Assembly: GCA_041649575.1 (NCBI GenBank)
Contig: JBAZMW010000004.1
Coordinates: 21,687-85,686 of the forward strand
DNA: 64,000 bases
Source of the DNA: Patescibacteria group bacterium
GTDB taxonomy: Bacteria > Patescibacteriota > Patescibacteriia > 2-01-FULL-39-33
Reading direction: 5' to 3'
Shown here: piece by piece, positions 1 through 64,000 of the stretch
Layout: each line of letters begins with the position of its first letter
Position numbering within the stretch: the first letter of the stretch is position 1
Notes under the pieces: model-generated
What the model saw: only the letters and a program-made list of their open reading frames with translations
Database searches by the model: none
What the model was told of the DNA's origin: nothing
Translations under genes and position numbers: made by a program

Positions 1-35
1 ATCTTGATCCCAAAAGAGAACGCTACCAAGAGTTT

Positions 36-437
36 TTGCCGATTTATAAAATATTCAGAAACCTAATTTTACTGGTTTTGCTGGTAATCTATCTGGCCGC
101 CAGTTTGTACAACATCGGTTGGCCGATTAATATCGGCGTTGTTGTGGCGCTGGCCATAGGAATATTGATGATCGTCTTGGGCAACTATCTGGGTAAAATA
201 AAAAATAATTGGTTTCTGGGGATACGAACGCCCTGGACATTGTCTTCGGAAAATGTCTGGAACAAAACGCACCGCCTGGGCGGCTGGCTGTTTATGCTGT
301 TTGGGCTGATAATAATTGTCGCGCCCTGGCTGCCAGAGATTGTGGCAACAGTCGCCTTTGTTTTTGGTATTGCCTTGTTGCTTATCGGCACCACGGTCTA
401 TTCTTACTGGCTTTACAGAAAAGAGCGAAAAAAATAA
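36..437 (+). CDS. SdpI/YhfL-family small integral membrane protein
   Basis: 133 aa with four hydrophobic helices and a GIRTPWTLSSENVWNKTHRLGG motif typical of the SdpI/YhfL family. Confidence 0.55.
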   Translation: MPIYKIFRNLILLVLLVIYLAASLYNIGWPINIGVVVALAIGILMIVLGNYLGKIKNNWFLGIRTPWTLSSENVWNKTHRLGGWLFMLFGLIIIVAPWLPEIVATVAFVFGIALLLIGTTVYSYWLYRKERKK

Positions 438-446
438 TAAGCCAAA

Positions 447-480
447 CAAAACCCTTCCAGTTAATTGGAAGGGTTTTGTT
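447..480. terminator. bidirectional intrinsic terminator between convergent genes
   Basis: AAACAAAACCCTTCCAGTTAATTGGAAGGGTTTTGTTTTT is a perfect hairpin flanked by A and T runs on both sides. Confidence 0.6.
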
Positions 481-488
481 TTTAAAAA

Positions 489-1706
489 CTACTTTTTGAC
501 GACTTTAGCAAAAAACTTTTTTCCTTTTTGTAGTAATAGACCGCTGCCTGACACTTCTAGTTGCATTTTTTCATTGCGCACCAATTGATCATCAACCCTT
601 AAAGCGCCCTCTTTGATCAACCGGCGAACTTCGGCATTGCTCTTGGCCAAACCAGCCTTAACAAACAGATCTAAGACACCGATTTTGCCATCTTTGTCTT
701 CGATTAGTACTTCTGATATTTCCAGCGGCTTTTGCTTATCTTGAAAAACCCGCTTGAAATATTGTTCCCCCTCTTTAGCTTTTTTATCGCCCTGATAAAC
801 CCGTACCACCTCGTAAGCCAATTGCATTTTAAGGTCACGGGGATTGACCTTGCCTAAAGACAACTGATCTTTTACTTCTAAAATTGTTTCTTCTGAGACA
901 TCGGTTAAAATCTCAAAGGCCGGAATAATCATCTCATCGGGCCAACTCATTACTTTGCTATACATTTCCTCGGGTGTGTCAATGAGAGGAATCATATTAC
1001 CTTCAGATTTGCCCATTTTTTTACCAGTTGGATCCTCTAGCAATCTAGTGGTCAAAACAAATTTTTCCTTGTTTTTCATTTTTTTCATCAAAGTCCGCCC
1101 AGCCAGCATATTAAACATCTGGTCATTACCACCAATTTCTAAATCTACATCCAGAGCCACGCTATCATAGGCCTGCATTACGGGGTATAAAAATTCATGA
1201 AAATACAAATCCTTTCCCGAATCAATCCTTTCTTTGAACATACTCCTAGCTAAAGTCTGTTGAGCAGTAAAATAAGAAGCGAGCTTAATGGTATCGGCAA
1301 AATTAAGTTTACTCAGCCATTTCGAATTATATTCAAATCTAATTTTTTTAATATCAATCAAATCCTTAATTTGGCCTTTCCACCCTTTTAGATTCTCCAA
1401 AACTTGTTTTTTGGTTAATTGTTTTCTGGTGGCTGATTTATCTGTCGGATCTCCAATCTGGCCGGTAAAATCGCCAAACAAAAAAATCACCTCGTGACCC
1501 AGCTGTAAAAATTGAGCCAATTTGCGAATGGTAATACCATGGCCGATATGTAAAGTAGCTGCCGTCGGATCATAACCACAATAAAGCCTGATTCGTTTTC
1601 CAGACAGCAAGAGTTTTTTAAGCGACTCCTTGTCGGGGTAGATATTTTCTACTCCGCGAGTAAGTAAATGCTCGATTTGTTTTTCGTCGGTGACGATTTT
1701 TGACAT
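489..1706 (-). CDS. tyrS: tyrosyl-tRNA synthetase
   Basis: Class I HIGH motif (TLHIGHGITI), KMSKS-like KMGKSEGN, and a C-terminal S4 domain. Confidence 0.9.
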   Translation of the reverse strand: MSKIVTDEKQIEHLLTRGVENIYPDKESLKKLLLSGKRIRLYCGYDPTAATLHIGHGITIRKLAQFLQLGHEVIFLFGDFTGQIGDPTDKSATRKQLTKKQVLENLKGWKGQIKDLIDIKKIRFEYNSKWLSKLNFADTIKLASYFTAQQTLARSMFKERIDSGKDLYFHEFLYPVMQAYDSVALDVDLEIGGNDQMFNMLAGRTLMKKMKNKEKFVLTTRLLEDPTGKKMGKSEGNMIPLIDTPEEMYSKVMSWPDEMIIPAFEILTDVSEETILEVKDQLSLGKVNPRDLKMQLAYEVVRVYQGDKKAKEGEQYFKRVFQDKQKPLEISEVLIEDKDGKIGVLDLFVKAGLAKSNAEVRRLIKEGALRVDDQLVRNEKMQLEVSGSGLLLQKGKKFFAKVVKK

Positions 1707-2075
1707 CTATTTTAGATTATTGTCTTTTTTGGGACAGAGGATGGCAGTCTCCTCTGTCGGTTAATGGCGGTGACCATTCTCATTTCTTCTTTCGCGAAAA
1801 TTGGGCTGTTTTCTCTTGGCAGTCCGGCCTTGGACTAGATCGCGCAAGGAGCCGGCGATAGGCGAGATGAAAGAAGCGCCTAAGCCGACGACCACGACAG
1901 AAAACGTAAACCTCAAGACCTTGTCGCAGTCTAACTTCAGCCAGATGAGCCCAACCAAGAGCAGCGCTACAACCCAAAGAACGGTTTCTAGCAGGAAGAG
2001 CTTCCGCCATTTCTGCAACGACCTCGCTACTATTCTAAGGTTCATGTGAGAACCCTCCTCTTATCAAATAGTGCT

Positions 2076-4730
2076 CTATTTCAAACTCTGCAAATTATCT
2101 TTTAATTTTAACACTTTTTCCTGGGCCATGGCCAGTTTTTCCTTTTCCCCGTCTACCACTATTTTAGGAGCGTGGCTAATAAACTCCTGGCCAGCCAACT
2201 TAACCTCTAAATTTTTTATATATTTTTCTAACTCGCCAATCTCCTTATTTAAACGCTCTTGTTCTGCTACCCTATTAATTGTAACCGATAAATCCAAATA
2301 TATCTGTGCCTGGTTGGTTACGGCACCAAGACTACTAGCTGGCTTCTGGCTGATGTTGTCGGTGACAGTCAAAGATTCTAGACGAGCCAGACGCTTGATA
2401 ATAACCGCTTGCGACTCGAGCAATTCTTTTTGCCCACTGATAATTACCGCTTTCAATAATTTAGCTGGCTCAATTTTGTTTTCACTGCGTAAATTTCTAA
2501 TGGAAGTGATGATCTGTTTTATTAATTCAAAATCTTTATTCTTGGCCGGCCCGGCTTTAACCGCGGGCCAAGTTTCGACCATCAATAAACCGCTGTCAAA
2601 ATTATGCCAAAGCTCTTCGGTAATAAAGGGGCAGAAAGGATGCCAGAGCCGCAAAATATTTTGCAAGACATAAAGCAGAATTTCATCCTTATCACCCTCG
2701 ATTTTGGCAATCTCCAAATACCAATCGGCAAAACAATCCCAGGTAAATTCCTGCAGTTTTTCCGCAGCTAAAGAAAACTCATATTTATCCATCAAATGCT
2801 CAATTAAATGAGTTGTCGCCTCCAGTTCTTGCAAAATCCAATGGTCGGACAAGGTCTGGGCGGTTGGCTTGGCCGTAATTATTTTAATGTCATCGACTGA
2901 CTGCAAAATAAACCGAGAAATATTCCAAAGCTTATTAATAAAATTCCTGGCGCCAGCCACTTTCTCCTCGAAAAATCTCATATCATTACCCGGGGTCGTG
3001 CCTTTAAGTAAGCTAAGCCGCAGGGCATCGGTGCCGTATTTTTCTATAATCTCCAACGGGTCCAGCCCATTACCGGCCGATTTAGAAAACTTTTTGCCAT
3101 TTTTGTCACGTAACATGCCATGAATATAGACCTCCTTGAATGGGATATCGTCTAAAGCATAGGCGGACAAGAGAATCATCCGCGCCATCCAAAAAAATAA
3201 AATTTCATAACCCATCTGCATCCAGGAGGTAGGGTGAAATTTTTTTAGGTCCGCTGTCTGGTCGGGCCAGCCAAGGGTCGAGAAAGTCCAGGCGCCAGAG
3301 GAAAACCAGGTATCTAGGGTATCTTCGTCTTGTCTGATATTTTTACTCTGACATTTTGGACATTTTAACGGACTACCTTCGCTAAAAAATATTTCTTGGC
3401 AATCATCACAATACCAAACTGGTAAACGATGGCCCCACCAAATCTGACGTGAAATACACCAATCACGCAAATTATCAATCCAATGCAAATAAATACTTTG
3501 AAATCGGTTAGGTGTAATTTTGATAATTTTATCCTGATCGCCGCTGTGGCCCGTAGTAACCGCTTCACGCATTAAATCTTTCAAGCTCTGGTCGCGGCCA
3601 GTAATTTTTTTATTAACATCAACAAACCACTGATCCATCGGCAGGGCTTCGACAACATCTTTGAAACGATCGGAGGTACCGACGTTATGTTCGATTTCTT
3701 CTTCACCAACATAAAGGCCATTATCTTTAAGCCAGTTAACAAATTTATCCCGCGCCTCCAAAACCGTTAAACCCTCATAACCCGGACCAGCGGCCTTAAG
3801 CATCCGGCCATCACGGCCAATGACCGGTGTAATACCGATATCTTTGTTATTCTGATACATTTCAAAATCGATCTGGCTGTGAGCCGGTGTCACACCCACG
3901 GCGCCAGTGCCATAATTCATGTCAACATTCTTATCGCCAATGACAGTGATTGTCAGCGGCCGCTCGGCACCGACATCGACTGTGAATTTCTGGCCAATAA
4001 ATTTTTGGTATTTCCCATCATCGGGATGAACCGCTACCGCAGTGTCCCCCAGCTTGGTTTCTGGACGAGTGGTGGCAATGGTAATGGGAAAATCCTTGGA
4101 ATATCTAAAAGTATAGACCCTCGTCTTTTTTGTTTCATAAACCAGCTCGTCATCGGAACAAGTGCTTTGTCCCTTGACCGACCAGTTGACCACCCGATAA
4201 CCGCGATAAATCAAGCCATCATCAAACATCATCTTAAAAAGCTTATTAACAGCAGCCGACCTCTTATCGTCAAAAGTATAGGCCAAACGCGACCAGTCGC
4301 AAGAAGTGCCCATTTTTTTGATTTGACCAATGATGATGCTTTTGTGATTCTCTGCGAATTCGCGAATTCGCTTCAACAGTTCTTCACGTCCTAACTCTTG
4401 ACGCGGATTGGTAATGCCCTGTTTTTTCAGCTCGTCTTCGACCCTGGCTTGAGTGGCCACGGCGGCATGATCCGTGCCGGGAACTATTAAGGCGCGTTTG
4501 CCTTTCATCCGCTGATAACGAATCTCGATATCCATTAGAGAATTTTCAAAAGCGTGACCCAAGTGTAAAATACCCGTGACGTTGGGCGGCGGCATGGAAA
4601 TAACAAAAACCTCGGGACGATCACCCGGCAATTTGTCAGGATCAAAAAAACCGGAAGCTTCCCATTTTTGATAAATCTGGTCTTCGACTGTTGCGGCTTC
4701 GTAAGTTTTAGGTAATTCGATTTTGGCCAT
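2076..4730 (-). CDS. valS: valyl-tRNA synthetase
   Basis: 884 aa with PPPNVTGILHLGH (HIGH motif), KFSKSAGN (KMSKS motif), an editing domain and a C-terminal coiled coil. Confidence 0.9.
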   Translation of the reverse strand: MAKIELPKTYEAATVEDQIYQKWEASGFFDPDKLPGDRPEVFVISMPPPNVTGILHLGHAFENSLMDIEIRYQRMKGKRALIVPGTDHAAVATQARVEDELKKQGITNPRQELGREELLKRIREFAENHKSIIIGQIKKMGTSCDWSRLAYTFDDKRSAAVNKLFKMMFDDGLIYRGYRVVNWSVKGQSTCSDDELVYETKKTRVYTFRYSKDFPITIATTRPETKLGDTAVAVHPDDGKYQKFIGQKFTVDVGAERPLTITVIGDKNVDMNYGTGAVGVTPAHSQIDFEMYQNNKDIGITPVIGRDGRMLKAAGPGYEGLTVLEARDKFVNWLKDNGLYVGEEEIEHNVGTSDRFKDVVEALPMDQWFVDVNKKITGRDQSLKDLMREAVTTGHSGDQDKIIKITPNRFQSIYLHWIDNLRDWCISRQIWWGHRLPVWYCDDCQEIFFSEGSPLKCPKCQSKNIRQDEDTLDTWFSSGAWTFSTLGWPDQTADLKKFHPTSWMQMGYEILFFWMARMILLSAYALDDIPFKEVYIHGMLRDKNGKKFSKSAGNGLDPLEIIEKYGTDALRLSLLKGTTPGNDMRFFEEKVAGARNFINKLWNISRFILQSVDDIKIITAKPTAQTLSDHWILQELEATTHLIEHLMDKYEFSLAAEKLQEFTWDCFADWYLEIAKIEGDKDEILLYVLQNILRLWHPFCPFITEELWHNFDSGLLMVETWPAVKAGPAKNKDFELIKQIITSIRNLRSENKIEPAKLLKAVIISGQKELLESQAVIIKRLARLESLTVTDNISQKPASSLGAVTNQAQIYLDLSVTINRVAEQERLNKEIGELEKYIKNLEVKLAGQEFISHAPKIVVDGEKEKLAMAQEKVLKLKDNLQSLK

Positions 4731-4874
4731 GGAGATAAAGCTTTTGGAATGGTTTTATTTTACTTAATTTAACTTAATTTTTCAAGTTTTAAAAGCCCTG
4801 TCCGGCGTTTATTGACAATAAATGAAAATTTGGCTAAGATTAAATATTCAGTTAAATTATTATCCAAAACACTT

Positions 4875-6011
4875 ATGGCTCTTTCGGAGCTCCAGCAGAC
4901 GCAGGAACTGATCAGAAAAAACAAATCAATACTGATAATCTTCAAAAAAGACTGGTCGGGCGATGCCGCAGCCAGCTCCTTGGCTTTGGCGGAAACCCTA
5001 AGAAAACTGGATAAAGCGGTGGAAATCGTCTGTCAGGATTTTAAGCCGACAACCAGCCTTAATTTTTTGCCGTTGTCACAAATTAAAAACAGCCTGATCA
5101 ATCTGCAAAAATTTATCATCAGTATTAACACTTCGCAAACCCAGGTGGGTGAATTTTATTATGACCACCAGGAAAACCGCCTGAACATCTACTTAACGCC
5201 GCAGAACGGCCAACTGGAAGCCAAGGACGTCACCACTGCCATTTCCGATTATAAATATGATCTAATTTTTATCATTAATTCTCCGGACCTGGCTTCTTTA
5301 GGCGAGGCCTATGAAAGGCAGCCGGATTTCTTCTTCAATACTCCTAAAATAAATCTGGATCATTCCAACCGCAACGAATATTTTGGCGACGTCAATTTGG
5401 TCAATATCACTTCGGCCGCCAGCGCTGAAATAGCCTACGAGCTGATAAAAAGTCTGGGCGACAAGCTGATTGACGATAATATTGCCACCTATCTATTGGC
5501 GGGAATTATTTTTTCTACCAAAAATTTCAAAGTTTCCAATCTCACTCCCAAAACCTTAAGCATTGCCAGCTTGCTGGTACACTATGGGGCGCGGCGAGAA
5601 CAAATCATCCAAGCCATTTACCAAAATAAATTTTTATCGACCCTGAAGCTCTGGGGCCGAGTTTTATCAAGACTCAACAACGACTTAGACGATCGCCTGG
5701 TGTGGTCGAGCTTGTCGGTTCAGGACTTTCTGGAGACTGCCACTACGCCCGAGGAGATTTTAGACGTGGTGGAAGAGCTGATTGTCTCCATGCCCAAAAC
5801 GGATGTGGTGGTGCTCTTGCACGAGGGCCGGGACATAAACAAAAAAGAGGTCTGCTGTTTGGTTTACGCTGTCAAAAACGGCAATGCCCTCTTTCTTAGT
5901 AAAAGATTCGAGCCCAGCGGTAACAGTGAGATTGCTAAATTCTCTTTAAACAACCTTTCCTTGGCCGAAGCCGAGAGGCTGGTAATCGGTGAGATAAAAA
6001 GCAAGCTGTAA
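4875..6011 (+). CDS. DHH/DHHA1-like phosphoesterase family protein (divergent NrnA paralog; start uncertain, TTG at 4812 possible)
   Basis: Architecture resembles NrnA at 18157..19107, but the D-x-D, DHH and GGGH motifs are degenerate (DWSGDAAASSLAL, LDHSN). Confidence 0.45.
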   Translation: MALSELQQTQELIRKNKSILIIFKKDWSGDAAASSLALAETLRKLDKAVEIVCQDFKPTTSLNFLPLSQIKNSLINLQKFIISINTSQTQVGEFYYDHQENRLNIYLTPQNGQLEAKDVTTAISDYKYDLIFIINSPDLASLGEAYERQPDFFFNTPKINLDHSNRNEYFGDVNLVNITSAASAEIAYELIKSLGDKLIDDNIATYLLAGIIFSTKNFKVSNLTPKTLSIASLLVHYGARREQIIQAIYQNKFLSTLKLWGRVLSRLNNDLDDRLVWSSLSVQDFLETATTPEEILDVVEELIVSMPKTDVVVLLHEGRDINKKEVCCLVYAVKNGNALFLSKRFEPSGNSEIAKFSLNNLSLAEAERLVIGEIKSKL

Positions 6012-6079
6012 GCTAATCTTGAAAATTCGAAAAAAATAGGTTATATTAATAACACTGTTTATTAAAAATCGCTAGATAA

Positions 6080-6152
6080 GGGCCAGTAGCTCAGGGGTTA
6101 GAGCACCGCTCTTATAAAGCGGGGGTCGGTGGTTCAAATCCACCCTGGCCTA
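6080..6152 (+). tRNA. tRNA-Ile2-like with anticodon UAU (decodes AUA)
   Basis: 73-nt cloverleaf GGGCCAG/CTGGCCT; anticodon stem CCGCT/AGCGG, loop CUUAUAA; T-loop TTCAAAT; body resembles bacterial ileX but has T34 instead of C34. Confidence 0.7.
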
Positions 6153-6315
6153 CAAAAACAAATTGGAATTAAAAGTTAATTGTTTTTAAAAAAGTAAAGA
6201 CTGACATTAAAGTGGATTTGAAGGGCAGTAATGAGCCAAATCCCGCCACCGGCGGGATGAAGGCGAGACGCCCGCCAAATCCGAGCAAGCGCAGGATTTG
6301 GCGCTGCCCCGGACC

Positions 6316-6335
6316 CAAATCCACCCTGGCCTACA
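6316..6335 (+). repeat. 20-bp direct repeat of the 3' end of tRNA-Ile(UAU) (copy of 6135..6154)
   Basis: CAAATCCACCCTGGCCTACA occurs at both 6135-6154 and 6316-6335, flanking a 161-bp insert. Confidence 0.8.
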
Positions 6336-6342
6336 AGAATGA

Positions 6343-6416
6343 GGACGGCTAGCTCAGTTGGTTAGAGCACTATCTTGACGTGATAGGGGTCAGAGGTTCG
6401 AATCCTCTGCCGTCCA
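6343..6416 (+). tRNA. tRNA-Val (anticodon GAC)
   Basis: Acceptor GGACGGC/GCCGTCC, D-arm GCTCAGTTGGTTAGAGC, anticodon loop TTGACGT, T-arm AGAGGTTCGAATCCTCT. Confidence 0.85.
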
Positions 6417-6479
6417 TAACTTAAAAGTTCCCACTACTGGTGGGAGCTTTTACTTTAAGCCTGTTTAAAAAAAATAAAA

Positions 6480-6962
6480 CTAAATATTTCTCTCCAATAC
6501 TAAATCATAATCCTTAAACCCCTCTCTTCTGTAAAACCTGATTGCTCTAAAATTTTGAGCACTGGCGACGACACGAACTCTTTTAGCCTTCTTCAGCCGG
6601 CACCATTTAATAAATTCTTTAAATAATTTGCCTCCGATTCCCAGGCTACGGAATTTTTCAAGCACGAACATATTTTCGGCTTCTGCCAATTTAGATATTG
6701 TTCTATATTCTTCGGCCTCAACAATACCACCGACTAGATAACCAATAACTTTATTTTCTAAAACAGCTACTAAGGCACAGCCGCTCCTTATTCTTTTTTT
6801 GAAATACTTTTCACTAGGATCGCTAAGTGAATAGTCCTTATCAATGGTCTGATCAAACTCCGCATACTCTTTTAAACAAAGACGGTGATTTAAGTCTTGG
6901 ATGTCTTTAAAATCTTTAAGGGTGGCAAATTTAATTTTTGGTTTCATATATTTATCTGCCAA
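6480..6962 (-). CDS. GNAT family N-acetyltransferase
   Basis: 160 aa with acetyl-CoA binding motifs (VIGYLVGG ... RSLGIGGKLF ... FYRREGF). Confidence 0.75.
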   Translation of the reverse strand: MADKYMKPKIKFATLKDFKDIQDLNHRLCLKEYAEFDQTIDKDYSLSDPSEKYFKKRIRSGCALVAVLENKVIGYLVGGIVEAEEYRTISKLAEAENMFVLEKFRSLGIGGKLFKEFIKWCRLKKAKRVRVVASAQNFRAIRFYRREGFKDYDLVLERNI

Positions 6963-6997
6963 TTGACTAAAATTACTAGGCTGACTTTATTGAGCAA

Positions 6998-7140
6998 TAG
7001 GAGTGACGGTTATTTCTTGCCCGCGCATCTCGTTTGGACCACCTGAACAAGTCAGGCGGAACTGTTTTTAGCGGCTTACGGGGCACGAGATATACACCAC
7101 CCGCAATAACTAACCGTCACTCCATTTTACCTAATAAAAT
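6998..7140. repeat. 143-bp long hairpin element with perfect 13-bp terminal inverted repeats (MITE-like or structured sRNA)
   Basis: GGAGTGACGGTTA at 6998 pairs with TAACCGTCACTCC at 7128; internal second stem ATCTCGT/ACGAGAT; no ORF. Confidence 0.4.
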
Positions 7141-7265
7141 TTTAAATTTTCATCTTTGAGTTCTACATACGAGCTGGCTAAAATGACCAGCCAAATACAG
7201 TGTCAATTATAGTTGAATACGTCTCTAAAATCAAGACGATCCTGGTGTAATAAAAAAATAAAGGA

Positions 7266-7294
7266 TTGACTTTTTTATAAATTTTACGTAAAAT
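7266..7294 (+). promoter_or_regulatory. sigma70-type promoter (TTGACT-17-TAAAAT)
   Basis: TTGACTtttttataaattttacgTAAAAT lies just upstream of the small GC-rich gene. Confidence 0.55.
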
Positions 7295-7336
7295 AAACAA
7301 ACCATTGTCTCTAAACATGGCACAAGGAGAATGGAG

Positions 7337-7579
7337 ATGGAATTTGTTCCTTTCTATATCGACACCGACACCACTAATACCGGAGTTAGAGATTCTGAGC
7401 AATGGGCCCGAGTCGAGGCTGAGGAAAAGAGACTCCTGCCCAACGCCAGGTTATCGGTTACACAGGAGATACGTGGGTTACCAACTTTCGGCTTCGACAA
7501 CTGGAGAGGCTATACGGGGGAAACGCTCGGGGAGTGGGCGCGTAGGAGGGGAATGGACCTTTTCCCCGACCGATTCTAG
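7337..7579 (+). CDS. orphan small protein (80 aa), GC-rich relative to flanks; alternative start at 7331
   Basis: AAGGAG RBS 8 nt upstream of ATG; own promoter and terminator; about 52% GC against roughly 35% in the flanks; no recognisable domain. Confidence 0.45.
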   Translation: MEFVPFYIDTDTTNTGVRDSEQWARVEAEEKRLLPNARLSVTQEIRGLPTFGFDNWRGYTGETLGEWARRRGMDLFPDRF

Positions 7580-7601
7580 AAAGTCAATGACCTTTGATTC
7601 T

Positions 7602-7642
7602 GCCGTGACCGTGCACTTAGCGGTCACGGCGGTTGCTTTTAT
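7602..7642 (+). terminator. intrinsic terminator
   Basis: GCCGTGACCG-tgcacttag-CGGTCACGGC followed by GGTTGCTTTTAT. Confidence 0.65.
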
Positions 7643-7732
7643 GACAAAAAACTTTATCATAAAACAATCAAATTTAAAATAAAAAATTGGGAATTTAAAG
7701 GCTTTTTATGTTAGAATAAAGATAATAGTTGT

Positions 7733-9331
7733 ATGAAAATTAGCGTAGAAAAAAAATTACGAAACTGGCAACTAGAGGCGCTGAAATCGCCCGAGTTTGC
7801 TTTTGTGGAAAAGTTGACAAAAAAATTCCCCGAGGCGAAAGTTTACTTGGTGGGCGGTGCCGTCAGAGACCTGATTCTAGAGCGTGATACTAAGGATTTT
7901 GATTTTGTGGTGGCCAAAGTGCCGGCCAAGGATTTGGAAAAATTCCTTAGCTCTTTGGGCAAGGTCAATCTGGTTGGCAAAAGTTTTGGAGTATTTAAGT
8001 TTGTACCTAATAACGTCATCCCGAGCGAAGCCAGGGGAGAAGTGTGGGGATCCCGCGGGATTGCCACGTCGTCCGGTTCCGTTACGCGGAACCGGTCTCC
8101 TCGCAATGACATTATTTTTGAACCCTTCGATATCGCTCTGCCGCGCACCGAGCATGCGGGCATGAGCGGCGGCTACAGGGATTTCGAAGTGCAAAGCGAC
8201 CAAGACTTGCCAATCGAGGAAGATTTGTCACGCCGCGATTTTACTATTAATGCCCTGGCCTGGGACTTGAGAGAGAAAAAAATAATTGACGAGTTTGACG
8301 GACTAAAAGATTTGGAAAATAAAACTATCAAAGCGATTGGCAAACCGGAACAGAGATTCCAGGAGGATTATACCCGCCTGCTGCGCGCTATCAGGCTCTG
8401 CTGCCAACTGGATTTTATGATCGAGGCCCACACCCTGAAAACCATTCACGACAAAGCTCAAAAAATCGGCACCATTGCCAAAGAAAGAATTAATGAAGAG
8501 CTAGTCAAAATTGTCATGTCGAACAAAGCCGAGGACGGTTTTCGATTACTGCAAAAAATCGGGCTTTTAAAAATATTAATTCCAGAACTGGAGTCGACGG
8601 TTAACATCAGCCAGAATAAACATCATATTTACGACATTTTTGAACATAGCGTACGGGCGCTGGGAGCAGGCGCTCAAAGGAATTATTCGCTTTGGGTGCG
8701 GCTGGCGGCGCTACTGCATGACATTGGCAAGCCGCAAACAAAAGAGGGCGAAGGCCCCGACTCAACTTTTTACAACCACGACATCGTTGGAGCCAAAATC
8801 GCCAAAAATATTTTAAAACGACTAGATTTTTCCAATGAGACTATTAGCAAGGTGACGCATTTAGTGCGTTATCATATGTTTTATTATGCCCTGGATACGG
8901 TGAGCGACGCCGGAGTAAGGCGACTACTAGCGCGACTGGGCAAAGAAAATATTCAAGATTTCATTGATGTCAGAATCTGCGACCGGTTGGGCATGGGCCG
9001 GCCTAAGGCCAAACCCTGGAAGCTGATTGAGCTGGAACGCCGACTCAAGGAAGTGCAGCTCGATCCCATTACTCCCAAGATGCTCAAAATCAATGGCGAT
9101 GAGCTGATGAAAATTTTGAAAATCAAGCCGGGACCGCGAGTGGGCCTGATACTTAATGCCCTGCTGGGCGAGGTTTTGGAAGATCCCGAGAAAAACGATA
9201 AAAAATATTTGACCAAAAAAATGAAAGAGTTGGATAAATCGAAAGACGAAGAATTAAAAAAACTAAATCCGGATGTAAAATTTTACGAAGAAGAAAGGAA
9301 GAGGTTGCTACATTTCAATAAAGACAACTAA
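7733..9331 (+). CDS. cca: CCA-adding tRNA nucleotidyltransferase / poly(A) polymerase family with HD domain
   Basis: GGAVRD and RRDFTINA head motifs; HD domain (LLHDIGK); 532 aa; contains an in-frame 96-bp repeat insertion. Confidence 0.8.
   Translation: MKISVEKKLRNWQLEALKSPEFAFVEKLTKKFPEAKVYLVGGAVRDLILERDTKDFDFVVAKVPAKDLEKFLSSLGKVNLVGKSFGVFKFVPNNVIPSEARGEVWGSRGIATSSGSVTRNRSPRNDIIFEPFDIALPRTEHAGMSGGYRDFEVQSDQDLPIEEDLSRRDFTINALAWDLREKKIIDEFDGLKDLENKTIKAIGKPEQRFQEDYTRLLRAIRLCCQLDFMIEAHTLKTIHDKAQKIGTIAKERINEELVKIVMSNKAEDGFRLLQKIGLLKILIPELESTVNISQNKHHIYDIFEHSVRALGAGAQRNYSLWVRLAALLHDIGKPQTKEGEGPDSTFYNHDIVGAKIAKNILKRLDFSNETISKVTHLVRYHMFYYALDTVSDAGVRRLLARLGKENIQDFIDVRICDRLGMGRPKAKPWKLIELERRLKEVQLDPITPKMLKINGDELMKILKIKPGPRVGLILNALLGEVLEDPEKNDKKYLTKKMKELDKSKDEELKKLNPDVKFYEEERKRLLHFNKDN
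8035..8130 (+). mobile_element. MITE-like palindromic element inserted in frame in cca (32 codons)
   Basis: 5' GTCATCCCGAG and 3' CTCGCAATGAC terminal inverted repeats; internal 9-bp hairpin CCGGTTCCG/CGGAACCGG; about 62% GC; the 3' half recurs at 35581-35624 and 44431-44466. Confidence 0.65.
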
Positions 9332-9395
9332 AAAGCACGCGACTACTGCCCCGCGTGCCCAGGCTAAGCTGATGGAGTGAACGCCCAATGTATGA

Positions 9396-9680
9396 CTACT
9401 TCCCTAATAAATCACCTGCGCCATTCTCGCGCATGTACGCCTCGGCTCGTGCCGCATTTGGATCGATGCGGGCATAATCATAGACATCGTTGGCGCACCT
9501 ATCCACTTGATCACCAATGAAGGAAAAACGATTGAACCAACCCTTCTCGTCGAATCCTGACGGCCTGATGAACTGCACTACGTCGCCGCTGGGACTACTG
9601 CCAACCGGGCTTAGCAGAATATAGAACCGTCCGGATTCCAAGTCTGCGGCTGTCACTTGTTTTGCTGCTGTCCCCGCCAT
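9396..9680 (-). CDS. hypothetical protein (94 aa), GC-rich
   Basis: AAGGAGG RBS 7 nt upstream; adjacent to and co-oriented with 9693..10028; no recognisable domain. Confidence 0.45.
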   Translation of the reverse strand: MAGTAAKQVTAADLESGRFYILLSPVGSSPSGDVVQFIRPSGFDEKGWFNRFSFIGDQVDRCANDVYDYARIDPNAARAEAYMRENGAGDLLGK

Positions 9681-9692
9681 AGATGATCCTCC

Positions 9693-10028
9693 TTAGCGCT
9701 GACTAACACTGATGTCGAAGAAAGCACGTAGACTCTGTGAAAGCCGTTTTTCCATCTGATCAAGTTGTTTGCCTCTCACGCGACGGCCGAAATCCTTTAA
9801 AGGGACCTGACCTTGGACAAGCTCGCCGGTATCCGAATTGAGCACAAACACATCAATGCCGGCTGGACTCACGAGAGCGCCACTTCTACCGATTACCCTG
9901 ATGATCTGCTGAGATTCTCTCCGATAATAGCAGGCGTCTAGACTCAGCCCTTTATACTTCTTTTTCTTCTCGTCTACCTGCCAATTCATTATCCAAACAA
10001 CTCCGTGTTCGACTTTTCTTCGTCTCAT
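9693..10028 (-). CDS. hypothetical protein (about 111 aa), GC-rich
   Basis: GGAGG RBS upstream of the ATG at 10028 (MRRRKVEH...); forms a two-gene cassette with 9396..9680. Confidence 0.4.
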   Translation of the reverse strand: MRRRKVEHGVVWIMNWQVDEKKKKYKGLSLDACYYRRESQQIIRVIGRSGALVSPAGIDVFVLNSDTGELVQGQVPLKDFGRRVRGKQLDQMEKRLSQSLRAFFDISVSQR

Positions 10029-10085
10029 TGCGACTCCACCTCCCTCCATAAGAGCGGATTAAAAGCCAAAGCCAATGTACAGCTT

Positions 10086-11078
10086 ATGATAGAAAACATT
10101 ACCATAATAAATTCTAATAGTCAAGGCCAACGCCTGGATAAATTTTTGGTGGAAAAATTACCGGAATTATCCCGTTCGCAAATCCAAAAAGCCATTAAAG
10201 ACGGTCTGGCTTTAGTCAATGATAAAAAGGTGACAGTACACCACTTTTTGAAAGCGGGTGATGTCGTTAAAATCATTCCCCTTTCTTCTAAGGAGGGGCC
10301 AGGGGGAGGTTCTGAAAGCCGCGAGAAAAAAAATAAGCCCTCAAAACCCCTCCCCGCCTCTCCTTGGAAGGGGGCGGGGCCAAAAATAATTGCCGACGAG
10401 CCGGAATTTTTGATTATCGAAAAGCCGGCTGGGCTACTGGTCCATCCGACGGAAAAAGGCGAGACAGACACCTTGGCGGATTGGCTGATTGCTAAATATC
10501 CGAAGCTTAAAAAAATCGGCGAAGACCCTAGCCGTCCAGCCATCGTTCACCGATTAGACAAAGAGGTCTCTGGACTGATGCTGATACCCAAAACTCAAGA
10601 GGCTTTTGATTATTTTAAAAATCAATTCAAAAAACATACCATTGTAAAAAAATACTCGACTTTGGTCTGCGGCCAAATAGCAGCGGCTGAAGGAGAGATC
10701 GACCTGCCCATAGGACGAAGCAAAAATAAAGCCGGACTCTTCGCTGCCAAGCCGCACAGCCAATGGGGAGAAAAGGACAAAAAAGCAGTCACCAGGTTTA
10801 AGGTTATTAAAAAATTCAAAAATTATACCTTGCTGGAAGTAGAAATTCTAACCGGGCGCACCCATCAAATCCGCGTTCATATGCTGGCCTTGGGTCATCC
10901 GGTACTAGGAGACCAGTTGTATGGCAAAAAACCAACCAATAAAAAGACAAAAACAACCCCAGAAAGAATCTTCCTCCACGCCACCAGACTGGCCTTTTCT
11001 GATCAACAAGGACAACCTCGGGAATTTATCAGTCCCTGGCCGGCTGAGCTGGAGAATTTTATCAGAACTTTGAAATAA
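10086..11078 (+). CDS. rluD: RluA-family 23S rRNA pseudouridine synthase (RluD-like) with low-complexity in-frame insertion
   Basis: N-terminal S4 domain; catalytic HRLD motif (AIVHRLDKEVSGLML); TGRTHQIRVH; start uncertain (ORF is open from 10005). Confidence 0.75.
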   Translation: MIENITIINSNSQGQRLDKFLVEKLPELSRSQIQKAIKDGLALVNDKKVTVHHFLKAGDVVKIIPLSSKEGPGGGSESREKKNKPSKPLPASPWKGAGPKIIADEPEFLIIEKPAGLLVHPTEKGETDTLADWLIAKYPKLKKIGEDPSRPAIVHRLDKEVSGLMLIPKTQEAFDYFKNQFKKHTIVKKYSTLVCGQIAAAEGEIDLPIGRSKNKAGLFAAKPHSQWGEKDKKAVTRFKVIKKFKNYTLLEVEILTGRTHQIRVHMLALGHPVLGDQLYGKKPTNKKTKTTPERIFLHATRLAFSDQQGQPREFISPWPAELENFIRTLK

Positions 11079-11146
11079 AACTTGTAAAAATTCCCCTTTT
11101 CTGTTAAAATTATTTTAAATTCTTAAGTAACAAATAACATTCATTT

Positions 11147-11395
11147 ATGGGGTTACCAAGCAAGAAAAGAACCAAAACTTCCAAAAGACAACGAGCCTCT
11201 CATTTCGCTCTGAAAAAGATCCGCCTGGTTAGCTGTAAAAAATGCGGCCGGCCAGTCCTGCCTCATCGGGCTTGTGAGTTCTGCGGCGTCTATAAGGGCA
11301 GAGATATTTTAAAAATCAAAACTAAGAAGAAAACCGCCAAGCAAAAAGCGCAGGACAGAAAAGAAAAAGCCAGAGAAAAAGAAGCCAAAAAATAG
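11147..11395 (+). CDS. rpmF: 50S ribosomal protein L32 with Lys-rich C-terminal extension
   Basis: SKKRTKTSKRQRASHFAL ... CKKCG ... HRACEFCG matches the L32 zinc-ribbon pattern. Confidence 0.8.
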   Translation: MGLPSKKRTKTSKRQRASHFALKKIRLVSCKKCGRPVLPHRACEFCGVYKGRDILKIKTKKKTAKQKAQDRKEKAREKEAKK

Positions 11396-11431
11396 CTGAT
11401 TTATAATTTGTAAATTATTTCTAAATCATAT

Positions 11432-11899
11432 ATGTCCAATAGGCATCTGGCCAGAACTTTGGCCATTCAAACCCTCTACCAGTGGGATTTCAACGGACAA
11501 AAGGAAGATGTTTTGCAAATTATGGAAAAAAATCGCCAGGAATTCGCTCCCGAATTCGATGACGGCGGTTTTATTAAACATTTGATTGAAGGAATCAAAA
11601 GCAACCTAAAACAAATAGACGCTCTAATCACCAAATTCGCTCCGGAATGGCCACTGGAGCAAATCACTATTGTTGACCGCAACGTCTTGAGGCTGGGCAC
11701 TTTTGAACTGAAGTTTGATGAGAGCATTCCGGCCAAAGTGGCCATTAATGAGGCGATTGAGCTGGCCAAAACTTTCGGCGGGGAATCCTCGGGTAAATTT
11801 GTTAATGGCGTTTTGGGAGCGGTCTACAAAGAAATCGGCGAAAAAGAAATTGACAAGCAAAAGAATTTGCAGCCAGACAATAAATTAGCCGCTAGTTAA
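11432..11899 (+). CDS. nusB: transcription antitermination factor NusB
   Basis: [17 protein letters not shown] is the NusB N-terminal signature. Confidence 0.85.
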
Positions 11900-11905
11900 A
11901 CAATC

Positions 11906-12613
11906 TTGGCACCACTTATGAAAAATTTGTCTAGTTTAGAAAAAATTCTGGGAGTGACTTTTAAAAAACAAGAATTGCTGCTCCAGGCCGTAACACATCG
12001 TTCTTATCTGAATGAACATCCAGAATTCAAGCTTGAACATAACGAAAGATTGGAATTTCTGGGCGACGCCGTTTTGGAGCTAATAGTTACAGAATATCTT
12101 TATAACAACTACCCCAACCCAGAGGGAGAGCTGACCAACTGGCGAGCCAGCCTGGTCAACCGTTCCAGCCTGGCAGAGACCGCTCAAGAATTAGCCATTG
12201 AGTCTTTTATTTCCATGAGCAAGGGCGAGAGTAAGGATAAAAATTCCAAAGCCCGGCAATATATCGTGGCCAACGCCATTGAAGCCATTATCGGCGCCGT
12301 TTATCTTGATCAAGGAATCGGCTCGGCCAAGAAATTCATCAAAAAAAACATTCTAAGCAAGCTGGAAAGAATCATAGCCAATAAGCTATACGTCGACCCC
12401 AAAAGCGATTTCCAAGAAAAGGCCCAAGACAAATTGGGTGTCACGCCGGTGTATAAAGTTTTGGAGTCGTCCGGGCCGGATCATGCTAAAACCTTCAAAG
12501 TGGGGGTATATCTGGCCAATAAAATGCTAGCAACCGGTGTTGGTTCCAGTAAGCAAGAGGCGCAAACAGCAGCGGCCAGAAACGCCTTGGCCAAAAAAGA
12601 TTGGGAAAATTAA
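11906..12613 (+). CDS. rnc: ribonuclease III
   Basis: RNase III signature NERLEFLGDAVLEL plus a C-terminal dsRBD. Confidence 0.9.
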   Translation: MAPLMKNLSSLEKILGVTFKKQELLLQAVTHRSYLNEHPEFKLEHNERLEFLGDAVLELIVTEYLYNNYPNPEGELTNWRASLVNRSSLAETAQELAIESFISMSKGESKDKNSKARQYIVANAIEAIIGAVYLDQGIGSAKKFIKKNILSKLERIIANKLYVDPKSDFQEKAQDKLGVTPVYKVLESSGPDHAKTFKVGVYLANKMLATGVGSSKQEAQTAAARNALAKKDWEN

Positions 12614-12626
12614 TAACAAAACAAAT

Positions 12627-13661
12627 ATGGATTTAGAATCTCTTTTACAAAAAGCGGTGGGACAAGAAGCTTCTGATTTTCATCTGATTGCCAATCTCCA
12701 ACCCTTTATCAGAATCGATGGGGAATTAAAACAACTAGATAAAAAGATATTTGAACCGAAAGAAATAGAAATTTTAGTCAAAAGAATCATCAGTGAACAA
12801 CAACTAAAAAGATTTTTAGTGGAGAAAGAATTGGATTTTGCTTATGAAACTTCCGACGGTTATCGTTTCCGTATAAATTTACACTTGGAAAAAGGCAATT
12901 TTGGCCTATCAGCCAGAGTGATTCCAAAAGAAATACCTTCAATGGAAGATGTGGACATGCCCGAGACCGTCTATCGCCTATGCGGTTTGGAGCGAGGGCT
13001 GATTATCGTCACCGGCCCGACCGGCTGCGGCAAATCCACGTCGCTGGCGGCAATGATTGATTACATAAATGAGAATCGCAATGTTAATATCATTACTTTG
13101 GAAGACCCGATTGAATTTCTCTTCAAGCCGAAAAAAAGTATTGTCCGCCAAAGACAACTAGGTTCCGATATGCTTTCCTTTCAAAACGGCTTGACTCATG
13201 TCTTGCGCCAGGACCCAAACGTGATCATGGTGGGAGAGATGAGAAACCTAGAAACTATCGCCGCCACCATCACTCTGGCGGAAACCGGACACCTGGTCTT
13301 TGCCACCCTGCACACCTACAGCGCCTCCCAAACCATCGACAGAATCATCGATATTTTTCCTCCTCACCAACAAAACCAAATCCGCATGCAAATATCCATC
13401 ACCCTGCAAGGCATCATCTCGCAACGACTGATTCCACGTGCCGATCATGGCCGAGTGGCCGCCCGAGAAGTGCTTCTTAATACGCCGGCGGTAGCCAACA
13501 TGATCAGAGAAAATAAAATTGCCCAAATCAAAACCGCCATCCAGACCGGCGCTAAGGAAGGCATGGTCACTATGGATAATTATCTTCTGAATCTATTTCA
13601 AAACGGCATAATTTCCAAAGAAACCTTCAATAACAATATTTCGGCCATACCAAAAGAATAA
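12627..13661 (+). CDS. pilT: type IV pilus retraction (twitching motility) ATPase PilT
   Basis: Walker A GPTGCGKST and an Asp box; PilT/PilU-like length (344 aa). Confidence 0.8.
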   Translation: MDLESLLQKAVGQEASDFHLIANLQPFIRIDGELKQLDKKIFEPKEIEILVKRIISEQQLKRFLVEKELDFAYETSDGYRFRINLHLEKGNFGLSARVIPKEIPSMEDVDMPETVYRLCGLERGLIIVTGPTGCGKSTSLAAMIDYINENRNVNIITLEDPIEFLFKPKKSIVRQRQLGSDMLSFQNGLTHVLRQDPNVIMVGEMRNLETIAATITLAETGHLVFATLHTYSASQTIDRIIDIFPPHQQNQIRMQISITLQGIISQRLIPRADHGRVAAREVLLNTPAVANMIRENKIAQIKTAIQTGAKEGMVTMDNYLLNLFQNGIISKETFNNNISAIPKE

Positions 13662-13759
13662 ACGGCCTTCTCTAAAGGTCAGTCTCGTTTGACGCTAAGG
13701 GATTGATCTTTTTTGTTTTTTTTGTTAACCTATAAATGTTCTTCTAAATTTTTATTTTA

Positions 13760-13785
13760 GCTCTCGTAGTGAAATGGATATCACG
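13760..13785 (+). repeat. duplicated 5' half of tRNA-Arg (acceptor + D-arm), 25/26 identical to 13812-13837
   Basis: GCTCTCGTAGTGAAATGGATATCACG matches GCCCTCGTAGTGAAATGGATATCACG. Confidence 0.75.
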
Positions 13786-13811
13786 ACAGACTCCTGCCCG
13801 CCACTGCCTAC

Positions 13812-13883
13812 GCCCTCGTAGTGAAATGGATATCACGCTTGGCTTCGGACCAAGAATTTTGGGTTCGAATCCTGACGAGGGCG
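13812..13883 (+). tRNA. tRNA-Arg (anticodon UCG)
   Basis: Acceptor GCCCTCG/CGAGGGC, D-arm GTGA-AATGGATA-TCAC, anticodon arm CTTGG-CTTCGGA-CCAAG, T-arm TTGGG-TTCGAAT-CCTGA. Confidence 0.75.
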
Positions 13884-13916
13884 TTGGCGATGGCAGGCGG
13901 GTCGGATCTGTTATTG

Positions 13917-13940
13917 GGGGTTCGAATCCTGACGAGGGCG
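13917..13940 (+). repeat. duplicated 3' portion of tRNA-Arg (T-arm + acceptor 3' strand)
   Basis: GGGTTCGAATCCTGACGAGGGCGTT is identical to 13861-13885; the intervening spacers (13786-13811 and 13884-13916) are partly reverse-complementary. Confidence 0.7.
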
Positions 13941-14061
13941 TTACCGCGTGGGATGTTAGCTTCCGCCTCGGCTCGCTTTGTTCGCCAAGGCGAGACAGGC
14001 AGCTAGGCTACGGATCAGACTGGAAGAGTATGATAAACAATTTACATAAAACGAGTAATAT

Positions 14062-14134
14062 GGGACGTTAGCTCAGTTGGTAGAGCAGTTGCCTCTTAAG
14101 CAAACGGTCGCAGGTTCGAATCCTGCACGTCCCA
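14062..14134 (+). tRNA. tRNA-Lys (anticodon CUU)
   Basis: GGGACGT/ACGTCCC acceptor, GCTCAGTTGGTAGAGC D-arm, anticodon loop CTCTTAA, T-arm GCAGGTTCGAATCCTGC. Confidence 0.85.
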
Positions 14135-14145
14135 AAAATTTAAAA

Positions 14146-14172
14146 GCCGCCGTTAGGCGGATTTTATTTATC
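14146..14172. terminator. bidirectional intrinsic terminator
   Basis: GCCGCC-gtta-GGCGGATTTTATTT on the plus strand; on the minus strand GGCGG is followed by CTTTTAAATTTTT. Confidence 0.55.
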
Positions 14173-14259
14173 TTAAATGTTTATTTAAAAAATGGTGGGC
14201 CACCGAGAGGTTGTTCCTCGGCAGCCCAGCAATCCTCGTTGCTCGGCGACCACTCACGC

Positions 14260-14391
14260 TCACTTGCGCAAGCAGCCGAGCACTGTCGACGCTACTCCGG
14301 ACAGCAGGGCGACAACCGATGTCGCAATCCACCAGCCGTCGACGTCGTAGTGCGCCGCGCGCGGCTTCGTCAAAACCTTAACATGCCTCAT
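14260..14391 (-). CDS. small hydrophobic peptide (43 aa, MRHVKVLTKPRAAHYDVDGWWIATSVVALLSGVASTVLGCLRK), type I toxin-like candidate
   Basis: Minus-strand promoter TTGACA-17-TAGAGT (14483..14455); GGAGGG RBS 9 nt upstream of ATG; one predicted TM helix; structured about 70-nt 3' UTR and terminator near 14185-14215; region is about 58% GC. Confidence 0.4.
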   Translation of the reverse strand: MRHVKVLTKPRAAHYDVDGWWIATSVVALLSGVASTVLGCLRK

Positions 14392-14454
14392 GTGCTAGAC
14401 CCTCCAATGCTCTTTCAGTCTCACAACCTCCAGTTCCCACGCGGAACTGGCACC

Positions 14455-14483
14455 ACTCTATCAAACAAAACAATTTTTGTCAA
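14455..14483 (-). promoter_or_regulatory. sigma70-type promoter (TTGACA-17-TAGAGT) on minus strand
   Basis: Read on the minus strand: TTGACAaaaattgttttgtttgaTAGAGT; lies just downstream of the hup terminator. Confidence 0.5.
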
Positions 14484-14545
14484 GATAACTTTTTTCAAAA
14501 AACCGCCCCAATAAGAGGCGGTGAAACTAACATTTTTTAAGGTTT

Positions 14546-14872
14546 TTACTGGCCTGCTTCAACAGTCGATGCCGGTTCGGTTCGTTTGTCTTCTTTGCCT
14601 TTCAGGGCGTCTTTTAGATTTTTGCCGGCTTTGAACTTGGCCACCACTACCGAGGGAATGGCAATTTTTTCTTGAGGATTTCTGGGGTTAATCCCTTCGC
14701 GGCCTTTTCTGGCACGAGCCGAAAAGGTACCAAAACCGGTCAGGGTCACCTCGCCGCCAGCCTTAATGGTCTCGGTAGTAATCTGAGTGAGAGTGTTTAA
14801 AGCTTCCTCTGCCTGCGGTTTGGTAATTCCAACCCGCTCAGCAATTTTTTCGGCTAATTCTGCTTTATTCAT
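14546..14872 (-). CDS. hup: HU family DNA-binding protein with short C-terminal extension
   Basis: MNKAELAEKIAE ... GFGTFSARARKGREGINPRN is the HU/IHF fold signature. Confidence 0.85.
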   Translation of the reverse strand: MNKAELAEKIAERVGITKPQAEEALNTLTQITTETIKAGGEVTLTGFGTFSARARKGREGINPRNPQEKIAIPSVVVAKFKAGKNLKDALKGKEDKRTEPASTVEAGQ

Positions 14873-14906
14873 AAAATGGTCTCCTTTCCAAATAAATTAT
14901 AAATTA

Positions 14907-15701
14907 TTAAACTTTTATTATTTTATTAATTCTTGTTATTTTTTTGATTTTCTTGGTTTTGGTGTCAATTTCTAAATACACCCCGTTGAGTTGACAGCGG
15001 CCGAATTCTGGCAAGTCATGCTTCTTGGAACCACGACCGCGGCCCAAGAAAAGATTAAAAATCTGCTCGGGATTGGCGCCGATAACCGAATCTTTATAAC
15101 CAATCATGCCGGCATCAGTAATATAGCCGGTACCAGCCGGCAAAATCTGCTCATCGGCGGTGGGCACGTGGGTATGAGTACCAATAACAGCCGCCACTTG
15201 CCCGTCGAAATAACGAGCGAAAGCAACCTTTTCAGAAGTGGCTTCGGCATGAAAATCAACCAAAAATATACCCTTTTTGATCTTTTTTAGAATCTTTTCC
15301 ATGGTTTTGAAAGGGCAAGCTGTTTTGTCCGGGATAAAAACTCTACCTAATAAGTTTACCACAATTAGTTTATTTGAGCCAATTTTTACCTCTTTGAAAC
15401 CCACGCCTGATTTTCTGGCCGAGTAATTAGCCGGTCGAACTAAATTTATTTCAGAATCATTTAAAATTTCATCACTACCAGCCTTTTTCCAAGCATGATT
15501 GCCAGAAGTGAAGAAATCCACGCCAGAGACTGACATCTCCGCCAAAGTCTTTTTGGTAAAACCAATACCATGAGCCAGATTTTCCACATTGGCAACGATT
15601 AAATCCGGATGATATTGCTTTCTTAACTTGGGTAGTTGCTGTTTAACGGCCTGACGGCCAATTTTACCGACAATATCAGCAAGAAAAATTACTTTAATCA
15701 T
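14907..15701 (-). CDS. ymdB: YmdB-like metallophosphoesterase (TIGR00282 family)
   Basis: MIKVIFLADIVGKIGR ... GNHAW ... GTHTHVPTAD are metallophosphoesterase motifs; lies downstream of rny as in Bacillus. Confidence 0.75.
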   Translation of the reverse strand: MIKVIFLADIVGKIGRQAVKQQLPKLRKQYHPDLIVANVENLAHGIGFTKKTLAEMSVSGVDFFTSGNHAWKKAGSDEILNDSEINLVRPANYSARKSGVGFKEVKIGSNKLIVVNLLGRVFIPDKTACPFKTMEKILKKIKKGIFLVDFHAEATSEKVAFARYFDGQVAAVIGTHTHVPTADEQILPAGTGYITDAGMIGYKDSVIGANPEQIFNLFLGRGRGSKKHDLPEFGRCQLNGVYLEIDTKTKKIKKITRINKIIKV

Positions 15702-15734
15702 TTTTTCACACTTAAAATTAGAGAGTTGTTGGCT

Positions 15735-17264
15735 TTATCTGGCAAATTCAACCACCCGCTTTTCTCTAATAACATTGACTTTAATTTCGCCAGGATATTT
15801 GAGCTCGGCTTCGATTTTTTCGGCAATATTCTGGGCCATCTTGGCAGCGCCCAAATCATCAACTTGTTCCGGAGTGACGAAAACCCGAACCTCGCGGCCA
15901 GCTTGAATGGCATAAGCCTTTTCTACTCCAGCAAAACCCTTGGCAATGCCTTCCAGCTCTTCGAGCCGTTGCAGATAATTTTCGTAAGTATCCTTTCTGG
16001 CTCCAGGCCTGGCTCCAGAAATCGCGTCAGCCACTTTGACAATCACACCTTCTAAAGTGGTTGGTTTATCGCTATGATGCTCAAAAACCGGTTTGATAAT
16101 ATCTTCGCTAATACCAAACTTTTTACAAATATCACGGCCAATCTCCGGGTGTGTGCCTTGCACTTCATGATCGACGGCTTTGCCGATATCGTGCAGCAAG
16201 CCAGCTTTCTTGGCCACCGAAACATCGGCGCCCAATTCTTCGGCTAACAGCGCCGATAGATGCGCCACCTCGACGGAATGGTTTAGGATGTTTTGGCCGT
16301 AACTAGTGCGATACTTCAAACGGCCGACAATCTGAACCAGCTTGGGATCCAGGCCGGCCACGCCGACTTCGTAAACGGCGCTCTCACCGGCTTTCTTAAT
16401 ATCGGCGGCGATTTCTTTTTTGGCCTCGTTAATAGTCTCTTCTATTCTGGCGGGGTGGATCCGGCCGTCGAAAATGAGTTTTTCCACGGCCAGCTTGGCC
16501 ACCTGGCGCCTAATCGGACTGAAAGAAGAAAGAGTGATGGCTTGGGGCGTATCGTCGATAATCACTTCCACGCCAGTCAATTGTTCAATGGTCCTGATGT
16601 TTCTGCCTTCACGACCGATAATCCTGCCTTTCATCTCATCATTGGGTAAATCGACAACCGAGGAGGTGGTTTCCTGGGCATGAGAAGCGGCGCAACGCTC
16701 AATTACCGCAGATAAAATTTCCTTGGCCTTCCTCTCCAATTCTTCCGAGGCTTCGTATTCCAATTTTTTCAGACGATTGACCAAATTTTCGGCAATGACT
16801 TTTTCGACATTATCCAATAATACTTTTTCTGCCTCAGCCTTGGTCAAACCGGCAATTTTTTCCAGTTTAGCCAGCTGTTCTTCTTTAATCCGACCGATCT
16901 CTTCTTTAACTTGGCTAAGCCTGTCGGCCTTGTCAGCCAATTCCTGTTTTTTGTTTTCCAAATCCATCAACTTTTGATCGAAAAGCGCTTCTCTTTTTTC
17001 CAAACGACGCTTGGCGATCTCAGTTTCCTGTCTTAGTTGCCGAACATCGGTTTTGGCATCTTCCAAAACCTTGATCGATCTTTCCTGGGCATCGAGCAAA
17101 ATCTGTTTTTCTTTAGTACGGGCGTCGGCAATTAATTTTTTGACTCTGGCCTCAATGGTATCTTGGCGATTTTTGGCCCATAATCTTCTGGCCAGATAAC
17201 CAATCGCAAAACCGCCGACCAAAAAAATGACGGCCAGGATAAAATAGATGAATAAATTTTCCAT
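15735..17264 (-). CDS. rny: ribonuclease Y
   Basis: N-terminal TM helix, coiled coil, KH domain, and HD domain (LLHDIGKAVDHEVQGTH). Confidence 0.9.
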   Translation of the reverse strand: MENLFIYFILAVIFLVGGFAIGYLARRLWAKNRQDTIEARVKKLIADARTKEKQILLDAQERSIKVLEDAKTDVRQLRQETEIAKRRLEKREALFDQKLMDLENKKQELADKADRLSQVKEEIGRIKEEQLAKLEKIAGLTKAEAEKVLLDNVEKVIAENLVNRLKKLEYEASEELERKAKEILSAVIERCAASHAQETTSSVVDLPNDEMKGRIIGREGRNIRTIEQLTGVEVIIDDTPQAITLSSFSPIRRQVAKLAVEKLIFDGRIHPARIEETINEAKKEIAADIKKAGESAVYEVGVAGLDPKLVQIVGRLKYRTSYGQNILNHSVEVAHLSALLAEELGADVSVAKKAGLLHDIGKAVDHEVQGTHPEIGRDICKKFGISEDIIKPVFEHHSDKPTTLEGVIVKVADAISGARPGARKDTYENYLQRLEELEGIAKGFAGVEKAYAIQAGREVRVFVTPEQVDDLGAAKMAQNIAEKIEAELKYPGEIKVNVIREKRVVEFAR

Positions 17265-17531
17265 AAATTTCTCCGCTAGAAAGAGAAATTTAGCACGTTA
17301 AGAGTTTGGTTTTTTTAAACCAACTTAAAATCCAGAACGAGAGCGGTAACTTTTGATATGGGTATATCAAGAGTGAGAGATTCTAATTTATAACGGAAAT
17401 TAAACAGTTTCATGACAATGATATTTTTAGACAAACAATCAAAGCGGCTAAATTTCTACTTTTTAATTATTTTATTTAAGTATAGACAGTATAGCACAAA
17501 ACCAAAAATCAGTCAAATTATAACCAAAACC

Positions 17532-18107
17532 CTACTTTACAATCTTATCGATCAGACCGTAATCCAAAGCCTCCGCTGCCGACATAAATTTGTCACGATC
17601 GGTGTCTCTCTCAATTTGCGTCAGAGTGCGCGAAGTGTGCTTAACCAAAATTTTATCTAATTTTTCTTTGACTTTCAAAATATGCTCGGCGCGAATCTTG
17701 ATGTCAATGGCCTGACCCTCGGCTCCACCCATCACCTGGTGAATCATGATCTCGCTGTTTGGCAAAGCCAAGCGCTTACTTTTAGCGCCGCCGGCCAAAA
17801 CTATCGCCGCCATACTGCCGGCCAGACCGACGCAAATAGTGGAGACGTCGGCTTTGACATATTGCATGGTGTCATAAATAGCCAAACCGGCAGAAACCGA
17901 GCCGCCCGGAGAATTGATATAAAGCTTGATATCCTGATCTTTGTCTTCGCTGTCCAAAAACAACAACTGGGCAATGACGGTATTGGCCACCGCATCGTCG
18001 ATAGGCGAACCCAAAAAAATTATCCGGTCTTTTAATAATCGCGAATAGATATCATAAGCCCGTTCGCCTAAATGGGTTTTCTCTAAAACAGTGGGGATTA
18101 AATACAT
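17532..18107 (-). CDS. clpP: ATP-dependent Clp protease proteolytic subunit
   Basis: Ser-His-Asp triad context ([10 protein letters not shown] ... MIHQ); 191 aa. Confidence 0.9.
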
Positions 18108-18156
18108 ATACTTATAAATTTAATTCTAAAATCACACTATCATCTTAATACTTTTG

Positions 18157-19107
18157 TCATGGTTTGACAATCAGCCGGCCGGCGGCCTCTTTTAAGGCCC
18201 AGGGCAGATGGAAGCCGGCGGCTTTTTTGTGGCCGCCGCCGCCAAAAAATCCGGCCAACCTGCTTAAATCAACATCTTCGCGCGTGGTTCGCAGGCTGAC
18301 CTTGGTGTTGTTGGCATTAATACGAAAAAAAATTGCTCCTCTGACGTTACTTAAAGAATTTAAAAAATTAACAAAGCCGTCAATCTCTTCTTCGCTAACA
18401 TGATACCTTTTGAGCTCCTCCTCCTGAATATAGGTATAGACCAATTCCAGTCGACGATTGAAAGCCAGGCGAGACAAAATTAACCCCCACAATCTCAAGC
18501 CTTCGAGGGATTTATTTTTAAAAACATTCTCGGTGATTTTGCTGATCTGGGCGCCACTCTTCAACAGCTGGGCCGCTGCGCTGATAGCAAAAGCAGTGGT
18601 AGCCGAATTGCTAAAGCCACTGGTATCGTTTAGAATGCCGCACAACAAACAAGTGGCTACTTGGCGATCGATCTTAAAGCCAACCGCCAGAAAAAATTTA
18701 TAAACCAGTTCACAGGTGGAGCTGGCTTTTTCATCAACCAAGTTTAGATCGCCAAATTTATTATTGGTGAAGTGATGATCCATATTAACCACCTTCAACC
18801 CCCGCCCTTTTAAATCCCTGACACCAGTATAGTCCCAGGCACCGGAGTCTAAAACCACCACCAAATCCCAAGGTTCGTCCAGTAACGAAAAATCGCTTTT
18901 TAACTCCTCCACGTAGGGCAAAAAATTAAAATAAGAAGGCCACAGATCAATCACCAGGCCCTCGGCCCTCTTGCCTTGGCGGCGCAAATAAACCAGCAGG
19001 CTCAAAATTGAACCTAGGGCGTCGCCATCGGGCTTACGGTGAGTGATAAGCAGAATCTTCCGCGAGCCGGAAAAATATTCATTCAATTGTTCTAAAGCAT
19101 GATCCAT
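18157..19107 (-). CDS. nrnA: DHH/DHHA1 phosphoesterase (nanoRNase NrnA-like)
   Basis: HRKPDGDALGS, MDHH and GGGGHKKAAGF motifs. Confidence 0.8.
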   Translation of the reverse strand: MDHALEQLNEYFSGSRKILLITHRKPDGDALGSILSLLVYLRRQGKRAEGLVIDLWPSYFNFLPYVEELKSDFSLLDEPWDLVVVLDSGAWDYTGVRDLKGRGLKVVNMDHHFTNNKFGDLNLVDEKASSTCELVYKFFLAVGFKIDRQVATCLLCGILNDTSGFSNSATTAFAISAAAQLLKSGAQISKITENVFKNKSLEGLRLWGLILSRLAFNRRLELVYTYIQEEELKRYHVSEEEIDGFVNFLNSLSNVRGAIFFRINANNTKVSLRTTREDVDLSRLAGFFGGGGHKKAAGFHLPWALKEAAGRLIVKP

Positions 19108-19228
19108 ATTTTTTAAACCTGATTGGGTAATCTTTAACTATAGACGGAAAAAATAATTCTGTCAATACTAAAACAAAAAATTCCCTTGAGGGAATTTCCT
19201 TTGGCCAAATTTAAATATTAATTTTAAC

Positions 19229-19561
19229 CTACTGCAAATTATCCAGTAAATGCTCGATTGCCACCGCTTTGCTTTCGGTTTCATCCAGAAAAAAAATTAA
19301 ACGAGGTATGCTTCTTAAAACGATCTTTTCGTTTATCAAACGCCGAAATTCTTTAGCTCCTCTGATCAGAATTTTCATCGCTTCTTGCTTGGCGCTTTCC
19401 GGAAAAACACTAACATAAATCCGGGCCGACTTGAGATCAATGGAAGTTTGCACTTTGGTAATCGTCACCAGACTGCCCAGAGGAAACTCCGCTTCGCTCG
19501 ACAGAATTTGGCCCAACTGCTGCTTGATTAGTTCGTTAACTTTCACTATCCTTTCGGACAT
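19229..19561 (-). CDS. rbfA: ribosome-binding factor A
   Basis: RbfA KH-like fold signature (RIYVSVF ... IPRLIFFLDE); sits immediately downstream of infB. Confidence 0.85.
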   Translation of the reverse strand: MSERIVKVNELIKQQLGQILSSEAEFPLGSLVTITKVQTSIDLKSARIYVSVFPESAKQEAMKILIRGAKEFRRLINEKIVLRSIPRLIFFLDETESKAVAIEHLLDNLQ

Positions 19562-19566
19562 AAAAT

Positions 19567-21549
19567 TTAAACACTTTTGGCTTCCTGATAGAATTCCAGA
19601 ACGTCACCGACTTCAATGGCCGCTTTGCCTTCAAAATTAATGCCGCATTCCTGGCCGCTGTGCACCTTGTCCACCGCCTGCCGCGAGCATTCCAGACGAT
19701 TCACTTTGCCGGAAGCCACTGGCGCGCCGCCGCGCGTGACGATCACCGTGTCGCAGACAAAGATGCCACCGTCAATAACCCGGCCGCCGACAATCATGCT
19801 GCCGGCTTCGCGACGAAAAACTTTCAAAATTTCGAGTTGGCCAATTAGTTTTCTGACGACTTCTTTTTCCTTTAAGCTTTCTATTTCTTTTTTGGTGTCC
19901 TCGATTAAGTGATAAATAACTTGGTAGGTTTTTATGGTCACGCCCTTGTCTCTGGCCAGATCAGCCACTTGGACGCTGGGCTTGACATGAAAGCCAATGA
20001 CTTTGGCCTTGGTGGCTTCGGCTTTTAAAATATCGGCTTCGGTGATAATGCCCAGACCCTTGCCGATAATCTTGATTTTCACCTCGGCGGTTTCCAGTTT
20101 GGCCAAACTTTCTATAATCGCCTCGACCGAACCCAGGACATCGGCCTTGATTACCAAATTAATATATTTGGCTTGACTGTCGGTTTCTGTTTCGCGCGTA
20201 TGAGTTGAAAAATCTTTTTCTTGATTAATCCGGTGTTGTTTGACGTCTTTGGTTAAATCCTTGGCGCTGTCAGCTACGGCCAAAATACTGCCAACCGCCG
20301 GCGCGATTTTCAGTCCCAAAATTTTGGCGGGCGTGCTGGGTGCGGCGGCGGTTATGGTTTCGCCTTTATGATTTTTCAAACCGCGGACCTTGCCGTAGAA
20401 AGTATTGTCCATGCTTAAGATATCACCAATTTTTAGAGTACCTTTCTGCACCAAAATCGTCGCTACCGGCCCCTCGCCTTTGTCGATATGAGACTCGATT
20501 ATCGTTCCCACAGCCAAGCCCGACGGATCGGAAAAAATGTTTTCTTTTTCCATTTCCGCCACCAGCAAAATGGTTTCCAACAGATCATCGATGCCCAAAA
20601 ACGCTTTGGCCGAAACCGGCACGCAAATCACCCGACCGCCCCAATCTTCGGACAACAAATTCAAGGCGGCTAAATCCTGTTTGACTTTTTCGATATTAGC
20701 CTCGGGCTTGTCGATTTTATTAATAGCCACGATAAAAGGCAACTTATTGTCCTGAATGATTTTAATCGCCTCTTTGGTCTGCGGCCGAACGCCATCGTCG
20801 GCGGCAATTACCAAAATAGCGATATCGGCTACCCGCGCCCCGCGACTGCGCATGGCGGTAAAAGCTTCGTGACCAGGAGTATCAATAAAGGTTATCGGGC
20901 AATCTTTTTTGTGAACCTGATAGGCGCCAATATGCTGGGTGATACCGCCGCTCTCGCTGGCTACCACGTCGGTTTTTCTAATTGCGTCCAGAATTTTGGT
21001 CTTACCGTGATCGACATGGCCCATGACCACCACTACCGGCGGCCGGCTTTGGCAGTTAATGGTTTTTTCTTTTAGCACTCCTTCCAGCTTCTGCTGATTG
21101 GAGGAACTCGCTTTATTAAAAGCCTGGTCATCGGCTACAATTTTAAAACCCAGCTCTTCACCGACGATTGAAGCGGTATCAAAATCGATCCTCTCGTTCA
21201 TGGAAGTCAAAACGCCGTTTTTCATCAATTCCACCAAAACCTTATTGACCGGCAAATTCAACAGAGCGGCAAATTCCCGCACAACGATAACCGAAGGAAG
21301 GCGCACTTCTATGATTTTTTCTTCAACCGGCTCCGAATTTTCTTTGCCGGCTTCTCCGCGAATTTCCGCTATCCGAGAAATTTCTCGTTCATGTTTGACC
21401 TGGCTTTTCCAGGCCTCGATTATTTTATTGGCGATCCGGTCGTCTACCTTGATAGCGCGCCGGCCGATGTCAAAACCCAAAGCCGGCAGTTTGTCAAACA
21501 GCTCGGAAGTGGTCACTTTAAATTGTCTTGCCAGCTCGGTAACGTTCAT
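19567..21549 (-). CDS. infB: translation initiation factor IF-2 (short form)
   Basis: G domain VVVVMGHVDHGKT, DTPGHEAF, NKID; C-terminal beta-barrels. Confidence 0.9.
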   Translation of the reverse strand: MNVTELARQFKVTTSELFDKLPALGFDIGRRAIKVDDRIANKIIEAWKSQVKHEREISRIAEIRGEAGKENSEPVEEKIIEVRLPSVIVVREFAALLNLPVNKVLVELMKNGVLTSMNERIDFDTASIVGEELGFKIVADDQAFNKASSSNQQKLEGVLKEKTINCQSRPPVVVVMGHVDHGKTKILDAIRKTDVVASESGGITQHIGAYQVHKKDCPITFIDTPGHEAFTAMRSRGARVADIAILVIAADDGVRPQTKEAIKIIQDNKLPFIVAINKIDKPEANIEKVKQDLAALNLLSEDWGGRVICVPVSAKAFLGIDDLLETILLVAEMEKENIFSDPSGLAVGTIIESHIDKGEGPVATILVQKGTLKIGDILSMDNTFYGKVRGLKNHKGETITAAAPSTPAKILGLKIAPAVGSILAVADSAKDLTKDVKQHRINQEKDFSTHTRETETDSQAKYINLVIKADVLGSVEAIIESLAKLETAEVKIKIIGKGLGIITEADILKAEATKAKVIGFHVKPSVQVADLARDKGVTIKTYQVIYHLIEDTKKEIESLKEKEVVRKLIGQLEILKVFRREAGSMIVGGRVIDGGIFVCDTVIVTRGGAPVASGKVNRLECSRQAVDKVHSGQECGINFEGKAAIEVGDVLEFYQEAKSV

Positions 21550-21625
21550 AAATTTTTTACTTAATATAATCTACCATAAAATCCATATTTTTTCAAGGAT
21601 TTATCAAAAAATAAATGACGCCCGT

Positions 21626-21660
21626 GTTCAGCACACAGGCGTCGAAACCTCCATAAACGA
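21626..21660 (-). terminator. intrinsic terminator downstream of pilM
   Basis: On the minus strand: GACGCCTGTGTGCTGAACACGGGCGTCATTTATTTTTTG. Confidence 0.6.
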
Positions 21661-21679
21661 ATCGCTTGTCGCGACCGGA

Positions 21680-22789
21680 CTACGCCAGGTTGATGTTGAT
21701 CTCGGCTCGTCCCAAAGCGGCCAAGGCCAGACCCAGAACGGTAGCAGCGGCATACGGCCGTTCCAAGAACACTGTGGAGCCGGAACTCATGCCGGCGAGC
21801 GGGTCAACCAGACGCACCTCCCTGCCAAACGCCCGCTGGAAGTACAGCGCGATGTTGCGTAAGCGCACGCCACCGCCTGTCAACAGGAACCGGTCCACCT
21901 CGCCGCCACCAGGCAACGAGCGGAAGTAAGCCAAGGAATCTTTGACTTCCGTGACCAGCCGGCTAAGCACCGGGCCGGTCGCTTCGCCCATCTTACCATC
22001 GCTGCTGACATCGCTGGTTGGAACGAAGCCTTGCTCGAGCTTCATGGCTTCCGCCTCCAAGAAAGGCACACCGAAAGCATTGCCGATCGCCGCGGTAACG
22101 TCGTTGCCGGCTAGGTGCAGCGGCCGCGTATAAGCGAATTGACCGCCCCTCTCTATTACCAGGTTGGTCGTGTTGGCGCCCAGGTCGAGCACGGCGACGC
22201 ACTCATCCGCGTGTCCCAATTCGCCGATATGCCTCAACCAGTCATAGAGCGCCACCGACGCGGGGATGCAGGCTATCGGATTGACCAGTTCTAGAGGCAA
22301 AGGCGCCAGGTGAGCATTCAGCGCATCTCGCTTGATAGCGGCCATCATAACCTGGTATCCCTTTTCCTTGGCGTCCGCCCCGCAGAGGAGCCCGCTCGTG
22401 TCCGTTGTGGGAAAAAGGTGATATCCCAGGCGAATCTGGTCGAGCTTGAATGGTATCTGTTGCTGAAGTTCATACCGCACGATCTTGTCGATTCTCTTCC
22501 TTGGAATCGGTGGCAGGAACCTGGTCCGAGTGAAAACCGAGCGGCCTGGCACTCCAACCACTGCTGGCTGACGCCAGAAGTGAAGACGATTGCCAATGCC
22601 CATTTCAGCCAGTAGTTCTTCCAGCGCCTGCCGCTTCTTGGCCCGCTTGTCGGCTTCATCGGCCAAGGGATCAAGTAGGTACTCCTTGAGGCCGAAACGA
22701 GACAGCCGCAGCATGGTGCCGGCACCACGCTCTAGTTCGCACACACGAACCTCGCTGGTACCGATGTCAACAGCAATCCTTCTAAACAT
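21680..22789 (-). CDS. pilM: type IV pilus assembly protein PilM (actin-like ATPase), orphan and GC-rich (about 58%)
   Basis: VDIGTSEVR N-terminus; PilM-like blocks (VGVPGRSVFTR ... IPFKLDQIRLGY ... VLDLGANTTNL ... LTGGG). Confidence 0.65.
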   Translation of the reverse strand: MFRRIAVDIGTSEVRVCELERGAGTMLRLSRFGLKEYLLDPLADEADKRAKKRQALEELLAEMGIGNRLHFWRQPAVVGVPGRSVFTRTRFLPPIPRKRIDKIVRYELQQQIPFKLDQIRLGYHLFPTTDTSGLLCGADAKEKGYQVMMAAIKRDALNAHLAPLPLELVNPIACIPASVALYDWLRHIGELGHADECVAVLDLGANTTNLVIERGGQFAYTRPLHLAGNDVTAAIGNAFGVPFLEAEAMKLEQGFVPTSDVSSDGKMGEATGPVLSRLVTEVKDSLAYFRSLPGGGEVDRFLLTGGGVRLRNIALYFQRAFGREVRLVDPLAGMSSGSTVFLERPYAAATVLGLALAALGRAEININLA

Positions 22790-22923
22790 GGGGGATCCCT
22801 CCAGTTGGTTTTACACATGTACTGACCAGAGATTAACAAAAATCATGTCGACCTGTCAATTTTATGACAAAGCCAACCAATTGAAAAAAAGATGTTTTTT
22901 TGCTATGCTAGCATTAGTTATTT

Positions 22924-22994
22924 GGCCTGATAGCCAAGTGGTAAGGCAACGGTCTGCAAAACCGTTATCGCGGGTTCGAATCCCGCTCAGGCCT
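22924..22994 (+). tRNA. tRNA-Cys (anticodon GCA)
   Basis: GGCCTGA/TCAGGCC acceptor, anticodon loop CTGCAAA, T-arm GCGGGTTCGAATCCCGC, discriminator U. Confidence 0.85.
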
Positions 22995-22999
22995 AAATA

Positions 23000-23034
23000 A
23001 AAACAGAGACCATCTTGGTCTCTGTTTTTATTGG
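23000..23034. terminator. bidirectional intrinsic terminator
   Basis: AAAAACAGAGACC-atctt-GGTCTCTGTTTTTATT. Confidence 0.65.
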
Positions 23035-23042
23035 TAATACTT

Positions 23043-23615
23043 TTAATAAATTTCCGCTTCCACATACTTGACGCCAAATTGCTTGGCCGCCTCGCGGCTG
23101 GACATCCAAACGTCAATGTAATAATGATAACGAGGATTCATCCGATCTTCGACACTGAAAACCCGATCACCAAAAATTTCCGGCAACTTGATTTTGGTGC
23201 CAAAAGGCAAAAAGTTGGTGGCGACAATTCCGTCCTTAACCCGGCTGCCATTGGCAGTGGTAAAAGGGTCACTATCGCACTGATCAACGGTTGAAGAGTA
23301 GGCGGTAACCGTTACCTTGACCCTGCGCTTGGGCCGGTTCCAGTCGGCCAAAACCAGTCTGGCCGAAAAGTCGGTTTCATCTTTGGCGTTAAAAATAACC
23401 TTTTCTTGGGAATTAGCCAAAGCCAATATGCTCTCTTGAGGGGTGGTTTGGCTAAAATCAACCGAATAGGCATGAGAGTACTGCGGAAACAGCAACTGAA
23501 AAGTAAAAATCAGAACAGCAACTATTAGTACTTTTTTCTCTAAATTTAAAGTAAAATTGTAAATTTGTTTTTTCATATATTTATTAACTTCCGGAAATAA
23601 AAACCACCCTAGCAT
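23043..23615 (-). CDS. 3D-domain (MltA/YabE-like) cell-wall-associated protein with N-terminal signal/TM
   Basis: C-terminal 3D-domain block (VTAYSS ... DSDP ... TANG ... IVATN ... PFGT). Confidence 0.65.
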   Translation of the reverse strand: MLGWFLFPEVNKYMKKQIYNFTLNLEKKVLIVAVLIFTFQLLFPQYSHAYSVDFSQTTPQESILALANSQEKVIFNAKDETDFSARLVLADWNRPKRRVKVTVTAYSSTVDQCDSDPFTTANGSRVKDGIVATNFLPFGTKIKLPEIFGDRVFSVEDRMNPRYHYYIDVWMSSREAAKQFGVKYVEAEIY

Positions 23616-23928
23616 TGTAGGGTGACCTTTCCAGACTTAACGAGTCATTATATCAAACAAAAAACTTTTTGTCAATGATTTTGTGCCTGTTTTTTATATT
23701 TTTTCGGCTAAAATTAGACAAAATTAATTAATTGAAAAATGTTTTTTATTTAAATTTAGATAAAAAAACAGTGTCTTTCAGTTGTTGCCAACCAAAAGAC
23801 ACCGAAACACAAACGCGCACGGAAGACAGTTCAGAACCAAGCGCGATAACCAACGTCTTGCGTGATCATCCTGATAGTCCCCTCCTGCCGCCCTCCCTCT
23901 CCATATCCTTGGCACCACTGATGATCTG

Positions 23929-24367
23929 TTAGACCTGGGCGGCCTTGCGAAAACGAAGTTGCTCCACGGTGATGCCCAGAGACCTGGCTTCGGCAGCATC
24001 GCTCTTCTGCCTGCCGAGGCTGTTTGCGGCTTTGCGGGCCTTGGCCTTGGCCACGTTGACGGTTGTTCGTTGACTGGTCAAAAACGGCCGATAGTCATAC
24101 TTGCTGCGCTGCCCGCCGGAACGTAACGAACCCGCTCCGCCTTTAGCGCTGGAGGATTGACCGACCCCCCCCCTGCTGATGTTTGGGGACAGACGTCGAG
24201 GCGTTGGTCGCTGAAGCATGTGCTCGATTGCCCATGTATCTCTTGTGGCGACTTTTTCCGTCGTCGCCGGAACGGTCACCTTTCCCTTTCCTGGCCATGG
24301 CTGTTCCTTTCCGCACGGAGTGCTCCAAACAAGACAAACAGAATGTACATGCAAAAAAACTTATCAC
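23929..24367 (-). pseudogene. small Lys/Arg/Gly-rich protein gene (KGG-repeat stress-protein-like?) interrupted by a frameshift at a G10 homopolymer
   Basis: RBS AGGAA followed by ATG at 24300 (MARKGKGDRSGDDGK ...); the frame ends 15 codons past the (G)10 run at 24167-24176 and a protein-like frame (...SAKGGAGSLRSGGQRSKYDY...) continues at -1; about 60% GC. Confidence 0.35.
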
Positions 24368-24485
24368 AACAGATAAAAATAGTCAATTTGATTTATCTCG
24401 CTAACCCGTTTAATTCCAGTTCTTTTCTATAACAAAAATAATCACCAAAAAGGTGATTATTTTTTGCTAAGCGGGTAACGGGAAT

Positions 24486-24633
24486 TACGCGTCGCTCCCT
24501 GCCTACCGGTAGGCAGGCGCTCCTTGCCCTGGGTTGGCAGCAGACCTGCCACCGGCAGGTCTGCTGACGTTCGACCTCATCACTTCGTGATTTGTCTCAC
24601 TGCCAACCCGTTCGATTCCCGTTAATTTCTGTT
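24486..24633 (-). repeat. 148-bp GC-rich hairpin-rich insert between tRNA-Gly and a duplicated copy of its 3' end
   Basis: 17-bp direct repeats AAGCGGGTAACGGGAAT at 24469-24485 and 24634-24650; insert holds palindromes CCTGCCTACCGGTAGGCAGG, CAGCAGACCTGCC-acc-GGCAGGTCTGCTG and GGGTTGGCAG/CTGCCAACCC. Confidence 0.65.
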
Positions 24634-24634
24634 A

Positions 24635-24709
24635 AGCGGGTAACGGGAATCGAACCCGTATTTCCACCTTGGAAGGGTGGCATAATAACCATTATACTAT
24701 ACCCGCGCT
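24635..24709 (-). tRNA. tRNA-Gly (anticodon UCC)
   Basis: Minus strand: GCGGGTA ... CCACC-CTTCCAA-GGTGG ... ACGGGTTCGATTCCCGT-TACCCGC-T. Confidence 0.8.
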
Positions 24710-24723
24710 TATTTGCTTCTTGG

Positions 24724-24794
24724 TCGGGGTGCGGAGAATTGAACTCCGGCTACATGCACCCCATGCATGCGTACTACCGTTATACTACACCCCG
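24724..24794 (-). tRNA. tRNA-Pro (anticodon GGG)
   Basis: Minus strand: CGGGGTG-TA-GTATAACGGTAGTAC-G-CATGC-ATGGGGT-GCATG-TAGC-CGGAGTTCAATTCTCCG-CACCCCG-A. Confidence 0.8.
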
Positions 24795-24837
24795 TAAAAC
24801 TAATTTATTGTATACTTAATAAAAAATGTCTCGTTAT

Positions 24838-24880
24838 GTCGGGGTGACAGGACTTGAACCTGCGACCTCTTACTCCTTCA
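24838..24880 (-). pseudogene. tRNA-like 3' fragment (T-arm + acceptor 3' strand), 3' half of an outer tRNA-like gene enclosing tRNA-Pro(UGG)
   Basis: Minus strand: TGAAGGAGTAAGAGGTC-GCAGGTTCAAGTCCTGT-CACCCCG-ACA; no D or anticodon arm immediately upstream. Confidence 0.55.
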
Positions 24881-24896
24881 CCCTGTTAAATAATTG

Positions 24897-24970
24897 TCGG
24901 AGTAGTGGGATTTGAACCCACGATCTCCTGCTCCCAAAGCAGGCGCGATAGCCAGCTTCGCTATACTCCG
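24897..24970 (-). tRNA. tRNA-Pro (anticodon UGG)
   Basis: Minus strand: CGGAGTA-TA-GCGAAGCTGGCTATCGC-G-CCTGC-TTTGGGA-GCAGG-AGATC-GTGGGTTCAAATCCCAC-TACTCCG-A. Confidence 0.8.
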
Positions 24971-24979
24971 GTAATTTAA

Positions 24980-25021
24980 CAGGGCGAGAAGCAAGCGCTC
25001 TAGCCAACTGAGCTACACCCC
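24980..25021 (-). pseudogene. tRNA-like 5' half (acceptor + D-arm + 5' strand of a long helix), 5' half of the outer tRNA-like gene
   Basis: Minus strand: GGGGTGT-AG-CTCAGTTGGCTAGAGC-G-CTTGCTTCTCG-CCCTG; acceptor GGGGTGT is complementary to CACCCC at 24843-24848. Confidence 0.55.
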
Positions 25022-25088
25022 GTATTAAAACAAACAATCAACAACGATGAGCGCATTGTCAATTGCAAATCGTTAACTGTTTTGAGTA

Positions 25089-25160
25089 TGCCGAGGGCGA
25101 GAATCGGACTCGCGACACAAAGATTTTCAGTCTTCTGCTCTACCACTGAGCTACCTCGGC
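25089..25160 (-). tRNA. tRNA-Phe (anticodon GAA)
   Basis: Minus strand: GCCGAGG-TA-GCTCAGTGGTAGAGC-A-GAAGA-CTGAAAA-TCTTT-GTGTC-GCGAGTCCGATTCTCGC-CCTCGGC-A. Confidence 0.85.
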
Positions 25161-25235
25161 TCTCACCTCGCCGTAGCCGATAGGCGAAAGCGGGTTAAAC
25201 TTTTATCAGTCCGCCTTCGCTAAAGCTACGGCGGA

Positions 25236-25300
25236 CACTGTGCGCATACCTGGATTTGAAGTCTGGACCTTCCCGATATATCGGGACGCTCTAATTAAAT
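25236..25300 (-). pseudogene. partial tRNA-Ile-like copy (D-arm end, variant anticodon arm, T-arm, acceptor 3' strand)
   Basis: Minus strand: TTAGAGCG-TCCCGATATATCGGGA-AGGTC-CAGACTTCAAATCCAGG-TATGCGC-A; matches the 3' two-thirds of tRNA-Ile(GAU) except the anticodon arm. Confidence 0.55.
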
Positions 25301-25527
25301 CCTCTAGATACTTTCGCGACTTCATTCTTTTTAAACAACTCTCTCTTCTGATTGCCTCTTTTTTGTCCTCGTATTCTTCATGATAGACTAATTTTTAAGG
25401 CTTTTTATTGCTGGTGTACCGGCCTGTAGAGCTATTATGCTGGCGAATTCTCTTTTCCAAATCAGAAGAGTAACCAATATAGTAGCTACCATCTCTTTCG
25501 CTTTGCAAGATATAAAGGCAATGCATG

Positions 25528-25601
25528 TGCGCATACCTGGATTTGAACCAGGGACCTCGTCATTATCAGTGACGCGCTCTAACCAACTGAGCTATATGCG
25601 C
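25528..25601 (-). tRNA. tRNA-Ile (anticodon GAU)
   Basis: Minus strand: GCGCATA-TA-GCTCAGTTGGTTAGAGC-G-CGTCA-CTGATAA-TGACG-AGGTC-CCTGGTTCAAATCCAGG-TATGCGC-A. Confidence 0.85.
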
Positions 25602-25604
25602 TTA

Positions 25605-25731
25605 ATTTTAAACCTGGGACCTTCCCGATATATCGGGACGCTCTACCAACTTTTCAATCCCGACTTGTCGGGGGGAGCCCCGCCCGACTGAACGGCGTTC
25701 AGCCGTTCGGGCGGGTATATGCGCTTAAATT
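25605..25731 (-). pseudogene. degenerate tRNA-Ile-like copy carrying a 66-nt GC-rich palindromic insert in the D-arm
   Basis: Minus strand: GCGCATATA + CCCGCCCGAACGGCTGAACGCCGTTCAGTCGGGCGGGG... + TTGGTAGAGCG + TCCCGATATATCGGGA + AGGTCCCAGG; shares the variant anticodon arm with 25236-25300. Confidence 0.5.
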
Positions 25732-25841
25732 TACTTAAATAATATAACAAAAAAAATTGATTTTGGCAAGATGAAAAAAATAGGCCTGACGACGGCCTAC
25801 AATGCCTGTGGAGCTTCCCAAGACTGGGGCTCTGTCATGTA

Positions 25842-26234
25842 TCAGAAAGGTACTGGCTGGCACCTGGATTGTTCCAGGCCTTCTTTTAAGGCGCTGGCCA
25901 GTTCATCTCTACTACCCCAATAGCAGACCGCATCCAGCCCATTTGGCTCTGTCAATGGAGCACGAGTCACCCCAATTAAGAACGGCCTGGGCCGACAACG
26001 CCGAAAATGTTTGACAACTTCTTCCGCGCCAGGATGTTGAAAGTCGACTATCAGGATTTGCGGCCGCATTACGCCTTGTAATTCCTTGCTGTTGACGACA
26101 CTGGTGATGGTGACCTGGGGATTGCTTCCATACCAATTAACACCAAGATCGTCAATGGCCCAGTCTTTGGCGCCTCGCCAGAGCTCCAAAGCCGATTGGG
26201 TATTGACGGCCAAAAAGGTTACCAGTGTGGGCAT
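25842..26234 (-). CDS. hypothetical protein (130 aa), GC-rich, own promoter; weak paralog of the next gene
   Basis: RBS GGGAGG; promoter TTGTCA-17-TAATAA; palindrome TTAACCAAGCGGTTAA between the -10 and the RBS; shares an ILIVDF/ILFIDF block with 26378..26893. Confidence 0.45.
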   Translation of the reverse strand: MPTLVTFLAVNTQSALELWRGAKDWAIDDLGVNWYGSNPQVTITSVVNSKELQGVMRPQILIVDFQHPGAEEVVKHFRRCRPRPFLIGVTRAPLTEPNGLDAVCYWGSRDELASALKEGLEQSRCQPVPF

Positions 26235-26377
26235 GGTTAGATCCTCCCTTAAAGAACAGCTCGACCAAATTAACCGCTTGGTTAATTATTAACATGCCAT
26301 AAAAAATTTGACAAGAAAAAGCCGTGCGCGAGGCAACGGCTCAAATCGCTCCCAATCTGTCGGAAGGGAGCGGCGTA

Positions 26378-26893
26378 CTAGAAGGGAATAATGTCGCTGA
26401 TGGCGTCTTCCAATCCTTGACTGGTCCTGGCGCAGAGGTCGAATTCCTCACAAACCATCGGGTCGTTGGGATAATGATCGTGATAAGGAACGACTACAAT
26501 ATGGAGCGCCGGGTTGTTGCGCAAGAAAGGCGGCAACGCCTCATCGGCCTCTGTGTGATCGTTACAAATCACGACGATGAACGGTTCGAACTCGACTAAG
26601 CGCCAAAGCTGCGAGTCACGTATGTCAGCAAACATGACCCTAAAATCGCCGTAACGATAACGACGGGTGCCAAGCCACAGCTCTTTCATCTGCGTCGGCT
26701 CAAAATCGATGAACAGAATGCGTGTGCCGTTTCCTTCAAGCACCTCGACTTCGTACTCCATTGACTCAACTGGTGGCGGGATCAAACGCTCCTGCGGCGG
26801 TGGCGCTACTGGTTCCTCCTCCCGAGTCTCCAGCCAATCCAAAAAGTCTGCGCCACATTCTGCCAGGGTTGCCGGCGCCGTTGACATGGCCAT
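26378..26893 (-). CDS. hypothetical protein (171 aa), GC-rich
   Basis: AAGGAG RBS 8 nt upstream of ATG; lies downstream of the 16S terminator; no recognisable domain. Confidence 0.45.
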   Translation of the reverse strand: MAMSTAPATLAECGADFLDWLETREEEPVAPPPQERLIPPPVESMEYEVEVLEGNGTRILFIDFEPTQMKELWLGTRRYRYGDFRVMFADIRDSQLWRLVEFEPFIVVICNDHTEADEALPPFLRNNPALHIVVVPYHDHYPNDPMVCEEFDLCARTSQGLEDAISDIIPF

Positions 26894-26960
26894 TCTCCTT
26901 CTGTTGCATACTAAAGTGCTTTATAAAAGAATTTAAAACAAAATACCAAAAAAAGCAAAT

Positions 26961-26985
26961 ACAAAAACCCCGCCCAAAGGCGGGG
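26961..26985 (-). terminator. intrinsic terminator downstream of 16S rRNA
   Basis: Minus strand: CCCCGCC-tttg-GGCGGGGTTTTTGT. Confidence 0.6.
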
Positions 26986-27098
26986 CAGTTGTTGTGACAA
27001 CTAAAAAGCGACAAAAAGTTTGTAAGCCCTCTTCCCGCCTAATGGCGGGACGACCTATCATAGATGTGACTTTTAAAAAGTCACATCAATTTCTCCCT

Positions 27099-28577
<1,479 letters not shown>

Positions 28578-28869
28578 AAAAAATTTGCAACTAGATTACG
28601 GCCAGTTGCCAACCGTATGAAACATTGCTTCGCTAGAAAGCGAAGATGCTTTGTTCAAAGAAAAATAACTTGGGCTTACGCTTTTTGTCACTTTTTAGTT
28701 GTCAAATTGCCTTTTTCCTCCGCTTTCAAGCGGAAAGAAAAAACAGAGGGATCCGATTTGGCGAACTCTCGTTTCAGGCGAGAATTCTGTCAGATACCAC
28801 TGTTTTCCCTCAAAATCTAAATTTTAGGAATTTTTTAAGAATGTTTTGTGCTTATTAGTCTGCCCTATT

Positions 28870-28898
28870 ATTTTATATTATTTTCGGCCGGTTGTCAA
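28870..28898 (-). promoter_or_regulatory. candidate rRNA promoter (TTGACA-17-TAAAAT) on minus strand
   Basis: Minus strand: TTGACAaccggccgaaaataataTAAAAT, about 290 nt upstream of the 16S 5' end. Confidence 0.5.
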
Positions 28899-29069
28899 GT
28901 AAAATGGCTGGTTATTGATTTTATTTCGATAAATTAAATTTTTGTCTAAATTTAGACGAATAAACTATAAAACTAATCTATGTCTGTTTTTATTAAACTT
29001 TTTTTGCACAAGATTTACACAAATAGTTTAAAAAAAGATCTGGCTTAACTTAAACTATTAAAAATGTTT

Positions 29070-29771
29070 CTATCTTCTTTTTCTGCTCTTCCGATCGCGC
29101 CACTCATCAATCTCGCCATGATGCCCAGAGAGTAAAACTTTTGGCACTCTTAGCTTTTTGCCTTCCTCTGTGACGAAGACTTCTGGCCGGGTATAGTGCG
29201 GATGTTCCAGATAGCCCGCTTGAGAGTGCGACTCGTTTCTGACAGATTCCTGTTTGCCAACAAAGCCGGGAATAAGCCGACAGACGGCTTCGATAATCAC
29301 AGCCGTCGGCAGCTCACCGCCGGCGAGGACATAATCGCCGATGGAGATCTTTTCGTCAACCAGTTTTTCCACTCGCGCATCAGCGCCCTCATAACGCGGA
29401 CAAACGAAAATCAACCTGTCATATTTTGATAACCGCTCGGCTTCTTTTTGACTGAATTTTTTGCCATTAGCTGCAGTTAAAATTATTCTGGTTTTAAATT
29501 TTACGTTTTTCCGCCTCGGCTCGCCGAGGGCGAGACGGGTAGCTTTAAGTTTCTTTAGCGCTTTATAAATCGGCTCCACCTTAAATAGCAGCCCGGTACC
29601 GCCGCCATAGAGGCGATCGTCGACGGTCTGGTGGCGATCAGAAGTCCACTGGCGCAAATTATGTATTTGGATTTTAATTAATTTGTTGTTTTTGGCGCGC
29701 TTAAATAAGCTCTCATTGAAATAGGAGTCTAAAATGTTGGGAAAGATGGTGATGATATTAAATTGTTTCAT
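29070..29771 (-). CDS. trmD: tRNA (guanine37-N1)-methyltransferase
   Basis: TrmD fold signatures: MKQFNIITIFP ... RLYGGGTG ... trefoil-knot SAM site. Confidence 0.85.
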   Translation of the reverse strand: MKQFNIITIFPNILDSYFNESLFKRAKNNKLIKIQIHNLRQWTSDRHQTVDDRLYGGGTGLLFKVEPIYKALKKLKATRLALGEPRRKNVKFKTRIILTAANGKKFSQKEAERLSKYDRLIFVCPRYEGADARVEKLVDEKISIGDYVLAGGELPTAVIIEAVCRLIPGFVGKQESVRNESHSQAGYLEHPHYTRPEVFVTEEGKKLRVPKVLLSGHHGEIDEWRDRKSRKRR

Positions 29772-30140
29772 GGTAATTTTATTATATACTAATTTATTAT
29801 TCTTTCATAACTGAAAAAGTTTTTTAAATCGTGAACCTCTTATTTGCTTACTTTTTCATATCTTAGAAAAGAAAAAGCTAACAAAAAGAAAAGTCGCGAG
29901 CTATTTGATAAATTCAGACAAAATCTGGCGCCAGTTTCGCTAGGCCATAAAGTCGCTACGCTCCAGTTATGGCCTTTCCGCCTAAAAGGCGGAACCGCTC
30001 AACTGACTTGATTTTGTGGCTGAATTTTCAAGCGCTCGCAACAGCTATTTCTAAACCAAATTTTCATGGGCTCGCAGAAATAATCCTGAAAACAAAACCC
30101 TCCCGGTTCATCGGGAAGGTTTTGTTTTATTGTGATGGTT

Positions 30141-30530
30141 TTAGATGGTTAAATCATCTACCACATCGGTATCAACCTGGTCTCTTCTGGGCCGAGGGCC
30201 GCGGGAACCTTCCGGTTCATTGATCTTCAAGTTGACACGAGCATTGTTTTTGGCGCCAACGATTTTAGCTAGAGTTCTGATGGCGCGAGCGGTCTGTCCT
30301 TGTTTGCCAATGACATAGCCGATATCGCCCGAGTTGACGTTCAAGGTGAGTAAAACACCGCGCTCGTCAACTGTTCTGTCGACTTTAACATCGTTAGGAT
30401 TGGCGACAATCTCTTTAACGATCATCTCGACGAACTTTTGATCTTTTTCCATACTTACTGTCGTGTTATTTCTTAAAAGTTCTAAAACTTCTTGAGTTGC
30501 TGACCTAGTGGCAACTGCTTTTTCGTCCAT
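30141..30530 (-). CDS. KH-domain RNA-binding protein (YlqC/UPF0109-like)
   Basis: KH motif VIGKQGQTARAIRTL; lies between rpsP and trmD as in the rpsP-KH-rimM-trmD operon, but rimM is absent. Confidence 0.7.
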   Translation of the reverse strand: MDEKAVATRSATQEVLELLRNNTTVSMEKDQKFVEMIVKEIVANPNDVKVDRTVDERGVLLTLNVNSGDIGYVIGKQGQTARAIRTLAKIVGAKNNARVNLKINEPEGSRGPRPRRDQVDTDVVDDLTI

Positions 30531-30638
30531 TTTTCTTTTAAGGACTAACCTCACTTTAACAGAAGGTAGAGAGCCTGTCAAGGATTTACCAAAACCCCGC
30601 CTGAAAGGCGGGGTTTAAAGACTAATGCTAGATTAATT

Positions 30639-31064
30639 TTAGGCGCTGGGAGTGTCTGCTGAAGCGGCTTCTGCCGGCGCGGCTGTTTCGGCTTTCTCTT
30701 GAGCCTGCTTGGCGGCTTCGGCTTCGGCTTTCTTGGCGGCGTCGATAGTGGCTTTCTCTTGAGCCTTTTGAGCAGCTAGGGCCGCCTGTTTTTTCTTGCC
30801 GGGCTGCGACTTGGAGGCTCTGACTTTCTTGTCTTTGATAATCCCTTGGCTGACCAGTAGATTGTGAACCGTCGAGGTAGCTTGAGCTCCTTGCTTTAGC
30901 CAATACAAAATTCTGTCATTTTTTATCTGACTTACTTTGGTCTTAGGGTTATAAGAACCCAGGTTTTCTAAAAATTTACCCCAGGGATCACGGGTTTTTT
31001 CGGTGACAATCAGCCGATAAAGCGGCTGTTTTTTCTTGCCAACGCGAGATAGTCTGATTGATAA
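30639..31064 (-). CDS. rpsP: 30S ribosomal protein S16 with Ala/Lys-rich C-terminal extension
   Basis: MLSIRLSRVGKKKQPLYRLIV is the S16 signature. Confidence 0.85.
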   Translation of the reverse strand, partial: LSIRLSRVGKKKQPLYRLIVTEKTRDPWGKFLENLGSYNPKTKVSQIKNDRILYWLKQGAQATSTVHNLLVSQGIIKDKKVRASKSQPGKKKQAALAAQKAQEKATIDAAKKAEAEAAKQAQEKAETAAPAEAASADTPSA

Positions 31065-31288
31065 CATTATTTGTTGCTGATTAATTCTTAATTTCTGAGC
31101 ATTGAACGGTAAAGTTATGCTACTATATTTTACAAAAAAAGTCAATTAACCTTATTGGATTAATATATTTTATAACCAGCTTTTACAAAAAAAGGGCCAG
31201 CGATACGAGATCACTGTCCCTTGGAAAATCGCGGCCGAAGGCCAAGGATTCAATCCAATGGCCAAGCGGCCGAAAACCGAAGTCCAGA

Positions 31289-32251
31289 CTACCCGAGGCA
31301 GAACACCGACGCCGAATAGTCGTCGCTGGCATACGACAGATAGTCGGTGTAGTCGAAGTTCGCATAGGAATCGTAGGCGAGGAAGCGGAGCGAGTAGGAC
31401 TGCCACTGAAGAGCCGGGCAGCGCACTATTGGTGTCTTGGCGTCTCGGCAGAGCTCCTTGGCATAGGCCATGTAAGCCACTGCCGTGTCCAAGCCGCCGC
31501 CCAAGAGCATCCATTCGGGAATCTGGGCGGACAGTTCATGCCCGACGAAGGTCTCGCGACAAGCGTCGACGCTGTAACCGCCGAAAGGCAGAAGCGTGAC
31601 GCCGACAACCGGTTCTTTGGCCAAGGCGGCGAGCAGACACTCGTGCCGACTGCCGGCTACGATGCTGACCTCGCCGGCCAAGTCGGTTTCACGGTAGTTC
31701 GTGAACTTCCTGCCCTCGGCCTCGAAGGCTTCCTCATAAGCGCTCCTCACCCCGTCGACAAAAAGCTTCAAGGTGGCGCCGTAGCCACCTTTGTCCTCCG
31801 GCAGAATCGTGCCCGCTGGCAGAACAGTCGGCAGCCAAATGCCTTTGACGGCATTGGCCGTGCGAGGATCGCCCGCCAGCCTGGTGATAGTGGCCTTGGC
31901 TCGTACTTCGAATTCCTCGGCCGACGGCAAGCTGAGCGCCTCGGCTTTGACTCGCAGTCCGATGGCCAGATGCCGACGGACGCGCTCGAGGATCTCGCCG
32001 TAGTTGATCGAGGGTTGGTTGACGTAATACGCGCCAGCGTCGCAGAACGCAGCTTTGAGTCCGGGAAACGGAATGAAGCGGCTGTTCTTGTCGAACAGCT
32101 TACGGACGGTCTCCTTGATCTCCGCGGTCATTTCGTGACGCAGCAGCGCCTTGACGACATTGACGCCGCCAAGCTGGTTGCCAAGCGCCACCCAGTGGGT
32201 ATGTGGCAGGTCGTCCAGTGTTTCCAGTTGATCAATGTTAAAGTCCTTCAT
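31289..32251 (-). CDS. hypothetical protein D (320 aa) of GC-rich island
   Basis: RBS AAAGGAG; strong promoter TTGACA-17-TATAAT at 32363..32335; about 60% GC; no recognisable domain. Confidence 0.5.
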   Translation of the reverse strand: MKDFNIDQLETLDDLPHTHWVALGNQLGGVNVVKALLRHEMTAEIKETVRKLFDKNSRFIPFPGLKAAFCDAGAYYVNQPSINYGEILERVRRHLAIGLRVKAEALSLPSAEEFEVRAKATITRLAGDPRTANAVKGIWLPTVLPAGTILPEDKGGYGATLKLFVDGVRSAYEEAFEAEGRKFTNYRETDLAGEVSIVAGSRHECLLAALAKEPVVGVTLLPFGGYSVDACRETFVGHELSAQIPEWMLLGGGLDTAVAYMAYAKELCRDAKTPIVRCPALQWQSYSLRFLAYDSYANFDYTDYLSYASDDYSASVFCLG

Positions 32252-32334
32252 CTTGCGCTCCTTTCAGCCCATGGCCGAAATGGCTTTTCCCCTACCCGAG
32301 GATTGGGAACAGTCCTACGCAGGACCATCAGACT

Positions 32335-32363
32335 ATTATACTAAATAAAAAATAATCTGTCAA
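32335..32363 (-). promoter_or_regulatory. consensus sigma70 promoter (TTGACA-17-TATAAT) on minus strand
   Basis: Minus strand: TTGACAgattattttttatttagTATAAT in the AT-rich spacer upstream of gene D. Confidence 0.6.
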
Positions 32364-32520
32364 TACTAACAAATTATTTAAAGTTAAATAAAAACTTCCT
32401 CATCTGTCCGGCCAAGCTTCTTGAATGAGATAGAAACTATCTCAAACAAGAAGAAGAGAGAGTTTGGCCGGACGAATGAAGAAGCTTTAAAAGTATTCCT
32501 CAAAACTTGTAAAAAAGATT

Positions 32521-32569
32521 TGCAAGTTTAGTTGGAAGGAGAAGCTGACAAACCACATCAGCTTCTCCC
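32521..32569. repeat. island repeat, short copy 3
   Basis: TGCAAGTTTAGTTGGAAGGAGAAGCTGA-caaaccaca-TCAGCTTCTCC: 11-bp perfect hairpin plus the CCAGTTGGAAGGAG-like core. Confidence 0.6.
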
Positions 32570-32593
32570 AAAACCATCTACCGATCAAGGCCG

Positions 32594-33451
32594 CTAGGCC
32601 TTGGCGATGACGGCGCGAGTTGCCTCAACCGCCGCCACGACGTCGGCCAGCATCATGCGCTGACCGCGGGGACTGCCGGCGATGCCCGCGTGCCCGCCGG
32701 CCGCCTCGCCCCAAAGCCCCTGCACGATCTCTCGTGCCGAGACTCCGGGGATCGGGTCGGCGATAGACACTGTCACCGCACCGGTGACTGTGTTGAAGGC
32801 GACAACAGCTTTCGCCAAGTCGCCTTCCGGGTCGACGTACAGATGGCTGACAAACGTGTCCGCCACCCGCACTGCCACCCCGCCGCCAGCCTCGACGAAC
32901 GATTGCGCATTCAGCGCGACCTCCGCCGAGCGGAACGCCTCGCCCGCCGCGAGAAGTTCCGGGTCGTCAGCGCAAATGCGCTCAACGACCCTGACGGCCT
33001 CCATCACCTGCTCGGTGACTTCGGCCGCGCTGCCGTCGCGCGGGGGCAGGCAGCGGTGACCGTTGCTCCACGCCCAGAAAGCGTAGAGCCGGACGATGTC
33101 GGCTGGCTCGGCGCCGGCTTGGCCTAGCTTGTGCGGACCGTTGAGGTCCACAAAAGCTGCCAGGAGCCAGAATCCCGGCGTCTCGGGCTTGCGACCGAGA
33201 ACGGCCGCACAGCCGCCGACGGAATCGAGATCAAGGTGGGAAAGTCCCACCGCCTCGACTTCACCAGCCGCGCCGTTGTCGGCGAGGCAGGGGGCGGGGT
33301 TGCCCGCCCGCGGCCCGTGATGGGCCAGGGTTGCGACGGACCCGGCGACACACTCGTCGCCGAATTCCGCCTCAACCGAAGCGGTCAGGCCGAAGGGGGC
33401 GAGGACGGCGGCCAATGCGGCCGCATGGTTTGAAATAAAAAACTTCGTCAT
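32594..33451 (-). CDS. hypothetical protein C (285 aa), about 68% GC; faint DHH/DHHA1-like motifs (HLDLDSVGG ... AAGGHAGIAGSP)
   Basis: RBS AGGAGA 7 nt upstream of ATG; longest frame in the region; the motif resemblance is weak and unverified. Confidence 0.45.
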   Translation of the reverse strand: MTKFFISNHAAALAAVLAPFGLTASVEAEFGDECVAGSVATLAHHGPRAGNPAPCLADNGAAGEVEAVGLSHLDLDSVGGCAAVLGRKPETPGFWLLAAFVDLNGPHKLGQAGAEPADIVRLYAFWAWSNGHRCLPPRDGSAAEVTEQVMEAVRVVERICADDPELLAAGEAFRSAEVALNAQSFVEAGGGVAVRVADTFVSHLYVDPEGDLAKAVVAFNTVTGAVTVSIADPIPGVSAREIVQGLWGEAAGGHAGIAGSPRGQRMMLADVVAAVEATRAVIAKA

Positions 33452-33560
33452 GGCTTATCTCCTCTCTCGGAGTTTCAGCGCGCCACGCGCTGTGCCTCTC
33501 TCTGGTTTATCAAACCCTGCAAGCGAGAGACAAACTGGCAACTCCGCGCCGACAACCGGT

Positions 33561-33724
33561 GCAGAGTTTTTTCCTCAAGCCCCGCAAACTCACATTGTTT
33601 GCGAAGCCAGTTGGAAGGAGGAGACAGAAAAACCACTCTGACTCCTCCGGATAACCTTGTTTGCGTTTGTAACGAGGCCGCCGCCTCCGATTGTTTGACC
33701 TCTAACAATCGTAAAGGAGTGTTC
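33561..33724. repeat. island repeat, long copy 1 (164 nt, multi-hairpin)
   Basis: About 96% identical to 34422-34585; contains the TGCGAAGCCAGTTGGAAGGAGGAG core plus hairpins GGAGGAGACAGA/TCTGACTCCTCC, GCAAAC/GTTTGC and CGATTGTT/AACAATCG. Confidence 0.75.
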
Positions 33725-33762
33725 AGATTAAGGCCTAACACACAAGGTCTTTCTGGCGTGAC

Positions 33763-34333
33763 CTACTCGGACAGCGTGATGATCAGGTCTTTGACCTGAT
33801 CATCACGCTCAGACCAGACGGCGTTGGCTGGCTTCTGCCACCACCGCTTCTTCGGTGCGCCCCATTCGGCGGCGCATTCAGCGAAGTGGCTGCAATCCCC
33901 CCCCGAATCCGCGCAACAGAGCGCGTAATACGCGGCTAGCGCTCGGCGTTCGGCCGCGATACCAGAGGAGGAGCAGCAGAAGGCAGCGACGTCACCCGCT
34001 ACCTTTTTCGCCCGGGCGAGTTGCTCCGGAGAACTTACATTCTCCAGATAACCGCGGGCCCACTCTTCAACATCCGCGATGTCGCACATCGCGGCATGCT
34101 GCGCTACGATCCTTCTGGAAACGCGCACAGCCCACTTATTCGCTAGCTCCTTGGCTAGCGAATAAGAGGCGAGGCAAATGATTTCGTAGCTTGAAAATTT
34201 CCACGAAATCAGAGCATCCACGTCCTCCCTCCTAAACTCATTGCCCGCCCCATACCAGCGGCGGGCCACTTCTCTTTCGCATTTAGGAAAGCTCCTGAGA
34301 GCTTCCCTCAGGGTTCTGTACCTTTTCAAGTTC
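33763..34333 (-). CDS. hypothetical protein B (190 aa) of GC-rich island
   Basis: RBS GGAAAGGAGAGAGAG-ATG; the longer upstream frame is an artefact of running into repeat copy 2. Confidence 0.5.
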
Positions 34334-34421
34334 ATCTCTCTCTCCTTTCCGGATGTGGCCGAGATGTGGCCGGTCCCCTCGGAAACTACCATATATCCAA
34401 AACTCCGCACCGACCATCGGC

Positions 34422-34585
34422 GCAGAGTTTTTTCCTCAGGCCCCGCAAACTCACATTGTTTGCGAAGCCAGTTGGAAGGAGGAGACAGAAAAACCACTCT
34501 GACTCCTCCAAATAACCTTGTTTGCGTTTGTAATGAGGCCGCCGCCTCCGACTGTTTGACCTCTAACAATCGTAAAGGAGTGTTC
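34422..34585. repeat. island repeat, long copy 2
   Basis: Near-identical to 33561-33724. Confidence 0.75.
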
Positions 34586-34717
34586 TAATTAAGCTCTTGC
34601 GAGCCGGCCTAACACACAAGGCCGTTTGCCCATGATTTTACGCGGATGGCTTCTGCCCTTGACACGGGCCAAGGACTTTACCGCAACCGCCGAAGCGGGC
34701 TGTGAGGACGCCGAAGG

Positions 34718-35206
34718 TTACTTGGCTTTCGGCATCCCCGGCAGCTCCTGGAGCTGTCGGATGAAGGGGCCGACGATGTCGGCCACCTCCGAACGGAAGC
34801 ACGTTTGTGCTTCCATCGCGCACTCGCAGTCACCAACGGCGATTGCGAATGGAGGAAGGGGAAGTTCCACCGCCTCTTCCGGCAGTGAAACTTCCACCTG
34901 CAGAGGATATTCTCCCCCACAAATGTCTTCTGCCAATACCTGAATATGATCCAGGTAACCGCCCACGCTCACGTAGCGGCGAAACTCCGCCGCCACACTC
35001 GACACGCCCACCGAATATGAAACGGCGAACGTGCCCGACCGGGAGGATAGGCTAACCTCCATCCCGGCCTTCGTAAGAATGACGTACCCGCCATCATTAC
35101 GACCCACCTTCCACCCCGCTGCTACTGCAGCGGAGATGGGAATATTCCCTTCCCGCGGCCAGTTCGACCGCAGAAAAGACTTAACCCCTTCAGAATAGAA
35201 ACTCAT
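34718..35206 (-). CDS. hypothetical protein A (162 aa) of GC-rich island
   Basis: RBS AAAGGAGATAAGTT-ATG; no recognisable domain. Confidence 0.5.
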   Translation of the reverse strand: MSFYSEGVKSFLRSNWPREGNIPISAAVAAGWKVGRNDGGYVILTKAGMEVSLSSRSGTFAVSYSVGVSSVAAEFRRYVSVGGYLDHIQVLAEDICGGEYPLQVEVSLPEEAVELPLPPFAIAVGDCECAMEAQTCFRSEVADIVGPFIRQLQELPGMPKAK

Positions 35207-35404
35207 AACTTATCTCCTTTCACAGAGATCTCGGCCTGCCACAGGCCGTGTCCGCGAGGATCGACAATCCTCTTTTTTCGTCTCATGACGGCGGACAAAT
35301 TACTGCCAGTACCGCACAATGCGGCGCTGGTTTTTTCTATGCTTACCAGCCGCTGACCCAAGTCAGCTGCTAGGAATTTCCTCAGACTTCACGGACAACA
35401 GGCC

Positions 35405-35450
35405 TGCGAAGTCAGTTGGAAGGAGAAGCCGAGACTCGCCCGGCTTCTCC
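35405..35450. repeat. island repeat, short copy 4
   Basis: TGCGAAGTCAGTTGGAAGGAGAAGCCG-agactcgcc-CGGCTTCTCC. Confidence 0.6.
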
Positions 35451-35547
35451 AAAATCAATCATGAATAAATATTTAATTTATTTATCTCTTAATTTTTTAT
35501 TCAGTTGTCAAAATACTTCTTGTCTTAGCTTCTCACCATATGCTCCC

Positions 35548-35624
35548 GTAGCCCGAAGCGCCTTGTTTCTTATAACTCGGGATTGCCGCGGTCGCCCGCC
35601 TCTGGCGGACTCCCTCGCAATGAC
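35548..35624. mobile_element. intergenic copy of the MITE-like element (degenerate 5' end)
   Basis: CGGGATTGCCGCGGTCGCCCGCCTCTGGCGGACTCCCTCGCAATGACA matches the 3' halves of the cca and polA copies. Confidence 0.6.
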
Positions 35625-36349
35625 AGTTACGAAAGGCGTTTTACTAATCAAGACGGTTCTTCCAACCAACGGGTGGTTAATCTGTTGATTGGAAATGTCT
35701 GTCTCGAATAGATAGACATTTGGCAAAGGAGTTGCGATCCGAGAGGCTGACGCTAACAAGCATGCGGCGCCAGACCTCGAGCCGGACAGCTATCCAACAA
35801 CCGTCACTCTAACGGTGGTTTGTTGCCCTATGAGTGATATTTAGCGAGGCGAGGATTTCTCTCTTCGATAGTCCTGGCTTCGCCAAACATTTTAAGGTGC
35901 TTGAGTTTAAAGTGCTGTTCCCAACTCTCTCTTTGGGAAGGCCGGGTTCAGAAGTGACAAGCTCTTCCGAGGCCCGGCTCTCCCGCCCGATCTAGAAAGT
36001 TTCAAAAAACTCTCAACCGGGCGGAGAGAGCTTCGAGGTGCTTCCTTTTTCTATTGGTCGCCGCCCTCTCTCCTTGGCGGCTTCCAAATCCAGTAAGGAA
36101 GCAATTGACTTTTTATTTAATGTTCTCTGGTCGGCTATCTTTTTCCTGTTTTCAGCTTACAAACCCATTATATCATATATAACAAATATTGTCAAGCATA
36201 TATGACTAAAAATTTAGAATTTATTATTATTTTCCTAAATTTATTAAAATATATTATCTAATTTATAATACTATTTTGTCACAAAAATTTGACATTTAAA
36301 TATTATGGGTGTATAATGAAAGTATCTATTTAATAAATCAACAAAGAAT

Positions 36350-37138
36350 ATGTACAAACAGTCATTAACTCAGGCCGGGCTGACCGAAGAAATGGCCCAA
36401 ATTTATGAGGTTTTGCTGAAAAACGGGCCACAAAATGCTGGAAAATTAGCCAAAAAAACCGGCTTAAAACGCGGTTTGGTTTACAAAACACTGGATCGCC
36501 TGTTAGAAAAAGGGTTGCTAGAAAAAAACGAGGCCGACAAAAAGGTGTCCCTATTTTCCGCCAATCATCCGCTAAAATTGCAAGAAATAGTAGAAACCAA
36601 GCAGCAAAGGGCAAAAAACGCCGCTTTGGCCCTGGATGGTGTTTTGCCAGCCCTGGTTTCCGACTACAACCTGCTAAGCGGCAAGCCAGAAGTTCTCTAT
36701 TTCGAAGGCGAGGAGGGTCTAAAAAAAATTGCTTTCGATTCCCTGTCGGCCAAAACGGAAATACTGCAATATATAGACAACGAGGCAGCCAATAAATATT
36801 GGCCAAATCTTAATGAGGAATATGTAAAAAAAAGAAAGGGCCTGGGCATTAAAAAACGCATGATTACCATTGACAGCGAGTTTATCAAAAAAAATAAAGC
36901 CAAGTACGATCGCAGTATTACCGATATTCATCTGATAGACGGAGAGCGCTACCCCTTTGCCACCTCCATGCAGATTTATGACAATAAAGTAAGCCATGTC
37001 ACTTTGAGCCAGAATAAAAAAATCGGCTTTCTCATCGAAGATGCCGAGATTGCTGGAATGCATCGGACTATTTTTGAGTATATGTGGGAAAAAACCAGTC
37101 CACTTTTTGAGCCTCAAACCGCCGCGGCCAATGATTGA
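36350..37138 (+). CDS. TrmB-family transcriptional regulator
   Basis: N-terminal wHTH (AGLTEEMAQIYEVLLKNGPQNAGKLAKKTGLKRGLVYKTLDRLLEKGLL) and a TrmB-type C-terminal domain. Confidence 0.65.
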   Translation: MYKQSLTQAGLTEEMAQIYEVLLKNGPQNAGKLAKKTGLKRGLVYKTLDRLLEKGLLEKNEADKKVSLFSANHPLKLQEIVETKQQRAKNAALALDGVLPALVSDYNLLSGKPEVLYFEGEEGLKKIAFDSLSAKTEILQYIDNEAANKYWPNLNEEYVKKRKGLGIKKRMITIDSEFIKKNKAKYDRSITDIHLIDGERYPFATSMQIYDNKVSHVTLSQNKKIGFLIEDAEIAGMHRTIFEYMWEKTSPLFEPQTAAAND

Positions 37139-39414
37139 GGCTGGGCGGCCAAATCGTTTCTCTCAATCACAACAAATTTTTCGCCGGCAATTTCCGTCTC
37201 GCCCACTTCCTTGAAACCGAACCGACTTTTATAAAAATCCAGCAGTTCCGGCCGGCGACCGTAAACAACCGCCTCAATAATATTTTCCCGGGCCGCCGAG
37301 TCAATGACTTCTTTGATCATGGCATTGCCGATTTTAAAACCCTGGGCTTCGGGACGAACATTAAAGGAGGCGGCATAGAGCCGGTTTTGGCCGCGCGGCT
37401 CCAGACGCAGAAAACAAATAATTTTTCTGTCATATCTAAGAATGGTAAAAACCGATTGAGACTTGGCAGAACCTTCTTCTGGGGAAACCGCCTCTTCAAA
37501 ATCACTAGAAACTTCTCTAAGCAGCTCTTCGGGGTAATCCTCTCTGTTGGCCAAAAAAATTCTAATCATCTCCTCTTTTTCCGAGGGCAAAAGATCGGCT
37601 GGCTGCCTGGTCTCCATACTAACCTTGGCCGCCTCTTTGAAATCAATCTCTTCTCCGGCTTCCAATAAAGCCCTGAAAGAAGCGGCGAACAGCAAAACGT
37701 CCGCTTTAATACTATCCATCTGGTCCAGAATTTCTGATGCCTCAAAACCGCGAGCTGCCTTCAGACAAAAATCATTTAAAACGTCCCTACCTCGAGACAA
37801 CAGGCTTGAGCGCACCTTATCTAAAACATCACCAGGAATATTTCTGCCAAACTCTTTGGCCACCAGCTCTATTGTCTCATCGGCTGTCTCGATGATTTCG
37901 ACATACTTGGCAAAAATTTTTTCCGCCACGGCTGGCGGCAACCTTTCGCCTAACTCCAGAATCTTGTTACCCATTTCTTGACCATATTCACAGGAAAGAA
38001 AAGTCTTAAATCCAGTCAAACCAAACCGAGAGGCAAACCGCCTAACTGGCTCCATTTTAACAGAGGACATGGTCTTAATGAATTGCAAAAAATGAAACTG
38101 CTCCCTCAGGGACAGGTTTGATAAATCAATATTTAGCTCTTGGCCTATTTTTTCACGCATGGATTTTTTTGACATCCACTTAAAATCCACCAATGCCTCT
38201 TCCCGCTGCCTACTCTCATCTTTGGAGCGACTGGCGGGTATAAAAACATCGGTGACAGACAATTTCCTGGAAAAAAAAGACTCTAACGACCTAAAAAGTT
38301 GGTTACGCTCGTACAGTAAGGCTGAGTCAGGACTAAAAAATACTTCTGTTTCGCCATTGGCTATCGCTAAATCAATTAAGTGCTGGGGAGGACGAATTTT
38401 ATCTTCAATAGAATCTATCTCTTGATTTAAACGGCAAATTTCATCAAAGTCTGACTCATCAGCGACATAAAGACCATGACGAGATTCCCAAGCGTAAATT
38501 CTGCCACTTAAAATAAAAGGTCGACGATTATTGTGCCTTGACTCTAGTAGTTCACCTTTTTCAAAATGGTTATATATTTCCTGAGCTCGCATTTTTAAAA
38601 AATAACTGCCCTCGTTTTTTTCTATGGCTTCCTTTAAAACCATTATAACTTTAGAGCCAGCTTTCTCGGAAAAAGAATAGTCCTGAGAAACCTCACATAG
38701 CCTCCTAATAAACTCTAAAAAAACAGCGGTACGAGAAAAATTCTTACTATTGGAAAAATCTAAATTATCAACTAAAACCTGATCATAAAGTTCGCTAAAA
38801 AAAGAATAGGCGTAGTTTAAACCATGCAGAACCTCGCTCTCCAAATCCGCGTCAGTGTCTGGCCGACAAATTAAATCCACTAAGCCTTCTATAAAAATGT
38901 CTGGGCGTATTGTCTGGGGATCCTGAAAAAGATACTGAAAAAATTTTCTACTAGCACTCGGGCTCTGGTGGTGAGTTTTAATAACAGCTTTAAAGGTCTT
39001 GTCAGCTATAGATTCATCTTTGGAGCCGTCCCTTTTAAAATCTCCGTGAAGCTGAAGCGCGCAATTCAAGTCCATCGCCAGAAGATCTTGCTCTGCCTCT
39101 GGCCTATCCTCGATTAAGGATAAACCCCTACTAATTATCGCCTCTACTATCTCTGGTGGCAATAAGTGTCTCTGACTATTTTGCTCTAATTCTGGCAGTA
39201 GCTTCTTAAAAAAATAGTCAAATGGCAGGGAATTAATTAAAACCAGTGCCTGATTTTTTTTAGTCTGATCTACAGGGGTTGTTTCTTGTCTATCCGCTAT
39301 AGATAGCAACAAACCCCTGCCCACCAAATAGTCAAACAAATTTTCTTCAAATTTTGACTCTTTTTGATCAGAACTTGCTTCAGCTTTATTTGCTATTTTT
39401 TTTTCGCCTTCCAT
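37114..39414 (-). CDS. large hypothetical protein (766 aa) with C-terminal GNAT acetyltransferase domain
   Basis: C-terminal about 150 aa show GNAT motifs (IIEAVVYG ... FYKSRFGFKEVGE); lies 4 bp downstream of smc on the same strand. Confidence 0.55.
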   Translation of the reverse strand: MEGEKKIANKAEASSDQKESKFEENLFDYLVGRGLLLSIADRQETTPVDQTKKNQALVLINSLPFDYFFKKLLPELEQNSQRHLLPPEIVEAIISRGLSLIEDRPEAEQDLLAMDLNCALQLHGDFKRDGSKDESIADKTFKAVIKTHHQSPSASRKFFQYLFQDPQTIRPDIFIEGLVDLICRPDTDADLESEVLHGLNYAYSFFSELYDQVLVDNLDFSNSKNFSRTAVFLEFIRRLCEVSQDYSFSEKAGSKVIMVLKEAIEKNEGSYFLKMRAQEIYNHFEKGELLESRHNNRRPFILSGRIYAWESRHGLYVADESDFDEICRLNQEIDSIEDKIRPPQHLIDLAIANGETEVFFSPDSALLYERNQLFRSLESFFSRKLSVTDVFIPASRSKDESRQREEALVDFKWMSKKSMREKIGQELNIDLSNLSLREQFHFLQFIKTMSSVKMEPVRRFASRFGLTGFKTFLSCEYGQEMGNKILELGERLPPAVAEKIFAKYVEIIETADETIELVAKEFGRNIPGDVLDKVRSSLLSRGRDVLNDFCLKAARGFEASEILDQMDSIKADVLLFAASFRALLEAGEEIDFKEAAKVSMETRQPADLLPSEKEEMIRIFLANREDYPEELLREVSSDFEEAVSPEEGSAKSQSVFTILRYDRKIICFLRLEPRGQNRLYAASFNVRPEAQGFKIGNAMIKEVIDSAARENIIEAVVYGRRPELLDFYKSRFGFKEVGETEIAGEKFVVIERNDLAAQPQSLAAAV

Positions 39415-39417
39415 ATT

Positions 39418-42180
39418 TTATTTCCCTATTTTTTCCGCCTCGGCTAATTTGAGCGACAAGAGCCGAGAAACACCGTCGCCTTGCATAGTGACACCATAAA
39501 GCACATTGGCGCGCGACATAATGGCCCGATTGTGGGTGATGACGATAAATTGAGTTTTATGGGCCAGCTCCTCGATGATATCGCTGAACTTGGCGGAGTT
39601 GTTTTCGTCCAGAGCCGCGTCTACCTCGTCAAAAAGAATGAAAGGCGAGGGATTGTTGGCAATGATGGCGCAAATTAAGGCCAGGGCGGTCATGGTTTTT
39701 TCCCCGCCGGAAAGCACGCTGACGCTTTTAATTTTTTTGCCTGGCGGACAGGCTTCGATATCAATGCCTATATTGGCCAAGAAAGATTTATCCTCGGGAC
39801 AAACCTCTTTTTTTTCTGGGGTAGCTTCTTTTAGCTCCTCTGCCGCCGTATTTTCTGGCAACGGAACAGAATTTTTCTGGGCGATTTCTTCGCGGATTAT
39901 TTCGGCTTCGGTTTGTTCTTCCTGTTTCTGCGTCAAAACCAATTTGGCGCCGCCGCCATCGAACAACTTTTTGAAATAACGCGAAAAATCCTGATTGATT
40001 CTTTTAAATTCTTCTTCGAATTGCTTTTTAATTAATTTGTCCAACTCCACCACCACCTTCTCCAAGTCTTTGATGGCTTTTTTCAGGTCGTCGCTTTGCT
40101 GACTAAGAAAATCATAACGAGTTTTGACTTCCTCATATTCTTTTTCCACCTCCGGATCGGTGCCGCCAATCAGTTCCAACTGTTTTTTGAGCCGGCTGAT
40201 TTTCAAAGACAGTTCGCCAATGTTGATATTTTTCAAACTACTGTCGACTTTGGGCCGATAGTCCTGGCCCAAATCTTGCCGCATGGCGGAAAAAAGGTCT
40301 TCTTTTTTGGTTTCTACCTTGGCCAATTCCACCCGCACCTCATTAAAGGCCAAATTGACTTTATTTAATTCCAATTGCAATTGGTGCATCTTTTCCTGCA
40401 GAATAAAAACTTCTTGTTTTTTGCTTTCCTCGGCTTCATTAAAGCTATCGATTTGCTCTTTAACTTCCGCCAATGATTTTTCGGTTTTGGCCAACTGGCT
40501 TTCTAATTCCTTTTTCTCTGCCGCCAGCCCTTTGGCCAGCTCGTCCTGATCTTTGGGGGCTAGCTGGTTTTTGGCCAGTTGTTCGGCGGTTTTATTCAGC
40601 TCGGACTCCAATTCTCCTACTTTATTCCGGAGAGAATTCTTTTGGGAAAGCGCCACTTCGACTTTAATTTTTATCTCGTTAATTTCGTTGACCAAGAGGT
40701 CTTTATCTTTCAAAAAACCTGACAGTTGATTTTGCAGAGCGGCAATCTCTTGTGACTGCTCCTGACGGTTGGCGCTGGAGAGACGCTGATAAAAAACTTC
40801 CATCTCCGCGAACAGATTATCGGCTTCGCGTTTCAAGTCTTCCAAAACTTCCAGGGTGGCAGTCCGCCTCAATTTATTAGTGAAATCACGCTGCAACAGA
40901 TAGATGCGATTGACGGTTTGGCGGATTTCTTTTTCGGAAATACCCAATTCGCTCTGAAATTCTTTTTGTAATTTCAATAAATTATCCTCCAACTCCCTGA
41001 ATTCGCTCAAAACCATTTCTTGCCGCGATCGCTTGCCGTTTAAATCCTCTTGCCAGCGCTTAATTTGTTTTTCTTGATCAGCGATCTGAACGCCAAAATT
41101 TTTAAGCTGCGCGTTTAATTCGTCCTGACGCCTTTCGAGCCAAGACAAGTCCTGCCGACCGACTTTCAGATATTCCACATCCAATTTGCCTTTGACTTCC
41201 GCCAGTGACTGGAGCAAAGAGTTTCTTAAAGCCAGCTTTTGATCGTAATCGTTTTGCAATTTATTGAACTCTTCTGCCCGTCCGCGCTGACGACCGATTT
41301 CTTCCAATTGCCTGTGTAGTAAGTCTATTTCCCGCTCCAGCCGCATGCCGCTTTTTTCTTTTTCGGTAAAAGAGCGGGCCAGCTCCTGATAACTAGCGTC
41401 TAAATCAAGCCAGAGGTGGCCGTAATAGTTCATTTGCCATTGCCGCAATTCTTTTTCTATCTCTTTGCGTTTTTGCAAACGATTGACCTGGCGCGTCAGT
41501 GATTTCAGGTGCGGCTCCAGCTCAACCAACAACCCCTTGACCTGTTCGATGTTTTCCCTGGATTTTTTTAGCTTACCAACCGAACGGTCGCGCTTGAGCT
41601 GAAACTGCTTGACACCGGTCGCCTCATCAAAAAATTCTTTTCTTTCCTGGGTCGAATAGTTAACCAAACGATCAACCATGCCTTGGCCGATGATACTATA
41701 GGTATTTTGGCCAAAGTTGGCTTTGGCCAAAAATATAATAATATCAAACAGCCGCACTTCATTTTTATTGAGTAAATATTGAGAGGAAGCGTCACGATAA
41801 ATTTTTCTGGTAATCGCCACTTCGGCATAGTCCACCGGAGCCGATTTGTCTTCATTGTTTAAATGCAGAGAAACTTCGGCCAAGCTCATTTGGGATCTGT
41901 TGGAGGAACCGGAAAAAATCACGTCGGTCGATTTTTTGCCACGCAGCAGCTTCAGCGACTGTTCGCCCAAAACCCAGCGCACGGCGTCAACCACATTGGA
42001 CTTGCCCGAGCCATTAGGGCCGACGATGGCTGTGACGCCGCAAATGCCTCGCGGCAACTGTCCGGTCCGCGACGAAAGGTGTGGGGCGATTTGGCAGCCC
42101 TGGCCGGGCGTGGGAAATTCCAACACCGTCTTTTGGGCAAAAGATTTGAATCCTTGGAGTTCGATACGCTGAAGATACAT
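39418..42180 (-). CDS. smc: chromosome segregation protein SMC
   Basis: N-terminal Walker A GPNGSGKSN, long coiled coils, hinge, C-terminal LSGGEKTMTALALICA/D-loop; about 25-aa GC-rich in-frame insert before the Walker A. Confidence 0.85.
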   Translation of the reverse strand: MYLQRIELQGFKSFAQKTVLEFPTPGQGCQIAPHLSSRTGQLPRGICGVTAIVGPNGSGKSNVVDAVRWVLGEQSLKLLRGKKSTDVIFSGSSNRSQMSLAEVSLHLNNEDKSAPVDYAEVAITRKIYRDASSQYLLNKNEVRLFDIIIFLAKANFGQNTYSIIGQGMVDRLVNYSTQERKEFFDEATGVKQFQLKRDRSVGKLKKSRENIEQVKGLLVELEPHLKSLTRQVNRLQKRKEIEKELRQWQMNYYGHLWLDLDASYQELARSFTEKEKSGMRLEREIDLLHRQLEEIGRQRGRAEEFNKLQNDYDQKLALRNSLLQSLAEVKGKLDVEYLKVGRQDLSWLERRQDELNAQLKNFGVQIADQEKQIKRWQEDLNGKRSRQEMVLSEFRELEDNLLKLQKEFQSELGISEKEIRQTVNRIYLLQRDFTNKLRRTATLEVLEDLKREADNLFAEMEVFYQRLSSANRQEQSQEIAALQNQLSGFLKDKDLLVNEINEIKIKVEVALSQKNSLRNKVGELESELNKTAEQLAKNQLAPKDQDELAKGLAAEKKELESQLAKTEKSLAEVKEQIDSFNEAEESKKQEVFILQEKMHQLQLELNKVNLAFNEVRVELAKVETKKEDLFSAMRQDLGQDYRPKVDSSLKNINIGELSLKISRLKKQLELIGGTDPEVEKEYEEVKTRYDFLSQQSDDLKKAIKDLEKVVVELDKLIKKQFEEEFKRINQDFSRYFKKLFDGGGAKLVLTQKQEEQTEAEIIREEIAQKNSVPLPENTAAEELKEATPEKKEVCPEDKSFLANIGIDIEACPPGKKIKSVSVLSGGEKTMTALALICAIIANNPSPFILFDEVDAALDENNSAKFSDIIEELAHKTQFIVITHNRAIMSRANVLYGVTMQGDGVSRLLSLKLAEAEKIGK

Positions 42181-42395
42181 TCAAATAAATTTAACTTTTA
42201 TTAAATCGGGCTTTAATCGCCTTGATAGTTTAAAGATTAAACTATAAAAAACCGGAGTTGTTCCTTTTATCTATTCTAACAGAAAATTCAACTTGACAAA
42301 ATAGCTGAAACAATATATAATGCCGGAGTTGCCCGAGAACTGTTCTTGGCCGCAGCATTAAACCGTGGAGAAGTTTTGGAGGAGGGAAGACGCCC

Positions 42396-43235
42396 ATGGC
42401 AATATCCGCCAACAATGGCGCCAACTCAATGCCAGCGCCGCTACTAGAAAGGCAGGAAGCGGTACTTAAGTTCTTTCCCAACAGAAAGCCGTCATCCAGA
42501 CTTGATAGCAGCCCGTCTATCTCTGGACACGAAGGCATCGTGGTCTTTCCTGACAAGGAGCTTGGGCGAGCGATCGCTTCACAATGCTTGGTTGGCAAGA
42601 GTCTGCAGATCATGCTACAAGTCTACAAAACCGCAAGAGGGACCCACGTCTGGACCGCCAGCAAACACCCCCGAAAGAATCTGGTACTTCAAACCGCCGA
42701 CCTTGGCGGAAAAGAAGTGGCGGTCATCATCGACGGGCAAAACCTGCTGGGGTCCATGAGACGACTCGGGCTGAAGTCAATGGTTGACACTATTAGCAGG
42801 GTTCTGCGACCATTCAGGCCGAAGCTTATCAATCTTTACCTGGGAGCCAACGACCTTATACAACTACTTCCCGCTGACAGGACAGCACTCCATTCCGGCG
42901 CAAGGATTGGTGAAACGCAGTTGACACTCTTCACTGTGGAGACTCGGCGCGTGGCCGACGATAACGGTACCAGAATGAAGAACAATATCGACGGCAGTAT
43001 ACTGCCGATCCTGGGAGAGCTGACAAACGACAGATCTTGCGAAGGCCTAATACTCTTTACGGGCGACAAGGATTTCAGCACCGGCGTGGAGCTTTGGATG
43101 GGTATTGGCGAACAATCACACCGCCCGGGCAGACCGGCCATTGTGGTCTCGGCCGATCCCATGCTTAGCACCGAACTGCGAGAGGCCATGAACCACCCCA
43201 GAGGGAACCTGATCTTTTTGGAAGACCTGTGTTGA
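42396..43235 (+). CDS. NYN/LabA-like PIN-domain protein
   Basis: VAVIIDGQNL and ILFTGDKDF blocks typical of NYN domains; RBS GGAGGAGGG; about 54% GC. Confidence 0.55.
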   Translation: MAISANNGANSMPAPLLERQEAVLKFFPNRKPSSRLDSSPSISGHEGIVVFPDKELGRAIASQCLVGKSLQIMLQVYKTARGTHVWTASKHPRKNLVLQTADLGGKEVAVIIDGQNLLGSMRRLGLKSMVDTISRVLRPFRPKLINLYLGANDLIQLLPADRTALHSGARIGETQLTLFTVETRRVADDNGTRMKNNIDGSILPILGELTNDRSCEGLILFTGDKDFSTGVELWMGIGEQSHRPGRPAIVVSADPMLSTELREAMNHPRGNLIFLEDLC

Positions 43236-43401
43236 AACCAGTCTGCGCTATAACACCCGGCCGACTCTGGCAAGAGTCTGGCCGATTTTTTTTATTAAAA
43301 AACGCCAAGACAATCTAAATTCCGAAGCCTGACTTAAAATTTGTAAATTCCTGAATTTCAACTAAAATGCTATAATACAGCCAATTAAGCAACCAATAGC
43401 T

Positions 43402-46302
43402 ATGACAAACAAAAAACAGAGGCTGGTTATCGTTGACAGCAATGCTCTGATTCATCGCGCTTTCCATGCCTTGCCACCACTCTCCAACAAAGAAGGCCAA
43501 TTGACCAATGCGGTCTATGGCTTCACTATGATTTTAATCAAAGCCATCAAAGACTTAAAACCAGATTATTTGGCTGCCTGCTTTGATTTAAAAGGCAAAA
43601 CTTTCCGCCACGAGGCCTATGATCAATACAAGGCCACCAGGATAAAACAGCCCGACGAACTCTACCAGCAAATTCCCATCGTCAAAGAGGTTTTAGAGGC
43701 TTTCAAAATTCCTGTTTTCGAAAAAGAGGGGCTGGAAGCCGACGATTTAATCGGCACCATCGCTCACTTAAAATCTGTTGACCGTCCGGACATCGAAACC
43801 ATTATCGTCACCGGCGACCAAGACACTCTGCAGCTTGTCGACTATAATACCAAGGTGCTAACGCCGCATAAAGGCATGAGCGAAACCATCCTTTATGGCG
43901 AGGATGAGGTAAAAGGAAAATTCGGCGGCCTGGAGCCCAAACAACTAATTGATTATAAAGGGCTACGTGGCGACGCCTCTGATAACATTCCAGGAGTCAG
44001 GGGTATTGGTGAAAAAGGAGCCATTGAACTTTTGCGAGAGTTTGGCAGCGTGGAGAATGTTTACAAAAACATTAAATCCAAAAAAATTAAAGAACGAACG
44101 CGCGAGCTGCTTTTGGCCAACAAAGACACGGCGCTATTATCGAAAAGGCTGGCGACCATAGTTTTGGACGCTCCGATAAAATTCGAATTGGAAAACTGCC
44201 GCTTTAGCGGCTTTGATAAAAATGCCGTGGTAGATATTTTTCAAAAATTAAACTTCAAACGACTACTGGCGCAACTAGCCACACTTTTAAAAAATGACCC
44301 TGCGACAACAATAGGGCAAGGAAATTTATTTTCCCAGATGTCATTCCGAGGAGTCCAGTCATTACACCGACTAGACGACGTTGGCCTGCCTGCCGGCAAG
44401 GCAGGGATCCCGTCTAATATTGAAAAAGATGGGATTGCCGCGGTCGCTCCGCTCCCTCGCAATGACAATAAAAAAATCGGCCGGCAAAATTATCAGTTGG
44501 TTGATGAGGAAAAAACCGCCAAAAAATTCTTAACTGAACTGAAAAGGCAGCGCGAGTTTTGTTTTGATACCGAAACCACCGGACTGGATCCTTTTCAGAA
44601 CAAACTACTGGGAATCAGTTTTTGTTGGCAGGAAGGCGAGGCTAGTTATTTGACAGTCAGGATTATTAAAAACAATCTTAAAGAGCTAAAAAAAATATTT
44701 GAGAACAAAAATGTAAAAAAAATCGGCCATAATCTAAAATATGATATTGAGATTTTGGAAAAAAGCGGCCTAAAGACCAATAGGCTTCACTTCGACACCA
44801 TGATCGCTTCCTATGTTTTGAACCCCGGCGGCCGCCAGCATAATTTAGACACGCTGGCTTTCGTTGAACTGGGATACCAAATGCAACCGATAGAGGAGTT
44901 GATCGGCAAGGGACGAGGCCAAATATCCATGGCCGAAGTGCCAATAGACAAAGTTTGTTGGTATTCTTGCGAAGATGCCGATCTGACTTTTAGACTGTAC
45001 CAGAAACTGAAGCAAGAGCTGGGTGAGCAAGGCACGGAGGGCCTGTTGGAAAACCTGGAAATGCCGCTGGTGGAGGTTTTGGCGACAATAGAAACTAACG
45101 GCGTTAAAATTAATGACAAAATTTTAAAAAAATTAAGTGATGATTTCGCCAAAAAAATTTCTGCCATAGAAAAAAATACCTGGAAGCTAGTTGGAGAAAA
45201 ATTCAATTTGGCCTCGCCGTTACAATTAAAACAAATACTGTTTAAAAAACTAAAAATTGACGGGGCTGGGCTGGCTAAAACAAAAACTGGCATTTCCACC
45301 GGCGCGGCAGAACTGGAAAAACTGGCTGCTTGGTTCAGAGAAAACAAGGCGGACGAAAAAAAACTCAAGGTTATAAATTTACTTCTTGAATTTCGCGAGT
45401 TATCAAAATTGAAATCAACTTATCTGGACGCCTTGCCGGCTCTAATAAATAAGGTTGACGGCCGGGTCCATACCAGCTTTAACCAAACCGTGACAGCCAC
45501 CGGTCGCCTATCGTCCAGCGAGCCAAACCTGCAAAATATTCCTATTCGCACAGAAACTGGCGGACCAATAAGACGCGCTTTCATCGCCGAGCGGGGCTAC
45601 AAAATAATGAAAGCCGACTATTCGCAAATCGAATTGCGTATTGTCGCCTCACTGGCCAATGACAAAAAAATGTTAAAAATTTTTGAGAGCGGCGGCGACA
45701 TTCATACCAGCACCGCGGCTTTTATCCACGGCATCAAACCCGAAGAGGTGACCAAAGAAATCAGGCGTACCGCCAAGGAAGTTAATTTTGGTGTCCTCTA
45801 TGGCATGGGTGCCTGGGGGCTCTCGCAACGCACCGGCATTTCCAACACGGAAGCGCAAAAATTTATCAGCAAATACTTTTCTACTTTTAAAGAAGTGAAA
45901 AAATGGCTGGATGAAACCATTGAGCTTGCCAAAGAACGCGGCTACGTGGAAACGCTTTACGGCCGCCGGCGCTACTTACCGGAAATCAATTCGGGCGTCA
46001 GCCAGGTACGCAGCGGCGCCGAACGCATGGCGGTCAACATGCCCATTCAGGGCACAGCCGCCGACTTAATAAAACTAGCGATGATCAAAATTCATAAAAA
46101 TTTGCCCCATATCAGCCCTAAAGCCAAAATAATCCTGCAGGTGCATGACGAGTTGGTTTTTGAGGTGCCGGAAAAAGACATTAAAAAAGTGGCAAAGTTT
46201 GTCAGGGAAAAAATGAGCTCGGTCATTAGGTTGCGCGCTCCGATTGAAGTAGAGGTCTCCGCCGGCGACAATTGGGGTGAGACCCGGGAAATAAATTTAT
46301 GA
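43402..46302 (+). CDS. polA: DNA polymerase I
   Basis: 5'-3' exo (LVIVDSNALIHRAFHA), 3'-5' exo and pol motifs A/B/C (DYSQIELRI, KEVNFGVLYG, QVHDELVFE); in-frame repeat insertion in the exo-exo linker. Confidence 0.9.
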   Translation: MTNKKQRLVIVDSNALIHRAFHALPPLSNKEGQLTNAVYGFTMILIKAIKDLKPDYLAACFDLKGKTFRHEAYDQYKATRIKQPDELYQQIPIVKEVLEAFKIPVFEKEGLEADDLIGTIAHLKSVDRPDIETIIVTGDQDTLQLVDYNTKVLTPHKGMSETILYGEDEVKGKFGGLEPKQLIDYKGLRGDASDNIPGVRGIGEKGAIELLREFGSVENVYKNIKSKKIKERTRELLLANKDTALLSKRLATIVLDAPIKFELENCRFSGFDKNAVVDIFQKLNFKRLLAQLATLLKNDPATTIGQGNLFSQMSFRGVQSLHRLDDVGLPAGKAGIPSNIEKDGIAAVAPLPRNDNKKIGRQNYQLVDEEKTAKKFLTELKRQREFCFDTETTGLDPFQNKLLGISFCWQEGEASYLTVRIIKNNLKELKKIFENKNVKKIGHNLKYDIEILEKSGLKTNRLHFDTMIASYVLNPGGRQHNLDTLAFVELGYQMQPIEELIGKGRGQISMAEVPIDKVCWYSCEDADLTFRLYQKLKQELGEQGTEGLLENLEMPLVEVLATIETNGVKINDKILKKLSDDFAKKISAIEKNTWKLVGEKFNLASPLQLKQILFKKLKIDGAGLAKTKTGISTGAAELEKLAAWFRENKADEKKLKVINLLLEFRELSKLKSTYLDALPALINKVDGRVHTSFNQTVTATGRLSSSEPNLQNIPIRTETGGPIRRAFIAERGYKIMKADYSQIELRIVASLANDKKMLKIFESGGDIHTSTAAFIHGIKPEEVTKEIRRTAKEVNFGVLYGMGAWGLSQRTGISNTEAQKFISKYFSTFKEVKKWLDETIELAKERGYVETLYGRRRYLPEINSGVSQVRSGAERMAVNMPIQGTAADLIKLAMIKIHKNLPHISPKAKIILQVHDELVFEVPEKDIKKVAKFVREKMSSVIRLRAPIEVEVSAGDNWGETREINL
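44340..44466 (+). mobile_element. MITE-like element inserted in frame in polA linker (effective about 126 bp)
   Basis: TIRs GTCATTCCGAGG ... CCCTCGCAATGACA; internal hairpin CCTGCCT/AGGCAGG; 3' half GGGATTGCCGCGGTCGCTCCGCTCCCTCGCAATGACA shared with the cca and intergenic copies. Confidence 0.65.
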
Positions 46303-47249
46303 TTTTCTTCCTCTATGGCACGGATCATTACCGCGTCAAAGAAAAACTGAAAGAATTAAAACAAGGTTTCACCCAAAAACGCGATGAGACCGGCTTGAAC
46401 GTAATCAATTTAAACGGCGAGAATTTAGAGGCCGATCAGCTGCGGCAAGAAGCGCTGGCCACGCCTTTTTTGGGCGAGAAAAAAATGATTATTGTCAAAA
46501 ACGTTTTAGCCAACAAAAAACAGGCCAGGGCTATAATTGAGTTTTTAAAAAATTATGAAGAAAAAATTGACAATATTCTTTGTTTTATCGACCTTTTAGA
46601 CGAAGTAAAATCAACGCGTCAGACAAAAGCCGAGAACGCCAACGCCTTATTTCAATATTTGACCAAACAAAAATTTCACTGGCAATTCAACCTCATGAAC
46701 AACCTGGAAGTCGAGCGCTGGCTAAAAAAATATTTAGAAGACAAAAAAATACTCATGGAAAAAACCGCCAGTCAGCAACTGGTTGCTGCTGTCGGCAATA
46801 ACCTGGATAGCCTAATTTTGGAGCTTGGCAAACTGGCCGCCTACAGAAATGGTCAAATCATCACCAACGCTGATATAAAAGAATTAGTCCGAGCCAAATT
46901 TGACGAAAATATTTTTAACCTGGTTGACGCCCTGGGACACAAAGACAAAAAGCTGGCCCTAAAACTAACTAGCAACCAGTTACGGAGCGGCAATTCCCCT
47001 CTGGCCATTTTTAATATGATGGCCAGGCAATTTAAAATCTTACTTCAGGTTAAAACGGAAAAGGCCACAGCCAACAGCTTAAAGCTCCATCCCTTTGTTT
47101 TTAAAAAGGCGCGGGATCAGTCGCAAAAATTTACAAAAAATCAACTGCTGAAAATTTATCAGGAACTGGTGGCGCTGGAAGCGCGGTTAAAATCCGGCAC
47201 CAAAAATCCCGAATTATTATTTGACCTGTTTATTATGAACATGCGCTGA
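46299..47249 (+). CDS. holA: DNA polymerase III delta subunit
   Basis: HolA N-terminal MIFFLYGTDHYRVKEKL and a clamp-loader fold; overlaps the polA stop by 4 nt. Confidence 0.7.
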   Translation: MIFFLYGTDHYRVKEKLKELKQGFTQKRDETGLNVINLNGENLEADQLRQEALATPFLGEKKMIIVKNVLANKKQARAIIEFLKNYEEKIDNILCFIDLLDEVKSTRQTKAENANALFQYLTKQKFHWQFNLMNNLEVERWLKKYLEDKKILMEKTASQQLVAAVGNNLDSLILELGKLAAYRNGQIITNADIKELVRAKFDENIFNLVDALGHKDKKLALKLTSNQLRSGNSPLAIFNMMARQFKILLQVKTEKATANSLKLHPFVFKKARDQSQKFTKNQLLKIYQELVALEARLKSGTKNPELLFDLFIMNMR

Positions 47250-47295
47250 TACAGATAATAATGATTACTTTAAAAGCCCCGTTAAGGGGCTTTTG

Positions 47296-47562
47296 TTATT
47301 TTAGCATTTTACTGAGTTTTTTCATTAACCTCGACTTCTTGCGAGCGCCGGTATTCTTTTTGATAATTTTTTGCTGCATTGCCTTGTCAATCGCCTTAAC
47401 GGCTGCTTTAATTTTTTGTACCGCCGAATCCTTTTCTTGTTTGAGGATAAATTTCTGCGATTTTTTAACTAAATCCCTGATTGCGGTTTTGGCCTTCAGA
47501 TTTCTGGCCAACTTTTTTTTGCTTTGGCGCAGGGCTTTAATAGCTGATTTTTTTATGGGCAT
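47296..47562 (-). CDS. rpsT: 30S ribosomal protein S20
   Basis: MPIKKSAIKALRQSKKK...NLKAKTA is the S20 signature. Confidence 0.85.
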   Translation of the reverse strand: MPIKKSAIKALRQSKKKLARNLKAKTAIRDLVKKSQKFILKQEKDSAVQKIKAAVKAIDKAMQQKIIKKNTGARKKSRLMKKLSKMLK

Positions 47563-47687
47563 AACAAAAAGATTTATTTTTTACGCAAACGGTTGACAAA
47601 TTGACTATAACACAAAAAATTTTTTTTGACAAGCGGCTTTTGTTTAAGCTAGAATTAATCAGTAATAACAAATAACTTGCCGCTTAT

Positions 47688-48146
47688 ATGTTCAAAGAAA
47701 ATCAGCCCGCCGGTGAAACCGAAACCGTTATTGGACCGTCGGTAAAAGTGGAGGGCGACTTTGTCACTGAAGGCAATGTCGTGGTTCAGGGAACGGTTTG
47801 CGGTACCATTAAAACCTCCAAGGACCTCAAAATCGGCTCTAAATCAAAAATTTTCGCCGATGTCAGCGCCGAAAACGCCCTAGTTGCCGGAGAAATTCAA
47901 GGGAATATCAGGATCGGCTCTAGATTAGAGCTCACTTCTACGGCCAAAGTCTTCGGCGACGTTAAAACCGAAACCCTGATTATGGCAAACGGCGCCATTT
48001 TAAATGGCAAGTGCCAAATGGGTAATGTCAAAGAGCGGTCTTCTCGACCCGACTTTACCAAGCAGGCGAAAATCGACCTAAAACCACAAACGACGGAGGA
48101 ACTGACGGAAAATTCAAACGAAGAAAACAAAAAAAAGAAAAAATAA
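47688..48146 (+). CDS. bactofilin family cytoskeletal protein
   Basis: Repetitive beta-helical G-x-I/V pattern (VEGDFVTEGNVVVQGTVCGTIK ... IFADVSAENALVAGEIQGNIRIG). Confidence 0.7.
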   Translation: MFKENQPAGETETVIGPSVKVEGDFVTEGNVVVQGTVCGTIKTSKDLKIGSKSKIFADVSAENALVAGEIQGNIRIGSRLELTSTAKVFGDVKTETLIMANGAILNGKCQMGNVKERSSRPDFTKQAKIDLKPQTTEELTENSNEENKKKKK

Positions 48147-48186
48147 ACAAAACCAACCGCCAATAAGCTGTTATTGGCATCTTTTT

Positions 48187-48930
48187 ATGTATTACTATCT
48201 CTATGATTCGCGCTTGGCTGAAAAAAAATATGGCAGCACTGTCGCTAAAATTGAAACCCGGCTAACGGATTTGGGCATTAATGGAAAAATAAACCATCTG
48301 TCTTTTCTAAAAAACATTCAGCAAGTGGTGGGCGAAGAGCTTAAAAGGGGCGTGAAAACAATTGTCATTGTCGGCGATGACAAAACTTTTGGACAAGTAA
48401 TAAACCTGATAGCCGACTTTAATGTGGTTGTCGGCTTTATACCTGTTGAGGGCAAAAACGACATTGCCAGGTTATTAGGCATACCTGAGGGTGAGAAGGC
48501 CTGCGACGTCTTGTCTTCTAGAATAATCAAAAAGATGGATCTTGGAGAAATTAATGGCTATTACTTTTTTACCTCCTTGGAGGTTATTAACCACCAGGTG
48601 GCCCTAGAGTGTGACAATAGTTATTTTATCAACTCTGAAAAAAAAGAATTGGCGATAAAAATTGCCAACCTGGACTGTTATCAAGAAGCGCCCACTCAGC
48701 CCGATGACAATAAATTGGATATTTTTTTAACCGGCCCTAAAAGCACTTTTTTTTGGAAAAAAAATACCGACCCGCCGACGCATCTAAAAGCCAAAAACAT
48801 AAGAATTACCAGCTTTAAATCAACACCCATCTTATTAAACGATGACGGCCGCATTATCAAAACTCCGGCCACCATCACCATCAGCCACAAAAAAATAAAA
48901 GTTATCGTAGGAAAAAATAGATTATTTTAA
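48187..48930 (+). CDS. diacylglycerol kinase catalytic-domain (YegS/LCB5-like) lipid kinase family protein, degenerate GGDGT motif
   Basis: IVIVGDDKTFGQVIN aligns to the DAGK_cat GGDGT region. Confidence 0.5.
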   Translation: MYYYLYDSRLAEKKYGSTVAKIETRLTDLGINGKINHLSFLKNIQQVVGEELKRGVKTIVIVGDDKTFGQVINLIADFNVVVGFIPVEGKNDIARLLGIPEGEKACDVLSSRIIKKMDLGEINGYYFFTSLEVINHQVALECDNSYFINSEKKELAIKIANLDCYQEAPTQPDDNKLDIFLTGPKSTFFWKKNTDPPTHLKAKNIRITSFKSTPILLNDDGRIIKTPATITISHKKIKVIVGKNRLF

Positions 48931-48969
48931 AAAAACGGCCTCTAAGGCCGTTTTTTTATTCTAAGAAGA

Positions 48970-49239
48970 TCAAGTGGCGACCGGTTCCCGAATAAACTTT
49001 TTTTGTTCAATTAAATTATCATCAACTATCATCACTTTTTCTCTTATCTCTATTACCCGACTACTATCGATGATTAAATCATGAACCAATAGCTTTTCAA
49101 CCAACTTGGGAGAAGAGACGATATATTTTTCCAATTGCTGGGTCTCACTGTTAAACTCAAAATCCTTTACCTGGCCTAATCTTTGACCACTTTCAGTCTC
49201 GACCTCCAGGCCAATTAGTTGTTTTTGATTAAGAAACAT
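48970..49239 (-). CDS. PRC-barrel domain protein (YlmC/YmxH-like)
   Basis: 89 aa with a GLEVETESGQRLGQVKDFEF PRC-barrel pattern. Confidence 0.55.
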   Translation of the reverse strand: MFLNQKQLIGLEVETESGQRLGQVKDFEFNSETQQLEKYIVSSPKLVEKLLVHDLIIDSSRVIEIREKVMIVDDNLIEQKKFIREPVAT

Positions 49240-49251
49240 CGATTTTAAAAA

Positions 49252-49995
49252 TCAACGCTTATCTAATATTTCTACGGCGGGCTGATCCTTCTTTTTTCTA
49301 AAAGTCACTAATTGCTGCAAAATTGTTAAAAGAGTAACTACCAGCCAGTAGAGAACTAGGCCGCTAGGCAAGGTAAAACCAATAATAAAAGTCATGATGG
49401 GCATAAAAATAACCATCTGTTTGTTCATAATAGCCAACGTACCCTCATCTTTACTACCAGTGGTTTTAACTTCCGGTTTATTGAAATTAAGCATTCGAGC
49501 TTGCCAGAATTGAGCCAGAGCGGCTAAAGCCGCCAGAATTACCTGTGGCTTGGATAAATCCAAAAAACCAAAAGCGATCGGGCTAAGTGTGCCGGGATTG
49601 GGAATAAAAGAATAAAGCTTGCTTAAACTGCCCTGGGCCAAACCAGTGTAAAAAACTTGATAAATGGCTATTAAAAAAGGAAATTGAATCAATAGGGGCA
49701 AGCAGGAAGAAAAGGGACTGACTTTTTCTGCCTTATAAAGCTTCATCATCTCTACGCCCATTTTTTCCCGTTGATCCTTGTATTGATTTTTCAGGGCGTT
49801 AATTTTTGGCTGAAGCTGTTGTAAGGCTTTCTGCGACTTCAAGGATTTGGCAGAAAAAGGATATAAAATCAATTTAATCAAAAAAGTTAATAAAATAATA
49901 GCCACTCCGATGTCATGACCGGGAATAAAATTATAAAACAACACCAATAGATTCAGCAGCGGCTGATAAAAAATAATATTAAATAATTGAATCAT
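49252..49995 (-). CDS. yidC: membrane protein insertase YidC (short form)
   Basis: Multi-TM; YidC/Oxa1 conserved helix hairpin (ILLTFLIKLILYPFS ... SKLYSFIPN ... QFWQ). Confidence 0.85.
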   Translation of the reverse strand: MIQLFNIIFYQPLLNLLVLFYNFIPGHDIGVAIILLTFLIKLILYPFSAKSLKSQKALQQLQPKINALKNQYKDQREKMGVEMMKLYKAEKVSPFSSCLPLLIQFPFLIAIYQVFYTGLAQGSLSKLYSFIPNPGTLSPIAFGFLDLSKPQVILAALAALAQFWQARMLNFNKPEVKTTGSKDEGTLAIMNKQMVIFMPIMTFIIGFTLPSGLVLYWLVVTLLTILQQLVTFRKKKDQPAVEILDKR

Positions 49996-50026
49996 AAATT
50001 AATTTTAGTCCGGCCTGGAAAAATTT

Positions 50027-50299
50027 TTATTTTACCTGGTCGAGGCCGCCTTTAGAAAATGGGTTGCAACGCAGCACCCGCCCCAAAGCCTTTAACCCCC
50101 CCTTAATAATTCCATATTTTTCTACCGCCTGATAGGCATACTCTGAACAGGTCGGCTGAAACTTACAGTAACCGCCCGGGTAAAAAATCCGTGGCCAGCC
50201 GTAGTCAAAAGAAAGGGTTTTTTGGTAGAGTCTGATTAATCTTAAAGCAAAAAAACGAAGAGAATAAGCCAGGTTGCGAATTGTTAAATTAATCGGCAT
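50027..50299 (-). CDS. yidD: membrane protein insertion efficiency factor YidD
   Basis: Conserved Cys pattern (PTCSEYA ... RCNPF). Confidence 0.8.
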
Positions 50300-50622
50300 T
50301 TTTTAAAAACAGTTAGGAGCTCCGATTCTAAAAACTGTTGTTTTTGACCCAAGGCCAAAGGCGTAGCGCTAATAATTATATCAATATTTTGACTAAATTT
50401 AAATAAATTTTTTTTAACAATCTCCCTTAATCGTCTTTTGATTAAATTTCTTTGCGAGGCCTTTTTAGAGACTTTATTAGAAACGACTACCGCAAAACGA
50501 CAGAAATCTAAACCATTAGGCTTATAATAAATTGCCAAAAATCCACTGAAAGCCCTCTTACCGCTTCTAAAAATTTTAAGAAAATCGTTACGTTTGGTTA
50601 GACGATATTTTTTGGCCAACAT
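50284..50622 (-). CDS. rnpA: ribonuclease P protein component
   Basis: [16 protein letters not shown] ... [25 protein letters not shown] is the RnpA signature. Confidence 0.85.
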
Positions 50623-50663
50623 AATAATAAAAAATTAGGTAATTATGGCCAAAACCGTGCCGA

Positions 50664-50792
50664 CTAGTTTGACCGACCTCGATTTTTTCTTCTTTTTAGG
50701 ACTTTTCTGCCATTTTTAGTCTGCATCCGATGACGAAAGCCGTGCTTTTTGACTCTTTTTCTCTTTTTTGGTTGGTAGGTTCTCTTGGGCAT
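50664..50792 (-). CDS. rpmH: 50S ribosomal protein L34
   Basis: Manual translation [42 protein letters not shown]; not in the ORF track (under 60 aa). Confidence 0.85.
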
Positions 50793-50799
50793 AAAACTT

Positions 50800-51004
50800 C
50801 AATTAATAACTCTTTGTATTATTTTTTGTCGCTTTCAAAAGAATAACATTTTTTTAATAACACGTCAATGAAAAGAAAAAATATTTATCAACATCTAATC
50901 AACATCTAATCAACACTTTTTGTTTTTTATTGACTATTTCTAATTTTGTTAACTTGTGCTAAAATTATAAAGACTTATTTTTACTCTTAATCCAACCCTC
51001 CATC
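50800..51004. promoter_or_regulatory. putative oriC / dnaA promoter region between rpmH and dnaA
   Basis: AT-rich; TTATCAACA (one mismatch from DnaA box TTATCCACA); tandem ATCTAATCAAC repeats; classic rnpA-rpmH-dnaA-dnaN synteny. Confidence 0.5.
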
Positions 51005-52396
51005 ATGATTCCCCAGCAACTCTGGCAAGCAGCGCTCGGCGAGCTAGAACTTTTATTATCAAAGGCTAATTTTACCACTTGGTTTAAAAACACGGGAATC
51101 TCTTCTGTTGAAGAAAACAAGGCAGTGATTTCTGTGCCCAACAGCTTTACTAAAGAATGGCTGGAAAAAAAGTACCATCAAACTATTCTTAAGGCCCTAA
51201 AAAACGTTACCGACAATAAAATCAAAGAGGTGGTTTACAAAATCGAGGCCGTAGCCCAACAACCAAGCTTTAATTCGGCCAGCCTGCTTAATAAAAACAT
51301 TACCCCAGATAACACCCCACCAGAAGCCACCAAAGAGAGCTACTTCAGTGATAAAATCCCGGAAACAACCAATAATTTTATTCTTAATCCCCGCTATACC
51401 TTTGCCACTTTCATTGTCGGCAAAAACAACGAACTGGCCCATGCGGCTTCGCTGGCGGTCGCCAAGAACCCGGGCCACGCCTATAACCCATTGTTTATTT
51501 ATGGCGGCGTGGGTCTAGGAAAAACCCACTTACTTCAAGCTATCGGTCATAAAATTTTAAACGATAATCCTAAAACCAAAGTTTTGTATGTTTCCTGCGA
51601 GAAATTTGCCAATGATTTTATTAATGCTATCCAAAACGGCAAGGCCGAAGAATTCAAACAAAAATACCGCTCTATTGATTTGTTGTTAATCGATGATATT
51701 CAATTCATTTCTGGCAAGGAACAGACCCAGGAAGCTTTTTTTCACACCTTTAACGAACTACACCAGCAAAACAAACAGGTGGTGATCTCCTCTGACCGGC
51801 CGCCCAAGGCTATCGCCACCCTGGAACATCGCTTGGTTTCACGTTTTGAGTGGGGAATGATTGCCGACATCTCCAGCCCGGATTTAGAAACAAAAATGGC
51901 CATTATCGAGGCTAAAGCCAAGGAAAAAAATTACTCTCTGGAGCCGGCAGCCACCAACTACTTGGCCAGCGTCATTCATAATAATGTCAGGGAATTAGAA
52001 GGTGCGTTAAACCGTATTATTGCCCACAGTCAACTACAAAATAAAAAGTTAACTCTTGAGGAAATCAAACAAATAACCGACTCCATTACCACCAACTCTC
52101 AAAAAAAATCAATGACCCCTAAGTATATCATTAATACTGTCGCCGAATACTTTGATATTGAAATAGCCGACATTCTCTCACCTTGCCGCAAAAAAAGCCT
52201 CACCGAGCCAAGACAAATAATTATGTATTTGATGCGCGAGGAAATGAAAGCCTCCTATCCGACAATTGGCCAGGAGCTCGGCGGTCGCGATCATACCACA
52301 GTCATCCACGCTTACGAAAAAATTGTCAAAAATTTAAAAACCGACGACAAATTAAGGCAGGACATTAATGTTTTAAAACAAAAACTATATAGTTGA
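51005..52396 (+). CDS. dnaA: chromosomal replication initiator protein DnaA
   Basis: AAA+ Walker A GGVGLGKTHL, box VII, and a C-terminal HTH (domain IV). Confidence 0.9.
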   Translation: MIPQQLWQAALGELELLLSKANFTTWFKNTGISSVEENKAVISVPNSFTKEWLEKKYHQTILKALKNVTDNKIKEVVYKIEAVAQQPSFNSASLLNKNITPDNTPPEATKESYFSDKIPETTNNFILNPRYTFATFIVGKNNELAHAASLAVAKNPGHAYNPLFIYGGVGLGKTHLLQAIGHKILNDNPKTKVLYVSCEKFANDFINAIQNGKAEEFKQKYRSIDLLLIDDIQFISGKEQTQEAFFHTFNELHQQNKQVVISSDRPPKAIATLEHRLVSRFEWGMIADISSPDLETKMAIIEAKAKEKNYSLEPAATNYLASVIHNNVRELEGALNRIIAHSQLQNKKLTLEEIKQITDSITTNSQKKSMTPKYIINTVAEYFDIEIADILSPCRKKSLTEPRQIIMYLMREEMKASYPTIGQELGGRDHTTVIHAYEKIVKNLKTDDKLRQDINVLKQKLYS

Positions 52397-52685
52397 TAAT
52401 TTGGGTAAAAATTCTTTATAAAAAGTAACTAACTTGGTGATAGTATTGTTTTAAAAAGTTAATAAACTTTAGATAAGTTAAAATAAAACTGGAAAAATTT
52501 TTTAAAACCATTTAATAAAATTCAAGTCACTAGTTTTAAACAGTTGGTTGTAATAATTATTCAGTGTTTATACCTAAAAAATTTATTTTAAATATTAAAA
52601 AAGGTATAGTTTCATAAATTTTTAATAACTTTCCACTTTTCCCCTGTCATTAATATAATTATTAATAATTATTTTATTAAACTAT

Positions 52686-53810
52686 ATGAAAATTTCTTGT
52701 ACCCAAGAAAATTTAAATCAAGGGTTGATGGTAGTTAGCCATATTGCCAATAAAAATTCTAATTTGCCAATTTTAGCTAACATTTTAATAAAAGTAGAAG
52801 ATAAAATTTTAACTTTCTCGGCAACTAATCTAGAAATTGGCATTATAGCTCAAGTAAGGGGTAAGGTGGAAAAAGAAGGCGACTTCACAGTGGATGCTAA
52901 ATTACTAGCCGACTATATTTCTTTATTACCAAAAGAAAGGGTGGACCTGGAGTTAGTAGAAGATAATTTAAAAATAGAGTGCCAAAAACAAAAAACAAAA
53001 ATTAAAGGATTAACAGCTAGTGATTTTCCTTTAATCCCTAAAATAAACAAAGAAAACCCCTATATTATTAGTGCTAAGAGTTTTAAAGAGGCAATCAGCC
53101 AGGTGACTTTTGCTGTTTCTAATTCAGAAACTAGGCCGGAAATTTCTGGGGTGTTTATAAAATTTACTAATAATACTGCTGTTTTTGCTGCTACTGACGG
53201 CTATCGGTTGGCGGAAAAAACAATTGACCTAATTGAGGGCGGCAAAGAAGAAAAGACAATAATCGTACCAGTCAGAACCCTACAGGAGATTTCCAGGGTG
53301 TTAGGAATTTTTAAAGAGGACGTGTCCCTAAAAGAAGTGGAAAATGTGGAGATTTATATTTCTAATAACCAGATAGTGTTTACTTATAATGGGGTGGAGT
53401 TAGTCTCCCGTTTAATTGAGGGAGAATATCCTAATTATTCCCAAATCGTACCCAATAACAGTAAGACACAAATTAAAACCAATATCAATTCTTTAATTAA
53501 AGCAGTTAAAACAGCCAGTCTCTTCACTAAGAGTGGTATTTATGATATTAAATTAGAATTTAAAAAGAATAATGAAATAATCATCACCTCCTCCTCTTCT
53601 CAAACAGGGGAAAATATTTCAACCCTGGAGGCGGCTGTTAGCGGCGAAGAAAATAGTATTGTTTTAAATTATCGGTATTTTTTGGATGGTTTACAAAATA
53701 TTAATACAGAAGAAATAATTATAGAAATAAATGACAGTAACAGCCCCTGTTTAATGAAGCCATCCGGATTGAGTGATTATTTTTATATTATCATGCCAAT
53801 AAAACAGTAG
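52686..53810 (+). CDS. dnaN: DNA polymerase III beta sliding clamp
   Basis: 374 aa; N-terminus MKISCTQENLNQGLMVVSHIA; three-domain clamp pattern. Confidence 0.85.
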   Translation: MKISCTQENLNQGLMVVSHIANKNSNLPILANILIKVEDKILTFSATNLEIGIIAQVRGKVEKEGDFTVDAKLLADYISLLPKERVDLELVEDNLKIECQKQKTKIKGLTASDFPLIPKINKENPYIISAKSFKEAISQVTFAVSNSETRPEISGVFIKFTNNTAVFAATDGYRLAEKTIDLIEGGKEEKTIIVPVRTLQEISRVLGIFKEDVSLKEVENVEIYISNNQIVFTYNGVELVSRLIEGEYPNYSQIVPNNSKTQIKTNINSLIKAVKTASLFTKSGIYDIKLEFKKNNEIIITSSSSQTGENISTLEAAVSGEENSIVLNYRYFLDGLQNINTEEIIIEINDSNSPCLMKPSGLSDYFYIIMPIKQ

Positions 53811-53862
53811 ACTGGCTAAATAAAAAGATCACCCCAGTTTGGGGTGATCTTTTTATTTAGCA

Positions 53863-56757
53863 TTATTTTATTTCTAAATTCAACTTAGCGGTAGGTGTTT
53901 TTTTGTTATTTAGATCAAATATATAGCCGTAAATTTCATAATGGCCGGGACTGATTGTCTTATTCCAAATAATGGAAATGTCGGCTTTTTGGGGTTCACT
54001 GTAGCCCAAATATCCCTCTGAGCCATCCCCTACTTTTTGATAGTAGAAATCAATTTTTTTTACCTTTTGCCAATTGGTGAGCTGGGCACGCAGGGTAATT
54101 GGCAGTTTAATAGTGAAATTATCCTCTGGATAGGACCAAGTAAAGACGGGCAGGGTTTGTGGTAAAAGAAGATTTAATTCCACAGATTTTTTGGTGGTAT
54201 TTTCCAAATCATCCTTGGCCAAAACCGATAGAGTATGATAGCCATTAGTTAAGGCTGATAAATTAAGGGAAGCGTCGCTGGAATCATTTTTGGTCTCAAT
54301 TAGCTTGTTATCCAAATAATATTCTATTTTTTTTATACCCCGTCTGGCTGATGCCGCTATTTCCACAGTTAGGCTGGCTTCTTTTATGGTTTGGTTGGGT
54401 AGTGGAGTAATAATAGTTAGGTTGGGCTGGTCGGCTTCCAGGTGAATATTATCATAATCCGTCGGCAAGTTTTGATTATTTTGGCTAGTGTCATAACCTT
54501 TCTCTTTTGCCCATCTTTGGACGGCCTGCTCCCAGTTATTAAATTGGGGATCGGCAGAGGGATTTTGGGGCGGCTCACCGTGAGGATCGTCTTTGTTTAT
54601 ATAATTTAAAATGTCGTGAATCTCTTTGATTTTGATTTCTTTAATGGTTGATTCCGGTGTGTATTGCGTGGCCAGTTTATTGGACATGGTATCGATTTTT
54701 ACAATGGTCTCCGGGCTGGTTTGGCCGTCTAAAATCGGCTTGCCGGTGGTTATTTTTTCTGGGGCAGTAAAATTTTCTGGGGCAGTATCTTTTAGCGCTT
54801 CAAGCATAAATTGATTCCAAATGGGAGCGGCAACAATACTGCCGTCGGCGCCGCGTTTCATTTCCTTATTGTTATTGTTGCCCACCCAAACGCCGGCTAC
54901 CAGGCTGGGCGTATAGCCAATAGTCCAAGCGTCATGATAATCATTGGTGGTACCGGTTTTAGCGGCGACAGGACGGTTTGGTAGGGTCAGTTTACTGCCT
55001 CGTCCAAAAATAAACGACCTGGCTTCATCGTCAGAAATAATACTGGTGGTTAAGCGGGCAATTTCCGGTTCTAAGATTTTTTTTGTTTTATCTTTGTACT
55101 CATAAAGCACCCGGCCTTGTTTATCTTCGATTTTAAGGATGGGGTTAAGCTCATGTTTTATGCCTTCTTGGGCCAAAACCGCATAAGCTCCCACGTGTTC
55201 CAAGAGTTTTATTTCCCCGCCACCCAAACAAATTGACAGACCAAAGCGGTCGCGATCCTTGAGGGTGGTATATCCCAGTGAGTCGGCCAGATCCAAAATA
55301 TTATTAATGCCGGTGAGGTAGGTGGTTTTAACGGCCGGGATATTAAGCGAGCCGGCCAGCGCCACTTTCATGGTTATGGGGCCGTGTTCTTTTAGGTCAT
55401 AATTTTTAGGCTCATATGGCTGGGAACCAGTGGTGTCGAAATTGGTATTAACATCATACAATACCGTGTCAGGGGTGTAGCCCTTAAGAAAGGCGGCGCT
55501 ATAAACGATCGGTTTAAAAGAAGAGCCGGGTTGCCTAGGTCTTAGGGAGACATTGACCTGGCCGTCAATTTCGTCATTAAAATAATCAACGGAACCAACC
55601 ATAGCCAGAATTTGTCCGGTTTTCGGATCGAGAGCGGTTAAAGAGGCGTTGGTAAAATTATATTTTTTACCATTAGTTTCCACTCCCGCTTTCACTGCCT
55701 CTTCCGCTATTTTTTGCTTGTCTAAATCTAAGGTGGTAAAAACTTTTAAACCTTCTTGAGTAATAAAATCTTCGCCATATTTTTCTGAAAGCAATTCCTT
55801 GATATACATGACAAAGTGCGGGGCGATAATTGACTCCCGAAGCGGTTTAAAAATAATTTTTTCCTGTTTGGCGGTTTTGGCCTGGTCTTGGCTAATGTAG
55901 CCCAACTCCGCCATGGAATCTAAAATATAACGCTGGCGAGCGATTAGCTTGTCTTTGTTGTTGCCATGGGGAGAATAATAGGTTGGGGCTTGAGGAATAG
56001 CAGCCAGAATGGCACTTTCGGCCAGCGTCAGTTCTTTGGCTGGTTTGCCAAAGAATGACTGAGAAGCAGCTTCAATGCCATAAATTATCGAGCCATAAGG
56101 TATTTCATTAAAATACATTTGTAAAATCTCGTCTTTACTGAACTTTTTCTCCAGTTGATAAGAAATTAAAAACTCTTTGATTTTACGAGTGTAAGTCTTC
56201 TCTCCAGTCAAAACCGCATTTTTTACAAACTGTTGGGTGAGGGTTGAACCACCAACCTTACTGCCGGTAAGAACATTTTTTATTAATGAACGGGCGATAC
56301 CTGTCAGACTAAAACCTTTATGCTTGTAAAAATCCCTATCTTCGGCGGCTAGAGTCGCTTGCTGGGCGAATTTGGGGATATCGTCTAATTTGATTAAAGT
56401 TCTCTTGATGTCGCCGTGTACATCATATAAAACAGTTTGCCCGGTGCGATCGTAAATTTTAGTGCTGACCGTCAGGTTGCGGTTGATTACTTTGTTGGGG
56501 CTGGGCAGGTCCTTGGAAATCCAGGCCAGAACTCCAATCGAAGAAAGCCCAACCAGAAGAATTATAAAAATTATTAGAGGTACTAGGGTACCAATCAGCT
56601 TCTTTAATCCTTTTTTGGGCGGCCGATAACTACTTTTGGCAAAGGTTAGATCGGCTTGATGGTGGGTCTTGTCTTTCTGGCGCCGTGATTTTTTCAGATA
56701 AACCGGATTACGCCAGTCTGGCGTGGGTTTGCGAGGAGAGAGTTGAGGTATGGTCAT
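53863..56757 (-). CDS. class A penicillin-binding protein (glycosyltransferase + transpeptidase) with C-terminal extension
   Basis: N-terminal TM; GT51 motifs (EDRDFYKHKG ... GGSTLTQQ); TPase SxxK/SxN/KTG. Confidence 0.85.
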   Translation of the reverse strand: MTIPQLSPRKPTPDWRNPVYLKKSRRQKDKTHHQADLTFAKSSYRPPKKGLKKLIGTLVPLIIFIILLVGLSSIGVLAWISKDLPSPNKVINRNLTVSTKIYDRTGQTVLYDVHGDIKRTLIKLDDIPKFAQQATLAAEDRDFYKHKGFSLTGIARSLIKNVLTGSKVGGSTLTQQFVKNAVLTGEKTYTRKIKEFLISYQLEKKFSKDEILQMYFNEIPYGSIIYGIEAASQSFFGKPAKELTLAESAILAAIPQAPTYYSPHGNNKDKLIARQRYILDSMAELGYISQDQAKTAKQEKIIFKPLRESIIAPHFVMYIKELLSEKYGEDFITQEGLKVFTTLDLDKQKIAEEAVKAGVETNGKKYNFTNASLTALDPKTGQILAMVGSVDYFNDEIDGQVNVSLRPRQPGSSFKPIVYSAAFLKGYTPDTVLYDVNTNFDTTGSQPYEPKNYDLKEHGPITMKVALAGSLNIPAVKTTYLTGINNILDLADSLGYTTLKDRDRFGLSICLGGGEIKLLEHVGAYAVLAQEGIKHELNPILKIEDKQGRVLYEYKDKTKKILEPEIARLTTSIISDDEARSFIFGRGSKLTLPNRPVAAKTGTTNDYHDAWTIGYTPSLVAGVWVGNNNNKEMKRGADGSIVAAPIWNQFMLEALKDTAPENFTAPEKITTGKPILDGQTSPETIVKIDTMSNKLATQYTPESTIKEIKIKEIHDILNYINKDDPHGEPPQNPSADPQFNNWEQAVQRWAKEKGYDTSQNNQNLPTDYDNIHLEADQPNLTIITPLPNQTIKEASLTVEIAASARRGIKKIEYYLDNKLIETKNDSSDASLNLSALTNGYHTLSVLAKDDLENTTKKSVELNLLLPQTLPVFTWSYPEDNFTIKLPITLRAQLTNWQKVKKIDFYYQKVGDGSEGYLGYSEPQKADISIIWNKTISPGHYEIYGYIFDLNNKKTPTAKLNLEIK

Positions 56758-56813
56758 AAGAAAATTTTATTGAGACTATCGCAAGTATTTGTACTTTAAG
56801 ACAAGGATTGGTT

Positions 56814-57746
56814 TTAGCGGCGGTAAAATCTGGCTGCCTCTTCGGGAGAGATAGGATTGACGATTAGTCCGGAGCCGATCTCCACTCCTGCCCAAACGGA
56901 GCCACGTGGCGTTACTTTGAGATAGAGATGTTGATCGTTGTCGTTTATAACTTGATGGAAGTAATAATTATAAGGCAGATTAAGCTGGTTGATTTTATTT
57001 AGAACTTTCTTAAGCATCTTTGCCAGGCTAAAAAATTCAGCTTTTGTAAGCAAGGAGATGTTGTCTACGTGACGTTTGGGCATCAGCCAAATTTCATAGT
57101 TGTGCATCGGCGCCCAAGGGCAAAAAACAAGGAAATTTTTGTCTTCGAAGACGGCGCGCGGACCACGTTTTTCTTTTTTAAGGACATCACAATAAACACA
57201 TGAGCCATTTTGCAGCTTATAGTCACGGGTTCGTTGGGATTTGTCCTTTAGGTGCGGCGGCAAGAACTGAGTGGCAAAGATTTGGGAATGGGCGTGCCGC
57301 AAGGAAGCGCCGGCGGCACCCCCGTGGTTTTTAAAAATCAAAATGTATTCGATTTTTTTGTACCGGCTGATGATTTTGGTGCGCTCGGCGTAGATTTCTA
57401 ATATTTTAACCAGGTGACTATCAGAGAGATTTTCAACTTCTTGCAAATGATCCGGCGTCTCTATCACAACTTCCTGCCGACCATAGGCGCGGGGATTATC
57501 TTTACTAACTGCAGGAAATTTGTTACGGATGACTTTTATTAACCAGCCTCGGCTTTTTCCGGGCAAAAAGACGGTAGTGATCAACCGGCCCGCTTGGCCG
57601 ATTTTTGGGGGACAAAAAATGCAGTTTTTTTCGCCAGTTGAGATTGAAGCTTGAGGCAATTCTAAATCATGAGGCCGTCGGCCGCGTTTGGGCGCGATAA
57701 TGACGTATTTATTTTGGATGTAATCTTGGCGAATTTCTGATTTCAT
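56814..57746 (-). CDS. GalT-family (HIT superfamily) hexose-1-phosphate uridylyltransferase-like protein
   Basis: CxxC zinc site (CIFCP); HxHxQ motif (RHAHSQ); two HIT-like halves. Confidence 0.6.
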   Translation of the reverse strand: MKSEIRQDYIQNKYVIIAPKRGRRPHDLELPQASISTGEKNCIFCPPKIGQAGRLITTVFLPGKSRGWLIKVIRNKFPAVSKDNPRAYGRQEVVIETPDHLQEVENLSDSHLVKILEIYAERTKIISRYKKIEYILIFKNHGGAAGASLRHAHSQIFATQFLPPHLKDKSQRTRDYKLQNGSCVYCDVLKKEKRGPRAVFEDKNFLVFCPWAPMHNYEIWLMPKRHVDNISLLTKAEFFSLAKMLKKVLNKINQLNLPYNYYFHQVINDNDQHLYLKVTPRGSVWAGVEIGSGLIVNPISPEEAARFYRR

Positions 57747-57838
57747 CTTTTTATTTACTTAATATATCATTTTTTTCTAAGCTTTTCAATTAAAAAACGT
57801 CGATTGATTAAAATCGACATTTTTTAATTTTAATCTTA

Positions 57839-57970
57839 TTATTCTACTTCTTCTTCTGACTCTTCGGCATCTGGCTCCGTTTCGTCCCCTTCCTCGCCTT
57901 CTCCGTCAGTAAGGGGATCTAGCTCTGCATCGTCGTCAACCAAAGAGAGATTTTGGATTTCATCCAACAT
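57839..57970 (-). CDS. small highly acidic peptide (43 aa: MLDEIQNLSLVDDDAELDPLTDGEGEEGDETEPDAEESEEEVE)
   Basis: Manual translation of an intact short ORF between galT-like and ruvC; not in the ORF track. Confidence 0.25.
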   Translation of the reverse strand: MLDEIQNLSLVDDDAELDPLTDGEGEEGDETEPDAEESEEEVE

Positions 57971-58033
57971 ACTTAGTTGTTTATTAATTAAATAACTAAC
58001 AGTTTCTTTATTATAACTTTTTTATAAAAATTG

Positions 58034-58558
58034 TCAAGAGCCAAGTTGGCTGGTAAAATTTTGGTGATTTAGGCCACAAATAGCTATAGCTAGAGCGTCG
58101 GCCGCGTCATCCGGTCGGGGCACCTCCTTTAATCCAAGAATGGCTTTAACCATTAGCTGGATTTGTCTTTTGTCGGCTTGCCCGTAGCCAGTAATTCCTT
58201 GTTTGACTTGCAAAGGGGTAAACTCTTTGATTAAGAGATGGTTTTTTTCGCCAACCAAGAGGATCACTCCGCGGGCTTGCCCGACCATAAGGGCGGTTTT
58301 GACATTTTTGCAGAAGAAGAGCTGCTCGACGGCCAACAGTGTTGGCCGGTAAACTTTTATCAACTTGGTTAGTTCTCGTTCCAGACTTTCTAGGCGTTTG
58401 GCCAACTCTAAACCCTTTTTGGTTTTGATGGAGCCATAAGCCAGAAGAGTTAGCTGATTTTGTCTCTGGCTGATAAGACCATAACCAGTATCGGCTATTC
58501 CCGGATCGATGCCCAGAACAATGGAATTGGTTTTACCAGCTGGCATTGGTGTAGACAT
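58034..58558 (-). CDS. ruvC: crossover junction endodeoxyribonuclease RuvC
   Basis: RNase H-like fold with catalytic acidic residues (GIDPGIADTGYG ... LAVEQ ... DAADALAIAIC). Confidence 0.85.
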   Translation of the reverse strand: MSTPMPAGKTNSIVLGIDPGIADTGYGLISQRQNQLTLLAYGSIKTKKGLELAKRLESLERELTKLIKVYRPTLLAVEQLFFCKNVKTALMVGQARGVILLVGEKNHLLIKEFTPLQVKQGITGYGQADKRQIQLMVKAILGLKEVPRPDDAADALAIAICGLNHQNFTSQLGS

Positions 58559-59267
58559 TGCTTATTTCATCATAATCACTTAAAGCGTCATATAATTGGG
58601 AAATTTTGTTTTGCATTTCTGAATCAGAGACAATCAGTTTGTCTTTGGGGGCATAGACCAAGCCGGATTCAGCCGGGTTTATTCCTAATTTTTTTAGGGC
58701 CTCGTTAATTTTTAACAGCTCTTGGCTGGCGGTATAAATTTCCCAGTCAGCATCATTTTTTGTGATATCCAGAGCGCCCAGATCGATAAATTGGAGCTCA
58801 AGCTCATCGGGTTTTTTGTTGGACAATTGGTCAAGGCCCACGACAAGCAGGCCGCATCTTTCAAACATCCATAAAACACTATTGGGAGCACCCAGTTGGC
58901 CACCATTTTTATTCAGAATGTTCTTGAGCTGCGCCACGGTTCGGTTTTTGTTATCGGTAATGGCCTCGACAATAAAAGCGCTGCCGCCGGGACCAAATAT
59001 TTCATAGGTCACTTCCTCCAGGGCGCTGTCGCCGCTGGTCAAGCCAGCGCCTCTACTAATTGCTCGTTCGATGTTGTCTTTTGGCATGTTGGCTTCACGA
59101 GCCTTATCAATCGCCAGGCGCAGTTTAAAGTTGCTATTAGTATCAGAACCGCCTTCTTTAGTGGCGATGGTTATGAGGTTGGCTAACTTGGTAAAAATAG
59201 CACCTCGTTTGGCGTCTTGGGCCGATTTTTGGCGGTGGGTGGTGGCCCACTTACTGTGTCCGGACAT
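58533..59267 (-). CDS. yebC: YebC/PmpR family DNA-binding transcriptional regulator
   Basis: MSGHSKWATTHRQKSAQDAKRG is the family N-terminal signature. Confidence 0.85.
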   Translation of the reverse strand: MSGHSKWATTHRQKSAQDAKRGAIFTKLANLITIATKEGGSDTNSNFKLRLAIDKAREANMPKDNIERAISRGAGLTSGDSALEEVTYEIFGPGGSAFIVEAITDNKNRTVAQLKNILNKNGGQLGAPNSVLWMFERCGLLVVGLDQLSNKKPDELELQFIDLGALDITKNDADWEIYTASQELLKINEALKKLGINPAESGLVYAPKDKLIVSDSEMQNKISQLYDALSDYDEISNVYTNASW

Positions 59268-59400
59268 AAAGGTTAAAAAATTTGATGAAGATTATTGATT
59301 AATATACCCCATTGAAGCCAAAAAAGCAACCAAAAATAATTTTGTCATTAGGGGTGATTTCTGTTAAAATGTAATCAATTAATAGCTAAACTAAAAAGCA

Positions 59401-60474
59401 ATGAAAAATTTTTTAGACGATATTGACGAATTAAAAAAGTATAACCAATTGAAAGAAACAGAATCGGTAGCTTTTTTGCCGGAGCAGCTGCTAGATTCGT
59501 GGCAATCGGCTAAAGTGACCGCCCTTAAGATTACTCCCCAGAAGTTTAACAATCTGGCCGTTTGCGGTATGGGCGGATCAAATTTGGCCTCGGAAATAAT
59601 CAGAGGCGTTTATAGCGAACAGCTGGAACAGCCATTAATTTTAATCAGAAACTATGGTTTGCCAAAATGTATTAAGATTGGCAGTTTGGTGATTATTTCC
59701 AGTTATTCCGGTAATACCGAAGAAACTATCAGTTGTTTTTTGGAGGCCAAAAAGAGAAAAGCCAAAATAGTTTGTATTTCCAGCGGCGGCCGGTTGGAAG
59801 CCTTGGCCAAGAAGACTAAAACGCCATTTTTCAAGTTAAACAGCAGATACAATCCATCGAAACAGCCGCGCTATGGCCTGGGCTTGCAGTTAATGGCAGT
59901 TTTAGTAATTTTTTGCAAATTAAAATTGATTAAAATCGGTGACCGGGAGGTGATTGGCCTGGCCAGGCACCTTAAAGGATTGGATCGGTCTTTGGGTTGG
60001 GCGGCAAAAACCGATATTAATCCAGCCAAGCAGGCGGCGATCTTTTTGAAAGGCAGTGTGCCTTTGGTGGTAGGCTCTGGTTTTTTGGCAGCCAACGCTC
60101 ATATTCTGGCCAATCAACTTAACGAGAGCGCCAAGGTTTTGGCCTATCCTTACCTGTTGCCAGAATTAAACCACCATTTATTAGATGGTCTGATGTTGCC
60201 ACCAGCCAGCGCCAGACAAATAAAATTTTTATTTTTTAATTCCAATCAGCTCCACCCCCGGATCCAAAAGAGATATAAGATTACGCAAAAAATATTAAAA
60301 AAGCAAAAAATAGAGTTTATGGAATATCTGCTTGCCAGTGACGAAAAGCTGGCTTCGAGCCTGGAAATTCTATTTTTTGGGTCTTACCTAAGCTTTTATC
60401 TGGCGGTTTTAAATCAGCAAGAGCCGGCCGCGGTGCCCTGGGTCGACTATCTTAAGGCGGAATTAAAAAAATAA
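59401..60474 (+). CDS. bifunctional phosphoglucose/phosphomannose isomerase (SIS domain)
   Basis: Two SIS domains (CGMGGSNLASEI ... ISSYSGNTEET ... VGSGFLAAN). Confidence 0.65.
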   Translation: MKNFLDDIDELKKYNQLKETESVAFLPEQLLDSWQSAKVTALKITPQKFNNLAVCGMGGSNLASEIIRGVYSEQLEQPLILIRNYGLPKCIKIGSLVIISSYSGNTEETISCFLEAKKRKAKIVCISSGGRLEALAKKTKTPFFKLNSRYNPSKQPRYGLGLQLMAVLVIFCKLKLIKIGDREVIGLARHLKGLDRSLGWAAKTDINPAKQAAIFLKGSVPLVVGSGFLAANAHILANQLNESAKVLAYPYLLPELNHHLLDGLMLPPASARQIKFLFFNSNQLHPRIQKRYKITQKILKKQKIEFMEYLLASDEKLASSLEILFFGSYLSFYLAVLNQQEPAAVPWVDYLKAELKK

Positions 60475-60549
60475 TTAAGCCGGAAATTATTTTTGGCGGG
60501 GTTTGCAAACCCCGCTAATTTTGTTATAGTTGGTTTATAAAAATTATTT

Positions 60550-62193
60550 ATGTTTTTAGGTATTTTCATTAGAGTCAACAGGTGGTTAGAGCAAAATAAT
60601 TTACTGGCATATTTAATAATATTTTTGATTTGTCTGGTCGTTTTTTCTTGGTTGCAGTATGCCCCAGTCTTTCCCGATCCAGACTCTTTTTATCATGTTA
60701 AACTAAGCCAACTAATGGGGCAGGGTGGGATCATAAAAAGTTTTCCTTATCAGCAATTCACGATTTTAAAAGATGGTTATATTGATCATCATTTTTTGTA
60801 TCATCTGTTTTTGGTGCCCTTTGTCACCTATTTGCCCTCACCGCTCGGTGGCAAGTTGCTTCAGGTGATTTTGGATTCTTTGTTGGTTTTGACTTTTTTT
60901 TGGTTGTTAAAAAAGTTTAAGATCAGGGGAGCTTTTTGGTATGTTTGGTTGTTGTTTCTGGGAACGACTTTTATTTTTCGTATCAGTCTAGTCAAAGCCC
61001 AGCCCTTGTCTATCATCATTCTCTTTTTAGGCGTCTATCTGATTCTGAGTCGTCGTTATTTTAAGCTTATGGCTCTGGCTTTTGTTTACGTTTGGGCCTA
61101 CGGCGGCTGGTTTTTGCTATTAATTCTAACTTTGATTTATATTTTCACTGTGGCTCTAAATCAGGCCGTAAAAGAAACAGACGTCGGTCGAGTTAGAAAA
61201 ATTTTGATAAAAACCGGCTGGCTAAAAAGAAGGTGGCTGCTTAATTTTGTTAAGGGCTTGATAAACGGTTTGTTTAAGGCCGACAATTTTAAGCTGCTGG
61301 CCAGCGTGGCTGGCGGTTTATTGCTGGGAGTTGTCATTAATCCTTATTTCCCGCAAAATCTGAATTTTTATTGGGTGCAAATAGTTCAAATTGGTTTGGC
61401 TAATTACCAGCATCTTATTGGTGTCGGCGCGGAGTGGTATCCTTATAGTTTCCCGGATTTTTTAAAGAATTTAGCCGTACCGCTCGTCTTGGCGCTGCTG
61501 GCTTTAGTCTTGTATCTCGATTATTATAAAAAATACAGCGTGGCAGTAAAATATTTGAGTTTTATTTTCTTATTTTTTTTGATAGCCACCATTAAATCCA
61601 GAAGGAACATCGAGTATCTGGTGCCTTTTTGCTTGTTGTTCGTCGCTATGGTTTTTAGCGCCGCCAGCCAACTGAAAGAAGTAAAAGGAGCTTTGGCGGT
61701 TTTTAGAGAGAGAATTTGGCAGACCCTTTTTATTAAACAATCGGTCAATCTCTTGCTAATAGCGGCGTTAGTGCTGCTGTTCGCCAATTCGCTTTTGGGG
61801 GTCAAAAGCAGCTTAAGTCGCGGCTGGAATTTTAATTATTTGCAGGCGCCGTCCGAGTACCTAAAAAACAATTCTCAAACAGGCGACATCGTTTTTACCA
61901 GTGATTGGGACGAATTTACGGTGCTTTTTTATCATAACGATAAGAATTATTATCTAAATGGGCTGGACCCGACCTTCATGTATTTGTATAATAAAGACCT
62001 CTATCGCCAGTGGCGCGACATTACCGAGGGCAAGAGATCGGGGGAAATTTACGAGATTATAAAAAATAATTTTCGGGCCAAATACGTTTTGGTTTCCCAG
62101 GGCCATACGGCCATGGAGAATAACTTGGATAATAATTTTCGTTTTAAAAGAGTTTATCAGGATAAAGAAGCCACTCTTTATCAGGTTTTATGA
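60550..62193 (+). CDS. polytopic membrane protein, putative GT-C fold glycosyltransferase
   Basis: At least 12 predicted TM helices; overlaps the downstream GT2 start by 4 nt (operon). Confidence 0.5.
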   Translation: MFLGIFIRVNRWLEQNNLLAYLIIFLICLVVFSWLQYAPVFPDPDSFYHVKLSQLMGQGGIIKSFPYQQFTILKDGYIDHHFLYHLFLVPFVTYLPSPLGGKLLQVILDSLLVLTFFWLLKKFKIRGAFWYVWLLFLGTTFIFRISLVKAQPLSIIILFLGVYLILSRRYFKLMALAFVYVWAYGGWFLLLILTLIYIFTVALNQAVKETDVGRVRKILIKTGWLKRRWLLNFVKGLINGLFKADNFKLLASVAGGLLLGVVINPYFPQNLNFYWVQIVQIGLANYQHLIGVGAEWYPYSFPDFLKNLAVPLVLALLALVLYLDYYKKYSVAVKYLSFIFLFFLIATIKSRRNIEYLVPFCLLFVAMVFSAASQLKEVKGALAVFRERIWQTLFIKQSVNLLLIAALVLLFANSLLGVKSSLSRGWNFNYLQAPSEYLKNNSQTGDIVFTSDWDEFTVLFYHNDKNYYLNGLDPTFMYLYNKDLYRQWRDITEGKRSGEIYEIIKNNFRAKYVLVSQGHTAMENNLDNNFRFKRVYQDKEATLYQVL

Positions 62194-62921
62194 AAATTTT
62201 AATTGTCTTTCCGGTTTATAACGAGCAGCTGATTGTGGAGAAGAGTGTCAGACAAACGCTGGATTTTTGTCGAGGAAATTTTTGCTCCGATCGGTTCAAA
62301 ATCGTGGTGGCCGACAACAATTCAACCGACAAGACGGCGGAAGTGGTTAAGGGGCTGGTCGGGGAAACAGCCGAACTGGAGTATTTTTTCATTCCGGAGA
62401 AAGGCAAGGGTCTGGCTTGGCGTAGCGTTTTTTTGCAAGAGACGGCCGACATTTATATTTTTATGGATGTTGATCTGGCGGTGGCTCTCGAGGATCTTAA
62501 ATCTCTAGTGGCAGGAATAAAATCGGGCTATGCTTTGGTAATCGGTTCGAGATTTTTGGCAGCGGCCAAGGTGGAGCGATCTTTTTTGAGAAGCTTGGTT
62601 TCTTTCACTTATCGTTTTTTGGTGCGGCTGATGCTGAAAAGTAAAATTAGCGATTTTCCTTGCGGCTTCAAAGCCTTAAACCAAACAATCAAAGAAAAGG
62701 TTTTGCCTCTGACGCAGGACAAACTGTTTTTTTTGGACACGGAGCTGGTGGTGCTGGCCGAAAAAATGGGTTACCGGATCAAAGAGGTGCCGGTTAACTG
62801 GTCGCAGTTTCGCGATCTGGCCAGGAAGAGCACAGTTAATATTATGGAAACCGCTGTCGAGTATTTTGTAAAAATCTGGCGGTTAAGAAAAAGGATAAAC
62901 AATTTATCAGAACGTCGCTGA
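62190..62921 (+). CDS. family 2 glycosyltransferase (polyprenol-phosphate sugar transferase, DPM1-like)
   Basis: GT-A motifs VFPVYNE ... DNNSTDKT ... DVD (DxD). Confidence 0.75.
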   Translation: MKILIVFPVYNEQLIVEKSVRQTLDFCRGNFCSDRFKIVVADNNSTDKTAEVVKGLVGETAELEYFFIPEKGKGLAWRSVFLQETADIYIFMDVDLAVALEDLKSLVAGIKSGYALVIGSRFLAAAKVERSFLRSLVSFTYRFLVRLMLKSKISDFPCGFKALNQTIKEKVLPLTQDKLFFLDTELVVLAEKMGYRIKEVPVNWSQFRDLARKSTVNIMETAVEYFVKIWRLRKRINNLSERR

Positions 62922-63037
62922 AGTCAGCGGCGTTTTTTGGCTATTGACATTTTGGGTTATTTTTGGAATAATGGAGCGTTACCCTGGAGGTAATGAACAT
63001 TGGTCAACAAATCCCCTTTTCGGGGTATGGGAGAGCG

Positions 63038-63625
63038 ATGATGAACAGGAACAGGCAAGCGGTATTTCTGGTGATTTTGGCGGTTGCGGCGGCTGGGTGT
63101 TCGACGACGGTCAGTCCCAACGGCTATCGTAGGGACTTTCTGACTTTCGGCGGCGAGCGGTATCAGAAGTACCAAGACCCGCGGCTGGAGGCGAATTCCG
63201 GAGTCGTGGCTTACAGTGGCATTAACGGCCCAAGCGGTCCATACGCGGCCGCGTTGGCAGTCGGCAGTATCTCCGACCCGGCGGCGCGGCGTGATGCGGC
63301 CGAGACCATAAAGAGCGTGGCCGAGAATGAAGGAGCCTATGGCGGCGGACGAGCGGCCGGTGGCTACCGCGGCTATCACGGCGGGTTTAGACAGTTGGGC
63401 TATCTGCTCAACAACAGCAACGAAACGCGTTTTGTCAGTGTTGACGGCAGCCGGCCGATCGAGGTGCTGCCTTGGCGCAAGTTGTTTCTGGAGCTGCTGC
63501 CCGGCGACCACCAGCTGGTGGTGACAAGCCGGAGCGGCGCTTTCATCAAGGAACGGTCTTTCGTCGTGAATGAGGAAAGGCGCGATGCGCCCGATCACCT
63601 CCACGATTGGATGCAGAACATTTAG
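63038..63625 (+). CDS. putative lipoprotein, GC-rich (about 60%)
   Basis: Promoter TTGACA-17-AATAAT at 62945-62975; signal peptide with lipobox VAAAGC; opposite-strand ORF 62957..63652 judged spurious. Confidence 0.5.
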   Translation: MMNRNRQAVFLVILAVAAAGCSTTVSPNGYRRDFLTFGGERYQKYQDPRLEANSGVVAYSGINGPSGPYAAALAVGSISDPAARRDAAETIKSVAENEGAYGGGRAAGGYRGYHGGFRQLGYLLNNSNETRFVSVDGSRPIEVLPWRKLFLELLPGDHQLVVTSRSGAFIKERSFVVNEERRDAPDHLHDWMQNI

Positions 63626-63654
63626 GGGGAGTGTAAACAGGCACAAGAACAAAA

Positions 63655-63702
63655 GGGACGCGAGATCTCGGAAATCGCGCCCCTTGAAATTTTTATTACA
63701 GA
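63655..63702. terminator. bidirectional intrinsic terminator between convergent genes
   Basis: GGGACGCGAgatctcggaaaTCGCGCCCC followed by TTGAAATTTTTATT. Confidence 0.5.
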
Positions 63703-63707
63703 CGAGA

Positions 63708-64000
63708 TTAAGGCGTACCTGTTCCAGTAGAGGCTCTGTTTAGCTGATCGACGATAAAATAAGAGATGGAGTAGGAAGCTAAGACGATCACTAGTCCAAT
63801 GGTAGCGGCGATAATAATATCTTTGGCTTTTTTGACTTTTCCATCGTCGCCGCTAGCGATCATCCAGATGAAGCCGGCATAGATAATAAGCATGATGAAG
63901 ATGACGCCGAGAATTCCCAAGGCTACGCCGATTATTCTGCCGACAGCGATAGGCAGAGCGTTTTCACTGGCGTCGCCGCCCAGGCCGGAATTTTCTTTGA
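63708..64000 (-). CDS. small two-TM membrane protein, pilin-like (TrbC/VirB2-like?), 5' end outside window
   Basis: Open frame continues upstream of the listed TTG start to the window edge (...NSGLGGDASENALPIAVGRIIGVALGILGVIFIM...); two hydrophobic helices. Confidence 0.4.
   Translation of the reverse strand, partial: KENSGLGGDASENALPIAVGRIIGVALGILGVIFIMLIIYAGFIWMIASGDDGKVKKAKDIIIAATIGLVIVLASYSISYFIVDQLNRASTGTGTP

Follow-up and report, generated by a model that had tools for sequence, protein, structure and literature searches.

The window, meaning the whole 64,000-nucleotide stretch of DNA analysed, carries a gene for a CCA-adding enzyme (cca) with a GC-rich palindromic segment in frame inside it, and related segments in polA and in an intergenic region. 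These features are listed below, with the two units of the cca element read from the sequence.

7733 to 9331, plus strand: cca, class II CCA-adding enzyme with HD domain, 532 aa; open reading frame and host gene
8015 to 8110, plus strand: very probable inserted element, 96 bp, dimer of two inverted REP-like units, 32 in-frame codons (residues 95-126)
8015 to 8055, plus strand: Unit A of the cca element, with (C)GTC tag, ATCCC...GGGAT basal stem around GAGCGAAGCC..., and CCCG tail
8056 to 8110, minus strand: Unit B of the cca element, with (T)GTC tag, ATTGC...GCAAT basal stem, and CCCG tail (minus-strand reading)
about 35565 to 35624, plus strand: solo 3' unit (GGGATTGCCGCGGTCGCC...CTCCCTCGCAATGAC) in a 1.1-kb intergenic region
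43402 to 46302, plus strand: polA, DNA polymerase I, 966 aa, second host gene
44340 to 44466, plus strand: full 127-bp copy, same subfamily as the cca element, with both termini (GTCATTCCGAGGAG...CTCCCTCGCAATGAC), in frame in polA

The Cca protein is 100% identical to an NCBI protein from a Patescibacteria MAG, contains domains PF01743, PF12627, PF01966, and PF13735, and keeps every column that is invariant among 117 orthologues. The element occupies phase 0 of the reading frame at 7733-9331 and adds exactly 32 codons (peptide VIPSEARGEVWGSRGIATSSGSVTRNRSPRND) in the head domain, as the earlier note on this DNA had claimed, although that note placed it at 8035-8130, 20 bp too far to the right. 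Divisible by three in length and free of in-frame stops, the insert leaves the gene open, and the catalytic motifs remain intact. Its GC content is 64.6%, compared to 44.3% in the rest of cca and 44.6% across the window, a contrast that had been recognised correctly but with slightly inaccurate figures (about 62% in about 40%). The imperfect terminal inverted repeats reported previously (GTCATCCCGAG / CTCGCAATGAC) are complementary at 9 of 11 positions, and the reported 9-bp hairpin, within the interior of Unit B, is perfect (8073-8095, CCGGTTCCG-TTACG-CGGAACCGG). Folded as single-stranded DNA, as the earlier note had proposed, the element reaches -22.8 kcal/mol (z = -2.6 vs. shuffles), and it is open in four of the six reading frames. 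An intron or intein was ruled out, as 96 bp is too short for either and neither Rfam nor Pfam gave a signal.

Comparison with orthologues upheld the claim that the segment was inserted rather than ancestral. The closest Cca relatives (74-79% identity) lack the 32 residues and read FKFVPAKATNIEP where the window has FKFVPNN(32 aa)IIFEP. The loop in question varies in length among orthologues, measuring 9-14 aa in about 90 of 109. In an AlphaFold2 model of Cca (mean pLDDT 87.6), onto which the insert was mapped as also proposed in the note, the segment sits at the tip of a head-domain beta-hairpin, flanked by strands 87-92 and 132-135. The model is otherwise confident, residues 103-126 being its only internal low-confidence segment (pLDDT below 50), and it predicts a disordered loop for the insert. 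PDB relatives of Cca align only from about residue 146 onward. Three different elements occur at the same cca codon position (within one codon) in three lineages, and the interiors of the inserted peptides are wholly different between those lineages. Other orthologues carry unrelated repeat families in the same loop, which argues for a permissive site rather than a specific function. At this site, orthologue P0005 carries a near-textbook dimer of a CGTC-1-like and a CGTC-3-like unit.

The earlier note had also claimed that the 3' half of the element recurs in polA and between genes. The recurrence is real, but the polA copy is a full 127-bp element with both termini, not a 3' half only. It lies in the linker that joins the 5'-nuclease domain of PolA to the 3'-5' exonuclease-like domain, encodes the peptide SFRGVQSL...APLPRND, and folds with z = -3.2. 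PolA of P0138 and P0152 contains an element of the same subfamily at the identical site and in the identical frame, and PolA is 64-67% identical among these three lineages. The intergenic solo unit may be the remnant of a dimer; no significant fold was found for its region (z = 0.41). Copies beyond the one in cca exceed chance, as had been suggested: CTCGCAATGAC with at most one mismatch occurs five times in the window compared to 0.84 expected, and none of 100 shuffles reached five. Moreover, a profile built from unrelated phage-contig copies matched exactly three places in the window. These matches were the polA copy (E = 5.5e-7 for the 3' arm and 0.28 for the 5' arm), the intergenic unit (8.8e-6), and the cca element at 8049-8110 (1.5e-4).

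The family is neither private to this genome nor specific to CPR bacteria. Its terminal pattern was found at at least 120 loci in IMG/VR phage contigs and at least 120 loci in GTDB genomes, in a search that sampled elements with interiors of 60-90 nt and hence under-sampled the length class of the 127-bp polA copy. Hosts among the matches listed include Bradyrhizobium, Bacteroidota, Planctomycetota, Chloroflexota, Firmicutes, Coxiellaceae, Rickettsiales, and several Patescibacteria. The 11-nt terminus and an inner motif are conserved across phages and genomes ranging from 33% to 69% GC; in canonical copies, the terminus match and the dominance of dimers follow from how the search pattern was constructed. 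Arms also occur in tandem arrays and as solo units. To call the family undescribed and unexpected, as in the earlier note, was therefore an overstatement, given the same termini and arm motifs in at least 240 loci from phages and many phyla, including other Patescibacteria.

Database searches gave the family no name. Rfam returned no family for the window, for the local region at a relaxed E-value, or for 14 loci with canonical copies, and Pfam matched none of the translated copies. NCBIfam likewise gave no match for the insert peptides, which is uninformative because a genuine RPE-4 peptide also gave none. A literature search by exact DNA termini and peptide strings retrieved primers and noise only.

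Across the family, each unit consists of an unpaired YGTC tag, a 5-bp basal stem (ATTSC...GSAAT, more broadly A-T-T/C-S-C...G-S-R-A-T), a variable GC-rich interior, and a tail of the CCA type (CCN). The interior measures 10-40 nt and often holds GCGAAGC or a private hairpin, with arm-length modes at 25 and 31-33 nt. In 124 copies, position -1 is C in 68 and T in 52, mirrored at position +1 by G in 66 and A in 52. In the window, the tag is CGTC at 8014-8017 and TGTC on the other cca arm and at both polA ends. CCA is the commonest tail among 426 arms (174), followed by CTC (120), CCC (32), and CCG (28), and the window tails are CCCG. Basal stems paired correctly in 424 of the 426 arms, with ATTGC-GCAAT pairing within the arm in 382 of 384 and ATTCC-GGAAT in 42 of 42, and these counts include 17 chimeric dimers. 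Judged by this pairing, each arm is an independent stem-loop unit. Pairing within each arm persists in dimers with unlike arms, which is a property of REPs, not of terminal repeats. Unit B of the cca element is of the canonical arm type, while the type of Unit A recurs in the cca insert of P0031 and in seven metagenome copies.

We are highly confident that the segment at 8015-8110 was inserted in cca and that it is a slightly degraded copy of a palindromic, non-autonomous repeat consisting of two REP-like stem-loop units in inverted orientation. This copy landed in the tip of the beta-hairpin loop of the Cca head domain. Its 32 codons would be translated, and the resulting surface loop would be disordered and tolerated by the enzyme rather than of use to it. 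This fate of the insert is probable, and the two parts of the reading taken together appear quite likely. Tolerance of the frame is not rare, since the cca copy is open in four frames and about 45-50% of family copies are free of stops in any given frame. A read-through census of phage contigs, in which 22% of copies compared to 52% of control segments lay in frames that stayed open for 60 or more codons to either side, was given no weight because high-GC contigs give spurious ORFs. Copies elsewhere in essential genes or out of frame would be removed by selection, and such purging could explain why the same Cca loop and PolA linker are filled in several CPR lineages.

How the units move is a more tentative matter. 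They might spread via a trans-acting enzyme that recognises single-stranded hairpin units and leaves no target duplication, a candidate being an HUH/Y1 (RAYT-like) enzyme or another structure-specific recombinase; we hold this mode of mobilisation to be possible but rather doubtful. Phage genomes may ferry the family between hosts. Some copies adjoin phage portal, coat, and terminase genes. The copies in the window are probably immobile relics. Clustering of neighbouring genes found no family that recurs beside copies, only phage structural genes, and none of 10 GC-atypical ORFs in the window matches a transposase family. No RAYT gene was flanked by units at the loci examined. One locus (L139) was considered as a REPtron, as two copies flank a 2.2-kb segment there, and was rejected because the segment contains a membrane protein and a glycosyltransferase but no transposase.

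Same-site occupancy in both Cca and PolA is explained less well by random hits plus tolerance than by site preference or shared ancestry. Insertion could instead be directed to these sites, by structure or sequence, through a widely shared enzyme rather than reflecting random hits filtered by tolerance. We consider this unlikely overall, although if it were true, the expansion of loops in essential CPR proteins by such repeats would be a general phenomenon that has gone unreported so far.

It is less probable still that the insert has been exapted, as an extra loop or mRNA hairpin kept for a role of Cca or PolA in reduced genomes, such as partner binding or expression control. The PolA inserts of one subfamily, site, and frame in three lineages would be in line with such a role, as would the filling of the Cca loop at one position in three lineages and the still perfect inner hairpin. 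However, the closest Cca relatives do without any insert, the segment is predicted to be disordered, the peptide interiors share nothing between lineages, and in other orthologues the loop holds unrelated repeat families.

The earlier note had described the element as MITE-like. A classical MITE would have arisen by deletion from an insertion sequence whose terminal inverted repeats read GTCATTSCGAG, and the DDE transposase of that insertion sequence would mobilise it in trans. The family is indeed small (82-127 bp), multi-copy, and equipped with terminal inverted repeats and a long hairpin. Yet direct repeats of 1-8 bp were no commoner beside 124 copies than in permuted flanks, giving no target-site duplication beyond chance, and the inverted symmetry runs 1-2 nt into the flanks. 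Among the viral-contig loci fetched and checked, no long-range pair of termini enclosed a transposase. Given the lack of a detectable duplication and of a cognate insertion sequence or recurrent transposase in the loci checked, together with arms that fold on their own, "MITE-like" is only loosely right and "REP-like" fits; a MITE origin in the strict sense seems improbable.

Neisseria dRS3 and the IS1111-targeted REP of Coxiella serve as landing sites for mobile elements. The present units could similarly be, in the main, landing sites for IS110/IS1111-type transposases or phage integrases, with their spread tied to those systems. This would agree with REP units being IS1111 targets and with an 83-100-nt palindrome common to Coxiella and Bradyrhizobium (PMC5896051), as Coxiellaceae and Bradyrhizobium loci also contain the present family. 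By contrast, the tag of the Coxiella element, compared by description only, is given as GTAG, and none of the copies examined is interrupted by, or next to, an IS110-like gene. Because this account would also leave the multiplication of the units themselves unexplained, we give it little credence. Finally, the notion that there was no insertion at all, only an ancestral lineage-specific loop or an assembly artefact, draws on the variable loop length and the MAG source but is effectively refuted by DNA homologous to a multi-phylum repeat and with a GC content about 20 percentage points above that of the remaining gene, by near-identical architecture in cca of another sample (assembled on seven contigs), and by the intact frame and flanks.

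Selfish DNA in coding genes is known from Rickettsia, and the REP-like units in cca and polA add to it a host group, not another kind of element. New are the occurrence in a CPR host and the fact that one Cca loop and one PolA linker have been colonised repeatedly; our literature search found no paper linking RPE-type palindromic elements or MITEs with Patescibacteria or CPR bacteria. The range of selfish palindromes within housekeeping genes, previously Rickettsia plus a few Proteobacteria, thereby comes to include the reduced and ultra-small Patescibacteria. Where CPR proteins differ in length or show odd GC-rich, low-complexity segments, the cause can accordingly be a repeat insertion rather than a lineage-specific domain. 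The many database peptides of the types VIARSEA..., SLRGA..., ...LAMT, and ...PRND are translations of one DNA repeat. The family is phage-borne and conserved in sequence regardless of host GC, which sharpens the question of what multiplies CGTC-type REPs, a class with no known transposase.

Among known systems, MITEs such as Correia/CREE, ERIC, Nezha, and QMITE1 resemble the present family in size and copy number, likewise have terminal inverted repeats, and occasionally lie in frame within genes. They differ in having target duplications, with none detected here, where no parent insertion sequence was found in the loci checked and the arms are autonomous stem-loops. QMITE2, a small REP of Coxiella burnetii (Wachter et al. 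2018, PMC5896051), is an 83-100-nt palindrome with a conserved stem and divergent tip, shared with Bradyrhizobium/Rhodopseudomonas and located mostly 3' of ORFs. Compared by description only, QMITE2 is GTAG-tagged and an IS1111 target, and both it and our family occur in Coxiella/Coxiellaceae and Bradyrhizobium. The REPs and REPINs mobilised by RAYT tyrosine transposases in E. coli and Pseudomonas are closer in form, with hairpin units, an unpaired tetranucleotide tag, inverted dimers, conserved arms around a variable centre, tandem clusters, no target duplication, and a mostly intergenic location. Their tag is GTAG, however, and that of the present family is YGTC.

The Rickettsia palindromic elements RPE-1 to RPE-10 (Ogata et al. 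2000, 2002) include RPE-1, which is about 150 bp long and Rickettsia-specific. The likeness lies in palindromic repeats placed in frame in housekeeping genes of a reduced genome, with the peptide at a fold-compatible place and the genes functional. In-frame insertion at fold-compatible sites of housekeeping genes was found here in both the Cca loop and the PolA inter-domain linker. Our family is instead multi-phylum and phage-borne, and it was likened to RPEs by its unit architecture.

The nearest match is the superfamily of CGTC-tagged REPs (Di Nocera, De Gregorio and Rocco 2013, BMC Genomics 14:522; PMC3733652), in which CGTC-1 corresponds to Neisseria dRS3 and Rickettsia RPE-6, and CGTC-4 to RPE-4. 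These REPs are mostly intergenic, have no dedicated transposase, and never flank RAYT genes, and a minority are in-frame intragenic dimers encoding 20-30 aa, including some in PolA and tRNA enzymes (PMC3733652). Common to both are an unpaired C/TGTC tag, a stem whose first two positions are A and T, a CCA-type tail, a predominance of inverted dimers, no associated transposase found, a mostly intergenic location with an in-frame minority, and a multi-phylum spread with Bradyrhizobium, Micavibrio, sphingomonads, Bacteroidetes, and Rickettsiales. By unit architecture, the cca element fits this superfamily, and the analogy with Rickettsia RPEs drawn in the earlier note is borne out through the equation with RPE-4 and RPE-6 (PMC3733652). 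The published units have an 8-9-bp stem and a 4-5-nt loop, whereas ours have a 5-bp basal stem and an interior of 10-40 nt, and this mismatch makes the present family a relative or variant rather than any of CGTC-1 to CGTC-4. The ATTGCGAG string (ATTGCGAG...GCAAT) and the four peptide types given above are absent from the supplements of PMC3733652. The reported hosts of CGTC-tagged REPs are without Patescibacteria and phages, while the present family occurs in both.

The 96-bp segment within the window's cca gene is an insertion of a member of a repeat family, and both the reading frame and the catalytic motifs of the encoded Cca are preserved despite it.

Copies of the repeat and their host genes in the window
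7733-9331: cca open reading frame (532 aa), host of the element
8015-8110: 96-bp element in cca, codon phase 0, residues 95-126
~35565-35624: solo unit, intergenic
43402-46302: polA, host of the second in-frame copy
44340-44466: complete 127-bp element with both termini, in frame in polA

The cca copy encodes the peptide VIPSEARGEVWGSRGIATSSGSVTRNRSPRND and has a GC content of 64.6%, vs. 44.3% in the rest of cca and 44.6% in the window. Its termini, GTCATCCCGAG and CTCGCAATGAC, are complementary at 9 of 11 positions, and a perfect 9-bp hairpin lies at 8073-8095. Folded as single-stranded DNA, a check proposed in the earlier note, the copy outperforms shuffled sequences (z = −2.6). The sequence features described in that note (32 in-frame codons, high GC, terminal inverted repeats, and the hairpin) all stand; the position, given as 8035-8130, required correction. 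The copy is a chimeric dimer without a spacer, joining an ATCCC/GGGAT arm, or stem-loop unit, to an ATTGC/GCAAT arm.

The window Cca is 100% identical to a protein from an NCBI Patescibacteria MAG. The nearest orthologues (498 aa, 74-79% identity) lack the 32-aa segment, the outcome expected of an insertion: in protein and DNA comparisons, these orthologues read FKFVPAKATNIEPIDIALPRTE, vs. FKFVPNN, the 32 aa, and IIFEPFDIALPRTE in the window. Among 109 Cca orthologues, this loop has 9-14 aa in ~90 and reaches 20 aa or more in 12. In an AlphaFold2 model (117 sequences, mean pLDDT 87.6), confidence drops internally only at residues 103-126, which connect strands 87-92 and 132-135 in the head domain. 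The insert maps to a loop predicted to be disordered. PDB relatives can be aligned only from residue ~146 on, i.e., not across the loop. Because every column invariant across the family is kept in the window protein, the gene looks functional, judging from its sequence.

Both recurrences claimed by the earlier note are real matches. The one in polA, described as a 3′ half, is a full element (fold z = −3.2), and the intergenic one is the solo unit. Within the window, CTCGCAATGAC with at most one mismatch occurs five times vs. 0.84 expected. A profile built from phage-contig arms alone matches the window at exactly these three copies, in cca, in polA, and at the solo unit (E = 5.5e-7, 8.8e-6, and 1.5e-4) and has no match in the orthologous, insert-free Patescibacteria (CPR) contig L121.

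The solo unit is located just beyond a four-ORF block on the minus strand (31289-35206; 56-68% GC vs. 44.6% for the window) that may be foreign DNA; it has no match in Pfam, and two 94% identical copies of a 193-nt direct repeat lie within it (33540-33732 and 34401-34593). Directly upstream of cca, positions 7290-7690 are GC-rich (~55%) and strongly structured (RNA fold z = −3.9), with no match in Rfam. A 30-nt AT-rich repeat (families D2/D8; 14455, 23647, 25741, 32335, 36167, 46657, 47604, and 59320) has TTGACA-N17-TATAAT on its opposite strand; its copies are probably near-consensus sigma-70 promoters and not mobile. Atypical-GC ORFs (52-59%) are also scattered between housekeeping genes; of these, the one immediately upstream of polA is a weak NYN-domain protein, another is PilM-like, and the rest have no match in Pfam.

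Other ORFs in the window
7331-7579 (+): 82-aa ORF, AAGGAG before it and a terminator-like hairpin after it, near 7600-7640
21680-22789 (−): atypical-GC ORF
25842-26893 (−): atypical-GC ORF
42396-43235 (+): atypical-GC ORF
62957-63652 (−): atypical-GC ORF

The family is neither undescribed, as the earlier note suggested, nor specific to this genome. Matches to the pattern GTCATTSCGAG-N60-90-CTCGSAATGAC number at least 120 in IMG/VR and at least 120 in GTDB contigs (one genome per species), across many phyla. Among the matches listed are cultured hosts (Bradyrhizobium, Mucilaginibacter, Pedobacter, Flavobacterium, and Novosphingobium), Brocadiaceae, Acidobacteriota, Chloroflexota, Oscillospiraceae, Desulfobacterota, Legionellales, Coxiellaceae, the Rickettsiales member Ca. 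Tisiphia (33% GC), and four Patescibacteria genomes. In phage contigs, copies are found between the genes for portal, coat, and terminase proteins; the element is also present on a few plasmids. In another Patescibacteria genome (L139), a large ORF for a membrane protein (3691-5265, minus strand) takes its last ~35 residues (...SLRGSLATKQSPVSRNKSEIASLPSVARNDRQF) from a canonical copy (3703-3793), and a second copy exactly occupies the 110-bp gap between two glycosyltransferase genes.

Canonical copies read GTC ATTGC GAG...GAA GCAAT CC(A)-variable centre-(T)GG ATTGC TTC...CTC GCAAT GAC, preceded by YY and followed by RR. Each arm is its own stem-loop: of 384 arms that start with ATTGC, 382 carry GCAAT on the inner side, all 42 that start with ATTCC carry GGAAT, and the pairing holds within arms in 17 dimers with two unlike arms. 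The tail is CCA in 174 of 426 arms. GCGAAGC is very common in arm interiors (e.g., the canonical arms of loci L002, L010, and L185; window 8025-8031) and would form the exceptionally stable DNA mini-hairpin d(GCGAAGC). Arms also occur solo or in tandem arrays.

Tandem single arms in phage contigs (26- or 41-nt spacing)
L104: 691-893
L087: 4627-4801
L120: 6510-6656

This stacking points to the single arm, and not to the dimer, as the multiplying unit. No target-site duplication was detectable at family copies, where inverted symmetry instead extends 1-2 nt into the flanks, and no gene family recurs beside them. The family behaves as REP-like units without target duplication.

Other lineages carry inserts at the same sites. 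The cca gene for orthologue P0031 holds a member of the window-cca subfamily in the same site and frame, also 96 bp, with different interior hairpins; in P0138 and P0152, the subfamily is likewise present in the PolA linker, at an unchanged site and in the same frame. The P0005 insert at the same Cca site is a near-canonical dimer resembling CGTC-1 plus CGTC-3, and seven further subfamily copies are in metagenome contigs of 36-46% GC, mostly intergenic. The occupation of the same sites in several lineages could stem from shared ancestry followed by precise losses, from a site preference, or from tolerance by itself. At the protein level, Cca orthologues P0008, P0034, and P0038 have other, unrelated repeat-like peptides in this loop (...SFKTPLNLPLERGE...), and P0031 and P0049 are occupied at a second site (alignment A1 columns ~268-283; ...SAKGGPASG / SAKGACPPLGVRPAPG...). 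These peptides and the second site suggest that several repeat families colonize CPR cca genes. PolA inter-domain linkers in other CPR lineages (P0128, P0133, P0140, P0160, and P0122) contain other CGTC-type peptides, VIPAKAGIQ, VIPASSSVIPAKAGIQ, and VILSQSEGS, and an intein (PF14890/PF14528) is present in PolA of P0138, P0160, and P0194.

The insert would be translated as a tolerated loop, with selection presumably keeping in-frame, stop-free copies at permissive sites. This filter is not stringent, as four of six reading frames are open through the cca copy, any given frame is free of stops in about half of all family copies, and ~29% of copies have lengths divisible by three. More speculatively, a hairpin-recognizing enzyme might mobilize the family, and phages might carry it between hosts.

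No Rfam model matches the element. The CGTC-tagged REPs of Di Nocera et al. 2013 are defined by a CGTC/TGTC tag, an AT-starting stem, a CCA tail, and mostly dimeric copies; they span five phyla and have no transposase (PMC3733652). Their CGTC-1 class corresponds to Neisseria dRS3 and R. conorii RPE-6, and CGTC-4 to RPE-4; intragenic dimers (20-30 aa) lie in DNA repair/replication genes, including one for a PolA (residues 338-367), and in genes for tRNA enzymes (PMC3733652). Our family shares the tag, AT-stem, tail, dimer form, and lack of transposase, but its stem and loop are of other sizes, and the tables of that study do not list its sequence type; on this basis we place it as a relative or variant of the superfamily. 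It might also be identical to QMITE2/the small Coxiella REP, which is shared with Bradyrhizobium (PMC5896051). The likeness to Rickettsia palindromic elements drawn in the earlier note holds, since the superfamily includes RPE-4 and RPE-6 and in-frame REP/RPE insertion is established (PMC3733652; see also PMC10969869). The kind of phenomenon was thus already known, and what is new here is the host clade and the host gene.

Follow-up and report, generated by a model that had tools for sequence, protein, structure and literature searches.

The window, by which we mean the whole 64,000-nucleotide stretch of DNA analysed here, is bacterial: it carries a 16S rRNA gene in full length, and the proteins it encodes assign it to the Patescibacteria (CPR). 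At positions 13760-13940, a full tRNA-Arg(UCG) gene lies inside a second copy of tRNA-Arg(UCG), carried on a 109-nt hairpin-ended element. The nest is composed of the following features:

13760..13792, + strand: outer (resident) tRNA-Arg(UCG), 5' piece (nt 1-33), with the acceptor 5' strand, the D-arm, ACAGA, C32 and U33
13793..13811, + strand: left arm of the element, CCTGCCCGCCA-CT-GCC-TAC, an exact match to the family terminus
13812..13883, + strand: complete inner tRNA-Arg(UCG), called by ARAGORN and by Rfam (RF00005, 61.4 bits)
13884..13901, + strand: right arm of the element, T-TGGC-GA-TGGCAGGCGGG, which pairs with the left arm
13902..13940, + strand: outer tRNA-Arg(UCG), 3' piece (nt 34-73), with TCGGA plus TCTGT, the variable region, the T-arm and the acceptor 3' strand

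Every piece listed in an initial annotation of this DNA—a 5' half, a full tRNA-Arg and a copy of the 3' end—was found in its place. A short-word BLAST within the window returned 13763-13785 as an exact copy of nt 5-27 of the inner gene (E=5e-8), and extending the outer 5' piece to 13760 gave 25/26 identical positions against nt 1-26 of the inner gene; likewise, 13918-13941 is an exact 24-nt copy of the inner tRNA 3' end (E=1e-8). ARAGORN, which had been proposed as a check, called the full inner tRNA-Arg(UCG) at 13811-13884, with the Rfam hit spanning 13812-13883. This inner gene has no mismatched stem pair, does not encode its CCA and is presumably the functional gene of the nest. In the outer 3' piece, the anticodon UCG is followed by G37, A38 and the stem strand TCTGT, and the outer T-stem contains two broken pairs (GGGGG/CCTGA). 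The element holds no ORF, 72 of its 109 nt are tRNA, and it occurs as a single exact copy within the 64-kb window. Its left arm can be divided into an 11-nt terminal inverted repeat, a 2-nt internal-loop position, a GCC helix and a short leader; the two arms pair with one G.T and one C.A mismatch in the 11-bp terminal inverted repeat. The complementarity noticed earlier between the two spacers was thereby confirmed, with the 182-nt unit predicted to fold into one cloverleaf nested in another (-86 kcal/mol, z=-5.5, matched by 0/200 shuffles).

The outer gene was initially described as a plain duplicated half of the inner one, a description that does not hold: the two genes share nt 1-26, nt 51-72 and the 7-nt loop, and they differ in all five anticodon-stem pairs. 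This mosaic suggests gene-conversion tracts. Simple insertion followed by decay does not account for it.

Placing the junction of the outer gene required evidence from elsewhere. ARAGORN accepts nearly every stitched or excised version of the outer pieces, so the window sequence alone cannot fix the junction; among the versions accepted was a tRNA-Arg(CCU) split at 37/38. The family termini ruled out that candidate, giving instead a split at 33/34 and the anticodon UCG. Exact excision of 13793-13901 yields an ARAGORN call of tRNA-Arg(tcg), and the restored 7-nt loop (CT+TCGGA) equals the inner loop. Moreover, nearly the same flanks as in the window, CCTGCCCGCCA...GCC-[tRNA]-GGC...TGGCAGRCGGG, surround a tRNA-Thr(GGU) in a Kerfeldbacteria contig (L053) and a tRNA-Thr(CGU) in a Saccharibacteria contig (L080), where the split falls in the D-stem and excision restores that stem. 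Since exact removal of the unit CCTGCCCGCC...GGCAGRCGGG restores a canonical cloverleaf in the window, in L053 and in L080, the element comprises 13793-13901, and the outer gene is split between nt 33 and nt 34. The 26-nt and 33-nt spacers described earlier are thus real, but each consists partly of outer anticodon arm and partly of element arm, because the outer 5' piece continues to nt 33 and the 3' piece begins at nt 34. Similarly, the outer anticodon arm is not replaced by a long helix, as had been suggested, since the 5-bp stem is intact, as are the two parts of the 7-nt loop, which is simply split at 33/34. Shells in which the anticodon arm is truly replaced do occur elsewhere (L114 and L060).

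To place the nest in its genomic setting, orthologous loci were compared. The nearest relatives of the window are only ~70% identical in a conserved protein, and searching species-representative genomes with YmdB returned no close relatives; two relatives (L003 and L004) were recovered through protein homologues. A further contig (L001) matches the window at 100% identity and is possibly its source; another (L002) ends at position 14100. The gene order PilT-like / tRNA-Arg / tRNA-Lys / HU / YmdB / RNase Y is common to the window and the two relatives, both of which have a plain tRNA-Arg(UCG) beside tRNA-Lys, with no shell. The nest, being absent from both syntenic relatives, therefore arose in the lineage of the window.

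An assembly artefact, or a chance partial tandem duplication that involves no element, is one alternative account of such a structure. The contig does come from a short-read metagenome assembly, and the Logan assembly of one run breaks inside tRNA-Lys, which adjoins the nest. Against this stand the five differing anticodon-stem pairs, which mean that collapse or expansion of a repeat could not have created the nest, and the arms of the window, which are an exact member of a family found on >120 independent contigs. The same architecture recurs on dozens of contigs from unrelated projects, assembled by different groups with different assemblers, and the inner and outer copies there diverge at many positions. 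The assembly error that the initial annotation named as a possible refutation is thus very unlikely, and we regard the artefact reading as a whole as negligible.

The breadth of the family became apparent when metagenomes were scanned with the 11-nt termini: at least 120 loci were found, mostly from groundwater and sediment, whereas the same scan of a viral collection gave no match. Family members are present in three Patescibacteria lineages. Our census covers the 124 unique elements among the matches listed. A complete tRNA is carried by 38 of these, in every case within another tRNA of the same kind. Exact excision restores the outer tRNA on the same strand in 28 of the 38, and the anticodon call is the same for the inner and the restored outer tRNA in 26/28; in one of the two exceptions the same CCT loop is present, with a 1-nt insertion. 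The other ten are same-type shells that ARAGORN misses because they contain deletions, extra small hairpins (TCCGCC...GGCGGA) or further nesting. The remaining 86 listed elements carry no tRNA. They are mostly intergenic, measure 100-103 nt and contain unique, more AT-rich spacers unrelated to their flanks, and none of them lies inside a tRNA gene. They are not decayed tRNAs, since the T-loop motif occurs in 0/86 and both size class and GC differ; nor does their mostly intergenic position allow the elements to be introns of protein genes. A general rule that the cargo is a copy of the target was likewise rejected, being false for the tRNA-less elements. Conversely, no free arm-tRNA-arm cassette was seen outside a matching tRNA among the 38 listed tRNA carriers.

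The conserved stalk begins with the 11-bp inverted repeat, which is followed by a 2x2 internal loop and then by a GCC/GGC helix, and arm pairing runs past the conserved sequence with several pair types, i.e., it covaries. Elements within elements (L138, L160 and L175) and bare hairpin forms (L116 and L128) were also present; the candidate for an autonomous element, in L128, proved to be a bare hairpin of 37 nt. In ~1.8 Mb of related sequence, no pair of these termini encloses an ORF, and neither a transposase nor an autonomous element with matching ends was found, so that the element is only putatively mobile. The earlier proposal of a self-complementing insertion, in which a hairpin-flanked, tRNA-carrying element entered the anticodon arm of a resident tRNA identical in kind to its cargo, is supported by the outcome of exact excision, by the shell-less relatives and by the at least 38 similar nests elsewhere, in which the same termini bound a tRNA within the same tRNA.

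If inner genes took over from resident ones, the condition of the outer genes should tell. The outer tRNAs of the 28 excisable nests have a mean of 1.11 mismatched stem pairs, significantly more than their inner tRNAs (0.11, p=0.0016) or than ordinary tRNAs from these contigs (0.27, p=0.007). At least two pairs are broken in 10/28 outers and in 0/28 inners, and the ten further shells are badly damaged around an intact inner tRNA. The outer copy thus does not maintain its stems as a functional tRNA gene does. At the same time, stems are flawless in 16/28 outers, even where these are only 65-78% identical to the inner gene; we read such cases as recent insertions into a diverged resident gene, although they also fit continued function. 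In addition, nested tRNAs are enriched in C34 anticodons (25/38 vs 22/59, p=0.005). Isoacceptors with C34 are often dispensable, and the bias fits insertions that truly disrupt a gene.

The decay of the outer genes bears directly on the idea that the shell has been kept for a role as RNA, e.g., as a tRNA-like handle by which RNase P, RNase Z or the CCA-adding enzyme is recruited, or as a decoy that diverts anticodon nucleases. The acceptor stem and the T-arm still pair in many shells, and the whole precursor folds as a nested double cloverleaf, as such a role would predict. Nonetheless, shells gather mismatches, deletions and extra insertions, no shell-specific feature is conserved, and relatives process the same tRNA with no shell around it. 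We consider a retained RNA role highly improbable, and the functional tRNA-like shell envisaged in the initial annotation finds no support because the outer genes decay.

A further alternative is that the element is a bacterial tRNA intron of a new kind—excision at the base of the stalk and ligation of the outer halves would then release two working tRNA-Arg(UCG) from each precursor. Several observations are in line with this proposal. Exact removal gives a canonical tRNA in 28 cases, 16 of them free of broken pairs despite their divergence from the inner gene. The element enters the tRNA at nt 20-24, 33-39 or 54-55, within the loop of the D-arm, the anticodon arm or the T-arm, and non-canonical archaeal tRNA introns occupy the same places. 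The stalk has conserved mismatches and covarying pairs, and the near-identical outer genes of a Gln(UUG) nest (L178) and a Gln(CUG) nest (L152) each match the anticodon of their own inner gene. Against it, the outers contain ten times more broken stem pairs than the inners, with 10/38 wrecked and the inner gene intact. A bulge-helix-bulge, which in archaeal tRNAs consists of two 3-nt bulges holding the splice sites with a 4-bp helix between them, is possible in 0/28 nests, and the central helix can form in just 1/28. At the foot of the helix, one junction directly faces the other, a geometry that characterizes the tips of an inverted repeat. Moreover, relative to the tRNA, the arms point one way in 20 nests and the other way in 8, and hence present different RNA sequences; a DNA enzyme would be indifferent to orientation and a sequence-specific RNA enzyme would not, which favours insertion at the DNA level. 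The same termini also bound the 86 listed elements outside any gene, and we know of no protein-dependent tRNA splicing pathway in bacteria. A recent study of tRNA introns likewise states that no protein-dependent tRNA splicing is known in bacteria (PMC13011429). Exon sequences vary between nests, but the 3' end of the element does not. No target-site duplication was detected: flank identity is at chance for k = 1-8, and excision leaves no extra bases. An Rfam scan of the whole window at gathering thresholds gave no intron or ribozyme family. Taken together, these results make the intron an improbable explanation.

The origin of the cargo is a separate matter. In a local scenario, a bare hairpin would have entered the resident tRNA, after which an intact copy of the resident gene came to lie at the tip of the hairpin through a replication or repair error, or gene conversion from the shell overwrote the cargo; the inner gene would be alive and the outer one dead. 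In agreement with local copying, inner and outer genes are 100% identical in two nests (L218 and L159) and 92% identical in two others (L206 and L237), and the closest gene to 6/18 inner tRNAs is their own outer gene. Bare hairpins do lie in tRNA shells (in the D-region of L116, and as TCCGCC...GGCGGA in L134, L173 and L183), none of the 38 listed tRNA carriers is free of a matching tRNA, the identical ends in the window resemble conversion tracts, and several unrelated arm families show the same architecture. On the other side, 12/18 inners resemble tRNAs of other contigs more closely than they do their own outer gene, and in several cases these are inner tRNAs; the inners of L207 and L216, for example, are 0.90 identical to each other and 0.77-0.82 identical to their own outers. 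Non-tRNA cargo was caught inside a tRNA gene in 0/86 cases, no simple series of template switches was found that gives the order of the pieces, and no microhomology at the junctions was visible by eye. Overall, a purely local origin is unlikely, if less so than splicing. A retro-copy of a mature tRNA was rejected as the source, as there is no excess of encoded CCA (5/28 inner vs 8/28 outer).

The nest is not the only one of its kind in the window. The initial annotation had pointed to two related arrangements in the tRNA cluster downstream, the first of which (locus 2) is a real nest with different arms:

24839..25022, - strand: Pro-type shell around tRNA-Pro(UGG), with a C1-G72 acceptor and four intact stems
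24970-24896, - strand: inner tRNA-Pro(UGG), inside the Pro-type shell
24984-24974 and 24891-24881, - strand: arms CCCTGTTAAAT and ATTTAACAGGG, an 11-nt perfect inverted repeat unrelated to the arms of the element at 13760-13940

These arms also form hairpins on two unrelated contigs. A Pro anticodon could not be recovered in the locus 2 shell, as no excision restores NGG and the loop junction is not restorable. The second arrangement (locus 3, 25735-25236) fits the pattern only loosely, consisting of complex partial copies around tRNA-Ile(GAU) rather than a clean nest. Even with relaxed thresholds, Rfam matched neither the arms nor the other tRNA-linked inserts. We also looked, in a set with a single genome for each species, for pairs of T-loops separated by 35-60 nt, a distance too short for tandem tRNAs, and counted as a true nest any locus with a complete inner tRNA and an outer acceptor stem closing around it. 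At least 120 loci emerged, and ~10 true nests were found among the matches listed, eight of them from Patescibacteria. Several unrelated arm families yield the same architecture elsewhere, which shows that nesting arises repeatedly rather than being peculiar to a single family of repeats.

On this basis, the explanation that we consider probable is an insertion at the DNA level, similar to those of REPINs or MITEs, that disabled the resident tRNA gene and supplied its own replacement tRNA. The only clear terminator follows tRNA-Lys, so the nest and tRNA-Lys would probably be transcribed as one precursor. Within it, the arms would pair into a stalk, allowing the inner tRNA to fold apart from its near-identical shell. 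RNase P and 3'-end nucleases could then free the inner tRNA; its CCA, which the gene does not encode, would be supplied by the CCA-adding enzyme of the window (7733-9331). Such processing would cut the outer transcript in the anticodon loop, and an outer gene whose transcript is cut in two would be dead and left to drift. The cargo would take over from the resident gene, and the element would for that reason become hard to lose. The direct repeats created by the nest (5' piece and inner 5' end, inner 3' end and 3' piece) may in turn expand by slippage or delete to a single gene; expanded nests do exist (L206, and L218 with three levels). As to its cargo, the insertion may have brought a travelling cassette, possibly moving by homologous recombination via the shell halves, or may hold a gene-converted copy of the resident gene, and signs of both are present. 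Whole nests spreading by homologous recombination through the shell halves would, as a conjecture, explain several of these features.

The survival of self-complementing insertions alone cannot explain the absence of a free cassette (0/38) alongside the 86 other elements; the strict match between cargo and target needs a mechanism. A more speculative reading, which we consider less likely than not, is a new class of selfish gene-replacement cassette of the CPR that enters, or becomes fixed in, only those chromosomal tRNA genes that share the anticodon of its cargo, kills the resident and becomes indispensable. Its specificity could possibly arise from targeting guided by the cargo, or from homing by recombination through the shell halves. 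In a still bolder variant, the stalk would be removed from the RNA by a bacterial splicing activity. The complete identity of inner and outer genes in some nests is an observation that a foreign cassette does not predict.

If the cassette proposal is true, a small hairpin repeat carries a whole tRNA gene and settles only inside a gene that its cargo can replace. To our knowledge, no mobile element has a target rule confined to the gene that its cargo can replace. Losing the insert would mean losing the tRNA, which would make it a simple route to genetic addiction. Single-copy isoacceptors are expected for genomes as small as these, and the nests offer a mechanism by which tRNA genes could be replaced in genomes that presumably hold most isoacceptors in single copy. 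The nest may also be viewed as a bacterial counterpart of the disrupted tRNA genes of Archaea, making it testable whether split and intron-bearing tRNA genes arose by insertions into loops. From a practical perspective, standard tRNA finders report the inner gene only, so that shells, extra halves and multi-level nests go unannotated, and they can break assemblies. Lastly, the conservation of the 11-bp ends in distant CPR lineages, fixed mismatches included, points to a putative enzyme that recognises them and that might offer a tool.

The element can be compared with several known systems. REPINs and MITEs are non-autonomous hairpin repeats in which a spacer is flanked by inverted arms, one on each side, and REPINs are mobilised by RAYT (HUH) transposases. 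The element is similar in being ~100 nt long, non-coding and mostly intergenic, with inverted arms that form a long hairpin and a variable spacer, and it shows copies within copies, bare-hairpin forms and a presence that differs between relatives. Target-site duplication, which is typical of most MITEs, is absent in REPIN, IS200/IS605 and IS110 types, as it is in the element. Unlike REPINs and MITEs, the spacer is a complete tRNA gene in 38/124 listed elements, those lying only within a tRNA of the same kind; in addition, the element is single-copy within the window, and its termini were not found around any ORF in the ~1.8 Mb searched.

With the integrative elements that target tRNA genes (phages and genomic islands), the nest shares a self-complementing logic: the target is cut and a working tRNA is supplied. 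Those elements measure kilobases, encode an integrase, restore only the 3' (or 5') part of the gene and are bordered by identical direct repeats (attL/attR). By contrast, the element is 109 nt long, has no protein gene and brings an entire tRNA, and its flanks are nt 1-33 and nt 34-73 of the target, which are not repeats of each other.

Two types of RNA-level interruption were considered as well. Group I introns in the tRNA genes of Patescibacteria are self-splicing and usually reside in the sole copy of the tRNA concerned (PMC13011429; bioRxiv 10.1101/2025.07.03.662931). Whereas group I introns have a conserved core (P3-P9) and are usually >200 nt, the insert described here is 109 nt long, consists mostly of tRNA, and has neither a group I core nor an Rfam match. 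The intervening sequences of bacterial 23S rRNA are stem-loops that RNase III cuts with no religation; they resemble the element in being stalk-bounded inserts that leave the host RNA in pieces. However, a fragmented rRNA still works, and decoding is impossible for a tRNA severed in the anticodon loop. RNase III, encoded at 11906-12613 of the window, may by conjecture cleave the nest too. The full-text literature searched, including the two studies cited above, describes no tRNA-in-tRNA nests in bacteria; nests of a tRNA within the same tRNA, which recur in many Patescibacteria/CPR, thus appear to be undescribed.

The disrupted tRNA genes of Archaea (with bulge-helix-bulge introns, split or permuted) are the closest parallel in position, with interruptions at the same sites in the D, anticodon and T loops. 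As in the nests, complementary GC-rich sequences join the halves, and removal of the interruption gives a canonical tRNA. The nests differ in having a bacterial host, junctions at the tips of an inverted repeat, decaying outer genes and the same tRNA inside. Overall, the nest resembles REPINs and MITEs in its anatomy, tRNA-targeting integrative elements in its logic and archaeal disrupted tRNA genes in its position.

Beyond the CCTGCC family, the hairpin-ended elements that share the termini of the element in the Arg nest (a tRNA-Arg(UCG) inside a split copy of itself), we observed a second, unrelated family of structured inserts, approximately 125-165 nt in length, linked to tRNA genes. Two members lie in the window and one in L003, a relative with conserved gene order and a plain tRNA-Arg(UCG) next to tRNA-Lys:

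Window 6154-6334, forward strand: structured insert after tRNA-Ile(UAU)
Window 24470-24634, reverse strand: structured insert after tRNA-Gly
L003 11229-11400, reverse strand: structured insert preceding tRNA-Lys

These inserts, which had no Rfam match, combine a GGCAG/CTGCC stem with a GAGACGCC hairpin and a CAAAT.../...ATTTG hairpin. Both inserts in the window start with an inverted T-arm copy and close with 18-21 nt that repeat the tRNA 3' end exactly, and the L003 insert carries a 26-nt copy of the leader and 5' end. The spacer that separates the Arg nest from tRNA-Lys contains a resembling motif, GGCGAGACAGGCAGC, and its start holds GGGATGTTAGCT (13950-13961), which matches the tRNA-Lys 5' end at 11 of 12 positions:

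Window 13942-14060, forward strand: spacer, Arg nest to tRNA-Lys

The same spacer is occupied by the structured insert in L003 and measures 3 nt in L004, another such relative.

Partial tRNA copies also flank the window's tRNA-Ile(GAU), which, downstream of the 16S rRNA gene, opens a series continuing with tRNA-Phe, two tRNA-Pro and tRNA-Gly to approximately 24400:

Window 6080-6153, forward strand: tRNA-Ile(UAU)
Window 25236-25735, reverse strand: tRNA-Ile(GAU) with partial copies on its flanks
Window 27101-28583, reverse strand: 16S rRNA gene

The surroundings of tRNA-Ile(GAU) include a copy of its leader and 5' end (18 nt, 94%) and two copies of an internal segment (29 nt each, identical to each other), each with an anticodon-like hairpin, TCCCG-ATATAT-CGGGA, whose loop is only 6 nt. 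Some 290 nt downstream the 3' end recurs as an 88% copy, and GC-rich hairpins lie among the partial copies. The window holds tRNA-Ile genes with anticodons GAU and UAU, the latter being uncommon in bacteria. Neither tRNA-Ala nor a 23S rRNA gene is present within the 64 kb, which suggests that the 16S and 23S rRNA genes are not linked.

A short GC-rich hairpin, (G)TCCGCC...GGCGGA(C), occurs repeatedly, both within damaged shells (the outer, interrupted tRNA genes) and beside tRNA genes, as at window 25209-25236 and in the shell regions of L134, L149, L173, L183 and L218. With 88 matches among the loci collected for comparison, both strands counted, these hairpins may represent another small insertion family.

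The arms of the Pro nest (tRNA-Pro(UGG) in a Pro-type shell), CCCTGTTAAAT/ATTTAACAGGG, recur as a 48-nt hairpin on two unrelated contigs (L192 641-689 and L234 8705-8753), within a shared, conserved non-coding region that is apparently structured and had no Rfam match.

Many intergenic CCTGCC-family members without a tRNA are embedded in runs of short, locus-specific direct repeats (L133, L139, L142, L155, L162, L169 and L179), e.g., CTAAAGTG, GGATTTCGA and AATGACAAAA. Copies lie on either side of the element, and they do not constitute an exact target-site duplication.

Finally, the scan for two T-loops 35-60 nt apart returned, in non-CPR genomes, a pattern that differs from the nests. In L043, L124 and L126, all from Actinomycetota, the 3' half of a complete tRNA and its downstream flank are repeated in tandem behind that tRNA, with no closing 5' piece—an arrangement that may reflect stacked integration sites.

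Follow-up and report, generated by a model that had tools for sequence, protein, structure and literature searches.

A GC-rich insertion between hup and tRNA-Lys in a Patescibacteria genome with a candidate gene for a 43-residue single-helix peptide

The unit between hup and tRNA-Lys

In the DNA analyzed here, a stretch of 64 kb from a Patescibacteria MAG which is referred to as the window at its full length, the spacer between hup and tRNA-Lys harbors a transcription unit on the minus strand (Table 1). The unit follows the hup terminator and is convergent with the tRNA-Lys gene. An earlier note on this DNA had described a minus-strand promoter, a GGAGGG, an ATG, an ORF of 43 codons and a terminator behind that of hup, and all of these features are found where they had been placed. 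In a promoter scan covering positions 13500-15200 the sigma-70-type promoter of the unit reached 10/12 consensus matches with an additional TG before the -10 box, and it is located within AT-rich, host-like DNA. It is followed by a leader of ~57-63 nt, which carries a hairpin at its 5' end and presents the Shine-Dalgarno sequence in a predicted hairpin loop. The 3' end of the window's 16S rRNA, ...CACCTCCTTTCT, carries the anti-SD sequence CCTCC, and therefore Shine-Dalgarno pairing is available to this organism.

The ORF encodes a peptide with a hydrophilic N-terminal part of 19 residues, which is followed by a C-terminal hydrophobic helix, WWIATSVVALLSGVASTVLGCL, and by the two residues RK at the end; the Kyte-Doolittle maximum for a window of 19 residues is 1.89. 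The stems GCTCGGC/GCCGAGC and GTCGACG/CGTCGAC, listed earlier for the 3' UTR, are both present in the sequence. The intrinsic terminator of the unit is the strongest terminator of the region, and its stem is followed on the 3' side by CCATTTTTT. Beyond it, a short bidirectional hairpin in the host DNA outside of the insert terminates tRNA-Lys on the plus strand and, on the minus strand, backs up the terminator of the unit.

Table 1. Positions of the unit and of its neighboring features, counted from the first nucleotide of the window.
Feature	Position	Strand	Remark
hup	14872-14546	-	upstream neighbor of the unit
hup terminator	14522-14502	-	5' of the unit's promoter
Sigma-70-type promoter	14455..14483	-	-35 TTGACA 14483-14478; 17-nt spacer; TG 14463-14462; -10 TAGAGT 14460-14455
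Inserted GC-rich block, ~260 bp, 61% GC	14193..14454	-	equals the transcribed region, from ~+1 to the base of the terminator
Leader hairpin at the 5' end, 8 bp, CCAGUUCC-GCGUG-GGAACUGG	14430..14450	-	in MFE and centroid structures
Shine-Dalgarno sequence GGAGGG	14400..14405	-	ATG 8 nt downstream; predicted in a 15-nt hairpin loop
ORF, 43 codons and TGA, MRHVKVLTKPRAAHYDVDGWWIATSVVALLSGVASTVLGCLRK	14260..14391	-	ATG at 14391
Intrinsic terminator	14187..14228	-	13-bp stem and 7-nt loop (14228-14196), CCA, T6 (14192-14187)
Bidirectional 5-bp GC hairpin	14147..14160	both	found in a terminator scan of both strands
tRNA-Lys(ctt)	14061-14135	+	convergent with the unit

Observations were also made on the tRNA genes beside the unit. 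At 13760-13942 on the plus strand a tRNA is found inside a tRNA: a complete tRNA-Arg(tcg) (13811-13884) caps a long stem, which continues for ~19 bp beyond the acceptor stem of this inner tRNA (27-nt arms, 81% complementary), and the stem together with the inner tRNA interrupts the anticodon loop of a second, outer sequence that resembles tRNA-Arg(tcg), with CT on one side of the insertion and TCGGA on the other. The 5' part of the outer sequence (13760-13785) is 96% identical to that of the inner tRNA, its T-arm and the 3' part of its acceptor (~13919-13941) are identical to those of the inner tRNA over ~25 nt, and its anticodon stem reads ACAGA/TCTGT. The fold predicted for this 191-nt region matches the arrangement exactly (-85.7 kcal/mol, z = -4.8); ARAGORN reports the inner tRNA-Arg gene only, and the tRNA-Arg looks ordinary in the related loci L010 and L085. 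Moreover, at 13949-14060 on the plus strand the initial 12 nt of tRNA-Lys (TGGGATGTTAGCT) occur a second time, 112 nt upstream of the real gene, with a GC-rich hairpin behind them. The locus L085 is similar at its positions 3729-3907, where a 25-nt copy of the leader and the tRNA-Lys 5' end precedes, in this order, ~105 nt of GC-rich insert, AGAGCAGTTGGGAAGC, which resembles the D-stem/anticodon-stem region, and the full tRNA-Lys. The partial duplication of the tRNA-Lys 5' end recurs in this way in two genomes with a YmdB identity of only 70%.

The GC-rich block in comparison to related genomes

The block stands out by its composition, with 61% GC at 14196-14454 compared to 44.6% for the whole window and 18% to 53% for the other unannotated gaps in the window; the earlier note had given ~58%. 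It is absent between hup and tRNA-Lys in four syntenic relatives. In three of these (L001, L018 and L021) the tRNA directly follows the hup terminator. In the fourth (L085), which encodes a 70% identical YmdB and shares the gene order RNase Y, YmdB, HU, tRNA-Lys, tRNA-Arg, PilT, RNase III, only 20 nt after hup are followed by one bidirectional terminator and then by tRNA-Lys. The block missing from all four loci is therefore a lineage-specific insertion.

A multiple alignment of the spacers was uninformative and the flanks of the block were compared by pairwise local alignment, in which both AT-rich flanks align to the one short spacer that L001 has here. The score is 35 (p ~0.016) for the left flank, which includes the promoter stretch, and 33 (p < 0.002) for the right flank, which matches the spacer and its terminator. 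The alignment of the left flank takes in CTTGAyyAAAATTGTTT, which carries the -35 box, and since this promoter-bearing flank aligns to a spacer that is free of the element, the promoter region may predate the insert. The foreign origin that had been proposed from the GC content is thereby supported by the absence from the four relatives and by the alignment of the flanks. Over hup, the element and the junction to tRNA-Lys, the window is reproduced with 100% identity in two independent assemblies (L081 and L082), namely ENA k141_497544 and a Logan contig of 1.8 kb from SRR8542065, and the block is thus neither a chimera nor an assembly artefact. A MITE was considered and ruled out, as the block has no target-site duplication (flank duplication p = 0.14) and no terminal inverted repeats, its sole inverted match being internal rather than terminal, and as no second copy of the block or of the peptide was found within the 64-kb window on the DNA or the peptide level.

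Two further observations concern this spacer in other genomes. In L001 (3400-3464) a promoter-like TTGCTT-17-TAGAAT is present at the position equivalent to 14455-14500 of the window and points into the tRNA-Lys terminator with ~30 nt left to transcribe; it might either be a remnant or decoy promoter or reflect antisense transcription toward tRNA-Lys that is conserved in the spacer. In L010 (3500-3905) the spacer between hup and tRNA-Lys holds a different insert, i.e., an AT-rich ORF of ~135 codons for a very hydrophobic multi-helix protein. As another membrane-protein ORF occupies the spacer there, the site is variable, and it appears to be a hotspot at which lineages acquire membrane-protein genes of their own.

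The same comparison bears on a rather doubtful reading, according to which the block is non-functional foreign DNA, a high-GC fragment that settled in a tolerant spacer by a tRNA and downstream of a pre-existing promoter-like AT-rich sequence, with the ORF being a relic of the donor or fortuitous. The restriction of the block to one lineage, with none of the four syntenic relatives carrying it, would be expected for such DNA. Moreover, the promoter-like sequence may be older than the insert, as the alignment to the element-free L001 spacer suggests, and the different gene inserted at the same site in L010 would mark the site as a dumping ground. The lack of a homologue in any collection searched, described below, points in the same direction.

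Another GC-rich region is present in the window. Directly after the rpsP and KH-domain genes an island of ~4 kb (~31170-35210) shows 55-62% GC per kb with a peak of 76% at 32528-33474. It contains four minus-strand ORFs (31289-32251, 32594-33451, 33763-34569 and 34718-35206), three of which show the codon-position bias of high-GC genes (GC3 > GC1 > GC2), the bias being weak in 33763-34569; none of the four has a Pfam match. Horizontal acquisition is probable for the island, which is similar in composition to the 43-codon ORF. With this second foreign GC-rich block in the window, the uptake of such DNA has a precedent here.

Homologues were searched for on the DNA and on the protein level. On the DNA level, neither blastn (word size 7) in 80 hup loci and 4 YmdB loci nor nhmmer in the 80 hup loci found a homologue of the block, and blastn against plasmids and phages gave only chance matches of 25-40 nt (actinobacterial phage tail genes, Azospirillum galE). 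Back-translated scans of JGI metagenome contigs, performed for the ORF frame and the antisense frame, and a degenerate back-translated scan of viral contigs gave no match. On the protein level, a phmmer search of 1.84 billion protein representatives with the peptide found no homologue; its six matches (P0002-P0007) are long TPR-like or other repeat proteins with scores summed over the repeats and were rejected as homologues. Similarly, a word-indexed set of 5.8 billion proteins yielded no candidate, and Pfam, PADLOC and PHROGs gave no match to the peptide.

NCBIfam gave one sub-threshold match, NF058583 (LAXTG_small_WW), with 14.9 bits compared to a curated cut-off of 65 (E = 0.015), in which residues 19-36 of the peptide align to positions 26-43 of the 54-position profile. 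Both are small proteins in which a WW pair is followed by a hydrophobic stretch. The peptide differs in having no LAXTG motif, the nearest string being VASTV, and with a score below the cut-off it does not qualify as a member of this family; the match may be driven by composition and is taken as a lead only.

The isolation of the genome has to be considered here. The HU protein is the sole member of its 90% identity cluster, and its nearest relatives among 185,579 species genomes are from Candidatus Buchananbacteria and Parcubacteria MAGs with at most 84% identity; the source genome is described as Buchananbacteria-like. For the neighboring YmdB no relative above 72% identity was found among 5.8 billion proteins. 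The phylogenetic isolation limits every comparative test, and because no genome within ~70% protein identity has been sequenced, the absence of homologues says little on function.

Coding signals and RNA folding

Whether the ORF is expected by chance was assessed with 5000 dinucleotide shuffles of the transcript and with the window itself. As many as 53% of the shuffles contain an ORF of 43 codons or more, and GC-rich sequence easily yields open frames rich in Ala, Val, Leu and Gly. The fraction falls to 3.2% if a GGAGG 5-12 nt upstream is included, to 0.6% with an ATG in addition to the GGAGG, and to 0.06% if the GGAGG is combined with a membrane-like stretch (19-residue Kyte-Doolittle mean of at least 1.6). 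In the window, both strands together contain 382 ORFs of 30-70 aa. Five of these have an upstream GGAGG and two of the five are membrane-like; the 43-codon ORF is the only one of the 382 that combines ATG, GGAGG and a membrane-like stretch, the other membrane-like GGAGG ORF having a GTG start and lying antisense inside pilT.

Moreover, the GC content at codon positions 1/2/3 of the ORF is 0.57/0.50/0.77 (chi-square p = 0.024), and it is flat if the same frame is followed across the two UTRs (p = 0.78). With a high-GC codon table derived from the four high-GC ORFs of the GC-rich island described above and scored against frame-shifted tables, the ORF frame reaches +16.5 bits, which is the best of the six frames, the next ones having +6.7 and +3.6 bits. 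Ensemble prediction gives pairing probabilities of 0.02-0.08 for GGAG of the Shine-Dalgarno sequence and of 0.27-0.44 for the AUG, and the ribosome binding site is predicted to be exposed. What is generally looked for in a small gene, i.e., a promoter, a Shine-Dalgarno sequence at 5-10 nt, a start codon, in-frame codon bias and a terminator, is found in one unit, and the earlier description of a stand-alone unit with a small ORF for a single-helix peptide is supported by this and by the frame specificity of the GC3 bias. Each of these coding tests is modest and was applied post hoc to 43 codons; they are largely independent and all point in the same direction.

These signals weigh against the non-functional reading, as a perfect Shine-Dalgarno sequence at ideal spacing, an ATG, a GC3 bias, an own terminator and the orientation behind a 10/12 promoter are an unlikely coincidence for junk; yet a useless donor gene that was captured recently would look alike.

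The 43-aa ORF was picked by none of the gene calls. The ENA calls are empty between hup and pilT, and the Logan calls contain over the element only a truncated (137 aa) antisense ORF. The latter belongs to an open frame of 145 codons on the plus strand (14077-14514), which runs antisense over the whole element and into tRNA-Lys. Its GC content by codon position (0.79/0.49/0.57) is not coding-like, and the 145-aa ORF has no relatives among 5.8 billion proteins. This antisense ORF is a spurious call, and such calls can mask small genes on the opposite strand.

GC-rich islands in AT-richer genomes are often structural RNAs, and the unit could accordingly encode a non-coding sRNA of ~255 nt that acts by structure or base-pairing, with an incidental ORF, which we regard as improbable. 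The stand-alone organization from promoter to terminator, the GC content of 61%, which is similar to that of the tRNAs and rRNA of this genome, and the omission of the ORF by all gene callers are in line with an sRNA. Furthermore, the whole transcript folds at -120 kcal/mol (z = -3.2), and 8-9 nt of the leader, GGAGGUUGU, are complementary to the loop and the 3' arm of the terminator (p ~0.03). The low z-score is largely due to the terminator. Without it, i.e., for positions 1-226, z compared to dinucleotide shuffles is -0.44, and it is +0.35 for positions 32-226, -0.77 for the ORF alone and -1.4, which is not exceptional, for the 5' UTR; the 3' UTR with the terminator reaches -2.0. The heavy mRNA structure that had been ascribed to this transcript therefore reduces to its GC content and its terminator, as a sequence of this composition would fold as well by chance.

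Comparison with known RNAs argues in the same direction. The element body (~14240-14460) matches no Rfam 15 family, neither at the gathering threshold nor up to E 10, and the weak matches listed lie in the flanking terminators, in the tRNA or in the final 100 nt of the element, GlsR20 (13.7 bits compared to 100) being a weak match that reaches 14287. Housekeeping RNAs (SRP, RNase P, 6S, tmRNA), riboswitches and leaders were ruled out as they have no Rfam match in the element up to E 10. Matches of the leader type are restricted to Thr_leader (15.4 bits compared to 55, E 2.8) and rimP, on the hup and tRNA-Lys flanks, and no Rfam leader family reaches even half of its gathering score. ARAGORN found no tRNA- or tmRNA-like gene in the element body, relaxed thresholds included, and its low-score call of a tRNA-Ser at 14433-14517 overlies the promoter and the 5' hairpin and is spurious. 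A tRNA-like 3' end, with the terminator read as a 12-bp helix, a 7-nt loop and ACCA, was rejected as the loop is not T-loop-like and ARAGORN returned nothing credible. A conserved syntenic RNA downstream of hup was rejected as well, as blastn and nhmmer against the loci of the relatives gave no match, and so was a complementary region acting in trans, as elsewhere in the window the highest similarity is 19/22 nt at 49190-49209 (E = 0.59), which is at chance level. Next to the missing Rfam and tRNA-type matches, the frame-specific GC3 bias and the exposed perfect ribosome binding site would be unexpected for an sRNA, and the element is not conserved in relatives.

Possible roles and likeness to known systems

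As best explanation we put forward, at evenly balanced confidence, an orphan, horizontally acquired gene for a 43-residue peptide with a predicted C-terminal helix anchor. The ~260 bp of foreign GC-rich DNA in the variable spacer between hup and the 3' end of tRNA-Lys would constitute a complete monocistronic gene. A strong sigma-70-type promoter in the AT-rich host flank would start transcription at ~14448, and the resulting leader of ~57 nt would form a stable 5' hairpin and expose the perfect GGAGG, 8 nt from the ATG, in an open loop. Translation would then yield the 43-residue peptide, the C-terminal hydrophobic helix of 22 residues would insert into the cytoplasmic membrane with the charged N-terminal 19 residues staying cytoplasmic, and the 13-bp intrinsic terminator would end the RNA. 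The analysis shows the sequence signals and their rarity by chance, the codon bias of the frame, the ribosome binding site as exposed in the predicted fold and the insertion compared to syntenic genomes, while we infer transcription, translation and this membrane topology; as for a cellular role, the peptide could act as a small modulator in the membrane or perturb the membrane. No RNA antitoxin partner of the gene is visible.

The last point concerns the label of a type I toxin, which the earlier note had suggested with a question mark on grounds of size, topology and mRNA structure. A genuine type I toxin-antitoxin locus, in which a membrane-depolarising toxin would be paired with an antisense or nearby small RNA that escaped recognition, is very unlikely here. 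Its antitoxin could be a read-through transcript of tRNA-Lys that passes the weak 5-bp terminator and overlaps the 3' end of the unit, and such a convergent tRNA transcript exists; the unit also lies on apparently mobile or foreign DNA adjoining a tRNA gene. Moreover, the peptide passes the protein-level screen of Fozo et al., which asks for less than 70 aa, no fewer than 10 hydrophobic residues within a window of 15, a basic C-terminus and an intergenic location (Fozo et al., 2010; PMC2887945). Its window VVALLSGVASTVLGC contains 10 hydrophobic residues by hand count, and the C-terminal polar cluster comprises just two residues, which fits such a toxin less well.

A consensus scan of 13500-15200 gave no plus-strand promoter for an antisense RNA at the standard threshold. 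Under relaxed rules, a -35 match above 2/6 is reached by a single plus-strand hexamer, AACAAT at 14469 (4/6), which is located at the promoter-proximal edge, so that its transcript would enter hup and not cross the ORF; the other relaxed hexamers, including TAACAT at 14379 within the ORF, have -35 matches of only 1-2/6. A plus-strand promoter in or beside the unit, by which an antisense sRNA could be made, is thus not found in the consensus scan even with relaxed rules. The primary transcripts of the well-studied type I toxins are translationally inert. In contrast, the low pairing probabilities given above predict that the Shine-Dalgarno sequence and the AUG are accessible in the full-length mRNA, which shows no excess folding apart from the terminator. 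Furthermore, the peptide gene has no tandem or paralogous copy in the 64-kb window, and it matches no toxin or defence family in Pfam, PADLOC or PHROGs and none above the cut-off in NCBIfam. As the features that define the system are absent, the peptide is not filed as a type I toxin, although it may act like one. [quoted passage not shown] In a related and quite improbable scenario, the gene would be a horizontally acquired membrane toxin, antitoxin-less or non-canonically controlled, that was captured next to tRNA-Lys; its high-GC donor might be the host on which this organism likely lives as an episymbiont.

If the peptide is translated, as the preferred reading of an acquired peptide gene holds, the reduced CPR genome would encode a small membrane protein of restricted taxonomic distribution that is unannotated and lies on recently captured high-GC DNA. 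This would add one small data point on gene gain in minimal, probably host-dependent bacteria, and it would also bear on the question of how many small proteins are missed by annotation. As a single copy in a single genome the case permits no generalisation and opens no long-standing question. As a lesson on methods, the 'heavy structure' of a GC-rich transcript can vanish once the terminator is removed and the composition is controlled for.

The unit can finally be compared with three kinds of known systems. The unit resembles leader-peptide transcription attenuators of the trpL type in that tandem Trp codons (GWW) lie within a short ORF, behind which hairpins and an intrinsic terminator are found. 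It differs in that 22 more codons follow the Trp pair, and a trpL-like attenuator was ruled out as no minus-strand gene lies downstream, where the convergent tRNA genes and pilT on the other strand come next.

With type I toxins of the Ldr/Fst kind, small hydrophobic peptides which are repressed by antisense RNAs, the peptide shares a size below 70 aa, one predicted transmembrane helix, a basic C-terminal end, tryptophans flanking the helix, an own promoter and terminator, an intergenic location and the fact that annotation misses them (Fozo et al., 2010; PMC2887945). The differences are that here no antitoxin RNA gene is detectable, the ribosome binding site is unsequestered, tandem copies and sequence similarity are absent, and the helix is C-terminal behind a hydrophilic head of 19 residues with a polar tail of RK only.

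Small membrane proteins such as AcrZ and MgrB of E. coli modulate larger membrane complexes. In contrast to this kind, the peptide gene is not conserved, has hup and tRNA genes as neighbors rather than a transporter or sensor, and suggests no nameable partner. What it shares with the AcrZ/MgrB kind is a length of ~30-50 residues, a single helix, a short and often unannotated monocistronic gene and an accessible ribosome binding site.

Follow-up and report, generated by a model that had tools for sequence, protein, structure and literature searches.

A tRNA-Pro(UGG) gene inside a resident tRNA-Pro(UGG) gene of a Patescibacteria bacterium: a probable replacement-tRNA cassette

The stretch of DNA analysed here, a window of 64,000 nucleotides from a candidate-phyla-radiation bacterium, carries on its minus strand a tRNA-shaped gene (25022-24839) whose anticodon loop, as read from the sequence, is opened after U33. 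The 108-nt gap holds a complete tRNA-Pro(UGG) framed by an 11-bp perfect inverted repeat. The 5′ part of the outer gene (24989-25022) comprises nucleotides 1-33, that is, the acceptor 5′ strand, the D arm, the 5′ strand of the anticodon stem and U32 U33, with C1 at 25022, and agrees in 34/34 positions with nucleotides 1-34 of a tRNA-Pro(UGG) that is intact and syntenic in a related locus, L002. The left end of the inserted cassette (24971-24988) consists of CTCG (24988-24985), the left arm CCCTGTTAAAT (24984-24974) and TAC (24973-24971). Next comes the inner tRNA-Pro(UGG) (24896-24970), which both ARAGORN and Rfam (69.3 bits) identify as complete, with boundaries called at 24896/7-24970; it has a C1-G72 pair and A73, carries no encoded CCA, and is presumed to be the working gene. 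Its trailer, AATTATT, resembles the Pro-Gly spacer of another locus, L048. The right end (24881-24895) is formed by AATT (24895-24892) and the right arm ATTTAACAGGG (24891-24881). The 3′ part of the outer gene (24839-24880) contains UG-AA-GGA, the anticodon-stem 3′ strand, the variable loop, the T arm, the acceptor 3′ strand and A73, and matches nucleotides 37-75 of the L002 gene in 37/39 aligned positions (94.9%). Canonical tRNA thus accounts for 74-75 of the 108 nt. A first-pass annotation had already described this order of 5′ half, inner tRNA-Pro and 3′ part, together with an 11-bp perfect stem. The stem is confirmed as an 11/11-bp inverted repeat that occurs once within the window, and the order stands with small corrections to the acceptor (C-GGGGTG/CACCCC-G, with C1-G72, U8 and A73), the ends and the junction residues (CTTGCTTCT-'CG'-CCCTGTTAAAT and ATTTAACAGGG-'TGA'-AGGAGTAAG). 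With a slash marking each boundary, the junctions read ...CUU/C...G/U, so that U occupies position -1 of the 5′ exon and G is the last inserted base. No direct repeat or target-site duplication is present at the two junctions, and each half of the target is kept exactly once.

A structure prediction of the full precursor, which had been proposed as a check, folds the whole 189 nt into a cloverleaf within a cloverleaf at -87.2 kcal/mol (z = -6.46), a value equalled by 0/200 shuffled sequences. In this fold the roughly 20-bp helix originally suggested in place of an anticodon arm becomes one of 22 bp with a single bulged A. The leader and trailer of the inner tRNA-Pro pair with -36 kcal/mol, against a median of -9.8 kcal/mol for 108 tRNAs from related loci. 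Once the inner gene is taken out, ARAGORN recognises the outer cloverleaf and assigns it a 35-nt 'intron'. Its reading of the outer gene as a tRNA-Glu(CUC) is ruled out by the C1-G72/A73 acceptor identity and by orthology, which assign the gene to Pro(UGG). The tRNA operon is preceded by a promoter-like site recognised from its sequence (TTGCCA-17-TATATT with TG; 25741-25769, minus strand). We found no such site between tRNA-Phe and the inner Pro gene, and the cassette contributes only 18 nt upstream of its tRNA. By standard tRNA biology, the operon promoter would transcribe the whole nest, and the 22-bp helix of arms and outer anticodon stem would isolate the inner cloverleaf. Ordinary maturation by RNase P and 3′ processing would presumably free the inner tRNA-Pro, and the CCA-adding enzyme encoded at 7733-9331 would complete it, leaving the outer halves as a non-decoding relic. 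Misassembly at the nest is unlikely, because the repeats are far shorter than the assembler k-mer and the same architecture is found in many independent assemblies.

The order Ile-Phe-Pro(UGG)-(Pro GGG)-Gly...Cys-IF2 is conserved among related Patescibacteria, seven of which (L002, L003, L006, L009, L012, L025 and L116) carry Pro(UGG) without interruption in the syntenic position and hence represent the empty site. Joined together, the outer halves match the intact Pro(UGG) genes in 73/75 (L002), 69/75 (L003) and 69/75 (L006) positions. The inner gene shares only 54-56/75 positions with these three and 56/75 with the outer gene, compared with 66/75 for the Pro(UGG) of L048, and by these identities it is of a different lineage from the outer one. 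We therefore show that at this locus the organism's original tRNA-Pro(UGG) gene has been interrupted in its DNA, at nt 33/34, by a 108-nt promoter-less cassette with a tRNA-Pro(UGG) of another lineage. The anticodon region of the outer gene reads UG-AA-GGA instead of UGGGA (TGAAGGAG where relatives read TGGGAG), a 2-nt insertion as a consequence of which cutting and joining cannot regenerate UGG and the outer gene cannot decode. Its otherwise intact state fits a recent insertion, although a score of 73/75 on its own would also be compatible with a retained role. No further Pro nest was found in 57 genome loci, in closer relatives or in the other loci fetched. The sole related fragment elsewhere is a left arm that follows a broken Pro 5′ half in L009, and the Pro arm pair also occurs as a cargo-less hairpin in another genome (L022).

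A second nest of the same design, as the first-pass annotation had recognised, lies on the plus strand at 13760-13941. Here, an outer tRNA-Arg(UCG) (13760-13792 and 13902-13941) is interrupted by a 109-nt cassette (13793-13901; arms CCTGCCCGCC.../...GGCAGGCGGG) that contains an inner tRNA-Arg(UCG) (13812-13884). The arms form an inverted repeat of ~15 bp in three segments, and the junctions (...CU/C...G/U) have no repeat in common. The arrangement of Arg(UCG) in Arg(UCG) is shared by the window and at least 10 metagenome loci, with the insertion always at nt 33/34, and it accounts for 13/18 metagenome matches to the Arg-nest pattern, always as ...CU/insert/UCGGA. A unit of arms and tRNA with a constant length of 109 nt occupies nt 33/34 of five different tRNA-Arg genes and is 83-92% identical among them, while the outer 3′ exons of these loci, which belong to two different tRNA types, are only 59-85% identical. 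Within this family the foot of the arms is invariant and the arms are better conserved than the cargo tRNA, which suggests that something recognises them; this weakens the reading favoured below, in which no such factor figures. Un-nested Arg genes are present in L092-97. Type-2-in-type-2 nests exist in the window and in L111, so no obvious immunity protects the cargo against re-invasion. The search for more tRNA-in-tRNA genes was also productive beyond arginine, yielding cognate Phe-in-Phe and Ala-in-Ala nests. The rule of U at -1 and G as the final base of the insert does not extend to these nests and is probably incidental in the Pro and Arg ones.

The outer genes form a series of decay, from an intact one (L111) to genes in which nt 22-33 are missing, the 5′ half is absent or the sequence is riddled with GC hairpins, and every one of them is accompanied by an intact cognate tRNA copy. 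Hairpins that have the same or similar arms but no cargo occur in D loops, in anticodon loops, in T arms and at one gene end, and in L009 and L140 the left arm contains an inverted copy of a tRNA 3′ end. The idea that the first four nucleotides of the cassette serve as an anticodon-complementary guide was dropped, since the Ala cassette starts with the same CCTG even though it sits in a D stem. A phage origin was likewise rejected: the Pro cargo and the unit of arms plus cargo are both absent from IMG/VR, and three apparent matches are due to chance. The D arm of the Arg cargo (GTAGTGAAATGGATATCA) is common in phage tRNA-Arg genes (31/33 viral matches).

We consider it likely that the Pro nest arose when a promoter-less replacement-tRNA cassette, probably of a homing type, entered its cognate resident gene at the DNA level, with the inner gene now working and the outer one a relic. 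Of the two explanations offered at first, this upholds the tRNA-carrying hairpin element that targets anticodon arms, in line with the empty target in relatives, the constant 109-nt unit in five Arg genes and the decay of the outer genes. The other, a precursor designed for processing by RNase P and RNase Z, finds no support. The outer anticodon could not be regenerated by cutting and joining, and the ordinary intact tRNA at the outer position in relatives, which had been named beforehand as evidence against it, is indeed there. In an elaborated form of such an RNA-level design, RNase P and RNase Z would free the inner tRNA from an intron-like insert, a nuclease would trim the arms and a ligase would join U33 to nt 34, giving two tRNAs per transcript. 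The flush insertion at a fixed anticodon-loop site with its U at -1 and final inserted G, a conserved arm helix with some compensatory changes, the almost unmutated outer Pro exons and the structural integrity of some outer Arg genes (L111) are what one would expect of it. The 2-nt insertion in the outer Pro anticodon, the many outer genes with broken stems or lost exon segments, the constant presence of an intact cognate copy and the lack of both a group I core and bulge-helix-bulge geometry make it very improbable. We know of no bacterial enzyme set for such tRNA splicing. In addition, when 95 complete Patescibacteria genomes were surveyed, Asn and Asp tRNAs were the only ones reported as missed by standard tools (PMC13011429), which we also count against it.

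The outer halves and the long helix might instead have been kept as a processing scaffold, comparable to the leader/trailer stem of rRNA, that is cut by RNase III and helps the inner tRNA to be released or to fold. The near-perfect helix of 22 bp, the conserved arms of the Arg family and an RNase III gene in the window (11906-12613) agree with such a role. Relatives, however, have no such stem and still express Pro(UGG), other nests have lost outer parts bit by bit and kept the inner gene, and the arms of an element already account for the helix, so that we regard a scaffold as quite improbable. Least credible is that the nest is the scar of a tyrosine-integrase event (attL/attR) or an assembly chimera. 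The window does contain att-like direct copies, 16-21 nt long, of tRNA 3′ ends 150-270 nt downstream of the Gly, Ile(UAU) and Ile(GAU) genes, but the Pro and Arg junctions show no direct repeat, both target halves are retained once, and the architecture recurs in many independent assemblies. Moreover, no transposase, integrase, reverse transcriptase, RtcB or EndA is encoded among the 58 ORFs of the window. A crossover by a tyrosine or serine recombinase was rejected on sequence reasoning, as no common overlap or central dinucleotide fits the junctions.

A nuclease gene is associated with related structures nearby. At 25302-25526 (minus strand), 330 nt upstream of the Pro nest and in the same operon, tblastn detects a GIY-YIG nuclease pseudogene (Pfam PF01541, E 6e-17) with one in-frame TAA, the first nucleotide of which directly follows an intact tRNA-Ile(GAT) (25527-25601). 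The two lie between the parts of a dead tRNA-Ile gene. Its 5′ part (25606-25725) carries three GC-rich hairpins (CCCGCCCGAAC...GTCGGGCGGG and others) and has its anticodon arm replaced by TCCCGATATATCGGGA, and its 3′ part (25241-25294) retains the D-stem 3′ strand, the same mini-hairpin, the T arm and the acceptor 3′ end. Larger cassettes of this kind, with a gene for a GIY-YIG nuclease of ~80 aa beside the replacement tRNA, also exist in other genomes: an intact ORF and a tRNA-Lys inside the anticodon loop of a dead Lys gene, an intact ORF and a tRNA-Val after a Val 5′ half that ends at nt 33, and an intact ORF and a tRNA-Met after a Met 5′ part. One ORF lies between 19-nt CCCGCC... inverted repeats and adjoins a tmRNA gene. 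Eight homologous nuclease genes were retrieved by protein identity, and seven of them are located 0-80 nt from a tRNA or tmRNA gene. The ~80-aa proteins have no DNA-binding domain. This link to GIY-YIG genes, like the fact that outer and inner genes are the same isoacceptor, had not been part of the first-pass annotation.

These neighbourhoods make it conceivable, though we hold it tentatively, that Patescibacteria have a family of mobile cassettes for tRNA replacement, of which the Pro cassette is a minimal, nuclease-less member. A GIY-YIG nuclease would break the tRNA gene, and repair of the break would copy or capture the cassette, killing the resident gene and supplying its substitute. Such a sequence of events would account for cargo and target always being one and the same isoacceptor, and would make later loss of the cassette impossible. 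The Pro cassette has no nuclease gene and its arms are AT-rich, as opposed to the GC-rich arms of the Arg and Ala cassettes; its membership of the GIY-YIG family consequently rests on shared architecture and neighbourhood.

The same DNA insertion could also have had a different engine. In that case the arms would be the terminal inverted repeats of a palindromic element resembling MITEs or REPINs, which a transposase that recognises hairpins (e.g. of the HUH/Y1 or RAYT type) would carry into single-stranded loops of folded tRNA-gene DNA. The GIY-YIG genes would be bystanders, and cargo would equal target through survivorship, other insertions into single-copy tRNA genes being lethal. Several observations accord with this, among them the perfect 11-bp arms, the invariant arm sequence, the cargo-less hairpins with similar arms at several tRNA-gene sites, the position of insertions in unpaired regions of the cloverleaf, the absence of both a target-site duplication and a common target sequence, and the inverted tRNA 3′ end in the left arm of L009 and L140. 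Nevertheless, 0/58 ORFs of the window encode a transposase, integrase or reverse transcriptase, GIY-YIG is the only enzyme repeatedly tied to these structures, and non-cognate cassettes, which would be tolerable in the many dead tRNA copies, were seen in none of them. We therefore think a transposase rather unlikely.

Returning to break and replacement by a GIY-YIG nuclease, a broader version is possible, and we offer it with some reserve: a selfish 'kill-and-replace' drive on tRNA genes in Patescibacteria, in which a minimal GIY-YIG nuclease breaks the gene and a same-anticodon cassette heals it. The nuclease might be structure-specific for folded tRNA-gene DNA or for palindromic arms, and the invader would become essential through its substitute tRNA. 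The hairpin-armed cassettes of 108-109 nt (Pro, Arg, Ala and Phe) would be nuclease-less riders mobilised in trans, and replacement, not vertical descent, would lie behind much of the turnover of tRNA genes and of the tRNA debris in these tiny genomes.

If correct, the proposed replacement of tRNA genes is a new answer to the problem faced by any invader of a gene, since the element brings a full spare copy of the gene that it destroys instead of splicing itself out, as introns and inteins do, or patching the 3′ end in the manner of integrative islands. It would account for the identity of often only 75-85% between 'orthologous' tRNAs of related Patescibacteria, the genes having been replaced and not inherited, and for the tRNA halves and hairpins that litter the tRNA loci of these streamlined genomes, and it would give the very abundant ~80-aa GIY-YIG proteins a testable role. 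Nested, hairpin-ridden tRNA copies mislead annotation, as in the ARAGORN call of a 'tRNA-Glu(CUC) with intron', and the 109-nt cassette is a compact natural case of site-specific, scar-free insertion at a defined position of an RNA gene. No description of tRNA-in-tRNA genes was found in the searchable full-text literature, and this recurrent way of invading and replacing tRNA genes is apparently undescribed.

Several known systems share parts of this design. Group I introns found within tRNA genes, which are frequent in the same phylum and some of which contain homing endonuclease genes, show the same precise, duplication-free insertion at a fixed position in the anticodon loop, where a U precedes the insert and a G ends it. 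Their length is about 200 nt or more, whereas the Pro insert of only 108 nt has no ribozyme core; the Rfam covariance model Intron_gpI has no match in the window at gathering score or E ≤ 1, and no other known RNA family was detected in the insert. In the nests a second gene copy takes the place of splicing in restoring function, and the host gene stays dead. Protein-spliced introns of archaea and eukaryotes, split or permuted tRNAs and small RNAs borne in introns differ from the nests, whose host is a bacterium (bacterial 16S, RNase Y, IF-2) and whose decaying outer genes are always accompanied by an intact copy. No bulge-helix-bulge (3-4-3) motif was found; the minimum-free-energy and consensus folds show an unbroken helix, with one 1-nt bulge in Pro and 1x1 mismatches in Arg.

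Integrative elements reportedly insert into tRNA genes and repair them with a 3′ segment that they bring along, as Williams is said to have set out in 2002. Like them, the cassettes use a tRNA gene as landing site and carry what keeps the tRNA functional. An integrative element copies no more than the part 3′ of the crossover, leaves behind direct repeats and has its own integrase gene; the cassettes carry a whole tRNA, leave the target halves once each and have inverted-repeat ends and no integrase. Hairpin-forming elements of 30-150 nt that insert into genes, including RNA genes, comprise the Rickettsia palindromic elements, REPINs and the GC clusters of yeast mitochondria. Similarly, cargo-less GC hairpins litter the dead tRNA copies and terminal inverted repeats are present; unlike MITE/REPIN-type elements, the nests show no target-site duplication, and the Pro arms are single-copy in the window. 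To our knowledge, no palindromic element of those kinds carries a tRNA gene or resides specifically in a cognate tRNA gene. Finally, the GIY-YIG homing endonuclease SegB of phage T4 recognises the T-loop (T-psi-C) motif of tRNA and spreads with neighbouring tRNA genes into genomes lacking SegB (PMC2330249). This 'intronless homing' likewise involves a GIY-YIG nuclease gene among tRNA genes. SegB has ~220 aa with a DNA-binding part and lies between genes of a phage, in contrast to the ~80-aa, catalytic-domain-only proteins of Patescibacteria chromosomes, and here the unit, which in the Pro cassette lacks a nuclease gene, lands inside the cognate tRNA gene with a whole replacement tRNA.

On the minus strand, the outer tRNA-Pro gene begins at 25022 with its acceptor 5' strand, D arm, anticodon-stem 5' strand and nucleotides U32 and U33. 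These are followed by the left end of the inserted cassette (CTCG, then CCCTGTTAAAT, then TAC), a complete inner tRNA-Pro(UGG) at 24970-24897, and the right end (C AATT, then ATTTAACAGGG), after which the outer gene resumes with UGAAGGA, the anticodon-stem 3' strand, variable loop, T arm, acceptor 3' strand and A73, ending at 24839. The first-pass annotation had described a tRNA-Pro on a helix within a split tRNA-like gene; its layout is correct, except that the acceptor is in another register (C1-G72, with U8) and some unpaired bases had to be amended. The full 189 nt are predicted to fold as a cloverleaf on a 22-bp helix within a second cloverleaf (-87.2 kcal/mol, z -6.46). ARAGORN and Rfam recognize only the inner gene, and ARAGORN finds the outer one once the inner gene is removed. 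The inner tRNA is canonical, with G35, G36, A73 and C1-G72, which form the ProRS identity set. The gene does not encode CCA, and a gene for a CCA-adding enzyme is located at 7733-9331. The 18 nt upstream of the inner tRNA within the insert contain no promoter-like site. The pairing of its leader and trailer (-36 kcal/mol) is the strongest of 108 tRNAs examined (median -9.8). By standard tRNA maturation, the operon transcript would fold with one long helix, built from the arms plus the outer anticodon stem, that presents the inner cloverleaf; RNase P and 3' trimming would then release this cloverleaf.

The junctions place the insertion after U33: native relatives read CUUGC UU UGGGA GCAAG, whereas the window reads CUUGC UU [108 nt] UG-AA-GGA GUAAG. 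Either the outer anticodon carries a 2-nt insertion, or UG was lost and the insert measures 110 nt; in both readings the anticodon is altered, so that UGG is not recoverable by cut-and-join. Neither a target duplication nor a repeat common to both junctions was found. An intron removed at the RNA level is very improbable, as the Pro anticodon is spoiled, outer genes are incomplete, and both a ribozyme core and bulge-helix-bulge geometry are absent.

The window comes from the chromosome of a Patescibacteria (CPR) bacterium and carries a bacterial 16S rRNA, RNase Y, YmdB, TrmD, PilM/PilT and a short IF-2. It belongs to the 133-kb contig k141_497544 of ENA ERZ27247363. A protein identical to this IF-2 is annotated 'Patescibacteria group bacterium', and its closest named relatives are Buchananbacteria and Falkowbacteria. 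The tRNA operon has a promoter at 25769-25741 and terminators on its flanks. Upstream lie two ORFs without Pfam match (26378-26893 and 25842-26234) and the 16S rRNA gene (27101-28583, minus strand) with its own terminator (26986-26967), which no 23S gene follows within the window (region 25842-28583, minus strand). At about 31289-35206, G+C rises to 0.59 from about 0.44 elsewhere across four consecutive minus-strand ORFs without Pfam matches, and this stretch may be acquired DNA. The dnaA and dnaN genes (51005-53810, plus strand), separated by a very AT-rich spacer (~52400-52700) and accompanied by a GC-skew sign flip at ~52-54 kb, probably mark the replication origin.

Comparison of 57 loci from species-representative genomes, fetched via IF-2, revealed a conserved tRNA order, Ile(GAU)-Phe-Pro(UGG)-[Pro(GGG)]-Gly ... 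Cys-IF2 ... Lys-Arg(UCG), in which relatives carry a single ordinary tRNA-Pro(UGG) at the nest position. The outer 5' part is identical to that of the relative L002 at 34/34 positions, and the joined outer gene, with the two extra A taken out, matches L002 at 73/75 and L003 and L006 at 69/75; the other window tRNAs match their L002 counterparts less well (73-84%). Since the Pro(UGG) of syntenic relatives matches the joined halves so closely, the outer gene is the ancestral tRNA-Pro(UGG) resident at this locus, whose empty site is seen in the relatives. The inner gene agrees with the L002/L003/L006 type at just 54-56/75 positions. Its best match (66/75) is Pro(UGG) from L048, another Buchananbacterium, whose Pro-Gly spacer also resembles the cassette trailer. 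That the arms and outer halves act as a processing scaffold is improbable, as relatives without the stem have no need of one. Syntenic 'orthologous' tRNAs are often only 70-85% identical (window versus L002, L003, L006, L092 and others; IF-2 ~70%), and some pairs are near-identical (window Gly versus L092, 71/72); this patchiness suggests frequent tRNA gene replacement. In the relatives L120 (1893-2477) and L116, a LigT/2'-5' RNA ligase family gene, which codes for an RNA-end-processing enzyme, is located between tRNA-Pro(UGG) and tRNA-Gly of the same cluster; its placement may be incidental.

The design is recurrent. As the first-pass annotation had noticed, the Arg locus (13760-13941, plus strand) shares it: a tRNA-Arg(UCG) gene is opened at 33/34 by arms and a complete tRNA-Arg(UCG), reading ACAGA CU [109 nt] UCGGA UCUGU. 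Identical 23-nt 5' and 25-nt 3' stretches in its outer and inner genes point to gene conversion or a recent copy. The search for further tRNA-in-tRNA cases was productive: a metagenome scan with the pattern inner Arg anticodon arm ... GGCGGG ... UCGGA gave Arg-in-Arg nests at 13 of 18 loci, and L022 is a further one. In five loci (window, L100, L104, L111, L115) the Arg insert is exactly 109 nt long, 83-92% identical and invariant at its ends (CCTGCCCGCC.../...GGCAGGCGGG), whereas the outer 3' exons are only 59-85% identical and the outer genes are of two tRNA types, 'native' (GCUCAAUGGAUAGAGC D arm) and 'type 2' (GUGAAAUGGAUAUCAC D arm). A unit at the same nucleotide of different genes looks like a discrete insertion element. 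In the window and L111, type-2 cassettes lie within type-2 genes. The Arg arm family also surrounds tRNA-Ala(GGC) in the D stem of a dead Ala(GGC) gene, and L009 holds a Phe-in-Phe nest at nucleotides 25/26 with arms CCCGAAACUUC/GAAGUUUCGGG. The Pro arms are AT-rich, in contrast to the GC-rich arms elsewhere. They occur as a cargo-less hairpin at the IF-2 end in L022, and in L009 a broken Pro(UGG) 5' half is followed by ...CUGUUAAAU. An integrase scar or misassembly, which fits neither the junctions nor this recurrence, is extremely unlikely. Cargo and target are the same isoacceptor in every nest found. MITE/REPIN-like transposition with survivorship would account for the arms and the loop-directed sites, but it has no enzyme to drive it, and the non-cognate cassettes that it would lead one to expect in dead copies were not seen; we regard it as a tentative, rather unlikely explanation. 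The Pro nest is real: a cognate replacement tRNA was inserted at the DNA level into a resident gene. With empty sites in relatives and discrete, recurrent cassettes, the initial suggestion of a tRNA-carrying hairpin element was essentially right.

The outer genes are decaying. Their exons are fully intact in L111; the T stem is broken by two mismatches in the window Arg nest; nucleotides 22-33 are lost in L099, L108, L109 and L110, the acceptor strands of L109 no longer match, and L102 has lost the whole 5' half. In L022 and L009, the D loop, anticodon loop and T arm of outer genes hold up to three extra GC-rich hairpins (CCCG...CGGG); within the window, such hairpins occur in tRNA debris only. 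We have high confidence in the insertion of replacement cassettes, with the outer genes as relics. An intact cognate tRNA accompanies the nests in all cases, consistent with a survey of 95 complete Patescibacteria genomes in which standard tools missed only tRNA-Asn and tRNA-Asp (PMC13011429).

Other tRNA debris was observed in the window. At 13955-14010 (plus strand), a Lys-like tRNA is represented by a 12-nt 5' fragment (GGGATGTTAGCT), which is followed by an insertion beginning TCCGCCTCG... just upstream of intact tRNA-Lys(CUU); two distant genomes, L004 and L017, have comparable 'AGCT|TCCGCCT...' junctions. Between tRNA-Gly(UCC) and the operon terminator (24470-24634, minus strand) are a 15-nt inverted copy of the Gly T arm (24610-24624), nested GC hairpins (GGGTTGGCAG...CTGCCAACCC; CAGCAGACCTGCC/GGCAGGTCTGCTG) and 16 nt that repeat the Gly 3' end in direct orientation (24470-24485). 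The same layout follows tRNA-Ile(UAU) at 6154-6334 (plus strand): the T arm recurs in inverted orientation (6212-6222), GC hairpins are present, and 19 nt of the Ile 3' end are repeated directly at 6316-6334, just before tRNA-Val(GAC). This tRNA-Ile (6080-6153, plus strand) has an anticodon unusual for bacteria, where AUA is normally read by a lysidine-modified CAU tRNA.

GIY-YIG ORFs are physically coupled to tRNA genes and nests. The spacers of L099 and L113 contain ORFs of ~80 aa that encode a GIY-YIG catalytic domain (PF01541, E 1e-17 to 1e-19); in L099, a dead Lys gene broken after ...CUCUUA is followed by the intact ORF and an intact tRNA-Lys. A larger nest lies in the window operon itself, 330 nt upstream of the Pro nest. 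Here, the two parts of a dead tRNA-Ile gene (5' part with three hairpins, 25725-25606; 3' part, 25294-25241; all on the minus strand) enclose an intact tRNA-Ile(GAU) (25527-25601) and, starting at the next base, a GIY-YIG pseudogene with one in-frame TAA (25526-25302, by tblastn). The anticodon arm of the dead gene is replaced by the mini-hairpin TCCCGATATATCGGGA, a variant of which is present in both fragments. Homologues of the ORF gave 318 matches in Patescibacteria, and in 7 of 8 contexts fetched by protein identity alone the ORF lay 0-80 nt from a tRNA or tmRNA gene. On our rough assumption that ~1% of such a genome is within 100 nt of a tRNA gene, this adjacency is far beyond chance. The ORF is found between a Val 5' half ending at nucleotide 33 and intact tRNA-Val (L145), between a Met 5' part whose D loop holds a hairpin and intact tRNA-Met (L141), between tRNA-Gly and a 13-nt copy of its 3' end (L140), and between 19-nt CCCGCC... 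inverted repeats immediately upstream of the tmRNA gene (L129, 1975-2280). The L129 ORF sits between promoter and tmRNA gene, with a 3-6-nt duplication (GGGGAT). In L145 (1355-1480), a 36-nt hairpin unit (TACCCGCCGCAATTTGGCACAAATTCTGGTGCGGTT) is repeated three times in tandem in the D loop of the dead tRNA-Val 5' half.

A nuclease-driven mechanism, in which we have moderate to low confidence, can be proposed from the homing paradigm. The nuclease would break tRNA genes and repair would install the cassette, with phage T4 SegB as precedent; with its resident counterpart destroyed, the cargo tRNA would become indispensable. If repair were one-sided, by homology on the side of the tRNA and by end joining on the other, the observed '5' half, ORF, tRNA' and 'tRNA, ORF, 3' fragment' arrangements would result; this fits the 3'-end copies of 16-21 nt that follow Gly, Ile(UAU) and Ile(GAU) in the window. 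A full nest would arise when a whole armed cassette is captured between both halves. Homing endonuclease genes usually end up being lost, and the 108-109-nt cassettes would be what is left once the nuclease gene has gone. The candidates group I intron, BHB intron, integrase att scar and classical MITE were each rejected on their defining tests.

The Pro locus opens onto a broader, apparently undescribed process. A full-text literature search of incomplete coverage, hence absence of evidence only, turned up no account of one tRNA gene lying inside its cognate tRNA gene. T4 SegB is a GIY-YIG enzyme that recognizes a tRNA T-loop motif and drives its own inheritance together with tRNA genes (PMC2330249). 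The system described here resembles such intronless homing by a free-standing GIY-YIG endonuclease, combined with a palindromic miniature element. Islands that target tRNA genes likewise avoid loss of the host gene; the difference here is that a whole spare gene is carried.
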